NCBI GenBank assembly: GCA_900554385.1
Contig: USHE01000001.1
Location: 1 to 40,664 of the forward strand
Source: an uncultured bacterium
GTDB taxonomy: Bacteria > Cyanobacteriota > Vampirovibrionia > Gastranaerophilales > Gastranaerophilaceae
Direction: 5' to 3'
DNA length: 40,664 nt
Shown: one piece after another, positions 1 to 40,664 of the stretch
Position numbering within the stretch: position 1 is the first letter of the stretch
Layout: each line of letters begins with the position of its first letter
Notes under the pieces: model-generated
What the model was told of the DNA's origin: nothing
Databases searched by the model: none
Seen by the model: the letters and a program-made list of their open reading frames with translations, nothing else
Made by a program: the position numbers and the translations under genes

Positions 1-1
1 T

Positions 2-160
2 TATGGTCTCGTAAGCCTTAAGAGCGGTAAGATTTCTTCACGTAAAGGTAATGTTATTTTTGCTGAAGATCTGCATCGTGAATCAATCAATAAGACAACT
101 AGCATTATTGAAGAGAAGAACCCTGATATTCCTGATAAAGAAGAAGTTGCCAAACAGGTT
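2..160 (+). pseudogene. argS: Arginyl-tRNA synthetase fragment. The 5' part lies off-window and the 3' end is missing. It runs in frame into the next feature.
   Basis: Frame-2 translation is [53 protein letters not shown]. This matches the class-I ArgS region (K)MSTRKGxV ... [18 protein letters not shown] as I recall it from Bacillus-type ArgS. The expected continuation (GxGAxxFxDL ... anticodon-binding end) is absent. Confidence 0.7.
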
Positions 161-766
161 CTGCCGTCAGATATGAGTTTTGATTGGTCCGGAACTTCTG
201 CTCAGGAACGTGAAGCGTCAGGGCAGACTGCTATGATTGTCGGAATGGCACTTGTGTTTGTATATCTGTTTCTTGTCGCGTTGTATGAAAGTTATACAAT
301 CCCGATTGCAGTATTGTTGATTTCGCCTATTGCGGCTTTAGGTGCGCTAATCTTCCAGATGATGATAAATCAGTCCTTTGATATTTATTCTCAAGTTGGT
401 ATGATTACTTTGATAGGTCTTGCGGCTAAGCAGTCAATTTTGATTGTAGAATTCGCCAAAGAAGAACACGAAAAACACGGATTGTCTGTAAGGGATGCTG
501 CGATAAAAGCTGCGAAACTAAGATTTAGAGCGATTATGATGACTGAACTTGCATTTATCATAGGTGTGCTTCCAATGCTTTTTGCAGCAGGTGCAGGGGC
601 TAATTCAAGAATTTCTGTAGGTTCTACCGTGTTTGGCGGTATGATTGCTGCAGCTACTCTGGGTGCTGTTTTAACGCCGGCATTCTATGTTATTGTTCAG
701 GAATTTGTAGATTTGTTCCCTAAAAAAGAAATTACGGAAGAAGATTTGGAGATTTCAGTAAAATGA
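161..766 (+). pseudogene. C-terminal ~200 codons of an RND (AcrB/HAE1-type) efflux permease. More than 800 N-terminal codons are absent and it has no RBS of its own.
   Basis: [16 protein letters not shown]...ALYESYTIP...[18 protein letters not shown]...[27 protein letters not shown] aligns motif by motif with the last four TM helices of AcrB (LPTGVGYDWTGMSYQE...ALYESWSIP...[12 protein letters not shown]...RLRPILMTSLAFILGV). It is in the same frame as the argS fragment with no intervening stop. Confidence 0.85.
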
Positions 767-2286
767 AAAAGGTTATAAAACTACTTTTAATATGTTCGGT
801 ACTTACGCTTACGTCTAATGTATCTATTGCAAAAAATAACAAGGCGGATGTGGAAAAGAATATTGCCAAAAAGCCTGATACTATTCAGATTGTAAAACCT
901 GAAAAAGCGAAAAAGGTTAATAAAAGGCTTGAAAAAAAGAAAAATGCAGAAAATGCAAAAACAAAGCACGAAACTTCCAAAGAAGCGGAAGGAATGTATG
1001 AAACTAAATTCCCTGTGATTAACAGTAAAATTGAGTACGCTGATATGAACGGGGAAGTTACTCTCTCTGACTGCATAAAACTGGCAATTACCCATCATCC
1101 CACAATTATGTCAGCAATTAGTAATTCTGAAATTTATAAATCAAGAATAGGTCAGGCATGGTCAAATTATTTCCCAACTCTTACTGCCGGTGTTAATTAT
1201 TCCAGAAATGACATGTTTATGACAATGAACAGTGCATATATGATGTCAATGAATCAAAAATATAATATGTACTATATGCCAACTCTTTCTGCAAATATGC
1301 TATTATTTGATTTTGGTAAGACAAAAGCTATGGCAGATACGGCTAAGCGTAATTTTGAATCCTCCAGGTATGATGCCGAAACAAGTATCGAACTTGTTAT
1401 TTATAATGTAAAAGTTGCATATTACAATCTGGTATTTGCTGAAATCCAAAAAGCTGTGTATGAAGATACTGTTAAAGATTTTGAATTACAGTTAAAGCAG
1501 GCTAAGGCTCATTATCAGATAGGCAAAAAAGCAAAAATAGATGTGACAACTGCAGAGTATAACCTTGGGAATGCTAAAGTCAATTTGATTAAGGCAAAAA
1601 ACACTCTTGAACTCGCAGCTGCCCAGCTTGCCAATGCTGTCGGAATTCCTGAGCTTGAGGGTGTTGTATTGAAAGATAAATTAAATACGAAAGCTTATGA
1701 GGTTGATTTTAAAAATTTGTTGTCGACGGCAGAGGCTTCTCGTCCGGCACTGCTTTCTTCTAAAAAGAGAATGCAGGCTGCGGAAATGAATGTAAGAACT
1801 TCAAAACGTGCATTTACTCCTAATGTCAGTGCTTTCGGTTCTTATAATCAAGGCGGACGCCAGATTGATACGGATTACGGGTATCAGGTGGGTGTTCAGT
1901 TGAATTATTCAGCATTAAATCTTATGATGTTGAAAAAACAGGTGGATGAAGCTACAGCTACTTATAAAAAGGCAGTTGCCGATTATGAAATGGAAAGACA
2001 AAATGTTTATCTTGAAGTCAAAAGTGCTTATGTAAATCTGCTTAATTCTCATGACAGTATCGGTGTATCAAAGCTAGCTCTCCAACAGGCAAAAGAACGT
2101 CAGTATCAGGCATTTAGAAGATATCAGGTCGGGCTTGGCGATGCTATTGAATTTAAAGATGCGGAAAATACGTATTTGAATGCTCAACTCGATTATTACT
2201 CTAATGTGCTTAATTATAATATTAATGCGGCAGAACTGGAGCGGGTTGTGGGTGCGCCTATAAAGGAATCAAATATTGATTTGTAA
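763..2286 (+). CDS. TolC-family outer-membrane efflux factor with signal peptide and a Lys/Glu-rich N-terminal linker
   Basis: ATGA start/stop overlap with the RND fragment. Signal peptide [23 protein letters not shown]. Two OEP-type repeats with long heptad helices (e.g. [52 protein letters not shown]). Confidence 0.9.
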
Positions 2287-2297
2287 TAATTACACAA

Positions 2298-2330
2298 AAA
2301 TGCAGGTTTTATAAAACCTGCATTTTTATT
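2298..2330. terminator. Bidirectional rho-independent terminator between convergent genes
   Basis: Perfect 11-bp stem aaatgcaggtt (2298-2308) / aacctgcattt (2315-2325) with a 6-nt loop. It is flanked by an A-run and a T-run. Confidence 0.8.
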
Positions 2331-2808
2331 ATAGGCAAATATTGTTTGTTTCAAGTAAAATTTCTTCGAATTTTTGTTTTGATAAAGATATATCCGTTTG
2401 TGTTTTGTTTTCTCCTGAAAAGTCTTTTATAGATATTGTCATCCCGGAATTCTTTTTTATTAATTGGATTATTTCAGAGGATTTTCCCAGATACAAGAAA
2501 GCGTGCGTTTCTTTGTATTGGTCGCAAATGTTTGCAATATCATCCGGATTGTAATTTCCAAAGGTTATATCTTCCAGTTTTTTTGAAAGTTTTGTAATCT
2601 TCTTCTTAGGCATATCCGCATTGGTTAGTATAAACATATTTATAAATTCGCATTTTGAGAAATTTTGTAAAATTCTGATATGTCTTGCTGATAAGATATC
2701 AGGTTCAAACGTGGATTCAAATTCTTCTATAATGTCTTTGTAATCAATAAATATGCATAATTTTTGCTGGTTTTTTATAAGTTCTTGAATGTATTTAAGT
2801 TTTTTCAT
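2329..2808 (-). CDS. Hypothetical protein (159 aa). It has a weak, degenerate HAD-like N-terminal motif only.
   Basis: Long ORF with SD-like aaaggagtt upstream. KLCIFIDYKD loosely resembles HAD motif I, but the DxD nucleophile pair is not intact. I recognise no family. Confidence 0.5.
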   Translation of the reverse strand: MKKLKYIQELIKNQQKLCIFIDYKDIIEEFESTFEPDILSARHIRILQNFSKCEFINMFILTNADMPKKKITKLSKKLEDITFGNYNPDDIANICDQYKETHAFLYLGKSSEIIQLIKKNSGMTISIKDFSGENKTQTDISLSKQKFEEILLETNNICL

Positions 2809-3096
2809 GGTTTAACTCCTTTCAAATACAAGTGCGACAATGTATAGCATACAAAATATGCCGTAATATATTTGTTATACGCGAGGAAATTCAGTTTCCC
2901 CGCACTTTAAATGAATTTTCTATACCCGAAAAACAAAACCATATTATTACTATTATAACATATTTTTTTTAAATATCAAATTGTTGTACAACTAAATTAA
3001 ATTTTTATGCTAAGATTTATTAATATTTTAGAAATAAAAGACAATTAAAATTTTTAGGTCTTTTTATAAGTTTGCAAGCAGTAATCAGGAGAAAAT

Positions 3097-4182
3097 ATGT
3101 CAATTGGTTTTGATTCAGGGTGTAATAATATAAATTTTCAAGGCCGCTATAATTTAAGTAATTACAAAGGTTGCTTAAAAGGCGGAGCAATCGGTGATGC
3201 TCTCGGATGGCCGATAGAATTTCACAGGCTGGCTGATATAAAACGCAAATATGGTCCGAACGGAATTGATGATTTGGTTTTAAACAGCAAAGGCAAAGCT
3301 GAGATTACTGATGATACCCAGATGACAATGTTTACGGCTGACGGACTTATAAAATCAGCACTTAAAAAACTTAATTTGTCTGAAATGCCGGATATGGAAG
3401 ATGTATTCAAATCTTATAAACTCTGGTTAAATACTCAATTTGGCAAAGCTCCAACAAAGAATGAGGGGTGGATTAGCGGGTTGCGGAGTTTATATGCAAC
3501 AAGAGCGCCGGGAAATACGTGTATTTCTGCTATTCGGAGTAATAATCCGGGCAGTATCGCAAAAGCAATAAATAACAGTGCCGGCTGCGGAGGTGTTATG
3601 AGGGTTGCTCCGGCAGGTTTAATGTACAAAGATAATCCTAAATTAGCTTTTAAAGTTGGAGCAGAATGTGCAGCATTAACTCATAGTCATCCGCGCGGAT
3701 ATCTTCCTGCAGGAGTTTTAAGTGAAATGATTGCACACATTGTGAGTGGAAAAAATATTGAAGGTGCTGTTTCTGATACTATGAAAACTCTTAAAACATA
3801 CAGCGGGCATGAGCCTGTTTCTATGTTAATGGAGAAGGCTCAAAGACTTGCAAAATCAAATACAAATCCGTCAGATGCTATAAACGAACTCGGTGAAGGC
3901 TGGGTGGGCGATGAAGCAATTGCAATTGCTTCATATTGTGCGTTGAAAGAACCGAAAGATTTTGTCAAAGCTGTTAAAATGGCGGTAAATCATAACGGAG
4001 ATAGCGATAGTACCGGTGCAATTCTCGGGAATATTCTCGGAGCAGAACTCGGGGTTGAAAAAATTCCGTCCAAATGGGTTAAAAATGTTGAATTGAGTGA
4101 TGAACTTGGACAGCTTGCAAAAGACTTGTTTGTTAAACCGCAAGATATTGAAAATTCAGTAACAAGGTATCCGATAGATTAA
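3097..4182 (+). CDS. ADP-ribosylglycohydrolase (DraG/ARH family) with a ~25-aa N-terminal extension
   Basis: Family motifs GAIGDALGWPIEF, ITDDTQMTMFTADGL and NHNGDSDSTGAILGNILGA (di-metal-binding Asp/Thr clusters). RBS aggaga lies 6 nt upstream of the ATG. Confidence 0.9.
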   Translation: MSIGFDSGCNNINFQGRYNLSNYKGCLKGGAIGDALGWPIEFHRLADIKRKYGPNGIDDLVLNSKGKAEITDDTQMTMFTADGLIKSALKKLNLSEMPDMEDVFKSYKLWLNTQFGKAPTKNEGWISGLRSLYATRAPGNTCISAIRSNNPGSIAKAINNSAGCGGVMRVAPAGLMYKDNPKLAFKVGAECAALTHSHPRGYLPAGVLSEMIAHIVSGKNIEGAVSDTMKTLKTYSGHEPVSMLMEKAQRLAKSNTNPSDAINELGEGWVGDEAIAIASYCALKEPKDFVKAVKMAVNHNGDSDSTGAILGNILGAELGVEKIPSKWVKNVELSDELGQLAKDLFVKPQDIENSVTRYPID

Positions 4183-4496
4183 TCTTTTTTCTCCGGATTA
4201 TCTTTGATGACTTTATATCTTCCTTCGGCTTTAAGTTTACTTAAATATTCATTTTCTTCTTTTAATGTCATTGTTTTCATTTTTTCAATATCTTCCGGAA
4301 AAAATTCTATTTTTTGATATTTGAATTCTAAATTGTTGCAGTCACTTGGGTATGGCTGTTTTGTATTTTTTACGGAATCTTTCGCAGTCGAACGTTCAAA
4401 GGTGTCCGGCTGCTGTTCTTTTAATTTATTCCATTTTGCTTTTTTAATTTTTTTAGGTAATTGTATATTGTTTATAGATGTAATTTTTTTTATCAT
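4179..4496 (-). CDS. Small protein, paralog B (105 aa), unknown family. Second gene downstream of the giant ART protein.
   Basis: SD aaagga upstream. The C-terminal ~55 aa (YPSDCNNLEFKYQKIEFFPEDIEKMKTMTLKEENEYLSKLKAEGRY) are near-identical to the 71-aa ORF just upstream. The N-terminus is basic. Confidence 0.7.
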   Translation of the reverse strand: MIKKITSINNIQLPKKIKKAKWNKLKEQQPDTFERSTAKDSVKNTKQPYPSDCNNLEFKYQKIEFFPEDIEKMKTMTLKEENEYLSKLKAEGRYKVIKDNPEKKD

Positions 4497-4507
4497 AAGC
4501 CCATCCT

Positions 4508-4723
4508 TTAGTTATCTTCGTTTTCATCATCATAAACTACAACGTAACGCCCTTCGGCTTTAAGTTTACTTAGATATTCGTTTTCTTCTTTTAAAGTCAT
4601 GTGCTTCATTTTTTCTACGTCATCCGGAAAAAATTCTATCCTTTGATATTTAAATTCCAGATTGTCGCAATCGCTTGGATATTCTTGTGCTTTTTCTTCA
4701 TTATTATTTTCGTTATCAGTCAT
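4508..4723 (-). CDS. Small protein, paralog A (71 aa), unknown family. It lies immediately downstream of the giant ART protein.
   Basis: SD gaaagga upstream. It starts 12 nt after the toxin stop. Core sequence EYPSDCDNLEFKYQRIEFFPDDVEKMKHMTLKEENEYLSKLKAEGRY with acidic termini. Confidence 0.7.
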   Translation of the reverse strand: MTDNENNNEEKAQEYPSDCDNLEFKYQRIEFFPDDVEKMKHMTLKEENEYLSKLKAEGRYVVVYDDENEDN

Positions 4724-4735
4724 TTTTTATCCTTT

Positions 4736-7700
4736 CTAGTTAGATACAGAACCTTTCAATACCCAGTGTCCATTTTTAAAGTCTATATCAATAATATTAA
4801 TATTGGAATCTTTCTGTAGTAAAAATTCACATTCGCCCTGGTTGTGTCCTTTTACGTTTACACCCTCAAGGAATACTCCCTTAGCTCCTTTTGGGACATT
4901 AAGTTCCCAGTGAATTGAACCTGACCAGACATTAGGGTCAAATGATGTTGACATAAAGCGTTCCTGTGTTGCAGTGAGGTTACCTTTTTTAACCATATTT
5001 TTAACTTTTTCGATTAGAGTATCATCGCCGGTTTGATTGAAGTGGGCAACCGCTTGTGCCATAGCTTTATCCAAAGTTTGTCCGTTAGGGAGTTTTACGG
5101 ATGCAAGCACTTCCGGCCCTTCTTTACGATATACTTTAATTGGTTCTTTTATAACCTGAGTATTAAGGTATGCCTGAACATTATCTATTTCTTGCTTGAT
5201 TTTTGGATTAAGCGGTGTATTGTGTTTCTTTAAATTTGTTAATCCGTTATTTATATCCATATAACCGCTGCCTTTGTAAAAAGCTAAGCTTCCAATCTGG
5301 TTGGCTGTAATCGGTTTTGTCTGTGCAATATTAAATACCGCATCCCAGTGAGCAGGTGTTAAATTGTTGAGACCAAATATCTGGCTGTTTTCAATGTTTC
5401 TGTATAACTGTATAAGAGCGTTCATATCTTTTTGCCATAGACCGATATACTTACCTCCATCCATATTAATCATTTTTGTTATTTTTTGAATATCTAGAGG
5501 GGTGAGAGGTTTTTCTATTTTGCTTATTATACTAGAACCGTAAGAACCGTAAGCGTTATGGTATTGCTGTTTGGTTGCATCGTCAAGTTTTTTCGTGTAA
5601 TTACCATAAGAATCTTGAACAAAGTTGTTCTTAACCAGCAGATTATTAACCTGAACTGCGCTTAATTGCTGTACTTTAGGGGTAGGGTTAAGAGCTTTTA
5701 GGTATTTTTCTTTTGCATCTATCTTATTAAGTAAATTTTCTTTTATCTTTTTATTTGTAGTGAATTGGAGAGCTTGTTTTATGTCGATTAAGTCTTCAGT
5801 TTGTTTGGTAAATGTAATCATTTTTTCAATGGTTGAATGCTTAATATCTGTCATATAATCAAGCATGGACTTATTGCCTTGAGGGGTTGCTTTAATTTCC
5901 TCAAGCATACTTTTTAGGAATTTCTTTCTCTTAAGCAATGCCTCTTTATACTGGGTAAGTCCCATATCGTCTAAGAGTTGTGTGATTGCAGAATCTTTCA
6001 GACTGACAGCTTTGTTCAATGATTTTATCATATCTTCACGTGTCATGTGACTGAAAATCTCTGCAGATTTTGCGTTAATATACGGGTCTAAGAGGGTTGT
6101 TATTTCTGTTGGAATTGACGTATAAGGTTTGTTTGCACCCTGAGCGCGGTAATCAAAAGTTCCGCCTGCGTCAAGTCGGATAATTTTACCGTCAGGTGTT
6201 TTTAGCATATTATCATTGGCTAAGCCGACAACATCCCAGTTCGCAAGCAATACGTCCATACCAAAGCCTTCGTTGGCTTTTGCTGTTGCCTGTGTAACTT
6301 TTGATAATTCCGGTATATATTTACTTAATGTTCCGTTTGTTCCGTCTGCTGCCTTAAAACTGTTCATCTCTGGAACATTAAGTCCTGCCATTTCATATAA
6401 TTTTGTTGCAAGAAGTTCTGTTTTACCCTGTGCGCCTCCGAATTTTGCATAGAAAAGTTCGCCGGTTTCTTTGTTAATTACGTAATAACCTTTATTAGAA
6501 CCGCCTTGAGTGCCGTTTAATATTTCAAACTGGACTTGTTTTCCGTTAATTGTGAATGTTTCTGTTGTGATTGATGTGGCTTTTTTACGTAATTCATCTA
6601 TTTTTTTAGATATAACAGGATCAGAGTTTTTAGCTGTCGGAATATCTTTGACAATAGTTACATCTTTGTGGGCTTCTATTACAAGTTCGCCGTGCTTTTT
6701 GCTTATAATAATATGGTGGCTGGCTATTCCGTCTTCATGTTTACCTATTTGGTATTTAACGTCTGGATAGTGCGTTTTCGGGTTCGTACAGCCTATCGCA
6801 AAGCTTTCCCCTTCTTTTAGGTTATTTATTAAATCTTTTAGCTTTGGATCGTTCATGTCTATAGTAACATTACCCAGTTTTAATTGGTCTACCTTTGACA
6901 AATCAAGAATATAAGGTTTGTATGTTCCGATAGCACCTACTGGTAATTCGTGTCCGAGTAGTTCGGCTGTAATGACATTATCAATATTATTTAATTTTTC
7001 GTTAATTTTTTGGTTATATTCAGCCTGTGAAAGCTTTTTCCCTGGTTCAAGAATTGTTAAGTGGAAGTCGTCGCTTACGCTTTCAAGGTCTGCTTTTGCC
7101 ATAACTTTTGCTAGTGGCAGGTTATCGCCAAACATTTTTACTACATCATCGGCGGACATATTGCCTTTGTTAAATTCTTTAAACCAGTGGTGATTTTCTA
7201 TCAGGTTTAGGATTTTTTCTTTTGTTGATTGAGGGTAATCAAATCTTTCCAGAATTTTTTCTGCGTATTTTTTACTCAATACACTGTGTCCGGTATCTGA
7301 GACACCGCTTCCTTTAAACTGTTTACCCATATCGTGGAGTAATATACTCATTTTAAGGATTTCTTTCGATTCCTGGGCTAAATTCGCTTCATCCGCATAT
7401 TTTAGTGCTTTTTGAAGGTTTTGTAATGTGTGAGAATCAAGGCTGTATGAGTGAACTCCGTTTTGAGGTTTACCAATCATGAACGTAAATTCCGGAACAT
7501 CTTTTATAAATTTTTGAAGTTCTGAATTCATTATTGCATCCGGTAGTTGAATTTCGTTTTGTTTTGCGTATTTGTTTAAAATATCAAGGACATTTTTATG
7601 TGCCTCCGTTTTCGCTTTTGCTGAAAGGTTAGGTATATCAACGAGTTCAAACTTACTGCCTTCCTGCTGGAATTTGATATTCAAATCAGCCATAACAGCA

Positions 7701-10700
7701 TTTCGTTCATTTTCAGGTAAGCTGTCCAGTTGTTTTTTAAGGTCTTTCATGAAATTATCATGTGAATATTTCAGCGGAATGCCTTGTTTTCCGTATTTCT
7801 TAAGATTGAGGTTTTGTAAATTGCTATCAAATGCCGTATCTGTAATAAGTTTTGATTTCGGCTTTTGCGGTGTTATTGTGGGAGTTCCTTCTAATTCTAC
7901 GTTTTTGTTCGCAAAAGTGCTGTATAAATCTTCTGTTTGTCCGAATTTAGCATTATACATGTCGTATTCGTATTTTAACTCATTTAGTTTGTCAGGAGAT
8001 GTACATTCCTCAATTTGTTTTTTCAAATTTGCTGAGTAGACATCAGGTTCAGGAATTTTTGCACCTGCAGGATATTCTGAGAGTGAAATATATCTTTCGG
8101 TAATGACATTATTATTTTTGTCCAGAATTTGTTCTTTTCCTGTTTCAAAATTCTTTTCAACCTGCACATCATTTTTTAATTCTGAGGTTGATTTTATTTG
8201 ATTTTTTTTGTTTTTTACCGTAGATTTTGACGGGGTGGTGCTGTTTCCGGAATTATATTCATATACTGTAGTATCACCTGATTTGTTTTTGATTAAAATA
8301 GGTCTGTCATTTGTATCAAGTGTAATTTTTGTACCGTCTGTTGCGTGTAAAGTTTTTTGTCCTTGTTTATTTGTTTCGGTTTTTATAACCTCAAAATCCA
8401 GCGAATTACTATCTTCAAAGAACGTTATTTTTGAAGGTTTTCCCGGTGTTGGGGGTTCCGGTTTATTGGTACCGTTCGGTGAAGGTGTTGGGGTATCGTT
8501 AGGTTTTGGCGCAGGGGCAGGAATGTCTGCCTCTACTGTTGGTTTATGTGTTTTAATATGAGATAATCTTGAGATTAACAGACCGCTTGCAAAGTCAATA
8601 AATGCATCTGTTTCTCCGTAATTGTCACCGGCAACTTTTGTTACCCCGTAGGAACCTGCCATATTCAAAATTTCTTCAGCAATTTCATTTGCAAGGGCTT
8701 TATTTGTAATGCCAAATGACTGCATAAGTTTAGGCGCAAGTATGCTTGAAGAAACACCGACTCCGGCAAATGACATATTCATCAATGTTTTTCTCATTGT
8801 TTCTTCAACGCTTTTTTTGTCACTAAGGTTTACTGCTGCTGTTGCGATACCTGTATTTATAATTTGAGTTGCAATTTGGGCTTTTTTATTGGTATTTTGG
8901 AGTTTTGTTACGGTTGCTGCTGCTTTATATGCCTTGTTTGCCATATTCGCAATTTTTATACCTTTTGCGCCCCATTTAGCTGCGCTTACTGCAAGTCTTG
9001 CGGCTGCAAGCTGTCCTAAGCCCGGAACAAATTGCAGTGCGACTGTACCGGCAATTTCAAACGCTGCTGTTGTGATTGTATCTGTTAATTGCTGGTTTTC
9101 ATTGAATTTTATAACATCTTTTACTATATCATTTGTTCCATAAGCACTCTTGGTAAGGAGATCCACATCTTTTGTCATTTGGTCAAGAGTTTTTCCGTTC
9201 GCAATTTTATGGTATTCTCGCTGATATGTTTGTTTAGATTCTCTAATGAATGTGTCAAGCACAAATTTTTTATCACTGTCAGATGTGCTTTCAAGACCTT
9301 TGTTCTGTGCATAAGCGGAAATTAGTTCATCAATCTCTGCGTCTTGATAGCCGAAAGCTTTTTTAAGTTCACTTTTCATTTCTGAATAATTCATATTCTG
9401 AGTTTTCTTTTCAAGTCCTGAGAATACTTTATATGAACTGTCAAATGCAGTTGCTGCTTCAAGATTTTCTCGTGCGGTTTGTCTTGCTTGAACTTTTTTA
9501 GGGTCAAATTCTATGCCGAAGATTTCTTTGTATAATTTTTTAAATACTGCTTCATCTTTTTTCTCGGCGGCTTCTGCAAGTTTTTTCACGTCTGCTGCGT
9601 GAGTTCCGAGTTTTTTGTCCATATCATCAATGGTTGTGCAGCCGAAAAGTCCGCAGACCCAATCTCCTGTCTTTGCAGCCCAGCCTTCGGCTTCTCTGGC
9701 ATCTTTGTATGTTTTTTGTGCTTTCTTGTTATTGTCTACAAGTCCGCTGTCTTTTTCATTAACAAAGGTATTCATTGCTTCTGCTGTTGAAACCTCAGGT
9801 GAGTCTTTGCTGACTTTTGTACTTACGGTTGACCCTCGCAAAAAGTCAAGGGCTTTTTCCATTCCTGATGGATTAATACTCCCGAAAGAACTAAATTCTT
9901 CTTTCATGCTTTTGAGAAATTCTGTTCTTGCATGGTTTATATCGCTTTCTTTAACTCCGGCTTTTTTGGCTGCAATAGTCATTTTATCCAGAATGAAATT
10001 TAATGCTTTTTGTCTAGATGCAGGTGAAGAACCTACTTCACTGCAAATTGTGTCTATTAAAGAAGAATCTCCGCTATTTTTCTCTACAACTTTTTCATAA
10101 TTATCCAGTACTTGAATAATATTTTCTTCAGTAATTCGGTTTAACTGGCTTTGGAAAGCTTGTTTCCCTACTGCTGCCGCATTATCATCACATGCTTTAT
10201 AGAGATTTTCGGCAATATCTTTTGCTTCTTTGTTTATTCTTATCTTTTTATTTATTTCTTTAATTTCTTTTTGTCTGTTTGTAATTCTATTGTACGTTTC
10301 ATCAGAAACTCCGGCAATAACTTTTTTGCCTTGAAGTTCTCCGTTTTTTACGTTCGGGTTATGCTTTTTGAGTTCTTCAACGCGAAGCTGCATTTCTCGA
10401 TCTGAAGGGTTTTCGTTGCCTTCTTGTTTGAAAAGTTGTTTTGCCAGTGCTTCAAATGTTTTTTGTCCTGCTGTAAAGGTTATGGTTTTTCTATTTGCAG
10501 CTTCATCACGAAGTCGTTTATCTTCTTCTTCTTTTTGCTCACGTTCAATCGCATCTTTTGTGTAATCTGCAATAGTTTCTTCTTTACTTTTTCTTCCTCG
10601 CAAAGCCATATCGTCGGCTTCTAATTCTCCGGGAATTTTAATTTCTTCACCGACAATAAAATATTTTGAATTTCCTTTTGTCTTAATTTTTTCTTCATTA

Positions 10701-11779
10701 AGTTTTTCAATTTCTTCCGGAGTTATGCCGAATTTTTTAGCAATTGCGTTTATGCTTTCGCCGTTTTGAACAATAATTATCGTATTGCCTTCTCCGTCGT
10801 ATTCGACTTGATAGGTTTCTCCGTTAATAGTTTTTGTTTGTCTTAATTTGTTTCCTTCTTTATTATAGGTGTTTTCTGTTATGTTTCCATTTTCGTCGAC
10901 TATAGTTTCTGTTGAAATTCCGTCTTCGTTTTGTTGTAGTTTATGGGTTGATTGAACTTCATTACCTTGTTTGACGGTTGTTATTGTTGTTGTACCCTGT
11001 GTGGTTGTTTCTGTTACAGTTCCGTCTTCGTTGTATTGGTATTGGGTAATTTTTTTATCTGCAGGAGATGTTCCGTTTTCAACTTTTTGTGTTAGCTGTT
11101 CTCCATTTGAGGTTATTTGATAAGTTTTGCTTCCCGTGCTGTTTTGTACAACCCTTGTTTTAGCCGTACCGTCTTCATAATTAATAGTTTCTGTGCCATT
11201 ATTATTTGCTAACGTTTTTACTGTTTTCTTCGGCTTGTTATTTTCATAAACCGTTTTTATTGCGTTTCCATCATTGTCAAAATATTCCTGTGAAATAATA
11301 TTGTTGTTTTTATCATAGATGGATGTTTGGTTATCTTTTATTATGGTAGTTTTTTCTTCATTCTGATTGTATTGTTCGATTGTTCCGTCATTATATTCTG
11401 TTTGGATAATTTTGTTGCCATTATCTTCAAATGTTGTAGAGTTCTTTATATTTTGGCTGTTGTTATTAATGTTGCCTAGAAAACTAAATAAATCTTCTTT
11501 TGTGACAGTTGTGTCATTTCCTTTAAAGAGTGCATCAATAAATTTTTTAGCTTCTCTATTTGAAAGGTTAGTATTTTTAGCATACTCCTGAAGCATACTT
11601 TTTAGATTTGCAACTTCTTTATCCTCAAGAATATTGTTTCCATTATCAAGAGCATCAAAAATAGCAAGCAGTTTCTCATCTTTTATTTGTTCTCTTTTAA
11701 AACCACCTTTTAAATTAGTTAAATCTATTTTTCCAGACTTACCCTTGTTCAATGAAAAATTGCTGTAGTCCTTACTCAT
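4736..11779 (-). CDS. Giant multidomain protein (2347 aa). Order of elements: YD-like repeats, LysM, long helical region, Gly/Ala-rich hydrophobic segment, Pro-rich linker, HD phosphohydrolase, possible FHA, atypical kinase-like domain, C-terminal ADP-ribosyltransferase.
   Basis: Uninterrupted 7-kb ORF with SD gaaagg upstream and no N-terminal signal peptide. Domain motifs are listed in the sub-features below. Confidence 0.9.
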   Translation of the reverse strand: MSKDYSNFSLNKGKSGKIDLTNLKGGFKREQIKDEKLLAIFDALDNGNNILEDKEVANLKSMLQEYAKNTNLSNREAKKFIDALFKGNDTTVTKEDLFSFLGNINNNSQNIKNSTTFEDNGNKIIQTEYNDGTIEQYNQNEEKTTIIKDNQTSIYDKNNNIISQEYFDNDGNAIKTVYENNKPKKTVKTLANNNGTETINYEDGTAKTRVVQNSTGSKTYQITSNGEQLTQKVENGTSPADKKITQYQYNEDGTVTETTTQGTTTITTVKQGNEVQSTHKLQQNEDGISTETIVDENGNITENTYNKEGNKLRQTKTINGETYQVEYDGEGNTIIIVQNGESINAIAKKFGITPEEIEKLNEEKIKTKGNSKYFIVGEEIKIPGELEADDMALRGRKSKEETIADYTKDAIEREQKEEEDKRLRDEAANRKTITFTAGQKTFEALAKQLFKQEGNENPSDREMQLRVEELKKHNPNVKNGELQGKKVIAGVSDETYNRITNRQKEIKEINKKIRINKEAKDIAENLYKACDDNAAAVGKQAFQSQLNRITEENIIQVLDNYEKVVEKNSGDSSLIDTICSEVGSSPASRQKALNFILDKMTIAAKKAGVKESDINHARTEFLKSMKEEFSSFGSINPSGMEKALDFLRGSTVSTKVSKDSPEVSTAEAMNTFVNEKDSGLVDNNKKAQKTYKDAREAEGWAAKTGDWVCGLFGCTTIDDMDKKLGTHAADVKKLAEAAEKKDEAVFKKLYKEIFGIEFDPKKVQARQTARENLEAATAFDSSYKVFSGLEKKTQNMNYSEMKSELKKAFGYQDAEIDELISAYAQNKGLESTSDSDKKFVLDTFIRESKQTYQREYHKIANGKTLDQMTKDVDLLTKSAYGTNDIVKDVIKFNENQQLTDTITTAAFEIAGTVALQFVPGLGQLAAARLAVSAAKWGAKGIKIANMANKAYKAAATVTKLQNTNKKAQIATQIINTGIATAAVNLSDKKSVEETMRKTLMNMSFAGVGVSSSILAPKLMQSFGITNKALANEIAEEILNMAGSYGVTKVAGDNYGETDAFIDFASGLLISRLSHIKTHKPTVEADIPAPAPKPNDTPTPSPNGTNKPEPPTPGKPSKITFFEDSNSLDFEVIKTETNKQGQKTLHATDGTKITLDTNDRPILIKNKSGDTTVYEYNSGNSTTPSKSTVKNKKNQIKSTSELKNDVQVEKNFETGKEQILDKNNNVITERYISLSEYPAGAKIPEPDVYSANLKKQIEECTSPDKLNELKYEYDMYNAKFGQTEDLYSTFANKNVELEGTPTITPQKPKSKLITDTAFDSNLQNLNLKKYGKQGIPLKYSHDNFMKDLKKQLDSLPENERNAVMADLNIKFQQEGSKFELVDIPNLSAKAKTEAHKNVLDILNKYAKQNEIQLPDAIMNSELQKFIKDVPEFTFMIGKPQNGVHSYSLDSHTLQNLQKALKYADEANLAQESKEILKMSILLHDMGKQFKGSGVSDTGHSVLSKKYAEKILERFDYPQSTKEKILNLIENHHWFKEFNKGNMSADDVVKMFGDNLPLAKVMAKADLESVSDDFHLTILEPGKKLSQAEYNQKINEKLNNIDNVITAELLGHELPVGAIGTYKPYILDLSKVDQLKLGNVTIDMNDPKLKDLINNLKEGESFAIGCTNPKTHYPDVKYQIGKHEDGIASHHIIISKKHGELVIEAHKDVTIVKDIPTAKNSDPVISKKIDELRKKATSITTETFTINGKQVQFEILNGTQGGSNKGYYVINKETGELFYAKFGGAQGKTELLATKLYEMAGLNVPEMNSFKAADGTNGTLSKYIPELSKVTQATAKANEGFGMDVLLANWDVVGLANDNMLKTPDGKIIRLDAGGTFDYRAQGANKPYTSIPTEITTLLDPYINAKSAEIFSHMTREDMIKSLNKAVSLKDSAITQLLDDMGLTQYKEALLKRKKFLKSMLEEIKATPQGNKSMLDYMTDIKHSTIEKMITFTKQTEDLIDIKQALQFTTNKKIKENLLNKIDAKEKYLKALNPTPKVQQLSAVQVNNLLVKNNFVQDSYGNYTKKLDDATKQQYHNAYGSYGSSIISKIEKPLTPLDIQKITKMINMDGGKYIGLWQKDMNALIQLYRNIENSQIFGLNNLTPAHWDAVFNIAQTKPITANQIGSLAFYKGSGYMDINNGLTNLKKHNTPLNPKIKQEIDNVQAYLNTQVIKEPIKVYRKEGPEVLASVKLPNGQTLDKAMAQAVAHFNQTGDDTLIEKVKNMVKKGNLTATQERFMSTSFDPNVWSGSIHWELNVPKGAKGVFLEGVNVKGHNQGECEFLLQKDSNINIIDIDFKNGHWVLKGSVSN
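4739..5302 (-). other. Domain: C3/VIP2/iota-type ADP-ribosyltransferase (ADPrib_exo_Tox-like), R-S-E class with E-x-E
   Basis: SLAFYKGSGYMDINNGL (the Y..IN..L helix). VYR (R2218, nt 5126-5128). FMSTSF (S-T-S, nt 4943-4951). ELNVPKGAKGVFLEGV. GECEFLL (E2316-x-E2318, nt 4826-4834). The order and spacing parallel C3: LYRG / YISTSL / KVAKGSKAGYI / GQLEMLL. Confidence 0.85.
6080..6577 (-). other. Domain: atypical protein-kinase-like fold (actin-fragmin-kinase / PI-kinase-like catalytic signature)
   Basis: GGSNKGYYVINKETGELFYAKF (Gly-rich segment plus Lys). MDVLLANWDVVGLANDNML (catalytic-loop-like; NWD at nt 6233-6241). IIRLDAGGTFDY (DxG Mg-binding-like). Confidence 0.5.
6644..6817 (-). other. Domain: possible FHA-like module just upstream of the kinase-like domain
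   Basis: FAIGCTNPKTHYPDVKYQIGKHEDGIASHHIIISKKHGELVIEAHKDVTIV loosely follows the FHA pattern iGR..d..l.d..iS..Ha.i....g.l.i.d..s.v. Confidence 0.3.
7055..7462 (-). other. Domain: HD-superfamily metal-dependent phosphohydrolase
   Basis: H...HD...H...D pattern: HSYSLDSH, ILLHDMGK (HD at nt 7331-7336), GHSVLS, LIENHHW, AKADLES. Confidence 0.7.
8429..8542 (-). other. Pro/Thr-rich linker
   Basis: PTVEADIPAPAPKPNDTPTPSPNGTNKPEPPTPGKPSK. Confidence 0.8.
8555..9082 (-). other. Gly/Ala-rich hydrophobic/amphipathic segment (candidate membrane-insertion or translocation region)
   Basis: TITTAAFEIAGTVALQFVPGLGQLAAARLAVSAA, IATQIINTGIATAAVNL, MSFAGVGVSSSILAPKLM and AFIDFASGLLISRL. These are small-residue zipper-like helices. 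Confidence 0.45.
10628..10780 (-). other. Domain: LysM peptidoglycan-binding motif
   Basis: IIIVQNGESINAIAKKFGITPEEIEKLNEE...YFIVGEEIKIPG matches the LysM consensus (Y.V..GDTL..IA.+YG....+L...N......l..Gq.l.IP). Confidence 0.8.
10775..11437 (-). repeat. YD/RHS-like beta-hairpin repeats (coding). A second short block lies at aa ~1118-1235.
   Basis: Recurring Y-x-x-(D/E/N)-G-(T/N) units: EYNDGT, YFDNDGN, INYEDGT, YQYNEDGT, VDENGN, TYNKEGN, VEYDGEGN. Confidence 0.5.
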
Positions 11780-11967
11780 ATTAACCTTTCTAAAAATTAG
11801 TCAATTTACACTTCTGGATATATAAACGGTTATTAGAGCTGCAAACTTTAGAAATTATGGATTTTGTTACAATTCTTTACGCTTGTAAATCAACACTCAG
11901 TTTGATAAGGTATTGACTTTATGCTAATCTAAATATGTAATAAAGAATTATATAATAGGAGTTTAAG

Positions 11968-12387
11968 ATGATAAAATGGAAAAAAGAATACTATCTTATC
12001 TTGGTTTCATTAATTATTTTATCATCACAATTATATATAATTATGATTTTTGAAGATTTCGCTTGTAATACTAAAAGCAATTCTTGTAAAGTTATTCAAA
12101 CAAATATTTTTGGAGCGAAAAATATTATCGATATCTGTAAATATTCAGATTTGGATTCTATTAAATATGAATATCGTCTCAGAACACGCGTTTCTCATTA
12201 CTCTCATTATATGTTAAAAGCCGTAACGAAACATAATGAGCATAAACTAATAACTACAAAAAGATTTTATAAATTCCAAGATTATTCAAAAATTATAAAT
12301 AACTTAAATGATAAAATACAAAAGCAGGAAAATTTCAGTTATAGATTTTGGGGCTTATCTAATAAGTATAAACATTTTTTTAGGTAG
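11968..12387 (+). CDS. Hypothetical small membrane-anchored protein (139 aa)
   Basis: SD taggag upstream. One N-terminal TM helix (YYLILVSLIILSSQLYIIMIF). No recognisable family. Confidence 0.55.
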   Translation: MIKWKKEYYLILVSLIILSSQLYIIMIFEDFACNTKSNSCKVIQTNIFGAKNIIDICKYSDLDSIKYEYRLRTRVSHYSHYMLKAVTKHNEHKLITTKRFYKFQDYSKIINNLNDKIQKQENFSYRFWGLSNKYKHFFR

Positions 12388-12631
12388 AAGCTGGGATATT
12401 CTCTTTAGCTAACTCATAGATGAAAAATTCGTGCGTGTTCGTTTATCCATTCCAGGTGAAGCGGACATAAATGTAATCCCTCCAACTCAAAGCCAACTGT
12501 TATTTTACAGCTAAAAGAAATGTATGTAAAACGACAGTTGTTTTGATTATTTTGAACAGGAAGTTTGAGTATTTATAGAAACTAGCAAAAAAAAATTTTT
12601 CGGGTTTTAGTAATCTTGTAAAGGAGATTTT

Positions 12632-13339
12632 ATGCAAATATATTCTAATACAAATAATTTCTATACGAATAACCAAAATTATAAAACTTTTTCAAAAAAT
12701 CAAACCCCAGTAGCATTTTGTAGCCAACAAAAGGTTTTGGATAATGTTTCAAAAGCGGCTTTAAAAGAAATGTATAAAGAAAAACTAAGAAATGCGATAA
12801 AAAATTGTGATGTAAAAGTACTTTTTGAAGCAGTAGGAATTAAAGCAAAAAAATATTTATTTGGGGAATATTATACCGTTTATGGATATGGCAAAGGTGG
12901 CGGCGCAACACATAATTTTTCTGAGCTTGGTGTTGATGAAAATAAATTATTCAAAAAGATAAAAAGGGTAAAAGGTATTCTTGATTTAAGAGAATCAAAT
13001 GTTGAAGATTTGGGTAATCTTAAGCGAGTAGATGGAAAAATTTTGATGTATCATGAGCAATGGCCTCCGAAAGGTTATGCTCGTATAGTGCTCTGGGATA
13101 ATGTAATAGTAAAACATTATTCAGCTCCTAGAGATAAACATCATTATTTCCCAAGTACCGACTCTTTACTTAAAGATAGTAATCTTTCTAGTCGTGCCGA
13201 TGATTTTTATCTTCCATCTACAGACTATCTACTTCGTAAAGATAATAGTCGTTTCACTTATGACTCTACTTTCTCTATGTTAACATATAATGATAGTGGT
13301 GAACTGATTAAAGTTCGACATTTTACAGGCGGAATATAA
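12632..13339 (+). CDS. Hypothetical protein (235 aa) with Asn-rich N-terminus and a short internal repeat
   Basis: SD aaaggaga upstream. Internal duplication YFPSTDSLLKDSN / YLPSTDYLLRKDN. No recognisable family. Confidence 0.6.
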   Translation: MQIYSNTNNFYTNNQNYKTFSKNQTPVAFCSQQKVLDNVSKAALKEMYKEKLRNAIKNCDVKVLFEAVGIKAKKYLFGEYYTVYGYGKGGGATHNFSELGVDENKLFKKIKRVKGILDLRESNVEDLGNLKRVDGKILMYHEQWPPKGYARIVLWDNVIVKHYSAPRDKHHYFPSTDSLLKDSNLSSRADDFYLPSTDYLLRKDNSRFTYDSTFSMLTYNDSGELIKVRHFTGGI

Positions 13340-13383
13340 CAAAAAGGAATATATTTTTACAAGTTTAAAAAGAGGAAAATTAA

Positions 13384-13743
13384 ATGGATTTAAATATTGC
13401 TAAATACCCTTCTAATAGCAGTTTTGGAAGTTTGAATATTAAAAAATCTGCTTATAAAGCTAAAGCAGGGGCACTATATATAAATTTTGATAAGGACAAG
13501 TTGGAAGAGTTGGCAAAAACGTGTAATATAAAAATTTCAGGTGGCAAGGAGTACATGGGGCTTTTTAGCTTAGATTATTTGAATATTACAGTTACCCAAT
13601 TAAAAAGAAGTCGAAATCCCTTTATAAGATTATTTAATATTGATGCAGTAACAGGTAAATTTGCCACAGAGGCCAGACTTGAAAGTACTACTTTAATTGA
13701 TATAACAAGACAATTAGTCAAGAAATTACAAAATAGATTGTAG
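13384..13743 (+). CDS. Hypothetical protein (119 aa)
   Basis: SD agaggaaa upstream. No recognisable family. Confidence 0.55.
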   Translation: MDLNIAKYPSNSSFGSLNIKKSAYKAKAGALYINFDKDKLEELAKTCNIKISGGKEYMGLFSLDYLNITVTQLKRSRNPFIRLFNIDAVTGKFATEARLESTTLIDITRQLVKKLQNRL

Positions 13744-13747
13744 ATAG

Positions 13748-14125
13748 ATAAGTCGGTTTGGCATATGTAAATCTGAAAATTTTTATGTAAATAAATTAGG
13801 TTTTAGGTCAGTCAAATATCTTGAATGCAAAGAACCCCATATATGTTTTTACAAAGACAATATTGAGATAATTTTACTTAATGCAAGTTCAAAAGTTAAG
13901 TCTAACAGAGAGTTATATGGTTATGGCTATGATGCATATTTATACGCAAATGATATCAAGCTTCTTGAAGATGAATTTAACTCCAAAGAGATAAAAATAA
14001 TAAAACTTTTACATTTTACTGATTATCAAAATCAGGAGTTTGTTATTGAAGATTGCGATGGACAATGGCTTGCGTTTGGGCTAAAAGAAAATAATTTTAT
14101 ATACATTTTCTGTAGCTTCAATTAA
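13748..14125 (+). pseudogene. VOC-superfamily (glyoxalase / bleomycin-resistance-like) ORF lacking a start codon and about the first 10-15 residues
   Basis: Open frame of 125 codons that is not in the supplied ORF track. It has no in-frame ATG/GTG/TTG. SENFYVNKLGF ... YDAYLYANDIKLLEDEFNSKEIKIIKLLHFTDYQNQEFVIEDCDGQWLAFG matches the VOC pattern (S..FY...LGF ... vdD.dal.....g......l.d..yG.rEf.v.DpDG..l.FG). An upstream in-frame TAG lies at 13745. Confidence 0.55.
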
Positions 14126-14427
14126 TTACTTTAATTTTACTTCCGTTTAAGTAATGTTTTAATGTTCTATTCTCAAACCAAGTGTTACTTTTTAAATTTT
14201 CATAGATTACTATTATTGTTGAATTTTGCCGATTAAGTCAAAATAAATTTATAGCATTTTAGAGTAAAAACTTCTGCATCTTTAAAATGGGCTAAATTTT
14301 TAACATCTGAGAATTTACACTTCCGACTTTCTAGTCTGTGTTTCCGACTGTTTTTTTCTGTTATTAAACTAAGTGTTATCTTACACCAAATTCCTAAACT
14401 ACCTGTTAAAATACAACTAGAATATAT

Positions 14428-14458
14428 AAAAGAATCCTTTAACATATTTGTTAAAGGA
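14428..14458 (-). terminator. Rho-independent terminator downstream of tRNA-Gln
   Basis: Perfect 9-bp inverted repeat tcctttaac (14435-14443) / gttaaagga (14450-14458) with a 6-nt loop. It is followed on the minus strand by ttctttt. Confidence 0.7.
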
Positions 14459-14476
14459 CTTAATTATCTTGAAAAT

Positions 14477-14548
14477 CTGGGGCGGAAGGATTCGAACCTC
14501 CGAATGCCTGGACCAAAACCAGGTGCCTTACCACTTGGCGACGCCCCA
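14477..14548 (-). tRNA. tRNA-Gln (anticodon UUG), no encoded CCA
   Basis: The reverse complement is TGGGGCG TC GCC AAGTGGTAA GGC A CCTGG TT-TTG-GT CCAGG CATTC GGAGG TTCGAAT CCTTC CGCCCCA G. It forms a full cloverleaf with a U1:A72 pair and discriminator G, and is very close to E. coli tRNA-Gln. Confidence 0.95.
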
Positions 14549-14590
14549 TTGTCGGGTACATTTATTATTCTATTTCATAAATATTGATTG

Positions 14591-15274
14591 TCAAGATTTT
14601 ATTTGTATAAATGGACTTTTTTCTTCTGCTCTTACCGTTTCTATGTTTCGCAAAAGGCTCTCAAATACCTCCAATACAAGGATTTCACTCTCGAAATGCC
14701 CTATATCAAATAGTATAAGCGGGCTTTCCAAGGCGGTGTGAAATTTTATATCCCCTGTGACAAGTGCGTCTGCTCCGTTTTGATAGGCTTCTTGTATAAA
14801 TTCAGCTCCGCTGCCTGCACAAAAGGCGATTTTTTTTATTGTTTTTATGTTCTTATTGTTCACATATCGTAAGTTTGGTGAAATTTTCGTAAGTCTTTTT
14901 AAGAATTCTTCGAGCGTAAATTCTTCCTCAACATATCTTAAATAATCTGAGCTTTCCGATAGTGTAAGTCCAAGTTTTTTTATTAATGTGTCAGTTGTTC
15001 CGCCAATAGTTCTGTCAAGGTTTGTGTGCGCACTGTAGGTATCAATATCCTGCCAGTTTAAAGGAACTTCAAACAGAGGGTGATGTGAGATTATCATGTC
15101 ACAGTTTTGTTGTTTCGCTTGAAGTACCACATCATCCGTGACGGTTAGGGCAAGCATGATTTTTTTTATATCCGTTTTTTGGGTTTCAACACAAAATCCT
15201 GAACAATCCCATTTTTCTGCAAGTTCAGGAGGTGCAAATTTTTCTATTGTGTTTATAATCTCGTATTTATTCAT
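14591..15274 (-). CDS. Nif3-like dinuclear metal-centre protein (YbgI/YqfO family, short form)
   Basis: FAPPELAEKWDCSGF, KIMLALTVTDDV, CDMIISHHPLF, TNLD and GHFESE motifs. Confidence 0.85.
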   Translation of the reverse strand: MNKYEIINTIEKFAPPELAEKWDCSGFCVETQKTDIKKIMLALTVTDDVVLQAKQQNCDMIISHHPLFEVPLNWQDIDTYSAHTNLDRTIGGTTDTLIKKLGLTLSESSDYLRYVEEEFTLEEFLKRLTKISPNLRYVNNKNIKTIKKIAFCAGSGAEFIQEAYQNGADALVTGDIKFHTALESPLILFDIGHFESEILVLEVFESLLRNIETVRAEEKSPFIQIKS

Positions 15275-16439
15275 TTATGTATTGTAGAATTTTTTGTGCG
15301 ATTTCTGATTTTTTTGCACGTTCAAATGTTTTGGTATTTCCGTTTTTGTTGAAAATTGTTATTTCATTGTAATCGCTGGAAAATCCTATGTCCTTGCGGG
15401 AAATATCATTTGCAATTAAATAATCACAACCTTTCTTTTGAAGTTTTTCTCTGGCATTTTCCAGTAAGTTTTCACTTTCTGCGCAAAACCCAACAATCGT
15501 TTGGTGAGTCTTTTTCTGACAAATACTTTTTAAGATATCAGGGTTTTTCACGAGAGTGAGTGTAATTTCGTCGCATGATGTCTTTTTTAATTTTTGTTCC
15601 GCTTTTTGTTTTACTCTGTAATCGGCGACTGCAGCTGCCATTATTACGTAATCGGCGGTATCAAATTCTTTTTCTATTTGGGTTTGCATTTCCAGAGCAG
15701 ATTTTACATTGATAATTTTATAGGGACGTTTTACATCAACTGTGGTAATTAATGTAACGTTATTTCCTTTGGTGAAGGCTTCATCTGCAATAGCAATTCC
15801 CATTTTTCCGGATGAGTAATTTGATATATACCGTACGGGGTCAATATCCTCTATTGTTCCGCCTGCGGTTATAAGATATTTTTTTGAATTTGATGAGCGA
15901 TTTAAAAGAATTTGAGTTGTTGTGTCGTAAATTTTTTCAAGCGAACACAATCTGCCTTTTCCCTCGTAACCGCAAGCAAGGAAACCGCTTTCCGGTTCAA
16001 GAATTTTGTAACCGTATGTTGAAAGCTTTTTTATATTTTCTTGAATAACATGGTTTTCCCACATATTACAGTTCATCGCAGGAGCTATGATAATCTGTTT
16101 TTTGAATGCGCACGCTATTGATGTTAATAGGTTATCGCAAATTCCTGAGGCTATTTTTGATATAGTATTTGCTGTCGCAGGTGCAATTATCATAATATCA
16201 GCTTCATCTGCGTAAGAAATATGCTCAGGTCGAAAATCCTCTACATCAAATTCCTCTACTCCAACTTTATTTTGGCTGAGGTTTCGAAGGGTTAGTTTTG
16301 TTACAAAATTCAGTGCATTAGGGGTACAAACAATCCGAACATTTGCGTGTTGGCGTTTAAACATTCTGACAAGTTCACAAATCTTGTATGCGGCAATTCC
16401 GCCGGATATGCCGATTAGGATGGTTTTCCCGCTTAGCAT
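15267..16439 (-). CDS. coaBC: Bifunctional phosphopantothenoylcysteine decarboxylase / phosphopantothenate-cysteine ligase
   Basis: GKTILIGISGGIAAYK (flavoprotein N-domain), PAMNCNMWEN, ITAGGTIEDIDPVRYISNYSSGKMG (CoaB), AAAVADYR. Confidence 0.92.
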   Translation of the reverse strand: MLSGKTILIGISGGIAAYKICELVRMFKRQHANVRIVCTPNALNFVTKLTLRNLSQNKVGVEEFDVEDFRPEHISYADEADIMIIAPATANTISKIASGICDNLLTSIACAFKKQIIIAPAMNCNMWENHVIQENIKKLSTYGYKILEPESGFLACGYEGKGRLCSLEKIYDTTTQILLNRSSNSKKYLITAGGTIEDIDPVRYISNYSSGKMGIAIADEAFTKGNNVTLITTVDVKRPYKIINVKSALEMQTQIEKEFDTADYVIMAAAVADYRVKQKAEQKLKKTSCDEITLTLVKNPDILKSICQKKTHQTIVGFCAESENLLENAREKLQKKGCDYLIANDISRKDIGFSSDYNEITIFNKNGNTKTFERAKKSEIAQKILQYINE

Positions 16440-17026
16440 TTGTTTTGTTCTCCGATTATTACTTTTTCCAATTCGGCAATTGCCTTTTCGAGATCATCAT
16501 TTATAACTTTATAATCAAAATTTTCAGAACGTTCCAGTTCGGTTTTTACTTCGTGAAGTCGTTTTTGGATTGTTGCTTCATCTTCTGTATGACGTCCGCG
16601 AAGTCTGTTTTCCAATGCTTCGATAGATGGCGGACATATAAAGATGAGGACAGCTTCCGGCATTTGTTTTTTTACTTGAAGTGCGCCCTGAGTATCTATT
16701 TCCAAAATGATATCTTTTCCTTCATCAAGACATTGGTTTATATATTTTTTCTTTGTTCCGTATCGGTTGCCGGCAAATTCTGCCCACTCTAAAAATTTAT
16801 CATTGTCTATACAGTTTTGAAATTCTTCTTTCGAAAGGAAAAAATAGTTTACACCATCTTTTTCACCGGTTCTGGGAGTTCTTGTGGTGCAGGAAATTGA
16901 CAGCATAAAATTTGGGTTTTTATTTAAAAAGCCTTTTAAAACAGTGCCTTTCCCGACTCCTGAAGAACCTGATATTACAAATAACTTTTTTTTGCAGTAA
17001 TTTTTGTTCATATTACAATTATACAA
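16433..17026 (-). CDS. gmk: Guanylate kinase
   Basis: P-loop ISGSSGVGKGTV, SCTTRTPRTGEKDGVNYFFLSKEEF, LEWAEFAGNRYGT. Confidence 0.92.
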   Translation of the reverse strand: MYNCNMNKNYCKKKLFVISGSSGVGKGTVLKGFLNKNPNFMLSISCTTRTPRTGEKDGVNYFFLSKEEFQNCIDNDKFLEWAEFAGNRYGTKKKYINQCLDEGKDIILEIDTQGALQVKKQMPEAVLIFICPPSIEALENRLRGRHTEDEATIQKRLHEVKTELERSENFDYKVINDDLEKAIAELEKVIIGEQNKC

Positions 17027-17090
17027 TGAATATTTCTAATGAAATATTTCTTGGAGATTTTTTGAAAAAACTTAATACAATCTCGTAATT

Positions 17091-17118
17091 AAAAAGCCTC
17101 TCTTTAAGAGAGGCTTTT
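17091..17118. terminator. Rho-independent terminator after the MFS gene (hairpin flanked by A-run and T-run)
   Basis: Stem gcctctc (17096-17102) / gagaggc (17108-17114), loop tttaa. aaaaa lies on one side and tttt on the other. Confidence 0.75.
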
Positions 17119-17123
17119 AGAAT

Positions 17124-18512
17124 TTATGAATGTTTTTTCTTTTTTTCATCAATCATAAGTACCGTACAAATTGCTATACAGATTATTGCCGAGAATATCC
17201 AAAACGCAATAGCACCGTTCCAACCGAATTTATCAACCATAAAGCCAGTACCGGTTGCCGATAAAACTGCTCCGACATAACCGAATGTTCCGGTAAATCC
17301 TGTTGCGGCAGATGCAACTTTTTTGGAACTGCTTTCTACAGCACACAATCCTCCAATCATCATTTGAGGACCGTAAGTGAATGCTCCGAGCAACCCTATT
17401 AAAATAAAATCGATTGTGCTTATTGTGTTAAATTTTAAAAGAACAAGACAAGTTACAACACCTGCAAGATATATTAAATTAACAGGCGCTCTGTGTCCTT
17501 TGAATATTTTATCAGATATTAATCCTGCGCAAATTGTGCCTGCAATACCAACCAATGGCAGTGAACTTAATTTCATTGCGGCAAGTTCCAGTGAATTGCT
17601 TTTTGCTTCGTGAAGGTATTTTATCATCCAGTCTTCTGCGCCAAATCTGATTATGTATACAAAAATATAGGCGATTGCCAGAAGCCAGATTGTTTTGTTA
17701 TAAAGAATATTTTGTTTGAAGATTTCTACATAAGAACGATTATCTTCTTCTGTACAGTCAGCTTTTTTTGCAGCCGGTTCTTCTCTGTACGATTCAACAT
17801 CAGGAAGTCCCAGTGATTGCGGTCTGTCGCGTAATCTGTCAAAAAGCCAAATTGCAACCAGGATTGCCAGAGTTCCCGGAACGAAAAATGCCATTTTCCA
17901 GCCCCAGTGAGCAACTAAAAATCCCGAAATTATTACGCTTAAAAATGTTCCGACCTGATGTGAACAAGACCATAATGACCATTTTGATCCTCTTTCTGAA
18001 TTTGAATACCAGTAAGTTAAGCTTTTTGCAACAGCCGGAAATCCAGCTGATTGAAACCAACCGCTTGCCCCCCAGAAAAATACGAACAACCACAAAAGTA
18101 TGGTATTTGTTGGTAATCCGAAGAATGAAATTTGTCCCGGAGTAATAAATACTGCAGATAACCCGAAACAAAGGTTTGCGATTGCTGTCATTATTAATGC
18201 TGTAGGAAGAAACTTCCTTACGTCCGAACCGTCAGCCAGAACTCCGTTTACGAATTTACCGATACCGTATGTCAAATACAATGAACTCCCGAGTAAACCC
18301 AGTTCTGTATTTGAGTACCCGAATTCTGCGCTTAATCCCGGTAATGCAACCGCGATATTTTTCTTACATAGGTAAAAGACCGTGTATCCTATAAAACAAG
18401 CATAGAAAATTCTTAATCTCCAATGAGAATACATGCTTTTGACTTTTTCGTTATCCTGAATAGTCTCTTTTACAGGCGGCTCTTTAAAAAATTGAGCTAA
18501 TTTTTCTAACAT
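17124..18512 (-). CDS. MFS organophosphate:phosphate antiporter (GlpT/UhpC family)
   Basis: Collinear with E. coli GlpT: WRLRIFYACFIGYTVFYLCKKN, GKFVNGVLADGSDVRKF, RDRPQSLGLPDVESY, GFTGTFGYVGA, FGWNG. Confidence 0.9.
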   Translation of the reverse strand: MLEKLAQFFKEPPVKETIQDNEKVKSMYSHWRLRIFYACFIGYTVFYLCKKNIAVALPGLSAEFGYSNTELGLLGSSLYLTYGIGKFVNGVLADGSDVRKFLPTALIMTAIANLCFGLSAVFITPGQISFFGLPTNTILLWLFVFFWGASGWFQSAGFPAVAKSLTYWYSNSERGSKWSLWSCSHQVGTFLSVIISGFLVAHWGWKMAFFVPGTLAILVAIWLFDRLRDRPQSLGLPDVESYREEPAAKKADCTEEDNRSYVEIFKQNILYNKTIWLLAIAYIFVYIIRFGAEDWMIKYLHEAKSNSLELAAMKLSSLPLVGIAGTICAGLISDKIFKGHRAPVNLIYLAGVVTCLVLLKFNTISTIDFILIGLLGAFTYGPQMMIGGLCAVESSSKKVASAATGFTGTFGYVGAVLSATGTGFMVDKFGWNGAIAFWIFSAIICIAICTVLMIDEKKKKHS

Positions 18513-18515
18513 AAT

Positions 18516-19433
18516 TTACTTCCCTGCTTTTATTATTTGAATATTTCTTGTTTCTGTTATTTCTTGACGGGCATCCTTAATCATTTCTCTTTTTTCTTCA
18601 TCAAGTCTGTATCCGCCGACTAGTCTGTCTACAAAACCGGTATTTAATTTTACGGCTTTTTCAAATGCTCCTACTTCTTCAAGAACATCTTTTATCTGGT
18701 GCAAATCATATCCAAAGGTTTGCTTTGAATTATATACAAGAGTTTCTCCTGATTGTGCCACAATTGGAGTTCCACCCTGTTCAAAATACAGTTTAAATAC
18801 TGATTTCAAGTCTTGTAATTCTGATTGTAATGTTGTTACTGTTTGTTGAATCCTTAAATATCTTTCAAAAAGATATTCTACATTTTCTAACTGTTTTTGT
18901 TCCCAATCATATTTTTGCAAATATAATTTTTTTAATTTTGGATACGCAAGTGCAAGACCCATAGTGTCAGCCATTGCGCGGTGGTGATTGTTTAATTCGA
19001 CGTGGAATTTATTTGTCAAAGCTTCCAGTCCGTGAGAATCTAAATCAGGATAAACTTCTTTGAACATTTGTTGTGAATCGATTCTTGTGTTTTTTATTTC
19101 GTTTCCTGTGACTCTTTTAGAAGCTTCGTTAATGAATGTATAGTCAAAAATGGCGTTATGCGCAACTATCGGATAATCACCGATAAATTCTAAAATTTTT
19201 GGCATAGCTTCTGCTTCGGTTGGGGCGTCTGCTACCATCTCTTGCGTAATCCCGTGAATTGCCATACTTGATTTTCTAATATGCTGTTCCGGATTTATAA
19301 GAGTTTGAAATTCATCTTTAATTTTCCCGTTTTCAAGTCTTACGGCGGCAAATTCTACCATTTTTTCTTTAGTGTAATCAAGTCCTGTTGTTTCTGTATC
19401 AAGGACTATCTCTATAATCTTTTTTCGTACCAT
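18516..19433 (-). CDS. DnaQ/epsilon-like DEDDh 3'-5' exonuclease with a ~130-aa C-terminal extension. The start is trimmed relative to the ORF track.
   Basis: Exo motifs VLDTETTGLD, VAHNAIFDYTFI and HHRAMADTMGLA. The track ORF (to 19697) adds 88 non-homologous residues that run antisense through trxA. The ATG at 19431-19433 (MVRKKIIEIV) gives the normal N-terminus. Confidence 0.85.
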   Translation of the reverse strand: MVRKKIIEIVLDTETTGLDYTKEKMVEFAAVRLENGKIKDEFQTLINPEQHIRKSSMAIHGITQEMVADAPTEAEAMPKILEFIGDYPIVAHNAIFDYTFINEASKRVTGNEIKNTRIDSQQMFKEVYPDLDSHGLEALTNKFHVELNNHHRAMADTMGLALAYPKLKKLYLQKYDWEQKQLENVEYLFERYLRIQQTVTTLQSELQDLKSVFKLYFEQGGTPIVAQSGETLVYNSKQTFGYDLHQIKDVLEEVGAFEKAVKLNTGFVDRLVGGYRLDEEKREMIKDARQEITETRNIQIIKAGK

Positions 19434-19521
19434 ATTCTTATCCTGTCTATCTCTATTAAGATAATAGCATAAAAAAAATTTCTGTGGTAGAATTAGCGAG
19501 TATAAAAGTAAAGGAGAAATT

Positions 19522-19845
19522 ATGTCTAACGCAATAGATATCAATGATTCAAATTTTGAACAAGAAGTTTTGACGTCAGCAACTCCTGTTGTTGTTGATT
19601 TCTGGGCTCCTTGGTGCGGTCCTTGCAGAAAACTCGGTCCGATTTTGGATGAAGTTGCCGGTGAATTTTCAGGCAGAGTTAAATTTGTTAAGGTCAATAC
19701 AGATGAAAACTTACAAACAGCTAAAAATTATGCCATCAGCGGATTGCCAAGTCTTTTGGTTTTTAAAGACGGCAAGGCTGTTGAAAGACTTGTCGGTTTG
19801 ATGCCTAAGTCTTCAATTATTTCTAATATTGAAAAACATATTTAA
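19522..19845 (+). CDS. trxA: Thioredoxin
   Basis: VDFWAPWCGPCRKL active site. Typical length of 107 aa. RBS aaaggaga. Confidence 0.95.
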   Translation: MSNAIDINDSNFEQEVLTSATPVVVDFWAPWCGPCRKLGPILDEVAGEFSGRVKFVKVNTDENLQTAKNYAISGLPSLLVFKDGKAVERLVGLMPKSSIISNIEKHI

Positions 19846-19920
19846 GTTAAATATTCTCAAGTTAGTGATGACTTTAGGTTGAAGATGATACTTGAATAAA
19901 TAATGTAACAAAATATAAAG

Positions 19921-19962
19921 CAGCGGTATTTGGCTCAAATGAGCTTGTACCGCTGTTTTTTG
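19921..19962 (+). terminator. Rho-independent terminator after trxA
   Basis: Stem cagcggta (19921-19928) / taccgctg (19948-19955), followed by tttttt. Confidence 0.7.
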
Positions 19963-20067
19963 TTTTATTAATATTTTTTCATATTTTTTATCTAAAGTTT
20001 TTTGTCCTTTTTGCCGTTAAAGAATGTGTCGAAGAATGTCTTTAAAGGAAAAAGAGGTTTTTAACAA

Positions 20068-23000
20068 ATGCTAGAAAGCATATCACAAATCAAAGATAAA
20101 GTTCATTCGTCAATGTATGAAACCGAAGGCAGAAAAACATACGATGTTGATAGTATCGTTGCCGAATTAAAGAAAGACGAAAAATTTAAGAATTTCAAAG
20201 AAAATGAACTTTATTCTTATGCATACGGCTTGATAGCGAACCATAATGCTCATGCGCTGAAAGGTGCATTGCAGAGCATGGGTTTTGATACAGGCAAACC
20301 TCAAGATCCTTTCTGGAGTCAGTATACCTATGAAGAAATCCTTAACATGGTTAATGACGGAGTTCAAGTGCCTCAGGAATTTATCGATTGGGCGTACACA
20401 ATGCAGGATTCTGATACCACGGCTTATCAGATAGAAGATTCAAGTGAAGACCCTAACGCTTATGACAATCTTGCTGGTGAAACAGGAAATATTGACCAGA
20501 GTGATATTCAAAAACGCGCTCAGGCTTTTGCTTCTAAAGCTCAAGCTCAGGAAAAACTTATTAACAATAAAGTTGAAGAAACAAAACCTATATTAAATAC
20601 GGTTCTGGCTGAAAAAAACGAATTGGAAAAAAATCAGAAATCAGCTTTAGAAAATCTTGCGTCTATGACTAAAGAGTGGAAAACTCTTGATAGAAAGTTT
20701 AAAAGCGGTACTCCTTTGTCTGAAGCCGAACAGAATAAGTATCAAGAACTTGGTTTAGCCTTGAATGACAGCAATAACGGTATTCTTTTGCAGACCAAAA
20801 AAGTTAGTGATGATATAGAAGAACTTATGACTCAGATTGATAGTATTGATATGCTATTAGGCGTTAACGAAAAAATTAACGCTGAAATTGAAGATATCGG
20901 TACAAGAATGTCTTGGTTTGAAGGTAATAAAAAGCATATTATCTTGCCAACAAACAATGGTAATCAAGTTACAGGGCTAAGTGCCGCATTCTATGTTGCC
21001 GCAATGGGTAATAATCTTGCTTACGATACAGGTTTGGCAGGTGTAAATCTGTTCTTTAATAATATGGAAGTTCAAAATCAACAGGAAATTCATATTAATA
21101 CAGCTGTCCAAACTCAAAAACAAGTAGATGTTGTGAATAATGCTGCAGACAATCAGGACGATAATCTAAAATATACAACCAACAAACAGTCTGAAAATAA
21201 AAACGACGATAATAAGACAGAACAAAACAACAATCCTCAAAATGGAGTTCAGCAACAGGAAACAGATGCAAATGAAATTATTAATCCTGAAAAAACACAA
21301 CCGAAAACCCCTCAGGCAGATGCAAAAGTTCCGGTACAAACAGAAGAACCGCTGATTTCTCAAGAAGAACCTGAAAATACACTTACAAAGGCTTTGAATT
21401 CTGAAAATAATCCAAAAACAAATGCTATAAATGCGCAATTCAACTCAAATGTTGCAGAAAATACTGACAATGCTCAAACTCAACAAGTTGCTGCAGATAC
21501 AACGGTTCAAACTTCTGCTCAAGCTGCCCAAACAACAGAAACTGAAGGTGCAGAAGATATTGCTGCTACAGATGAAGCCGGCGAAGTTACAGAAACTCCG
21601 GATACTTCTGTTGAAACAGAAGATCCGCTTAAAGCTGAAACTTCTCAAATGGTATCAGAATGTGAAAACAGAAATAATGCTATGGTTCAGGCTGAACAAC
21701 AAATTCAAGCTAAGGTTGAAGAAGTTAAGAAAATTAGAGCAAACAAAAGTAAAGATGATGCACAGCTTAAGAATGAATTGACAAAAGCTGTTACTGAATA
21801 CGATAAATTAGCACAAAAAGTTCAAAATGGTGAAACTTTATCAGATAATGAACAAAAAAGAGTAAAAGCATTAGAAAAAGCTATTAATGCAAAAAATGGT
21901 ACTATTATTACAAAAATTAAGGATAAAGTTACTGCATTAACAGGATTTGCGGATGCTTTAAATAATGATATTCAGCAAACTAAAGTTAATCAGGAGTTTG
22001 GTGAGCAGGCTGTTGCAAAAGGTAAAGAATATGCAAAAGCAACATTAGGCGATAGAGAATATCTTAAAGATTCAATGTTCGGTTTTGTTCATTTTAGTCA
22101 ACTTCCTAAAGAAAAGCAATATGATCTTCTTTATGGTAAAAAAGGTGAATCTGTTGGTCGTGACGCTATTGATAACGGAGAATTGCTTATCAGTAATGCT
22201 GCGGCTTCTCAGGAAAGATTAGCTAAGTCTTTACCTCTTGCAGGCTTTGCAATGAATTATTCGCAGGAACTCAATACTAAGCTTTCTGAAACTAACCAAA
22301 AGGTTAATGCTATAAAACAAAATCTTCAAGAGTCTGCAGAACAACAGGCAGATAATACCAATGGTCCTTCAAATGCAGAAGGCGAAAATTCTTCATCTAA
22401 GAAATCTAAAAAGAAAGATGAAGTTACCAAAGAAGATGGGCAAAAAATTGAGCAGCAAGGTAGAAAAGTTGAACAAGAAGGTAAAGAAGCCAAAAAAGAC
22501 GGACAAGATGCCAAAAAAGATAAACAAGCTACTGATAAACAAATTAAAAAAGAAACCGCGGCGTTAAAGGCTGATGAAAAGAGAATTGTTAATTATACTA
22601 AAGATTCTCAGCAAATTAACCAGCAATTTGAAGAAATGTCTATAGAGCTTGATGCTATTTTGGAAGCCAAAGCTCAAGCTTCAACAGAGCAGGAAAGTCC
22701 TGCTATGCAAGCAGGTCCGGCTCCTGCAAGAGCTTTAAATGCAAGAGGTGCTAACCCTAGAAGCGTTGGCTTAAATAATAGTGCGCCTGCTCAAAATATG
22801 AATGACAATATGTCTTCTCAGAATGATAATAATGCAAAACTTATGGCTATGGCTGCGGCTGTTCCAAATCTTGAAAAAAGATTGAAAACAAATGACAAAA
22901 CTATTAATACTATTTCAAAAGCGGCAACTGCAAAAAATAAAAAATTAAATAAGCTGTATAACTTGAAATATAAACAAGCTCAAGCTGACATGCGTGCTAA

Positions 23001-23355
23001 AGAAAAAAGCATGAAGAAGAATGAAAAACTCCAATCTACTGTTACTAAGACAGGATATATGTTCACTGGAACAAAACTCACAGGTCTTGCTTTGATGTCA
23101 ATGCCATGGTCTGCTGCTGTTGGTGCTTACATGTACGGTATCGGGAAATATGGTGAAATTACGTGTTACGTTACTAATGCGGCTATAGATGTTGCAAACG
23201 GTAATTTCTTGGGAGCTTTAGTGAACGTTGGTGCCGCTGCTTTAAGTTACTTCACAGGACCGAAAACCATCGGACCTGCAAATGCGGCTGTAAAAGGAGC
23301 TGCTACAGAGGGCGCCAAAGAGGTTGCTAAAGAAACCGGTAAAGAAGCTGTTTAA
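20068..23355 (+). CDS. Large coiled-coil / low-complexity protein (1095 aa as called) with a C-terminal hydrophobic hairpin. It ends at an in-frame TAA inside a KE-rich repeat.
   Basis: RBS aaagaggt upstream and no signal peptide. Long heptad-rich helices. A Q/N/T/E-rich disordered block (aa ~340-540) and a K/E-rich block. Two hydrophobic helices: LTGLALMSMPWSAAVGAYMYGIG and FLGALVNVGAAALSYFTG. Confidence 0.8.
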   Translation: MLESISQIKDKVHSSMYETEGRKTYDVDSIVAELKKDEKFKNFKENELYSYAYGLIANHNAHALKGALQSMGFDTGKPQDPFWSQYTYEEILNMVNDGVQVPQEFIDWAYTMQDSDTTAYQIEDSSEDPNAYDNLAGETGNIDQSDIQKRAQAFASKAQAQEKLINNKVEETKPILNTVLAEKNELEKNQKSALENLASMTKEWKTLDRKFKSGTPLSEAEQNKYQELGLALNDSNNGILLQTKKVSDDIEELMTQIDSIDMLLGVNEKINAEIEDIGTRMSWFEGNKKHIILPTNNGNQVTGLSAAFYVAAMGNNLAYDTGLAGVNLFFNNMEVQNQQEIHINTAVQTQKQVDVVNNAADNQDDNLKYTTNKQSENKNDDNKTEQNNNPQNGVQQQETDANEIINPEKTQPKTPQADAKVPVQTEEPLISQEEPENTLTKALNSENNPKTNAINAQFNSNVAENTDNAQTQQVAADTTVQTSAQAAQTTETEGAEDIAATDEAGEVTETPDTSVETEDPLKAETSQMVSECENRNNAMVQAEQQIQAKVEEVKKIRANKSKDDAQLKNELTKAVTEYDKLAQKVQNGETLSDNEQKRVKALEKAINAKNGTIITKIKDKVTALTGFADALNNDIQQTKVNQEFGEQAVAKGKEYAKATLGDREYLKDSMFGFVHFSQLPKEKQYDLLYGKKGESVGRDAIDNGELLISNAAASQERLAKSLPLAGFAMNYSQELNTKLSETNQKVNAIKQNLQESAEQQADNTNGPSNAEGENSSSKKSKKKDEVTKEDGQKIEQQGRKVEQEGKEAKKDGQDAKKDKQATDKQIKKETAALKADEKRIVNYTKDSQQINQQFEEMSIELDAILEAKAQASTEQESPAMQAGPAPARALNARGANPRSVGLNNSAPAQNMNDNMSSQNDNNAKLMAMAAAVPNLEKRLKTNDKTINTISKAATAKNKKLNKLYNLKYKQAQADMRAKEKSMKKNEKLQSTVTKTGYMFTGTKLTGLALMSMPWSAAVGAYMYGIGKYGEITCYVTNAAIDVANGNFLGALVNVGAAALSYFTGPKTIGPANAAVKGAATEGAKEVAKETGKEAV

Positions 23356-23799
23356 GAAGGCACAAAAGAGGTCGGCAAAGAGGTTGCCAAAGAAGGTACA
23401 AAAGAAATTGGTAAAGAGGTCGGCAAAGGAGCCTTAACCGCTTCTACAAGCGAGATTGTTTCCAGCCCGTTGAAACAATTAGCACAATCTAGTATGGATG
23501 TAATGCTTTCAAGTGCGACTGAAATGATGAAAGAAACTACAAAAGCTGTTTCTCAGCAGTTAGCGAAGGAAGCGGCAAAACAGGCACTAAAAGAAACTGT
23601 CAAAAATGTTGCTCTTAATGCTGCAACAGCAGCGATGCCGACATTAGTTGCTATGACACACAAAGAAAAAGTTGCCGAGCCTCAGAAAAAACAGCGCAGA
23701 CTTCTCTCTTATCAGGAAAGAAGAGCCCGTCAAGCTAAAATGGATAAGATTGAACGCACTACAAAAATTCTTACATCCAGAGGGCAGAAAAAAAGATAA
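23356..23799 (+). pseudogene. In-frame continuation (147 codons) of the 20068 ORF beyond the TAA at 23353-23355. The track's 109-aa ORF (23470, TTG start) is part of it.
   Basis: Same reading frame (23356-20068 is divisible by 3) with no further stop until 23797-23799. The KE repeat continues as EGTKEVGKEVAKEGTKEIGKEVGK. There is no SD in front of 23470. Confidence 0.7.
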
Positions 23800-23804
23800 A
23801 ATAA

Positions 23805-23834
23805 AAAAGCTGTTCTTTGAAGAACAGCTTTTTT
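23805..23834. terminator. Bidirectional rho-independent terminator
   Basis: Stem agctgttct (23808-23816) / agaacagct (23821-23829), flanked by aaaa and tttttt. Confidence 0.8.
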
Positions 23835-23836
23835 AT

Positions 23837-24367
23837 TTAGTAGTCATTATTTACGTAATCATCTTCATCTTTTAGGGATGACAAATCGTCTTTGTAACTG
23901 GCATCAAAATCTTCAGGTAAAAGTTCCGAATCCGGCCAAATCGTGTCACTGTCAAAACGGCAGGCATGAAGATTATAAGAATTTGTAAAATCTGAGTTGC
24001 TTAAATCACTTTCTGAAAAAATACATCCTGCCAAATCGCAGTCAGTAAAGTTACAATATGTCATTTCTGCATAACTACAGTCCGCACCTGTCAAAAGGCT
24101 TTCTGTGAAGTCACTTTCAATAACCTTGGCTCTGGTAAAATCTACAGATGTTAAATCTGCATTTGTAAAATTTATAAAAGACAGTATGCAATCAGCAAAT
24201 GAACTTGAGTTCAAATCAACATCTGAAAAATCTATTTCTGAAAGGTTAATACCGGAAAAATCGACTTCTGAAAGATCAACTTCTTCTTGCTCTCTTTTCC
24301 ATTCATTGAATTTTTCGGGGTGTTTACGAAGAATTTCTACTAATTCCTCTTTTGTATAATCTATCAT
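23837..24367 (-). CDS. Pentapeptide-repeat protein
   Basis: Continuous A(D/N)LxX repeats: DLSEVDFSGINLSEIDFSDVDLNSSSFADCILSFINFTNADLTSVDFTRAKVIESDFTESLLTGADCSYAEM... Confidence 0.9.
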   Translation of the reverse strand: MIDYTKEELVEILRKHPEKFNEWKREQEEVDLSEVDFSGINLSEIDFSDVDLNSSSFADCILSFINFTNADLTSVDFTRAKVIESDFTESLLTGADCSYAEMTYCNFTDCDLAGCIFSESDLSNSDFTNSYNLHACRFDSDTIWPDSELLPEDFDASYKDDLSSLKDEDDYVNNDY

Positions 24368-24389
24368 TCTATTCTCCTTTTATAATATA

Positions 24390-25007
24390 TTATTTTGCGA
24401 TATCCGTCTGCATTGCCAGTAATACTGCCTGGGTGCGGTTTGTTACTTTTAGTTTTTTAAAAATATTATTCAAATGACTTTTTACTGTCACTTCTCTAAG
24501 AACTAGTTTTTCGGCGATTTCTTTGTTACTGTCACCTTTTGCGGCAAGTGTTAAAACTTCTTTTTCGCGAGATGTCAGAACAGGTCTTTTGTCGGTATTA
24601 TAAAGTAAGGTTAAATTTTTTTCAACAGGTTTTTGCCAATTTGCTCTCCTTAATACTGCTTCCATTCTCGCAAGCAGGTTTGGGAGGATAAAGGGCTTTA
24701 CTATATAATCGTCTGCTCCTGTTTTTAGTCCTGATATAATCTTTTGTTCTTCGTTTACGGCAGTAAGCATGATGACCGGCAGATGTTCTGTGTTGCTGTT
24801 GTTACGAATTGATTTTAGGGTTTCCCAGCCGTTCATATTTGGCATCATAACGTCTAAAAGCACGAGGTCATAGTTGTTTTTGGCAAGCAATTTCAACGCT
24901 TGTACGCCGTCTGTGGCGGTTTCTACATGATAGCCATAGAAAGGCAGTGCATCTTTAAGGTATTTAGGATTGTCGTCAACTAACAGAATTTTCGCTATTT
25001 CTGACAT
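24390..25007 (-). CDS. Response regulator, REC + LuxR/FixJ-type HTH
   Basis: ILLVDDNP, LVLLDVMMPNMNG, ADDYIVKPF. HTH: LTSREKEVLTLAAKGDSNKEIAEKLVLREVTVKSHLNNIFKKLKV. Confidence 0.9.
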   Translation of the reverse strand: MSEIAKILLVDDNPKYLKDALPFYGYHVETATDGVQALKLLAKNNYDLVLLDVMMPNMNGWETLKSIRNNSNTEHLPVIMLTAVNEEQKIISGLKTGADDYIVKPFILPNLLARMEAVLRRANWQKPVEKNLTLLYNTDKRPVLTSREKEVLTLAAKGDSNKEIAEKLVLREVTVKSHLNNIFKKLKVTNRTQAVLLAMQTDIAK

Positions 25008-25022
25008 TAAACAGTTCCTTTG

Positions 25023-25670
25023 TTATACGATTTTATACTTTAAAGCTTTTAGGGCAGCTTGTAAACGGTCATCTACTTCCAATTTTTGCAGAATATTGGC
25101 AACGTGAGCTTTGGTTGTATTAATGCTTATAACGAGAAGTTGTGCTATCTCCATATTGCTGTATCCTTCTGTCATAAGTTTTAATATTTGAGTTTCCCGT
25201 GAGGTTAAATCATAAGATTTACTATTGTTTTCTGTGTCTATAACAGGAGAATTTACAGTGGCTTTTAATACTATATGTGCGATACTCGGATCAAACCACG
25301 CTGCACCGTCAGCTACGGATTGTACCACTTGAATAAGTCTTTGTGGTGTAATTTCTTTTGAACAATATGCATTTGCGCCTGCCTTAAGACTGTTGAGTAC
25401 TTCTTTTTCATCGTTGTGTGAAGTAAGTATAATTATTTTTACATCTTTATTTGATGAACGAATTTGTTTTGTTGCATCAATTCCATTCATTGCAGGAAGA
25501 CCAAGATCCATTATAACGATATCAATTCTGTTATTGTTAAAAATTTCGATAGCCTGTTCTGCAGAATCAGCCTCAAAGAGGGTATCAACATAATCAACGC
25601 CTTCAAAAGTCGTTTTTAATCCAAATCTCGTAAGTTCATGGTCTTCTACTATTAAGATGTTCTGTTTCAT
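25023..25670 (-). CDS. Response regulator, REC + LuxR/NarL-type HTH
   Basis: ILIVEDHELTR, IVIMDLGLPAMNG, ILTSHND. HTH: LTSRETQILKLMTEGYSNMEIAQLLVISINTTKAHVANILQKLEV. Confidence 0.9.
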   Translation of the reverse strand: MKQNILIVEDHELTRFGLKTTFEGVDYVDTLFEADSAEQAIEIFNNNRIDIVIMDLGLPAMNGIDATKQIRSSNKDVKIIILTSHNDEKEVLNSLKAGANAYCSKEITPQRLIQVVQSVADGAAWFDPSIAHIVLKATVNSPVIDTENNSKSYDLTSRETQILKLMTEGYSNMEIAQLLVISINTTKAHVANILQKLEVDDRLQAALKALKYKIV

Positions 25671-27208
25671 ATACTCAATTCCTCTTTGGCAGGTTTGAAA
25701 TTAGGATTTATGGAGAGGCTTTTTTTGAAGTTATATATGGCGTCCTGCATAAGTCCCTGTGATTTACAAATCAGCCCTTGATAATAATAATATTTAAAAT
25801 TATTTTCGTCAATATATTTTGCAATTGCGAGATATTTTTTTGCGGTAGCAAAATTTTGTACATCAATCATCATTTTCGATAATTCGAGCCAGCCTTCCGT
25901 AAAATTTGAATCCAGTGCCACAGCTTTTTTGAGATATTCAAGCTTTCTTGTTGCATCTGTCATTGCGACATTATAGTAAGCCTGAGGACAGTCAGAGCGT
26001 ACTTTCAGAATTTTTGAATAAATATCTTTTGTTATATCGAGTTTGTCGAGTTTTCTTGCCGTTTCTGCAAGTCGAATTGCCGGTGCGATTGATTTTTTAT
26101 CCCGATTATAAGCTTTGTCATAGTATCTGTATGCTGTCTTGTAATCTTTATCTTTTGAATACAAATCACCCATCACAATGAGAGCCATAACGTTATTTTG
26201 TTGAATATTAAGTGCTTTTTCTGAGTAGCTTTCGGCTTTTTCATATTCTTTCATTTCAAAGTAAACTCGTGCCATAAGTGCATAGGTCGCGGTATTATGT
26301 GCTTTTTTTGTATCAGATGCTGTTAGCAGAGTACGCATTGCTTTATTAAGTTCACCTTCATAATAATAATAATATCCGAGGTGATATTTCTTTTCATAGT
26401 CTTTTTTAGCGGCTTTGTAGAGGACATATTGTTCAAGCGAATAAATTTTAGTTATATAAAATTCATTCATAACCGGAGCTTGTTTCATTTCTTCTACAAT
26501 TTTTAGTGCTGTTTTATTTTTGTTATCCTGAAGGGCAATTTCAGCTTTGAGTTTTTTATATTTCAAATTTTCAGGATTTTTATCAATTGCAGAATCAATG
26601 TATTTGTTAGCGTTAATAAGGTTATTTGCTTTTAATGACCCGAGAGCCACTATGTAATTTGCATAGTCGGATTTTTGCAAAATCTCAGTGTTTTTCATAA
26701 GTTCATTAGTGGCTTCCATACTTTGAGCGTTGTACATTATGTTTGAGTACATTTCTGCAAGATAAATTTCATCTTTTGGGTTTAATTTGGCTGACGGGTA
26801 GTAAAATCTTTGGATGTCATCATTTACGATGTAGGAAATGTTTTCGTCATTTACTTTTGACAGCGATAATTCAGCCAGAGAGAAAAATCCTAAATCTGCC
26901 ATTTTGTTTGCAATCAGCATATATGCGTAATCATTTGGAACAATAGAATTAATCAAGACTCTAAAGTCTATATAAGATGCACGGACGTTGCATTGAATAA
27001 ATCTTTCAAGAGCAATTGCGTAATGATTATGTACATCATTTTTTGTGAGGACAGCTTTTTGAGGCTTGTTAATCTGAATAATTTCTTCTGATTTTTGCGG
27101 GGCAGCATCAAGCGGATTTGCGGGTTTTATATCGTCAAAACCTGAGGCAAATGTGGCTGCTGCTGTTAATGCTAATACTGTAGATACACACAATCCTTTT
27201 TTAAACAA
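25667..27208 (-). CDS. Secreted/periplasmic TPR-repeat protein
   Basis: Signal peptide MFKKGLCVSTVLALTAAATFA. Multiple 34-aa TPR units (e.g. AHNTATYALMARVYFEMKEYEKAESYSEKALNIQQNN, GLICKSQGLMQDAIYNFKKSLSINPNF). Confidence 0.85.
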   Translation of the reverse strand: MFKKGLCVSTVLALTAAATFASGFDDIKPANPLDAAPQKSEEIIQINKPQKAVLTKNDVHNHYAIALERFIQCNVRASYIDFRVLINSIVPNDYAYMLIANKMADLGFFSLAELSLSKVNDENISYIVNDDIQRFYYPSAKLNPKDEIYLAEMYSNIMYNAQSMEATNELMKNTEILQKSDYANYIVALGSLKANNLINANKYIDSAIDKNPENLKYKKLKAEIALQDNKNKTALKIVEEMKQAPVMNEFYITKIYSLEQYVLYKAAKKDYEKKYHLGYYYYYEGELNKAMRTLLTASDTKKAHNTATYALMARVYFEMKEYEKAESYSEKALNIQQNNVMALIVMGDLYSKDKDYKTAYRYYDKAYNRDKKSIAPAIRLAETARKLDKLDITKDIYSKILKVRSDCPQAYYNVAMTDATRKLEYLKKAVALDSNFTEGWLELSKMMIDVQNFATAKKYLAIAKYIDENNFKYYYYQGLICKSQGLMQDAIYNFKKSLSINPNFKPAKEELSI

Positions 27209-27210
27209 AT

Positions 27211-28929
27211 TTATTCCTCTCCGTTATTAGTTTTACCTGAATAGTAACGATTAAACAATTCTACTATATTTTTTTGTTCCTGTGAAGCATTTTCGTCGTT
27301 TGTAAAGTTATATATATCACGCAAGTTATATTTGCTCAATATATCTGCATCTTCAGGTTTTAAGTCATTATGGTTTTCCGTAAGAAATACTCTGACGATT
27401 TTTTCTGTAGGAATTTGCAGGAATACATCCACTATATTTTTATCAAAATGAGTGCCTGAATCTTTGAGTAGAATATTTATAACATTGGCAATCGGCATTT
27501 TATCTCGATAGTGACGTCTTGACGTGATTGCGTCAAAGACATCAGATACTGCAAGAATTCTTCCTCCATAAGGGATTTCTTCTCCTTTGAGATGTCTGTA
27601 ATATCCGCTGCCGTCATATTTTTCGTGATGCGAGCAGGCAATTTCCGATATTTGTTTGAAATCTTCGGACATACAGATTTTATCTAATATATTATGAGTA
27701 ATTTGAACATGTTCTTGAATATGTTTATATTCTTCCGGTGTGAGTTTCCCTTCTTTTTGCAGAACAGAATCCCTTATGCCTATTTTTCCGATATCGTGTA
27801 AGGTTGCGGCTTTTTCTATTAATTCTTTTGTCTTTTCGTCTAATCCGAGGGCGTTTACAATAAGCATTGAATAGAGTTTCACTCTGTTTGAGTGACCTGC
27901 TGTAATCTTGTCACGGGCATCGATAGAGGCTGCAAGAGTGTTTATAAAGCTTTCAAACAGCAATTTTTGTTCTTTGTAGAGTTCCTTTTGCTGTTCAAAT
28001 AATTGAGCATTTTCCAATGCTATACTTGCACTTCCGCCGATTGCAACAAGAAGATCCTCATCATTTTTTGTAAATATTCCGTGAGCTTTATTCAGAACCT
28101 GAAATGCGCCTATGATTTCCTGATTATTGTTTTTTATAGGCATACAAAGAATTGTTTTTGTTTTGTATCCTGTTTCTTTATCAACTTCCGGATTAAATCT
28201 GTCATCGTGGTAGGCGTCTTCAATGTTTACGGATTCGCCTGTTCTGACTACATATCCGGCAAGACCTTTGTCTACAGGAAATCTTATTTCTTTGCTATCC
28301 ATACCTAAAGCTACTTTTGACCACAATTCGTTTTTATCTTTGTCAAGAAGAAAAACAGTACATCTGTCTGCCTGCATTGCAATTTTTGTTTCTTCCGCAA
28401 TTACTTTCAAAAGTTCTGTAATGTCAGTCAGGGCATTAATTGAACGTCCTATTTTTACAAGAGAAACCAGAGGATCGCTTTGTATCGGTAAATTGAACTC
28501 CAGACCGCTTTGGAGCTGTTTAATTCTGGTTAATATGAAGCCTAGAAGGTTAAACTCATCTTTTTTAATTCCGTAATTTTTAGCGTTTTGAAAATGTAAA
28601 AGTGCGACATCAGTATTGTTTTCGCAGTAATTTATATTGCCCATTGAGATTTCATAGAAAATTTTTGATGTTATATCTCCGTCAAGTTCTGCCATATAAC
28701 AGCTGTCTTGCAACAATCCGAGTGCAGATTTGTAGTTACTTTTGTCTTCAAGATAATCCAGCATTCCGATAAGGCTCAGACAGATTGACATATATTTTCC
28801 GGCTTTTTGTTTTTTGAATATTTCCTGAGCTTCCAGTATTTGTTGTTTAGCTGTAGCATAATCCTTATTTTCCAGCGCAATTAAACTTTTTTGAATAAGT
28901 TCGCAACCTTCTGTCATCACCTTTTTCAT
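27211..28929 (-). CDS. TPR-like N-domain + GAF + HD-GYP-family phosphodiesterase (variant GYY motif)
   Basis: GAF: DRCTVFLLDKDKNELWSKVALG...LCMPIKN. HD-GYP: HSNRV, LHDIGKIGI, HHEKYDGSGYYRHLKGEEIPYGGRILAVSDVFDAITSRRHYR. Confidence 0.88.
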   Translation of the reverse strand: MKKVMTEGCELIQKSLIALENKDYATAKQQILEAQEIFKKQKAGKYMSICLSLIGMLDYLEDKSNYKSALGLLQDSCYMAELDGDITSKIFYEISMGNINYCENNTDVALLHFQNAKNYGIKKDEFNLLGFILTRIKQLQSGLEFNLPIQSDPLVSLVKIGRSINALTDITELLKVIAEETKIAMQADRCTVFLLDKDKNELWSKVALGMDSKEIRFPVDKGLAGYVVRTGESVNIEDAYHDDRFNPEVDKETGYKTKTILCMPIKNNNQEIIGAFQVLNKAHGIFTKNDEDLLVAIGGSASIALENAQLFEQQKELYKEQKLLFESFINTLAASIDARDKITAGHSNRVKLYSMLIVNALGLDEKTKELIEKAATLHDIGKIGIRDSVLQKEGKLTPEEYKHIQEHVQITHNILDKICMSEDFKQISEIACSHHEKYDGSGYYRHLKGEEIPYGGRILAVSDVFDAITSRRHYRDKMPIANVINILLKDSGTHFDKNIVDVFLQIPTEKIVRVFLTENHNDLKPEDADILSKYNLRDIYNFTNDENASQEQKNIVELFNRYYSGKTNNGEE

Positions 28930-29006
28930 TTTCGCTATCCTTTTACAATCTTCTATTTTTATTATACAATATTTTATTATAGATTACAAATCAATAGAGA
29001 GAACGT

Positions 29007-29693
29007 ATGAAAAAAATAACAATTTTAATTCCTGTTTATAACGAAGTCGGAACGCTTGAAGAAATTTTGAAAAAAGTTGAAAATGCGGATTTTTGCGGTT
29101 TGGAAAAAGAAATTATTTTGATTGATGACTATTCTACAGACGGAACGAGAGAAATATATGCGAGATTGCCTTATAAAGTTTTATACCACGATTTTAATCA
29201 GGGCAAAGGTGCTGCATTACGTACGGGATTTGAAAATGCAACAGGTGATATTATAGTCATACAGGATGCTGATTTGGAATATGATCCTGTGGATTATACA
29301 CCTCTTGTAAGGCTTATTGTAGATGGAAAAGCTGATGTCTGTTACGGGTCAAGACTTTCAGGCGGTAAACCGTCACGTTCTTTTATGTTTACACATCTTT
29401 TGGGTAATAAATTTTTATCGCTTATGACAAATATTCTCTACGGGTCGACTTTAACTGATATGGAAACTTGTTATAAGGCTTTTAAGGCAGATTTTATTAA
29501 AGGGATTAAAATTAAATCAGACAGGTTTGATTTTGAGCCGGAAATTACTGCAAAAGTTTTGAAAAGGGGCGCAAGACTTTATGAACTTCCTGTTTCTTAT
29601 TACGGACGGGAGTTTTCAGAGGGCAAAAAAATTACCTGGAAAGATGGTATTCACGCAATAATTGCTTTGATAAAGTACAGGTTTGTTGATTAG
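29007..29693 (+). CDS. Family-2 glycosyltransferase (polyprenol-phosphate glycosyltransferase-like)
   Basis: ILIPVYNE, IDDYSTDGT, IQDADLEYDP (DxD), YGSR. Confidence 0.88.
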   Translation: MKKITILIPVYNEVGTLEEILKKVENADFCGLEKEIILIDDYSTDGTREIYARLPYKVLYHDFNQGKGAALRTGFENATGDIIVIQDADLEYDPVDYTPLVRLIVDGKADVCYGSRLSGGKPSRSFMFTHLLGNKFLSLMTNILYGSTLTDMETCYKAFKADFIKGIKIKSDRFDFEPEITAKVLKRGARLYELPVSYYGREFSEGKKITWKDGIHAIIALIKYRFVD

Positions 29694-29775
29694 TTTACAA
29701 TTCCACATTGCAAGTTTTATTGACACATACGTTAAGATATGTTAAGATGTCTGCATTAAAAATGGAGGGTTAATT

Positions 29776-30291
29776 ATGGCTGATACACACCAAACTTTGA
29801 GATGTCCTGCTTGCGGTAAAGAGATGAAGAAGATTTTTATTCCGTCACAGGGTGTTAATATTGATATTTGTACTGACGGCTGCGGCGGAATTTTTTTCGA
29901 TAACAGAGAATTTAAAATGTTTGATGAAAAACATGAAGATATTGAGGATATTATTAAAGCAGTTGAAAATAAAGAATTTACAAGTGTAGATGAATCATTA
30001 CCGAGATATTGTCCGGCTTGCGGGGCTAAAATGGTCAAAAACTATGCCAGCGTAAGAAAGGAAGTTCAGATTGACGAATGTTACAGCTGCGGCGGAAAGT
30101 TTCTTGACCATGGAGAACTTACTAAAATCAGAAGCCAGTATGAAACGGAACTTGAACGTTCAAACGATTTTATGAAGTGTGTTTACAATGAAATAGGCGG
30201 AGAAATTAAAGCTGTCGAAGCTGCGTCTGAGAAAGCTCAAAGAAATAAATCCTTATTGAGAAAGTTGTTTGATAACTTAATTTTGGGTTAA
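29776..30291 (+). CDS. Protein with two TFIIB-type zinc-ribbon (zf-TFIIB-like) modules
   Basis: LRCPACGKEM...IDICTDGCGGIFFDNREF and YCPACGAKM...IDECYSCGGKFLDHGEL. RBS ggaggg. Confidence 0.65.
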   Translation: MADTHQTLRCPACGKEMKKIFIPSQGVNIDICTDGCGGIFFDNREFKMFDEKHEDIEDIIKAVENKEFTSVDESLPRYCPACGAKMVKNYASVRKEVQIDECYSCGGKFLDHGELTKIRSQYETELERSNDFMKCVYNEIGGEIKAVEAASEKAQRNKSLLRKLFDNLILG

Positions 30292-30442
30292 GTAGTAAAG
30301 GCAGGTAGCTATAAGGTTTTTGCCTGAGGCAGAATGATTGCGGACAGACTGTAAATCTACTGCTCGTCAGTGACTTTGGCAGTGCATTGAGCAGTCCGAA
30401 GATTCGTGTGCTTAAGGTAACACCGGGTTGTAATTATATGGT

Positions 30443-31306
30443 ATGATAATGAAATTCGACAATGTTGAAAATATCGCGTATTTAGGACCAAGTGCCTCTT
30501 TTTCAGAGATGGCAAAAGATTTGTTCTGCACAAGGTATAACATTTCGGCTTATCCTATTCCTATGCCGACTATACGGCAGGTTATCGAGTATGTTGAAAA
30601 TAATCCGGAAACTCTCGGTGTTCTTCCAGTTGAGAATTCAATTGAGGGAACGGTGAGGGAAACCCTCGATACTCTTATGCATAGCAAAAACCAGAATATA
30701 AAGATTTTATCCCAGATAATTATGCCGATACGCCACTGCCTTTTAGCCAGAACTACAGAATTTTACAGTATAACAGGCGGGGTAATCTCCCATCCTCAGG
30801 CTCTTGCGCAGTGCCAGAACTTTATTCATAATGAACTTCCCCGTAATATAAGACATATTGAAACTTCTAGTACGGCAGAAGCCGCACGAAGTCTTGCTGA
30901 TTATAATCTTACTTATGCAGCCATCGGCAGTGAAAAAACTGCAGAAGTTTATAATTTAAATATTTTAAGGGAAAATATAAATGATGATAAATCAAATAGA
31001 ACGAGATTTATTCTTATAGGTGATTTTGAAACTGAAAAAACCGGCAGAGATAGAACCTCTATTGCCTTTGCTACAGAAAATAAACCAGGTGCTTTGATGG
31101 AAATTTTGAATATTTTTTATCAAAATAACATAAATCTTTCCTATATATCCTCCCGTCCGTCGAAGCAAGAATTTGGGGATTATATATTTATTGTTAATTT
31201 TGACGGGCATGTAAAATCAAAAAAAATACTGGATACTCTTTCTAAAGTTAGGGAAAAAACTACTTTTATGAAATTTTTAGGTTCATATGAAAAGAATGTT
31301 TCTTGA
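30443..31306 (+). CDS. pheA: Prephenate dehydratase (PDT + ACT domains)
   Basis: YLGPSASFSEMA, LPVENSIEGTV, ISHPQALAQC, NRTRFILIG, ISSRPSK. The start may instead be the ATG at 30449. Confidence 0.9.
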   Translation: MIMKFDNVENIAYLGPSASFSEMAKDLFCTRYNISAYPIPMPTIRQVIEYVENNPETLGVLPVENSIEGTVRETLDTLMHSKNQNIKILSQIIMPIRHCLLARTTEFYSITGGVISHPQALAQCQNFIHNELPRNIRHIETSSTAEAARSLADYNLTYAAIGSEKTAEVYNLNILRENINDDKSNRTRFILIGDFETEKTGRDRTSIAFATENKPGALMEILNIFYQNNINLSYISSRPSKQEFGDYIFIVNFDGHVKSKKILDTLSKVREKTTFMKFLGSYEKNVS

Positions 31307-31381
31307 CGGATTTTTACATCATAGGATATAATATCTTATACGCTTTATTTATTTCTGTTCCTAAATATGGGAAGGAAATAT

Positions 31382-32323
31382 ATGTCAAATTCTCTCATAC
31401 CATATTCGTTTACTCCCGGAGCAAAGGCTAAGGCTCAGGAGGTAAATGCAAATTTTATTGCACTGGCAGAAAAAATTGAAGAAAATCGTGAATATACGAC
31501 TGGTCAAATAGCAGAAACTGTTGAAAAAATTGAACAGTCCACCGCTGAAGCTGAAAATAAAAAGGCTGACAAAAATTTGGGCAATACTTCTTTGATTTCA
31601 AATTGTGTTTTAGAATGTCCGAATGGGATCGTAACGGCTTCTGAAAATATAATTACAGTCAAAAAAGGTTTAAAAGTTATGATTCCTGATGGCTTCAATG
31701 AAGACGGAACACTTAAAACTATTACTTATGAAGTGCCTGAAGATATGAAGGTTACTGCGGTTAATAATTCTTATGTGAACTGTATTTATGTAACACCGAA
31801 CAGTTGTGGGTATGCTCAGTCTTATCTTGCATCTGAGGAAAAAATTTATGATAAACGTGGCATTGTATATGTTATGTCAGAAAACAAGTCTTATTTATAT
31901 AATGCTGAAACTTCGGACTGGGAAGCTATACAGGCTGTTGTAGTAGCACTTTATACTATTGCGGATAATGTTATTACATTTACAGAAATTGAAAAACCGG
32001 TGCAGGTACTTTCTTATGCTGACAGAAAAGCTGTATTAAATTGGATGATGCCTTGTTACCAAAATGCGGTGTCAAAGGTATGGGGAAATGCATATATCGC
32101 ACCATGCAATGGGTGGATTTATGCTTTTGCTACAGCACAGATAAATACATATCAGTCGCTTATCTTAAATGGCGTTTATTATACCTTTAACTGGGTTCGC
32201 AATGGGGATCAAGCATCTTCCTGTTGTATGCTGCCAGTAAAAAAGGGGGACTCTTATTGTACTTACAACGGTTATGTTAATACTGCTTATGTTTTCTTTA
32301 TACCAATGCAAGGAGGTAAGTAA
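31382..32323 (+). CDS. Phage tail-fibre / receptor-binding-protein-like protein. The start is moved to the second ATG.
   Basis: The N-terminus FTPGAKAKAQEVNANFIALAE resembles the F..Gt.a.A..vNaNF..l opening of many phage tail-fibre proteins. The C-terminal part is Cys/Tyr-rich and beta-rich (IAPCNGWIYAF...LNGVYY...LPVKKGDSY). A strong SD gggaaggaaa precedes the ATG at 31382. The track ORF starts at 31367. Confidence 0.5.
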   Translation: MSNSLIPYSFTPGAKAKAQEVNANFIALAEKIEENREYTTGQIAETVEKIEQSTAEAENKKADKNLGNTSLISNCVLECPNGIVTASENIITVKKGLKVMIPDGFNEDGTLKTITYEVPEDMKVTAVNNSYVNCIYVTPNSCGYAQSYLASEEKIYDKRGIVYVMSENKSYLYNAETSDWEAIQAVVVALYTIADNVITFTEIEKPVQVLSYADRKAVLNWMMPCYQNAVSKVWGNAYIAPCNGWIYAFATAQINTYQSLILNGVYYTFNWVRNGDQASSCCMLPVKKGDSYCTYNGYVNTAYVFFIPMQGGK

Positions 32324-32691
32324 TGTTTTATGTAATAAAAGATGAAAAATTGTATGAATTTGGAGATAATGTTAATTTCGCTTGGGAATATCCGCTAGAG
32401 GCACAAGAACTCACAGGTGTATCGCTTTCTGAATTTTATAAAAGTATGGATAGGTACAAAGTTAGAGAAGGTAAGCTGGTTGATATCTCTCAAACGGAAG
32501 AATATCTTGCAAAAGTGGCAGAAGAAGAAAAACTTGCTAAAAAAGAAGATATTCAAAATAAATTGGAGGAACTTGATTTAAAGTGTATCAGAGCAATGCG
32601 TGAGGGCGGTGTTGATAAAGACGGTATTCCTTTTTTGGAAAAATATCAATCTGAAATCATTGAGCTGCGTGAGGAGTACAATTCTTTATAA
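32323..32691 (+). CDS. Small acidic coiled-coil protein translationally coupled to the tail-fibre-like gene (possible fibre assembly/chaperone-like)
   Basis: TAATG stop/start overlap. MFYVIKDEKLYEF...KEDIQNKLEELDLKCIRAMRE... is typical of small proteins encoded next to phage fibre genes. This is recollection only, with no family assignment. Confidence 0.4.
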   Translation: MFYVIKDEKLYEFGDNVNFAWEYPLEAQELTGVSLSEFYKSMDRYKVREGKLVDISQTEEYLAKVAEEEKLAKKEDIQNKLEELDLKCIRAMREGGVDKDGIPFLEKYQSEIIELREEYNSL

Positions 32692-32696
32692 TTAAT

Positions 32697-32723
32697 AAAA
32701 AGGGTCTTAAAAGACCCTTTTTT
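32697..32723. terminator. Bidirectional rho-independent terminator
   Basis: Stem agggtc (32701-32706) / gaccct (32713-32718), flanked by aaaa and tttttt. Confidence 0.75.
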
Positions 32724-33249
32724 ATTTTAGATATTCCATCATACATCTTTGCAGGCTTTTTACAATGTTTTTTGCACAACGCTTTATCCCTTTGGGGTTG
32801 TGCATATCTTCAACAATTTCTGCAAATGGCTTATTCATTTCTTCAGAAAGTTTTTTATCTAACAAAAGAGCTTTATCTGCATAATCGCTTATTAAATATT
32901 TTCTGTCGTGGATGAAAGAGCTTTCCGGCATTTTGGAAACTTTATCTGAAAGTTTTCCTATAAAGCTGAAAACAGGAAGAAATTTGTCATGTTCGGGTAT
33001 TAATTTTCCGTTTAACGCAAAAATATCGGTGTCAAATGTTTTACAGTGACCAATATTTACAAAATTTGAATAGTAGGGGTTTTGTAAGTCCGGAAACTTT
33101 TTTATAAGATTTTTATATTCGCTTAAATCATTTCCAAGTGCGTCATCTGTCAATTGAGTATTAAAATATCTAAATTTATTATATTTGCAATGATCATCCT
33201 TATCGACAACAAAACTTGCATTTCTTATTCCTGTAAAAGATATATTCAT
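32722..33249 (-). CDS. Hypothetical protein (175 aa)
   Basis: Long ORF with SD aaagaggtg upstream. The N-terminus is MNISFTGIRN. No recognisable family. Confidence 0.55.
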   Translation of the reverse strand: MNISFTGIRNASFVVDKDDHCKYNKFRYFNTQLTDDALGNDLSEYKNLIKKFPDLQNPYYSNFVNIGHCKTFDTDIFALNGKLIPEHDKFLPVFSFIGKLSDKVSKMPESSFIHDRKYLISDYADKALLLDKKLSEEMNKPFAEIVEDMHNPKGIKRCAKNIVKSLQRCMMEYLK

Positions 33250-33350
33250 ATTTCACCTCTTTTTAATTTTAAATCGAAAGCAAAAAAAATTTGCTATTTT
33301 GTAAAGAAATTTTGTTTCTGGTACAATTTTTTTACTAAAGGAGAGAAATT

Positions 33351-34574
33351 ATGGTTGAAATAAGACAAGAATTTATAGAACAAGCAAAACATTTAACAAG
33401 AAACGCAGAAGTATTACCGGGCGGAATTGAGGAGCTGGCTGTAAAGTTGCAGTATTCTCACGATTCAAATACCCCATTAAGAGTAAAACTTGGCATGGAT
33501 CCTACTCGTCCTGATTTGCATTTGGGACATACTGTTGTAATGAGAAAACTTAGAGAATTTCAAAATCTAGGACATAAAATAGTTTTAATCGTTGGCGGAG
33601 CAACTGCTATGGTTGGTGACCCGTCAGGTAAATCTGAAACCCGACCTGCATTGACTAAAGAACAAGTCGCGGAAAATGCTAAATCTTATTTTGAACAAAT
33701 GTCAAAAGTGTTGGATGTTTCAAAGGCAGAAGTTACAAATAACGCTGATTGGCTTCATAAAATGAGTTTCGTAGATTTATTAAAACTCGCATCTCAGGTA
33801 ACGGTTGCTCAAATGATGACAAGAGATGATTTTGCAAAAAGATATTCTGAAGGTAAACCGATTGCAATTCACGAATTTTTCTATCCTTTGATGCAGGCTT
33901 ATGATTCGGTTGAGATTGATTCTGATATTGAATTGGGCGGAACAGATCAACGATTTAATACTTTATTAGGCAGAGATATTCAGGCTGCTTACGGCAAAAA
34001 ATATCCGCAGCTTGTAATGCTGTTGCCATTGTTGGAAGGTACTGACGGCGTGGTCAAAATGTCTAAAACTTACCCTGAACACTGTATTTCTCTGACGGAT
34101 TCAGAAGTAGATATGTTCGGTAAATTGATGAGTATTCCTGACAATATGATTTCAAGATATTTTAGCTTGTTGACAGACGCCACAAAAGATGAACTTGAAG
34201 CTATAGATAAACAAATTGCGGACGGTTCAGTAAATCCTAGAGATATTAAATTGAAACTTGCATATACAATTACCGCAGAATACCACGGTGAAGACGGAGC
34301 AAAAAAAGGACAGGATGCTTTTATCAATGTTGTTTCAAATAAAGGTATTCCTGATGATATCGAAGAAGTTGCAGGCATGAACGGCAAAAGTATTCTGGAT
34401 GTTCTTGTTGAACTTCAATTTGTCCAGAGTAAAGGTGAAGCAAAACGTCTTATTCAAGGCGGCGGCGTAAAACTTAACGGTGAAAAAATTGCCGATACGG
34501 GTTATATACTTAACTTAACAGAAGATGTAGTATTGCAGGCAGGTAAGAGAAAGTTTGCTAAACTTTTGAAGTAG
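33351..34574 (+). CDS. tyrS: Tyrosyl-tRNA synthetase (with C-terminal S4-like domain)
   Basis: HIGH motif (DLHLGHTV), KMSKS motif (VKMSKTY), GGTDQRFN. S4-like: KGEAKRLIQGGGVKLNGEKI. RBS aaaggagag. Confidence 0.93.
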   Translation: MVEIRQEFIEQAKHLTRNAEVLPGGIEELAVKLQYSHDSNTPLRVKLGMDPTRPDLHLGHTVVMRKLREFQNLGHKIVLIVGGATAMVGDPSGKSETRPALTKEQVAENAKSYFEQMSKVLDVSKAEVTNNADWLHKMSFVDLLKLASQVTVAQMMTRDDFAKRYSEGKPIAIHEFFYPLMQAYDSVEIDSDIELGGTDQRFNTLLGRDIQAAYGKKYPQLVMLLPLLEGTDGVVKMSKTYPEHCISLTDSEVDMFGKLMSIPDNMISRYFSLLTDATKDELEAIDKQIADGSVNPRDIKLKLAYTITAEYHGEDGAKKGQDAFINVVSNKGIPDDIEEVAGMNGKSILDVLVELQFVQSKGEAKRLIQGGGVKLNGEKIADTGYILNLTEDVVLQAGKRKFAKLLK

Positions 34575-34580
34575 GCATAT

Positions 34581-35237
34581 ATGTTCAAGATATTAAAACG
34601 TGGAATAACAAAAGTCAAAGAAGATATCAAAGTTATTTATGACAAAGATCCGGCTGCGACGAATTTGCTTGAGGTTATTTTGTGCTATCCGGGGCTTCAT
34701 GCGTTAATTGCTTATCGCTTTGCACATAGACTTTATAAGTGGCATATTCCGTTAATTCCGAGGATAATTTCATATCTTACACGAATTATAACCGGAATAG
34801 AAATTCATCCGGCTGCAAAAATAGGCAGAAGATTTTTTATAGACCACGGTGAGGGAGTTGTTATAGGTGCAACAACTATAATTGGAGATGATGTTCTGAT
34901 TTACCAGCAGGTAACACTTGGCGGAACAGGCAAGGAGCAAGGGAAACGGCATCCAACCCTTGGACACGGTGTAATTGTCGGAGCAGGAGCGAAGGTTTTA
35001 GGTAATATTACACTTGGAGATTATGTGAGAGTCGGTGCTGGGTCGGTTGTAGTGGAAGATGTTCCTGAATATTCTACTGTTGTTGGTATTCCCGGACGTG
35101 TTGTTCATAGAAAAATTAAAGATAAAAATGGCGTTTTGATGCATAACAGAATTCCAGATCCTGTGAAGTGTGAGCTTAACCGCTTAAAGTATGAAGTTCA
35201 GGAACTAAAAGAAGAACTTGAAGATTTGAAAAAATAG
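34581..35237 (+). CDS. cysE: Serine O-acetyltransferase with a short C-terminal coiled-coil tail
   Basis: DPAA..LLEVILCYPGLHALIAYRFAHRLY, GIEIHPAAKIG, FFIDHGEGVVIG, LGGTGKEQGKRHPTLG. Hexapeptide repeats are present. Confidence 0.92.
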   Translation: MFKILKRGITKVKEDIKVIYDKDPAATNLLEVILCYPGLHALIAYRFAHRLYKWHIPLIPRIISYLTRIITGIEIHPAAKIGRRFFIDHGEGVVIGATTIIGDDVLIYQQVTLGGTGKEQGKRHPTLGHGVIVGAGAKVLGNITLGDYVRVGAGSVVVEDVPEYSTVVGIPGRVVHRKIKDKNGVLMHNRIPDPVKCELNRLKYEVQELKEELEDLKK

Positions 35238-35250
35238 TGAGGTTTATTTT

Positions 35251-40664: not shown

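Follow-up and report, generated by a model that had tools for sequence, protein, structure and literature searches.

Known Immunity to ADP-Ribosyltransferase Toxins

The antitoxin DarG combines an ADP-ribose eraser, a Macro domain, with a separate toxin-binding part. Immunity of the ADP-ribosylhydrolase (ARH) type to polymorphic toxins with an R-S-E ADP-ribosyltransferase (ART) domain was defined in 2012 as Imm-ARG, and LysM and other adhesion domains occur in the Imm-ARG-associated toxins (PMC3482391). The Tre1-Tri1 system pairs occlusion with hydrolysis, as summarized in a review (PMC8120803). The core principle of a toxic writer accompanied by an immunity eraser is already described for Imm-ARG, Tre1-Tri1 and DarTG and is not new. 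The sequence-only reading of the locus presented below had claimed that the module matches no described system; this claim is not supported in view of Imm-ARG and also of Tre1-Tri1. The scaffold, the small domain, the combination of HD, kinase-like and ART cargo, and the host lineage nevertheless appear undescribed. The literature searched contains no paper that connects Melainabacteria or Gastranaerophilales with toxins of such kind, be they ART or polymorphic, and no mention of PRTase-CE or Lmo0067; Lmo0066 occurs there only in papers on genomics and mutant screens.

Organization of the Locus

The window, i.e., the whole stretch of 40,664 nucleotides that was analysed, originates from an uncultured gut bacterium of the Gastranaerophilales (Melainabacteria). 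We assign a probability of about 0.68 to the reading that it encodes a polymorphic toxin in which an ART cassette is accompanied by allele-specific small immunity proteins and a generic enzymatic eraser. The ORF calls confirmed a four-gene unit, and all ORFs of the earlier reading were recovered at the same positions and on the same strands. The unit comprises the gene of the putative giant polymorphic toxin (4736..11779, minus strand; 2347 aa, about 262 kDa), two small ORFs encoding candidate cognate ART immunity proteins or inhibitors, the short one of 71 aa (4508..4723, minus strand; pI 4.3) and the long one of 105 aa (4179..4496, minus strand; pI 9.5, with a basic N-terminal extension), and a convergent ARH gene (3097..4182, plus strand; 361 aa), whose product is a candidate generic enzymatic immunity protein acting as an eraser. 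The stop-codon overlap of the ARH gene with the adjoining 105-aa ORF, proposed earlier, amounts to 4 nt (4179-4182). In its base composition the locus forms no distinct island, the only GC-poor part being three upstream ORFs (11968-13743), and scans for promoters and terminators gave counts at chance expectation. Pfam scans of ORFs of the window revealed no components of T5SS, T6SS or T7SS, in line with the previous remark on T6SS and T7SS genes, and the related loci inspected contained no T6SS components either.

The N-Terminal Scaffold and Its Family

Neither a Sec signal peptide at the N-terminus of the giant protein nor a longer reading frame upstream of its start was found. The first 30 aa (11690..11779, minus strand) carry a motif conserved across the family (...GK.G.IDL..LKGG-LKREQ), in which G26 is invariant among 33 diverse family members and which is a possible export or processing signal. 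Its I-D-L-x-x-L-K-G-G portion fits the canonical double-glycine spacing E-L-x-x-I-x-G-G, and a double-glycine leader may possibly serve as a lead for export. Such a leader was rejected as an assignment: the position that varies is -2 and not -1, conservation runs beyond the GG, and residues 7-19 are modelled by AlphaFold2 as strands (pLDDT 65-81). No gene for a C39-peptidase ABC transporter was called in the loci inspected, and neither Pfam nor NCBIfam recognised a trafficking domain in the protein. That no secretion or trafficking domain, signal peptide, or T5SS, T6SS or T7SS gene was found counts against the toxin/immunity reading and makes any export route proposed here conjectural.

The N-module (10628..11677, minus strand) begins with EF-hand-like helices (aa 35-108), continues with a YD-repeat beta-sheet that is open and single-layered (aa 111-336) and ends with a LysM domain (aa 336-384). 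Pfam recognised LysM with 25.5 bits and RHS_repeat with 24.9 bits (cutoff 22), and the AlphaFold2 model of the module (pLDDT 92) matched OspA, RhsA and teneurin in Foldseek. LysM and YD repeats are extracytoplasmic binding modules. Together with the HD and ART domains found by Pfam and the kinase-like domain found by AlphaFold2 and Foldseek, they complete the domain set that had been read from the letters. Membership in the Rhs toxins was considered and rejected, as the sheet of ~225 aa is modelled as open and the DPxG[LWIV] motif (DPxGL autoproteolysis) is absent.

A module map built from 120 relatives of the giant protein indicates that the N-module is common to more than 100 proteins with differing C-terminal cargo, including calpain, EF-hand, FHA, AvrB, DnaJ and PRTase-CE as well as EDR1-like domains. 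A conserved N-terminus joined to alternative C-terminal domains, seen both among these 120 relatives and at one syntenic site, is a defining trait of polymorphic toxins. Module B (aa 430-1118; 8426..10492, minus strand), found in a subset of the family, is helical, has no match in Pfam, PDB or PHROG, and contains a single Ala/Gly-rich hydrophobic stretch (aa 909-931); it ends with a Pro-rich linker (aa about 1083-1116), where whole-cargo swaps have their breakpoint. The N-module, module B, the small ORFs and the neighbouring ORFs had no match in PHROGs, and no N-module relatives were found among 2.9 million viral contigs. The related contigs were obtained from gut samples of animals or humans.

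The Predicted Enzymatic Cargo

The first cargo region (aa 1128-1430; 7490..8398, minus strand) is weakly shared with giant proteins carrying PRTase-CE, and the segment aa 1128-1445 gave a single PHROGs match (E=0.007) to a family without assigned function. It is followed by an HD domain (aa 1430-1610; 6950..7492, minus strand; PF01966, E=1.6e-10), the nearest profiles of which are HD nucleases of the Cas3/Cas10 type (PADLOC Cas3-HD, E=1.3e-8); a PDB search with this segment gave no match better than E=0.1. Apart from this similarity to Cas3-type HD domains, which is generic, PADLOC yielded nothing: no model of a defence system matched the ART, the kinase-like domain, the small ORFs or the ARH. 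The orthologue P0027 lacks the HD domain, yet its locus retains the immunity genes.

The protein-kinase-like domain (aa 1726-2035; 5675..6604, minus strand) falls outside every Pfam kinase family and had no PDB match in single-sequence or profile searches. Its invariant columns comprise a GSN loop (G35/S36/N37), a Lys (K54), a Glu (E63) and two Asp residues (D124, D145). The AlphaFold2 model (pLDDT 88) has the appearance of a bilobal kinase fold, with the predicted Gly-rich loop, Lys-Glu pair, and catalytic and metal-binding Asp, and its top Foldseek matches, CtkA, PI3K and YabT among them, were all kinases (probability ~1, TM-scores 0.3-0.4). The window holds no candidate immunity gene for the HD or the kinase-like domain, which counts against the toxin/immunity reading.

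The C-terminal end of the protein is formed by the swappable ART cassette (aa about 2042-2347, the last ~306 aa; 4739..5656, minus strand), with the catalytic ART at aa 2155-2333. A Pfam scan of the full-length protein missed this domain, which was found on scanning the last 264 aa alone: PF03496 (ADPrib_exo_Tox) matched aa 2155-2333 with 78 bits (E=8e-22; cutoff 23.4 bits). The domain matches the solved structures of CdtA, iota Ia and C2-I (E=3e-6 to 5e-3), with VYR, STS and ExE aligned to their catalytic motifs. R2218, S2277, E2316 and E2318 are invariant across 12 related ARTs that are 25-52% identical. The R-S-E triad recognised earlier at the C-terminus is confirmed by both lines of evidence; as judged by these comparisons, the domain is a genuine ART with catalytic residues maintained by selection, and the ExE motif suggests, though not decisively, arginine as the acceptor. 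The closest relatives of the ART are eukaryote-directed actin toxins and the cargo of the family includes eukaryote-like domains, observations that count against the toxin/immunity reading.

The Small ORFs and the ADP-Ribosylhydrolase

The two small ORFs downstream of the giant gene are paralogues, as had been supposed, with 81% identity over 54 aa (E=3e-33). They share a domain of ~45 aa that belongs to no Pfam family and has a conserved helical region, F-P-E-D...M..M...Y; proteins with this domain fall into 173 clusters. The mean identity of the paralogues is 73% within a locus and 45% between loci, which points to concerted evolution. In a search space of 1.84 billion proteins, the small domain was found fused C-terminally to ARH domains (P0258, E=2e-7; P0266, E=6e-7) and to Macro domains (P0247, E=3e-8; P0277, E=2e-6), i.e., to two unrelated ADP-ribose erasers; the fusion with ARH is also present in L029-L031. 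An ART ORF lies immediately upstream of the small ORF in 16 of the 21 informative metagenome loci. Exceptions are L111 and L117, where the small-domain ORF is preceded by an unidentifiable ORF of 181 aa and not by an ART. Stand-alone ART genes encoding 270-370 aa and followed by small-ORF homologues occur in four loci (L102, L103, L112 and L118), and immunity-like genes are present as orphans, with no toxin, in L029 and L030.

The ARH belongs to the ADP-ribosylglycohydrolase superfamily, as indicated by the profile match (PF03747, E=1.5e-74) and by the metal-site motifs DDT and GDSDST, which were previously described as intact and proved invariant among the orthologues. DraG is the closest solved structure (E=1.5e-16). 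The label 'DraG-like' holds only at this superfamily level: the protein scored 87.2 bits with the DraG equivalog TIGR02662, for which the cutoff is 337. With the Tri1 equivalog NF041672 it reached 64.4 bits (cutoff 490), and PDB 6DRE was matched with only E=1.9e-9. ARH proteins from different loci are 75-98% identical. The gene also adjoins PRTase-CE toxins, so its link with the ART may be partly positional.

Recurrence, Exchange and Co-Divergence

The four-gene unit is present in the genomes of at least eight Gastranaerophilales species, surrounded by unrelated flanking genes. The order of giant ART gene, two small ORFs and convergent ARH is kept in L001, L002/3, L004/5, L093 and L094, and the same order with differing flanks was found in eight species-representative genomes (L013-L019, L049). 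L094 also encodes a DSP/PTP-like phosphatase, which might counteract the kinase-like domain. The co-occurrence of ART, small ORFs and ARH in related genomes was checked, and the genes proved to be co-inherited. There are relatives that depart from this pattern and count against the toxin/immunity reading: the ART-bearing P0048/L008 is without ARH, and P0056/L009 and P0044/L010 bear an ART but lack both ARH and small ORFs.

The comparison of L002 with L049 revealed a cassette swap. The backbones of the giant proteins are 92-96% identical and the ARHs 98%, whereas the ARTs share only 41% and the small ORFs 50% and 43% identity, indicating that ART and small ORFs were swapped as one block, with the ARH outside it. 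At the DNA level, identity drops sharply at aa ~2107 of P0013, from ~90% to ~50%, and exceeds 90% again at the ARH boundary; the 5' breakpoint is located within the giant gene and the 3' breakpoint coincides with the boundary of the ARH gene. The divergence of the ART tracks that of the two small ORFs (Spearman 0.57 and 0.69), but not that of the ARH, HD, kinase-like domain or N-module (|rho| <= 0.28). Joint displacement of the toxin tip and the downstream immunity genes, seen in this swap and in the co-divergence, is another trait of polymorphic toxins. The whole cargo may also be exchanged, as observed at one syntenic site between RadA-CinA and DciA-DHH: L002 carries there the ART cargo, two small ORFs and ARH, and L006/7 a calpain-like cargo with one unrelated 112-aa ORF and no ARH.

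The block swap, the co-divergence and the fusions with erasers of the ARH and Macro types support the reading of the two small ORFs as allele-specific partners of the ART. Likewise, comparative genomics supports the toxin/immunity reading of the locus, which behaves as such a module in its recurrence, block swap, co-divergence and fusions. With the co-inheritance of the ARH added to them, the earlier suggestion that an enzymatic antidote is combined here with stoichiometric immunity proteins appears to be the best-supported model.

Proposed Model and Alternative Explanations

According to this model, a conserved N-terminal scaffold for surface exposure or delivery, composed of the N-terminal motif, EF-hand-like helices, open YD beta-sheet, LysM and the helical module B, would lead through the Pro-rich linker to exchangeable cargo, i.e., the HD and kinase-like domains and the terminal R-S-E ADP-ribosyltransferase. 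The ART (the last ~306 aa) and the two downstream small genes constitute a single recombination cassette. We infer that each small paralogue binds and blocks its own ART allele, providing stoichiometric and allele-specific immunity, and that the ARH strips ADP-ribose from any modified target in the producer, providing catalytic and allele-independent immunity. In this arrangement, the two modes of immunity that Tri1 or DarG unites would be divided among separate genes. As the producer needs immunity, a bacterial competitor is the most likely target.

The same genes could be part of a multi-effector toxin directed against a host or another eukaryote, similar to MARTX or the large clostridial toxins, with the HD, kinase-like and ART domains acting in an animal or protist cell and the small ORFs and ARH merely silencing the enzyme in the producer before export. 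The best solved relatives of the ART are the actin toxins CdtA, iota Ia and C2-I, the best structural match of the kinase-like domain is CtkA, a secreted kinase of H. pylori, the family cargo includes calpain, EF-hand, FHA, AvrB and EDR1-like domains, and the gut origin of the related contigs fits as well. Still, we consider this explanation unlikely. The TM-score to CtkA is low (0.38), and we know of no immunity genes accompanying ART toxins that act only on eukaryotes (iota, C2, CDT, VIP2). The immunity-like genes analysed here are tightly co-inherited with the ART, swapped with it allele for allele and found as orphans in L029/L030, a pattern typical of interbacterial conflict. An intracellular toxin-antitoxin or anti-phage module resembling DarTG or ParST, in which the ARH would be a second antitoxin and the giant protein a defence effector kept in the cytoplasm or at the envelope and not a weapon for export, seems to us rather improbable, even if an eraser combined with a binding module is the design of DarG and the HD domain resembles Cas3-type nucleases. 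L094 adjoins AbiEii and Mrr genes and P0044 lies within a Mu-like element, a context that would suit such a module. The LysM and YD repeats point outside the cytoplasm, the family combines a conserved N-terminus and variable C-termini with matched downstream genes, and there is neither a PADLOC model beyond the generic HD nor a relative in the viral contigs. The stand-alone ART genes followed by small-ORF homologues might also speak for this module; stand-alone cassettes are, according to PMC3482391, an expected feature of polymorphic toxin systems.

That the ART and ARH form an endogenous regulatory pair of writer and eraser controlling a process of the producer, as DraT and DraG do, is very improbable. 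The high conservation of the ARH and its similarity to DraG among solved structures would agree with such a role, but the writer diverges fast and is swapped with the eraser kept constant, the same site can carry non-ART cargo with no ARH, the score of the ARH is well below the DraG cutoff (87 vs 337 bits), and neither nitrogenase nor a comparable regulated target was found nearby.

Should the polymorphic toxin reading hold, gut Melainabacteria, common uncultured members of animal and human microbiomes, would gain their first described conflict system. The locus would offer a natural case, at the level of sequence, in which allele-specific stoichiometric and generic enzymatic immunity reside on separate genes and evolve at different tempos. 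The small domain, recurrently attached to two unrelated ADP-ribose erasers, is a candidate portable ART inhibitor, and a family of more than 100 giant proteins is flagged. A bolder and rather doubtful extension is that the N-terminal motif, the N-module and module B form a self-contained and so far unrecognised vehicle for giant polymorphic toxins, independent of T5, T6 and T7 systems and perhaps exported through a signal of the double-glycine type, and, at the same time, that the small domain is a general ART-blocking module that pairs with ARH or Macro. If both parts were true, blocking plus erasing would be a widespread modular design and not a peculiarity of Tri1 and DarG, and an export and delivery vehicle would exist in Melainabacteria, a phylum with no described interbacterial weapon.

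Comparison with Described Systems

The binary actin toxins (CdtA, iota Ia, C2-I, VIP2) provide the closest solved ART domains, with R, STS and ExE aligned. They differ from the present locus, in which no gene for a B (pore) component was found, a giant protein carries the ART as its tip, putative immunity genes accompany it and identity is low. Rhs/YD toxins with ART tips, such as those of Salmonella and Photorhabdus (PMC9825190, PMC8661411), resemble the locus in their YD repeats, in the ART at the C-terminus and in the immunity gene that follows downstream; the ~225-aa beta-sheet is predicted to be open here, unlike the closed Rhs cocoon, and no PAAR/VgrG context was found. The C-terminal fusion of the small domain to Macro in P0247 and P0277 recalls DarT-DarG, although DarT is a DNA-specific ART of another family and acts in an intracellular toxin-antitoxin system, not as the tip of a 2347-aa protein.

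The Imm-ARG toxins (PMC3482391) resemble this locus in ending with an R-S-E ART and in being encoded beside an ADP-ribosylglycohydrolase that is catalytically intact. The locus departs from them in a scaffold with no trafficking domain recognised by Pfam or NCBIfam, an extra layer of small, putatively allele-specific proteins, a multi-enzyme cargo and its occurrence in Melainabacteria. Tre1-Tri1 of the Serratia proteamaculans T6SS likewise joins an R-S-E ART to an immunity enzyme of the ARH fold that both blocks and reverses (PMC8120803), and relatives of the present locus fuse the presumed blocking domain to ARH. In contrast to that pair, the PF03496 ART described here had no match to Tre1 (6DRH) at E<=10, the ARH is far under the cutoff of the Tri1 model, and neither the window ORFs scanned nor the related loci inspected yielded a T6SS gene. 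The putative blocking element is also different, being a C-terminal domain and not an N-terminal extension, and blocking and erasing would be assigned here to separate genes, the former to the two small paralogues and the latter to the ARH.

Genes and Enzymatic Domains of the Locus

The giant ORF (4736–11779, minus strand) encodes a 2347-aa protein and is followed on the same strand by two small ORFs of 71 and 105 aa, which are convergent with the ADP-ribosylglycohydrolase (ARH) gene (3097–4182, plus strand; 361 aa), with a 4-nt overlap. The sequence-only reading had listed all of these elements, and each is present where it had placed it. The neighbours in the window are ordinary diderm chromosomal genes (including an RND pump, outer-membrane factor, LptF/G, CoaBC, guanylate kinase, TyrRS), and no secretion-system genes were found among them. 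Three ORFs of 139, 235 and 119 aa (11968–13743, plus strand), divergent from the giant gene, lie where the window is richest in AT (GC 27–30%); neither Pfam nor PHROGs gave a match to them, and they are not kept beside orthologous toxin genes. A 1095-aa ORF (20068–23355, plus strand) also gave no Pfam match. MAGs of Candidatus Gastranaerophilales/Melainabacteria from animal and human guts hold the nearest loci, and a near-identical copy of the 71-aa ORF (same 90% cluster) occurs in one NCBI MAG labelled Brachyspira sp.

A full-length Pfam scan of the giant protein returned HD and LysM only; the C-terminal 264 aa scanned alone matched PF03496 ADPrib_exo_Tox at 78 bits (cutoff 23.4, E=8e-22), as well as the solved structures of CdtA, iota Ia and C2-I, to which its Arg, STS and ExE motifs align. 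R2218, S2277, E2316 and E2318 are invariant in 12 related ADP-ribosyltransferases (ARTs) with identities of only 25–52%. The ARH belongs to PF03747 (E=1.5e-74) and scores far below the cutoffs of the curated DraG (87 bits, cutoff 337) and Tri1 (64 bits, cutoff 490) models. Together with the resemblance of the ARH to DraG, the ExE motif suggests arginine as a candidate acceptor residue. PDB 8ZA7 (chains A, B) is a solved complex of Listeria Lmo0067, which has the ARH fold (E=2e-12 to the window ARH), with Lmo0066, a weak ART-like match (E=0.013 to the window ART); this suggests another ART–ARH pair, co-crystallised, and our literature search found no paper on the structure.

Anatomy and Family of the Giant Protein

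The AlphaFold2 model of the N-module (aa 1–430; pLDDT 92) consists of EF-hand-like helices, a long open single-layer beta-sheet of YD hairpins, LysM and a long helix. Foldseek matches of the YD sheet are OspA, RhsA and teneurin, and RHS_repeat scores 24.9 bits. Module B (aa 430–1118) is helical, with one weakly hydrophobic Ala/Gly-rich stretch and zero matches in Pfam, PDB and PHROGs. A Pro-rich linker at aa ~1083–1116 leads to the cargo, in which a region without assigned function is followed by an HD domain (closest profiles: Cas3/Cas10 HD nucleases), a protein-kinase-like domain (pLDDT 88; Foldseek top matches CtkA, PI3K and YabT; Gly-loop, Lys, Glu and two Asp invariant) and, last, the ART.

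There is no Sec signal peptide, and current profiles recognised neither an export signal nor secretion machinery. Aa 1–30 (11690–11779, minus strand) carry a family-wide motif, ...G.IDL..LK[GAS]G-LK[KR]E... (here ...IDL..LKGG-LKREQ...), followed by a canonical EF-hand loop. This motif resembles the C-terminal half of double-glycine leaders.

The database search gave 219 relatives, all with the N-module and a subset with module B. Their cargo past the Pro-rich linker varies and includes calpain-like, EF-hand, FHA, AvrB-like, DnaJ and PRTase-CE domains and other ARTs; one relative has the kinase-like domain without the ART (P0049), and one orthologue lacks the HD domain (P0027). No gene in the window is a candidate for immunity to the HD and kinase-like domains. 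At the locus of another relative, P0042, a 167-aa DSP/PTP-like phosphatase (L094:13854–14357, minus strand) lies beside the ARH, between it and the small ORFs; it matches Y_phosphatase3 at 31.5 bits (above the cutoff) and, weakly, Tc-R-P, "polymorphic toxin system DSP-PTPase". This phosphatase might act as a further eraser, directed against the toxin's kinase-like domain.

Co-Inheritance of ART, Small ORFs and ARH

The order of giant ART gene, two small ORFs and convergent ARH is kept where the giant proteins are only 42–68% identical to that of the window and the flanking genes are unrelated. The sequence-only reading had proposed a test of co-occurrence in related genomes; in an ARH-seeded search the full unit, with differing flanks, was present in 8/8 species-representative genomes (ARH at least 76% identical, enough flanking DNA). 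More distant Gastranaerophilales ARHs (44–56% identical) adjoin shorter convergent ART proteins, and ARH homologues of Firmicutes and other phyla had no adjacent ART in the same test. A few divergent ART-bearing relatives occur without the ARH, or without both partners. One family member with a divergent C-terminal ART (P0044, L010:6001–13494) is carried by a Mu-like mobile element that has MuF-like, Mu transposase C and integrase genes, and its locus has neither small-ORF homologues nor an ARH.

ARHs 56–68% identical to that of the window are also convergent with giant family members ending in PRTase-CE (L022:11116–20482, L025:5636–12060, L023:12855–15239, L024, L027 and L032; PF24390 confirmed in L022, L023 and L025). 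Each of these giant genes is followed by its own conserved ~215-aa ORF; two members of this ORF family were scanned with Pfam, and neither matched. In L023 a small-ORF homologue lies orphaned between the ARH and the PRTase-CE toxin, apparently left over from a previous cassette.

The ART Tip and the Small ORFs Form One Recombination Cassette

Two swaps serve as natural experiments. Between RadA-CinA and DciA-DHH, locus L002 carries an ART-type giant protein, two small ORFs and an ARH; at the same site in L006/7, the same N-terminal part of 1118 residues (55% identity with the window protein) runs into a calpain-like cargo, and the locus has a single unrelated 112-aa ORF and no ARH. L002 and a further locus, L049, are 92–96% identical through the kinase-like domain and 98% in the ARH, whereas identity is as low as 41% in the ART domains and 50% and 43% in the small ORFs. 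At codon ~2107 of P0013 (about aa 2042 of the window protein), DNA identity between the two falls from ~90% to ~50%, recovering to >90% precisely at the boundary of the ARH gene. The conclusion is that the ART tip recombines as a single cassette with both small ORFs and that the ARH lies outside this cassette.

Across eight loci, ART and small-ORF divergence correlate with Spearman coefficients of 0.57 and 0.69, which are descriptive only as the pairs are not independent; with the same non-independence, ART divergence is uncorrelated with that of the ARH, HD, kinase-like domain or N-module. Mean pairwise identity falls from 81% (ARH) through 73% (HD) and 60% (kinase-like domain) to 48% (ART) and 48–49% (small ORFs).

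The Small Domain and Its Fusions to Erasers

The two small ORFs are 81% identical across 54 residues (E=3e-33), and the longer has an extra basic N-terminal extension. No model in Pfam, NCBIfam, PHROGs or PADLOC matches their domain, whose conserved core of ~45 residues reads N-L-x-F-K...K-I-x-F-F-P-E-D-x-E-K-M-K-x-M-S...E-Y...L-K...G-R-Y. The paralogues are 58–93% identical within a locus (mean 73%) and on average 45% between loci, as would be expected if both follow one and the same ART allele.

Searched exhaustively with a profile, 1.84 billion representative proteins yielded 173 members, nearly all of 40–135 aa. The domain is C-terminal to the ARH fold in P0258 and P0266 and to a Macro domain in P0247 and P0277. 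The gene of P0247 (L095:568–2369) lies directly upstream of a CTP_transf_like-NADAR gene on a 5-kb contig with no annotated toxin gene. ARH fusions occur in three GTDB genomes (L029, L030 and L031). The first two (L029:9830–11230 and L030:9827–11230, plus strand) have no toxin gene beside them and look like orphan immunity genes; their convergent neighbours encode an acyltransferase and biotin carboxylase (checked in L029; those of L030 are 87–96% identical).

A metagenome scan that started from the small domain found a same-strand ART ORF immediately upstream in 16/21 informative loci, and these ARTs include stand-alone proteins of 270–370 aa. A 181-aa ORF with no ART profile or PDB match precedes the small-domain ORF in L111 (362–907) and L117 (5336–5881, both plus strand).

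Proposed Mechanism and Relation to Known Systems

The observed domain identities, conserved catalytic residues, co-inheritance, cassette swap, co-divergence and fusions support the toxin/immunity model that the sequence-only reading had put forward, and the comparative evidence sharpens it. The giant protein would be exported, and then displayed or delivered, via its conserved N-terminal scaffold, with LysM and the YD sheet possibly binding cell-wall or surface glycans. The ART tip would ADP-ribosylate a target present also in bacteria, and the producer would therefore need protection. The two small proteins may bind and block the cognate ART allele, while the ARH would strip any ADP-ribose still transferred; because it would act on the product and not on the toxin, the ARH need not co-evolve and could serve any ART allele. 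Tri1 likewise protects against non-cognate ARTs, and DarG unites an eraser with a toxin-binding part, a design that parallels this locus.

The earlier view that the locus matches no described system does not hold, as its logic equals that of the ART polymorphic toxins protected by Imm-ARG (PMC3482391) and of Tri1 immunity, which works in two modes (PMC8120803). The scaffold belongs to none of the listed trafficking types, Rhs, CDI and LXG included, and the literature search found no paper on such toxins in Melainabacteria. In contrast to Imm-ARG, Tri1 and DarG, the proposed block and erase functions reside here on separate genes with different evolutionary tempos, the candidate blocking small domain is new and is combined with either an ARH or a Macro eraser, the cargo unites HD, kinase-like and ART domains, and the host lineage is Melainabacteria.

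Follow-up and report, generated by a model that had tools for sequence, protein, structure and literature searches.

The concept of polymorphic toxin systems reportedly goes back to Zhang, Aravind and colleagues. In systems of the CDI, Rhs and LXG type, enzymatic heads at the C-terminus are exchanged on an N-terminal part that stays constant, and a head-specific gene lies directly downstream. The Tre1-Tri1 pair consists of a type VI secretion ADP-ribosyltransferase (ART) effector and an ADP-ribosylhydrolase immunity protein. The Gastranaerophilales, non-photosynthetic relatives of cyanobacteria, are uncultured and widespread in human and animal guts. To our knowledge, next to nothing has been learned about how they interact with other cells, and we know of no toxin delivery pathway described in their phylum. 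Here, we analyzed a 40,664-nucleotide stretch of DNA from a Gastranaerophilales gut bacterium (the window; contig USHE01000001.1), which encodes a giant multidomain protein. Current databases name this protein only 'HD domain-containing protein' and its partner genes 'hypothetical'. We favor, at somewhat better than even odds, the view that the giant protein is a polymorphic-toxin-like multi-effector, accompanied by putative immunity that is both enzymatic and cognate.

The giant gene is one intact minus-strand frame encoding a single 2347-aa polypeptide (Table 1), as stated in an earlier note on this DNA that was made from the sequence alone. Every motif quoted there was located in the translation. 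Those of the HD domain are ILLHDMGK (aa 1479), GHS (1497) and ENHHW (1528). The kinase-like region contains GGSNKGYY (1759), FYAKF (1776), LLANWDVVGLANDNML (1844) and IRLDAGG (1867), and the ART contains YRKEG (2217), STSF (2277) and ECEFLL (2316). The same note considered that the frame might be a concatenation of separate genes produced by the assembly. Such a chimera is ruled out by copies in independent assemblies and by homologues with the same junctions. The exact 2347-aa sequence is present in NCBI and ENA, and its 90%-identity cluster, which bears the name Candidatus Scatousia sp., contains 93 sequences, including many complete ones (2347 aa) from separate assemblies. About 26 other full-length homologues, at 54-68% identity, keep the domain junctions of the giant protein.

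Table 1. Features of the giant gene and of the genes downstream of it (nucleotide positions refer to the window; AF2, structure prediction).
Feature	Residues	Nucleotides	Strand	Basis or remark
Giant ORF, whole multi-domain protein	2347 aa	4736..11779	-	single ATG-started open frame
N-terminal peptide LNKGKSGKIDL..LKGG.KRE, then EF-hand-like domain	1-110	11450..11779	-	
Eight YD-like beta-hairpin units	120-335	10775..11422	-	motif search
LysM domain	336-380	10640..10774	-	PF01476, E 2.4e-6
All-helical domain	500-883	9131..10282	-	AF2 pLDDT 70-90, entirely helical
Gly/Ala-rich amphipathic-to-hydrophobic helical block	884-1075	8555..9130	-	candidate membrane-interacting segment
Pro/Thr-rich linker, head-exchange junction	1076-1117	8429..8554	-	read from sequence
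First cargo segment, beta-repeats then helical part leading into HD	1118-1445	7445..8428	-	
HD metal-dependent phosphohydrolase or nuclease domain	1446-1603	6971..7444	-	PF01966
Degenerate FHA-like domain	1620-1715	6635..6922	-	single-sequence phmmer
Atypical kinase-like domain (HipA/CtkA/PI3K-like class), then helical bundle	1720-2000	5780..6622	-	
R-S-ExE ADP-ribosyltransferase	2101-2347	4739..5479	-	PF03496
s1	71 aa	4508..4723	-	starts 12 nt past the giant-gene stop
s2	105 aa	4179..4496	-	paralogue of s1 with extra basic N-terminal extension
Convergent ADP-ribosylglycohydrolase	361 aa	3097..4182	+	PF03747, E 1.5e-74

All of the homologues listed (120/120) carry residues 1 to about 410 of the giant protein at their own N-terminus, and a subset also has residues ~500-1120, which comprise the helical and Gly/Ala-hydrophobic module. 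The C-terminal heads are variable and include calpain, FHA, RamC-type (RamC_N) kinase, AvrB (AvrB_AvrC), EDR1/CTR1/ARMC3 peptidase-like and DnaJ domains; the kinase-like domain and the ART each recur separately in other members. The breakpoint of this exchange is the Pro-rich linker, and the homology of the giant protein to the relatives P0029-P0041 ends at aa ~1118. Judged from these comparisons, heads are exchanged at a defined junction on a conserved N-terminal region, and the division into N-terminal carrier and C-terminal cargo proposed earlier is real. The family is restricted to Gastranaerophilales, the hosts of the bacteria bearing it are animal guts in all cases, and several paralogues may occur per genome, as in polymorphic toxin systems. 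A 1095-aa ORF elsewhere in the window (20068-23355), considered as a second family member, is unrelated.

The carrier begins with a conserved region (aa 1-110) that forms the extreme N-terminus of every family member. Its EF-hand-like Ca-binding loop is degenerate in this copy, and true EF-hand Pfam matches occur in paralogues at aa ~35-57. The YD-like repeats, the LysM motif and the Pro-rich linker of the earlier reading are all present. Motif search recognizes eight YD-like units at aa 129-332, with marginal profile support (RHS_repeat 23.2 bits against a Pfam cut-off of 22; TIGR01643 16.1 bits). The LysM profile spans aa 336-366 (E 2e-6), and its motif VQNGES..IAKKFG is near-invariant across the family. 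The helical domain, common to part of the family, holds a conserved EGW.AK.GD.VCG.FGC motif, and a Foldseek search of its AF2 model found no fold match in the PDB (best E 0.88). The AF2 model of the mid-module (helical domain plus Gly/Ala block) is confident in part only, with the Gly/Ala block predicted as helices at low confidence (pLDDT 30-45). This block had been described as hydrophobic. It is present and conserved, but its hydrophobicity is only moderate in this copy, where the maximum Kyte-Doolittle 19-residue mean of 1.35 is under the usual transmembrane threshold; more distant family members are more hydrophobic here.

The first cargo segment (aa 1118-1445) has no match in Pfam, PADLOC, PHROGs or the PDB, and it accompanies the HD-kinase-ART cargo among homologues. 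The HD profile matches aa 1448-1535 (E 2e-10, 41.3 bits against a cut-off of 22), and all 29 sequences compared retain the metal ligands H1482, D1483, H1498, H1530, H1531 and D1564. This region can thus be assigned to the HD superfamily by its profile match and its H...HD...H...H(H)...D ligands. It resembles Cas3-HD and Cas10-HD (E 7e-8, PADLOC models), and nothing apart from this generic HD domain was matched by the PADLOC models. Sequence searches of the PDB gave nothing useful for the HD region or for the whole giant protein. In the homologue P0027, the HD domain alone is deleted. The region that follows had been read as a possible FHA module. Its homology is supported by single-sequence phmmer matches (E 7e-9 to 1e-3) to paralogue FHA domains that Pfam validates, but the phosphothreonine-binding residues are lost: GR is changed to GC, SRxH to ASHH, and NG is absent, likewise in the orthologues. 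The Pfam FHA profile (PF00498) finds no match in the giant protein. An hhalign result for this region was set aside in favor of phmmer, since family FHA sequences were present in both of its alignments.

The kinase-like region has no match in Pfam and none by sequence in the PDB. Its AF2 model (pLDDT 90, pTM 0.88) predicts a bilobal kinase fold, and all 33 Foldseek matches in the PDB with E<=1e-3 are kinases, the best being H. pylori CtkA, YabT and Vps34 (PI3K). Among 18 diverse sequences, no variation occurs at G1760, G1764, K1779, E1788, D1849 or N1857, and at least 90% have D1870 (one has Asn). The ATP-binding Lys/Glu pair, the catalytic Asp/Asn pair and the metal-binding Asp of kinases are all conserved. 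The domain shares a Gly-rich loop, Lys, Glu, catalytic Asp/Asn and an equivalent metal-binding Asp with the CtkA/HipA/PI3K-PI4K class, represented among its best structural matches by 3akl (E 2e-5) and Vps34. It differs from that class in a TM-score of only ~0.43, in the lack of a Pfam match, in a distinctive LANWD...N...R(I/L)DxGG signature and in the habitual fusion of its family to ART or NUDIX domains. The HipA family profile HipA_C (PF07804) does not match the giant protein and gives weak, sub-threshold matches in a few relatives only. The family comprises 5,656 cluster representatives, with no Pfam model that matches the domain of the giant protein. In bacteria and phages, its members are repeatedly fused to NUDIX ADP-ribose pyrophosphatases or to ARTs, the latter from three different families. 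A literature search on HipA together with Nudix found nothing relevant.

The last domain matches ADPrib_exo_Tox (PF03496) at aa ~2155-2333 (E 7e-22, 78.1 bits against a cut-off of 23.4). Its residues R2218, S2277, E2316 and E2318 are the same in all 32 sequences compared and align with CDTa, so that the profile match and the catalytic Arg, Ser-Thr-Ser and Glu-x-Glu place it among the R-S-E ADP-ribosyltransferases. The closest solved structures, CDTa, iota Ia and C2I, share this signature and the PF03496 fold, but the similarity is weak (E 3e-6) and says nothing on substrate; in addition, the giant protein has neither the N-terminal adaptor ART-like domain nor a B component. The HD, kinase-like and R-S-E ART heads recognized earlier are therefore all real, with catalytic residues retained according to profiles, AF2/Foldseek and conservation.

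A glycohydrolase gene and two small paralogous ORFs downstream of the giant gene, absent from the earlier note, provide the strongest functional clue. A 132-nt direct repeat (85% identity) is common to the two ORFs, s1 and s2, neither of which has a match in Pfam, PADLOC or PHROGs; s1 is conserved in loci L001, L006, L007 and L009. Intergenic gaps in the cassette are 11-12 nt, and the 3' ends of the glycohydrolase gene and s2 overlap by 4 nt. Giant gene, s1, s2 and glycohydrolase stay together as a cassette, although flanking genes vary between loci. In a comparison of neighbors at 79 loci from GTDB species, the convergent glycohydrolase accompanies 7/7 full HD-kinase-ART loci, as opposed to 1/~70 other loci, and the small ORF pair is found in 5/7 full-cargo loci as well as in the window itself. 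A 112-aa downstream ORF, distinct from s1 and s2, goes with a calpain-like head in all seven loci that have it. Thus, the downstream genes clearly co-vary with the head: s1/s2 and the glycohydrolase follow the ART cargo, and the 112-aa ORF follows the calpain head. In one lineage (P0042), a phosphatase is added beside the glycohydrolase. The ART-bearing relative at L009 has no adjacent glycohydrolase, which counts against a toxin/antidote reading.

ExE ARTs are arginine-specific. Arg-ADP-ribosylation is reversed by enzymes of the DraG/ARH1/Tri1 family (PF03747), and the combination of these two activities supports the glycohydrolase as a putative antidote. By sequence, an ART with an adjacent PF03747 hydrolase that tracks it is the arrangement of Tre1-Tri1-type pairs. 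As in Tre1-Tri1, an Arg-type ART is encoded beside a co-varying DraG/ARH-family glycohydrolase. In contrast to that pair, type VI context is absent, and the ART forms the C-terminal end of a 2347-aa protein. The glycohydrolase gene does not run in the same direction as the giant gene but converges on it, and the two are separated by two additional small ORFs.

The combination of cargo domains was unfamiliar to the earlier reader, but its kinase-like-then-ART order is a widely recurring unit. It forms the C-terminal cargo of gp129 of Yersinia phage fHe-Yen8-01, one of the virion-associated 'ADP-ribosyltransferase toxin' proteins of phages. Delivery of gp129 into another cell makes it a precedent that favors the toxin reading. 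It is a 2146-aa protein whose kinase-like domain is 38.6% identical (E 1.8e-71 against the profile) and is followed ~200 aa later by a C-terminal PF03496 ART. Unlike the giant protein, gp129 has an unrelated N-terminal 1500 aa, lacks LysM, HD and FHA-like domains, and is encoded among particle genes, whereas no match to the carrier of the giant protein was found in phage and plasmid collections. Other large phage proteins and a 7004-aa polyvalent-type protein contain the unit as well. Polyvalent proteins of phages and conjugative elements have been described as a concept, and their truncated kinase carries a His-Asp motif (PMC5512222). This truncated kinase has no obvious correspondence to the kinase-like domain studied here.

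The resemblance to MARTX toxins suggested in the earlier note is limited to a very large single polypeptide with several enzymatic effector domains in a row; the order and types of effectors are unrelated. The autoprocessing domain of MARTX is an inositol-phosphate-activated cysteine protease. In the giant protein, no peptidase family, and hence no such protease, was found by Pfam in any segment, neither a GGxGxD motif nor an RTX Pfam match is present, and no dedicated type I secretion genes were found adjoining the gene. Rhs/YD-repeat toxins have a long YD-repeat shell and a C-terminal DPxGL autoproteolysis motif. Kinship with them was rejected on account of the eight YD-like units being confined to ~210 aa of the N-terminal region, the missing DPxGL motif and the marginal profile match. 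The likeness to polymorphic toxins fared better. It is upheld by head swapping and head-specific downstream genes, but no trafficking module or secretion-system linkage was found. In agreement with the earlier reading, there is no signal peptide, nor any hydrophobic stretch near the N-terminus; motif searches found no PAAR, LXG, VENN or RTX motifs, and Pfam searches no trafficking domain and no VgrG, WXG or TPS module. Besides lacking these elements, the giant protein differs from polymorphic toxin systems in having three catalytic heads in tandem instead of one, a carrier confined to Gastranaerophilales, and protection that is putatively in part enzymatic. In the window, the giant gene adjoins an RND pump fragment and an outer-membrane factor, followed by housekeeping genes. 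The pump fragment and outer-membrane factor are not conserved in homologous loci, and clustering of 1,021 flanking ORFs from the 79 loci revealed no neighboring secretion gene common to them.

We propose that the N-terminal half, with its conserved peptide, EF-hand-like domain, YD-like repeats, LysM, helical domain and Gly/Ala-hydrophobic block, acts as a carrier, coupled by the Pro-rich junction to exchangeable cargo. In this copy, the cargo comprises, in order, an HD phosphohydrolase or nuclease, a degenerate FHA domain, a HipA/CtkA-like kinase and an Arg-type (ExE) ART. We infer that the protein exits by a non-Sec route and is held on peptidoglycan by its LysM domain, and that the hydrophobic block may aid passage of the cargo across the membrane of a target cell, most likely a competing bacterium. 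The producer would be protected by the genes locked to the cargo. The convergent glycohydrolase, as putative antidote, would strip ADP-ribose off arginine, and a dual-specificity-type phosphatase may join this protection in one lineage. The s1 and s2 products probably serve the FHA-like/ART end as immunity factors of the binding type or as chaperones.

The same architecture could instead serve against a eukaryotic target, such as host epithelium, a gut protist or a fungus, which we consider unlikely. In that case, chitin or another GlcNAc glycan would be the ligand of LysM, and actin the substrate of the ART, as it is for the CDT and iota toxins. The kinase would correspond in its action to CtkA, which H. 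pylori secretes, and the glycohydrolase would only clear accidental self-modification before export. A bacterial target is indeed disfavored by the actin-ADP-ribosylating nature of the nearest solved ART relatives and by the eukaryotic flavor of the AvrB, EDR1 and calpain heads. The host-directed CtkA as best structural match, the DnaJ head, the EF-hands and the uniform animal-gut origin point the same way. However, head-specific small ORFs and an enzymatic antidote typify toxins that are harmful to the producer or its kin, and we know of no such partners of classical actin ARTs. The weak match to CDTa is silent on substrate, and the use of the kinase-ART unit by phages of bacteria implies bacterial targets. 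An improbable alternative is that the protein is not exported at all and forms a giant envelope-associated intracellular scaffold for reversible signaling, or a suicide/abortive-infection effector. Here, proteins of the producing cell itself would be the substrates of the ART and kinase, with the glycohydrolase (and phosphatase) as the reverse arm, as in DraT/DraG. HD, FHA, kinase and DnaJ domains are typically cytoplasmic, and their presence makes an intracellular role possible. Writer and eraser genes lie side by side, and the HD domain is akin to those of Cas3 and Cas10. The toxin reading is further weakened by the lack of a signal peptide, of a secretion or trafficking domain and of a secretion apparatus gene shared by the loci, and by a Gly/Ala block that is below the transmembrane threshold and modeled at low confidence. 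Yet it is hard to see what use an N-terminal LysM and Ca-binding EF-hand would have in the cytoplasm, and wholesale head swapping with head-specific small ORFs is unlike the evolution of regulatory systems. The PADLOC match concerns a generic HD domain only, and an NTPase or sensor module is absent.

It is very unlikely, in our estimate, that the protein is a domesticated or cryptic 'polyvalent' protein of a mobile element, packaged in phage-like particles or transferred with DNA, and that the locus is an element remnant. Such an origin would account for the kinase-like-then-ART unit in virion-associated and other large phage proteins and in the 7004-aa polyvalent-type protein, in line with the concept already described (PMC5512222), and one homologous locus lies beside an integrase, AbiEii and Mrr. 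Nevertheless, searches with the carrier (aa 1-1125) of IMG/VR, of the phages in GenBank and of the plasmids in PLSDB gave no match, which rules out a phage or plasmid origin for it, and both the window and L001 are free of phage and conjugation genes over 10-30 kb. A tRNA-linked island was likewise rejected: the 3' end of the tRNA-Gln gene (14477-14548) is not repeated in the window in the way that integration would leave it.

We assign a small chance to a linked pair of bolder ideas. The N-terminal half may be a self-contained, previously unknown export-and-translocation device, made up of the EF-hand/YD/LysM part plus the helical domain and the Gly/Ala block. The actin-type ART and the calpain, AvrB and EDR1-peptidase heads would then act inside host or protist cells. 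The kinase-like domain, for its part, may work on the ADP-ribose chemistry of the ART rather than as an independent protein kinase, for example by phosphorylating the ADP-ribosyl mark or an NAD-derived product and thereby blocking erasers. This activity would explain the repeated fusion of the domain to three ART families and NUDIX.

Literature searches on Gastranaerophilales or Melainabacteria with LysM, ADP-ribosyltransferase or secretion found nothing relevant. Our work exposes a very large kinase-like family coupled to ART and NUDIX hydrolases in bacteria and phages, and this coupling makes cooperation between phosphorylation and ADP-ribosylation directly testable. If the giant protein is the polymorphic-toxin-like multi-effector that we favor, its family would point to an undescribed export route, and these lineage-specific, head-swapping giants with their antidote genes would be the first recognizable weapon system of the Gastranaerophilales.

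The giant gene is a single unbroken frame of 2347 aa, and the motifs cited in the earlier note all lie at their expected places in its translation. Profile matches support the HD (aa 1448–1535, E 2e-10), ART (PF03496, aa ~2155–2333, E 7e-22) and LysM (aa 336–366, E 2e-6) assignments made there. The proposed YD-like repeats can be read as eight units (aa 129–332), but their profile support is marginal (23.2 bits; cut-off 22). The N-terminus is hydrophilic, in agreement with the reported lack of a signal peptide, and across the protein, hydrophobicity averaged over 19 residues is highest at aa 900–1016, where it reaches only 1.35 (Kyte–Doolittle). An assembly artefact is ruled out: the exact protein is recorded in both NCBI and ENA, its 90%-identity cluster contains 93 members, many of them full-length and from separate assemblies, and about 26 further full-length homologues (54–68% identity) retain every domain junction. 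Public records name the protein only as "HD domain-containing protein" and the small downstream ORFs s1 and s2 as "hypothetical"; no description of the family was found in the literature searched.

Across 29 distinct sequences, none of the metal ligands of the HD head (H1482, D1483, H1498, H1530, H1531 and D1564) varies. This head comes closest to the profiles of Cas3-HD, Cas10-HD and CCA-adding-enzyme HD domains, so its activity could be that of a nuclease or that of a phosphohydrolase. The kinase-like region has no sequence match in Pfam or the PDB, and it does not belong to the HipA Pfam family. In an 18-sequence alignment, the Gly-rich loop (G1760/G1764), K1779, E1788, D1849 and N1857 are invariant, and at least 90% of the sequences retain D1870. 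The AlphaFold model is confident (pLDDT 90, pTM 0.88) and every significant PDB match is a kinase, with H. pylori CtkA, B. subtilis YabT and Vps34/PI3K at the top. The domain is an atypical kinase akin to HipA, CtkA and PI3K. The ART head aligns to CDTa, iota Ia and C2I across the Arg, Ser-Thr-Ser and Glu-x-Glu motifs, with R2218, S2277, E2316 and E2318 invariant in 32 sequences. In R-S-E clade ARTs, Glu-x-Glu goes with an arginine acceptor, so arginine is the indicated acceptor here. The suspected FHA module (aa 1620–1715) shows homology, in single-sequence searches (E 7e-9 to 1e-3), to FHA domains that are genuine in paralogues, but its phosphothreonine-binding residues have been lost.

The pairing of the kinase-like domain with an ART behind it is also seen in stand-alone proteins of 500–650 aa. 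Among 1.84 billion cluster representatives, a profile search found 5,656 proteins at E ≤ 1e-3 and 2,489 at E ≤ 1e-30, many of them 1,000–7,000 aa long and carrying the domain up to five times; a few relatives have weak HipA_C matches. Among its fusion partners are three ART families (PF03496, PF01129 and DRAT), and in a very frequent arrangement, seen in Paraburkholderia and others (homologous proteins P0145–P0187), it lies on the C-terminal side of a NUDIX domain that carries the annotation ADP-ribose pyrophosphatase. P0218 (3416 aa) has five matching stretches; read by eye, an ART-like segment appears to come after each of them, and the units are separated by the repeated linker AFKNHPGSHDEQTHTTLFNLANPSQGREG. 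In P0232, P0237, P0240 and P0243 (1,100–1,400 aa), the same kinase-then-ART cargo follows a different N-terminal part, composed of a helical region and a very Gly/Ala-rich hydrophobic block, which does not match the profile of the giant protein's middle module. This carrier is analogous in design, possibly by convergence.

Residues 1 to ~410 are common to all 120 homologues listed, always at their N-terminus, and residues ~500–1120 to a subset of these. Past the Pro-rich linker (aa ~1076–1117) the sequences diverge fully. The heads borne by other members are calpain, FHA, RamC_N-type kinase, AvrB, EDR1/CTR1-type peptidase, DnaJ and further domains. Paralogues have a true EF-hand as their N-terminal domain; in the window's copy this domain is degenerate. 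The middle module is all-helical; residues 500–880, modelled at pLDDT 70–90, have no fold match in the PDB. The Gly/Ala block, modelled as helices at low confidence, is conserved, and distant members have a clearly more hydrophobic version of it. When each GTDB species was scanned through one genome, at least 80 loci were recovered, with two family copies in each of at least five genomes; nearly all loci among the matches listed are in Gastranaerophilales/Melainabacteria gut genomes (human, ruminant, horse, koala, chicken). NCBI labels the same genes "Brachyspira sp." in one metagenome-assembled genome (KH301_00120/00125), and UniRef uses "Candidatus Scatousia sp."; the family distribution suggests that the former label is a mis-assignment.

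The giant gene is followed, in the same orientation, by s1 (71 aa) and s2 (105 aa), after gaps of 12 and then 11 nt. They share a domain of ~50 aa (F.PED.EKMK.M..EE...Y..KL..EGRY) and, in the window, a 132-nt direct repeat of 85% identity. In the window and at four homologous loci (L001, L006, L007, L009), s2 always has an additional basic N-terminal extension, and the shared domain is near-identical inside each locus and diverged across loci, a pattern indicative of concerted evolution or gene conversion. The convergent ADP-ribosylglycohydrolase gene (361 aa, PF03747, E 1.5e-74) shares 4 nt with the 3' end of s2. This four-gene cassette recurs at homologues (50–61% identity) in unrelated genomic surroundings.

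Across 79 loci, the glycohydrolase is found beside 7/7 full HD-kinase-ART members versus 1 of ~70 other loci. The ART-bearing member at L009 has no adjacent glycohydrolase; a stand-alone 339-aa PF03496 ART gene, the second at that locus, lies 4 kb downstream. An ORF of ~112 aa, unrelated to s1 and s2, directly follows precisely the seven giants that have both a calpain-like head and a visible downstream region, so that all 7/7 occurrences coincide with this head. It is a candidate cognate immunity protein.

Elsewhere in the window, the interval between the giant gene and tRNA-Gln has a low GC content (27–30% vs ~35%). It holds three orphan ORFs (139, 235 and 119 aa), the first with a hydrophobic N-terminal segment; they have no Pfam matches and are not conserved beside giant-gene homologues. 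A 1095-aa ORF is low-complexity, coiled-coil and Gln/Asn/Lys-rich, with a hydrophobic tail rich in Gly/Ala; it has no Pfam match, and no relationship between it and the giant gene's product was detectable (best E 1.1).

Positions of the features discussed, in the window or at homologous loci (L numbers)
Feature	Location	Strand	Remark
Giant gene	4736-11779	-	
s1	4508-4723	-	tandem paralogue of s2
s2	4179-4496	-	tandem paralogue of s1
Glycohydrolase	3097-4182	+	
Low-GC interval	11780-14476		
tRNA-Gln	14477-14548	-	
1095-aa ORF	20068-23355	+	
Signalling cluster	23837-28929	-	pentapeptide-repeat protein, two LuxR-type response regulators, TPR protein, GAF + HD-GYP-type (HD_5) protein
Phosphatase-like gene, 167 aa	L007 14854-15357; L008 13070-13573	as glycohydrolase	P0042 lineage
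Stand-alone ART gene	L009 14363-15382		
~112-aa ORF	L002 10885-11223; L013, L024, L029, L043, L045, L055, L068		after calpain-like-head members

The layout was likened to that of MARTX toxins in the earlier note, but MARTX identity is ruled out, as RTX repeats, a processing protease and type I secretion genes are all absent. An Rhs toxin is likewise ruled out by the lack of a shell-length repeat array and of a DPxGL motif. An origin in a mobile element is improbable. The viral proteins structurally closest to the kinase-like domain are large phage proteins annotated as ADP-ribosyltransferases, and a 2146-aa protein of Yersinia phage fHe-Yen8-01, annotated as particle-associated, has at its end the same kinase-like domain (38.6% identity), with an ART after it. 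The carrier has no counterpart in IMG/VR, GenBank phages or PLSDB plasmids, and no repeat of the tRNA-Gln end, as an integration site would leave, was found in the window. A eukaryotic target appears unlikely.

As in polymorphic toxin-immunity systems, a constant carrier bears swapped heads and the downstream genes are head-specific; unlike them, the giant protein has no known trafficking module and carries three heads in tandem. The locking of an eraser enzyme to its ART recalls ART/hydrolase pairs such as Tre1-Tri1. On the strength of head swapping, head-specific downstream genes and the ART-locked eraser, we therefore somewhat favor a multi-effector toxin, from which the producer would be protected by the glycohydrolase, s1, s2 and, in one lineage, a phosphatase. 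The chief weakness of this proposal is that the giant protein has no recognized secretion signal. No gene family common to all 79 loci was found among the neighbors, and thus no secretion apparatus is encoded alongside the giants. An intracellular role, in reversible signalling or suicide, seems slightly less likely still than a eukaryotic target. As a toxin, the protein would be exported from the producer to act on a target, and the Gly/Ala block may help translocation. In the P0042 lineage of homologues, the dual-specificity/tyrosine-phosphatase-like gene between s2 and the glycohydrolase would supply the kinase head with its own eraser.
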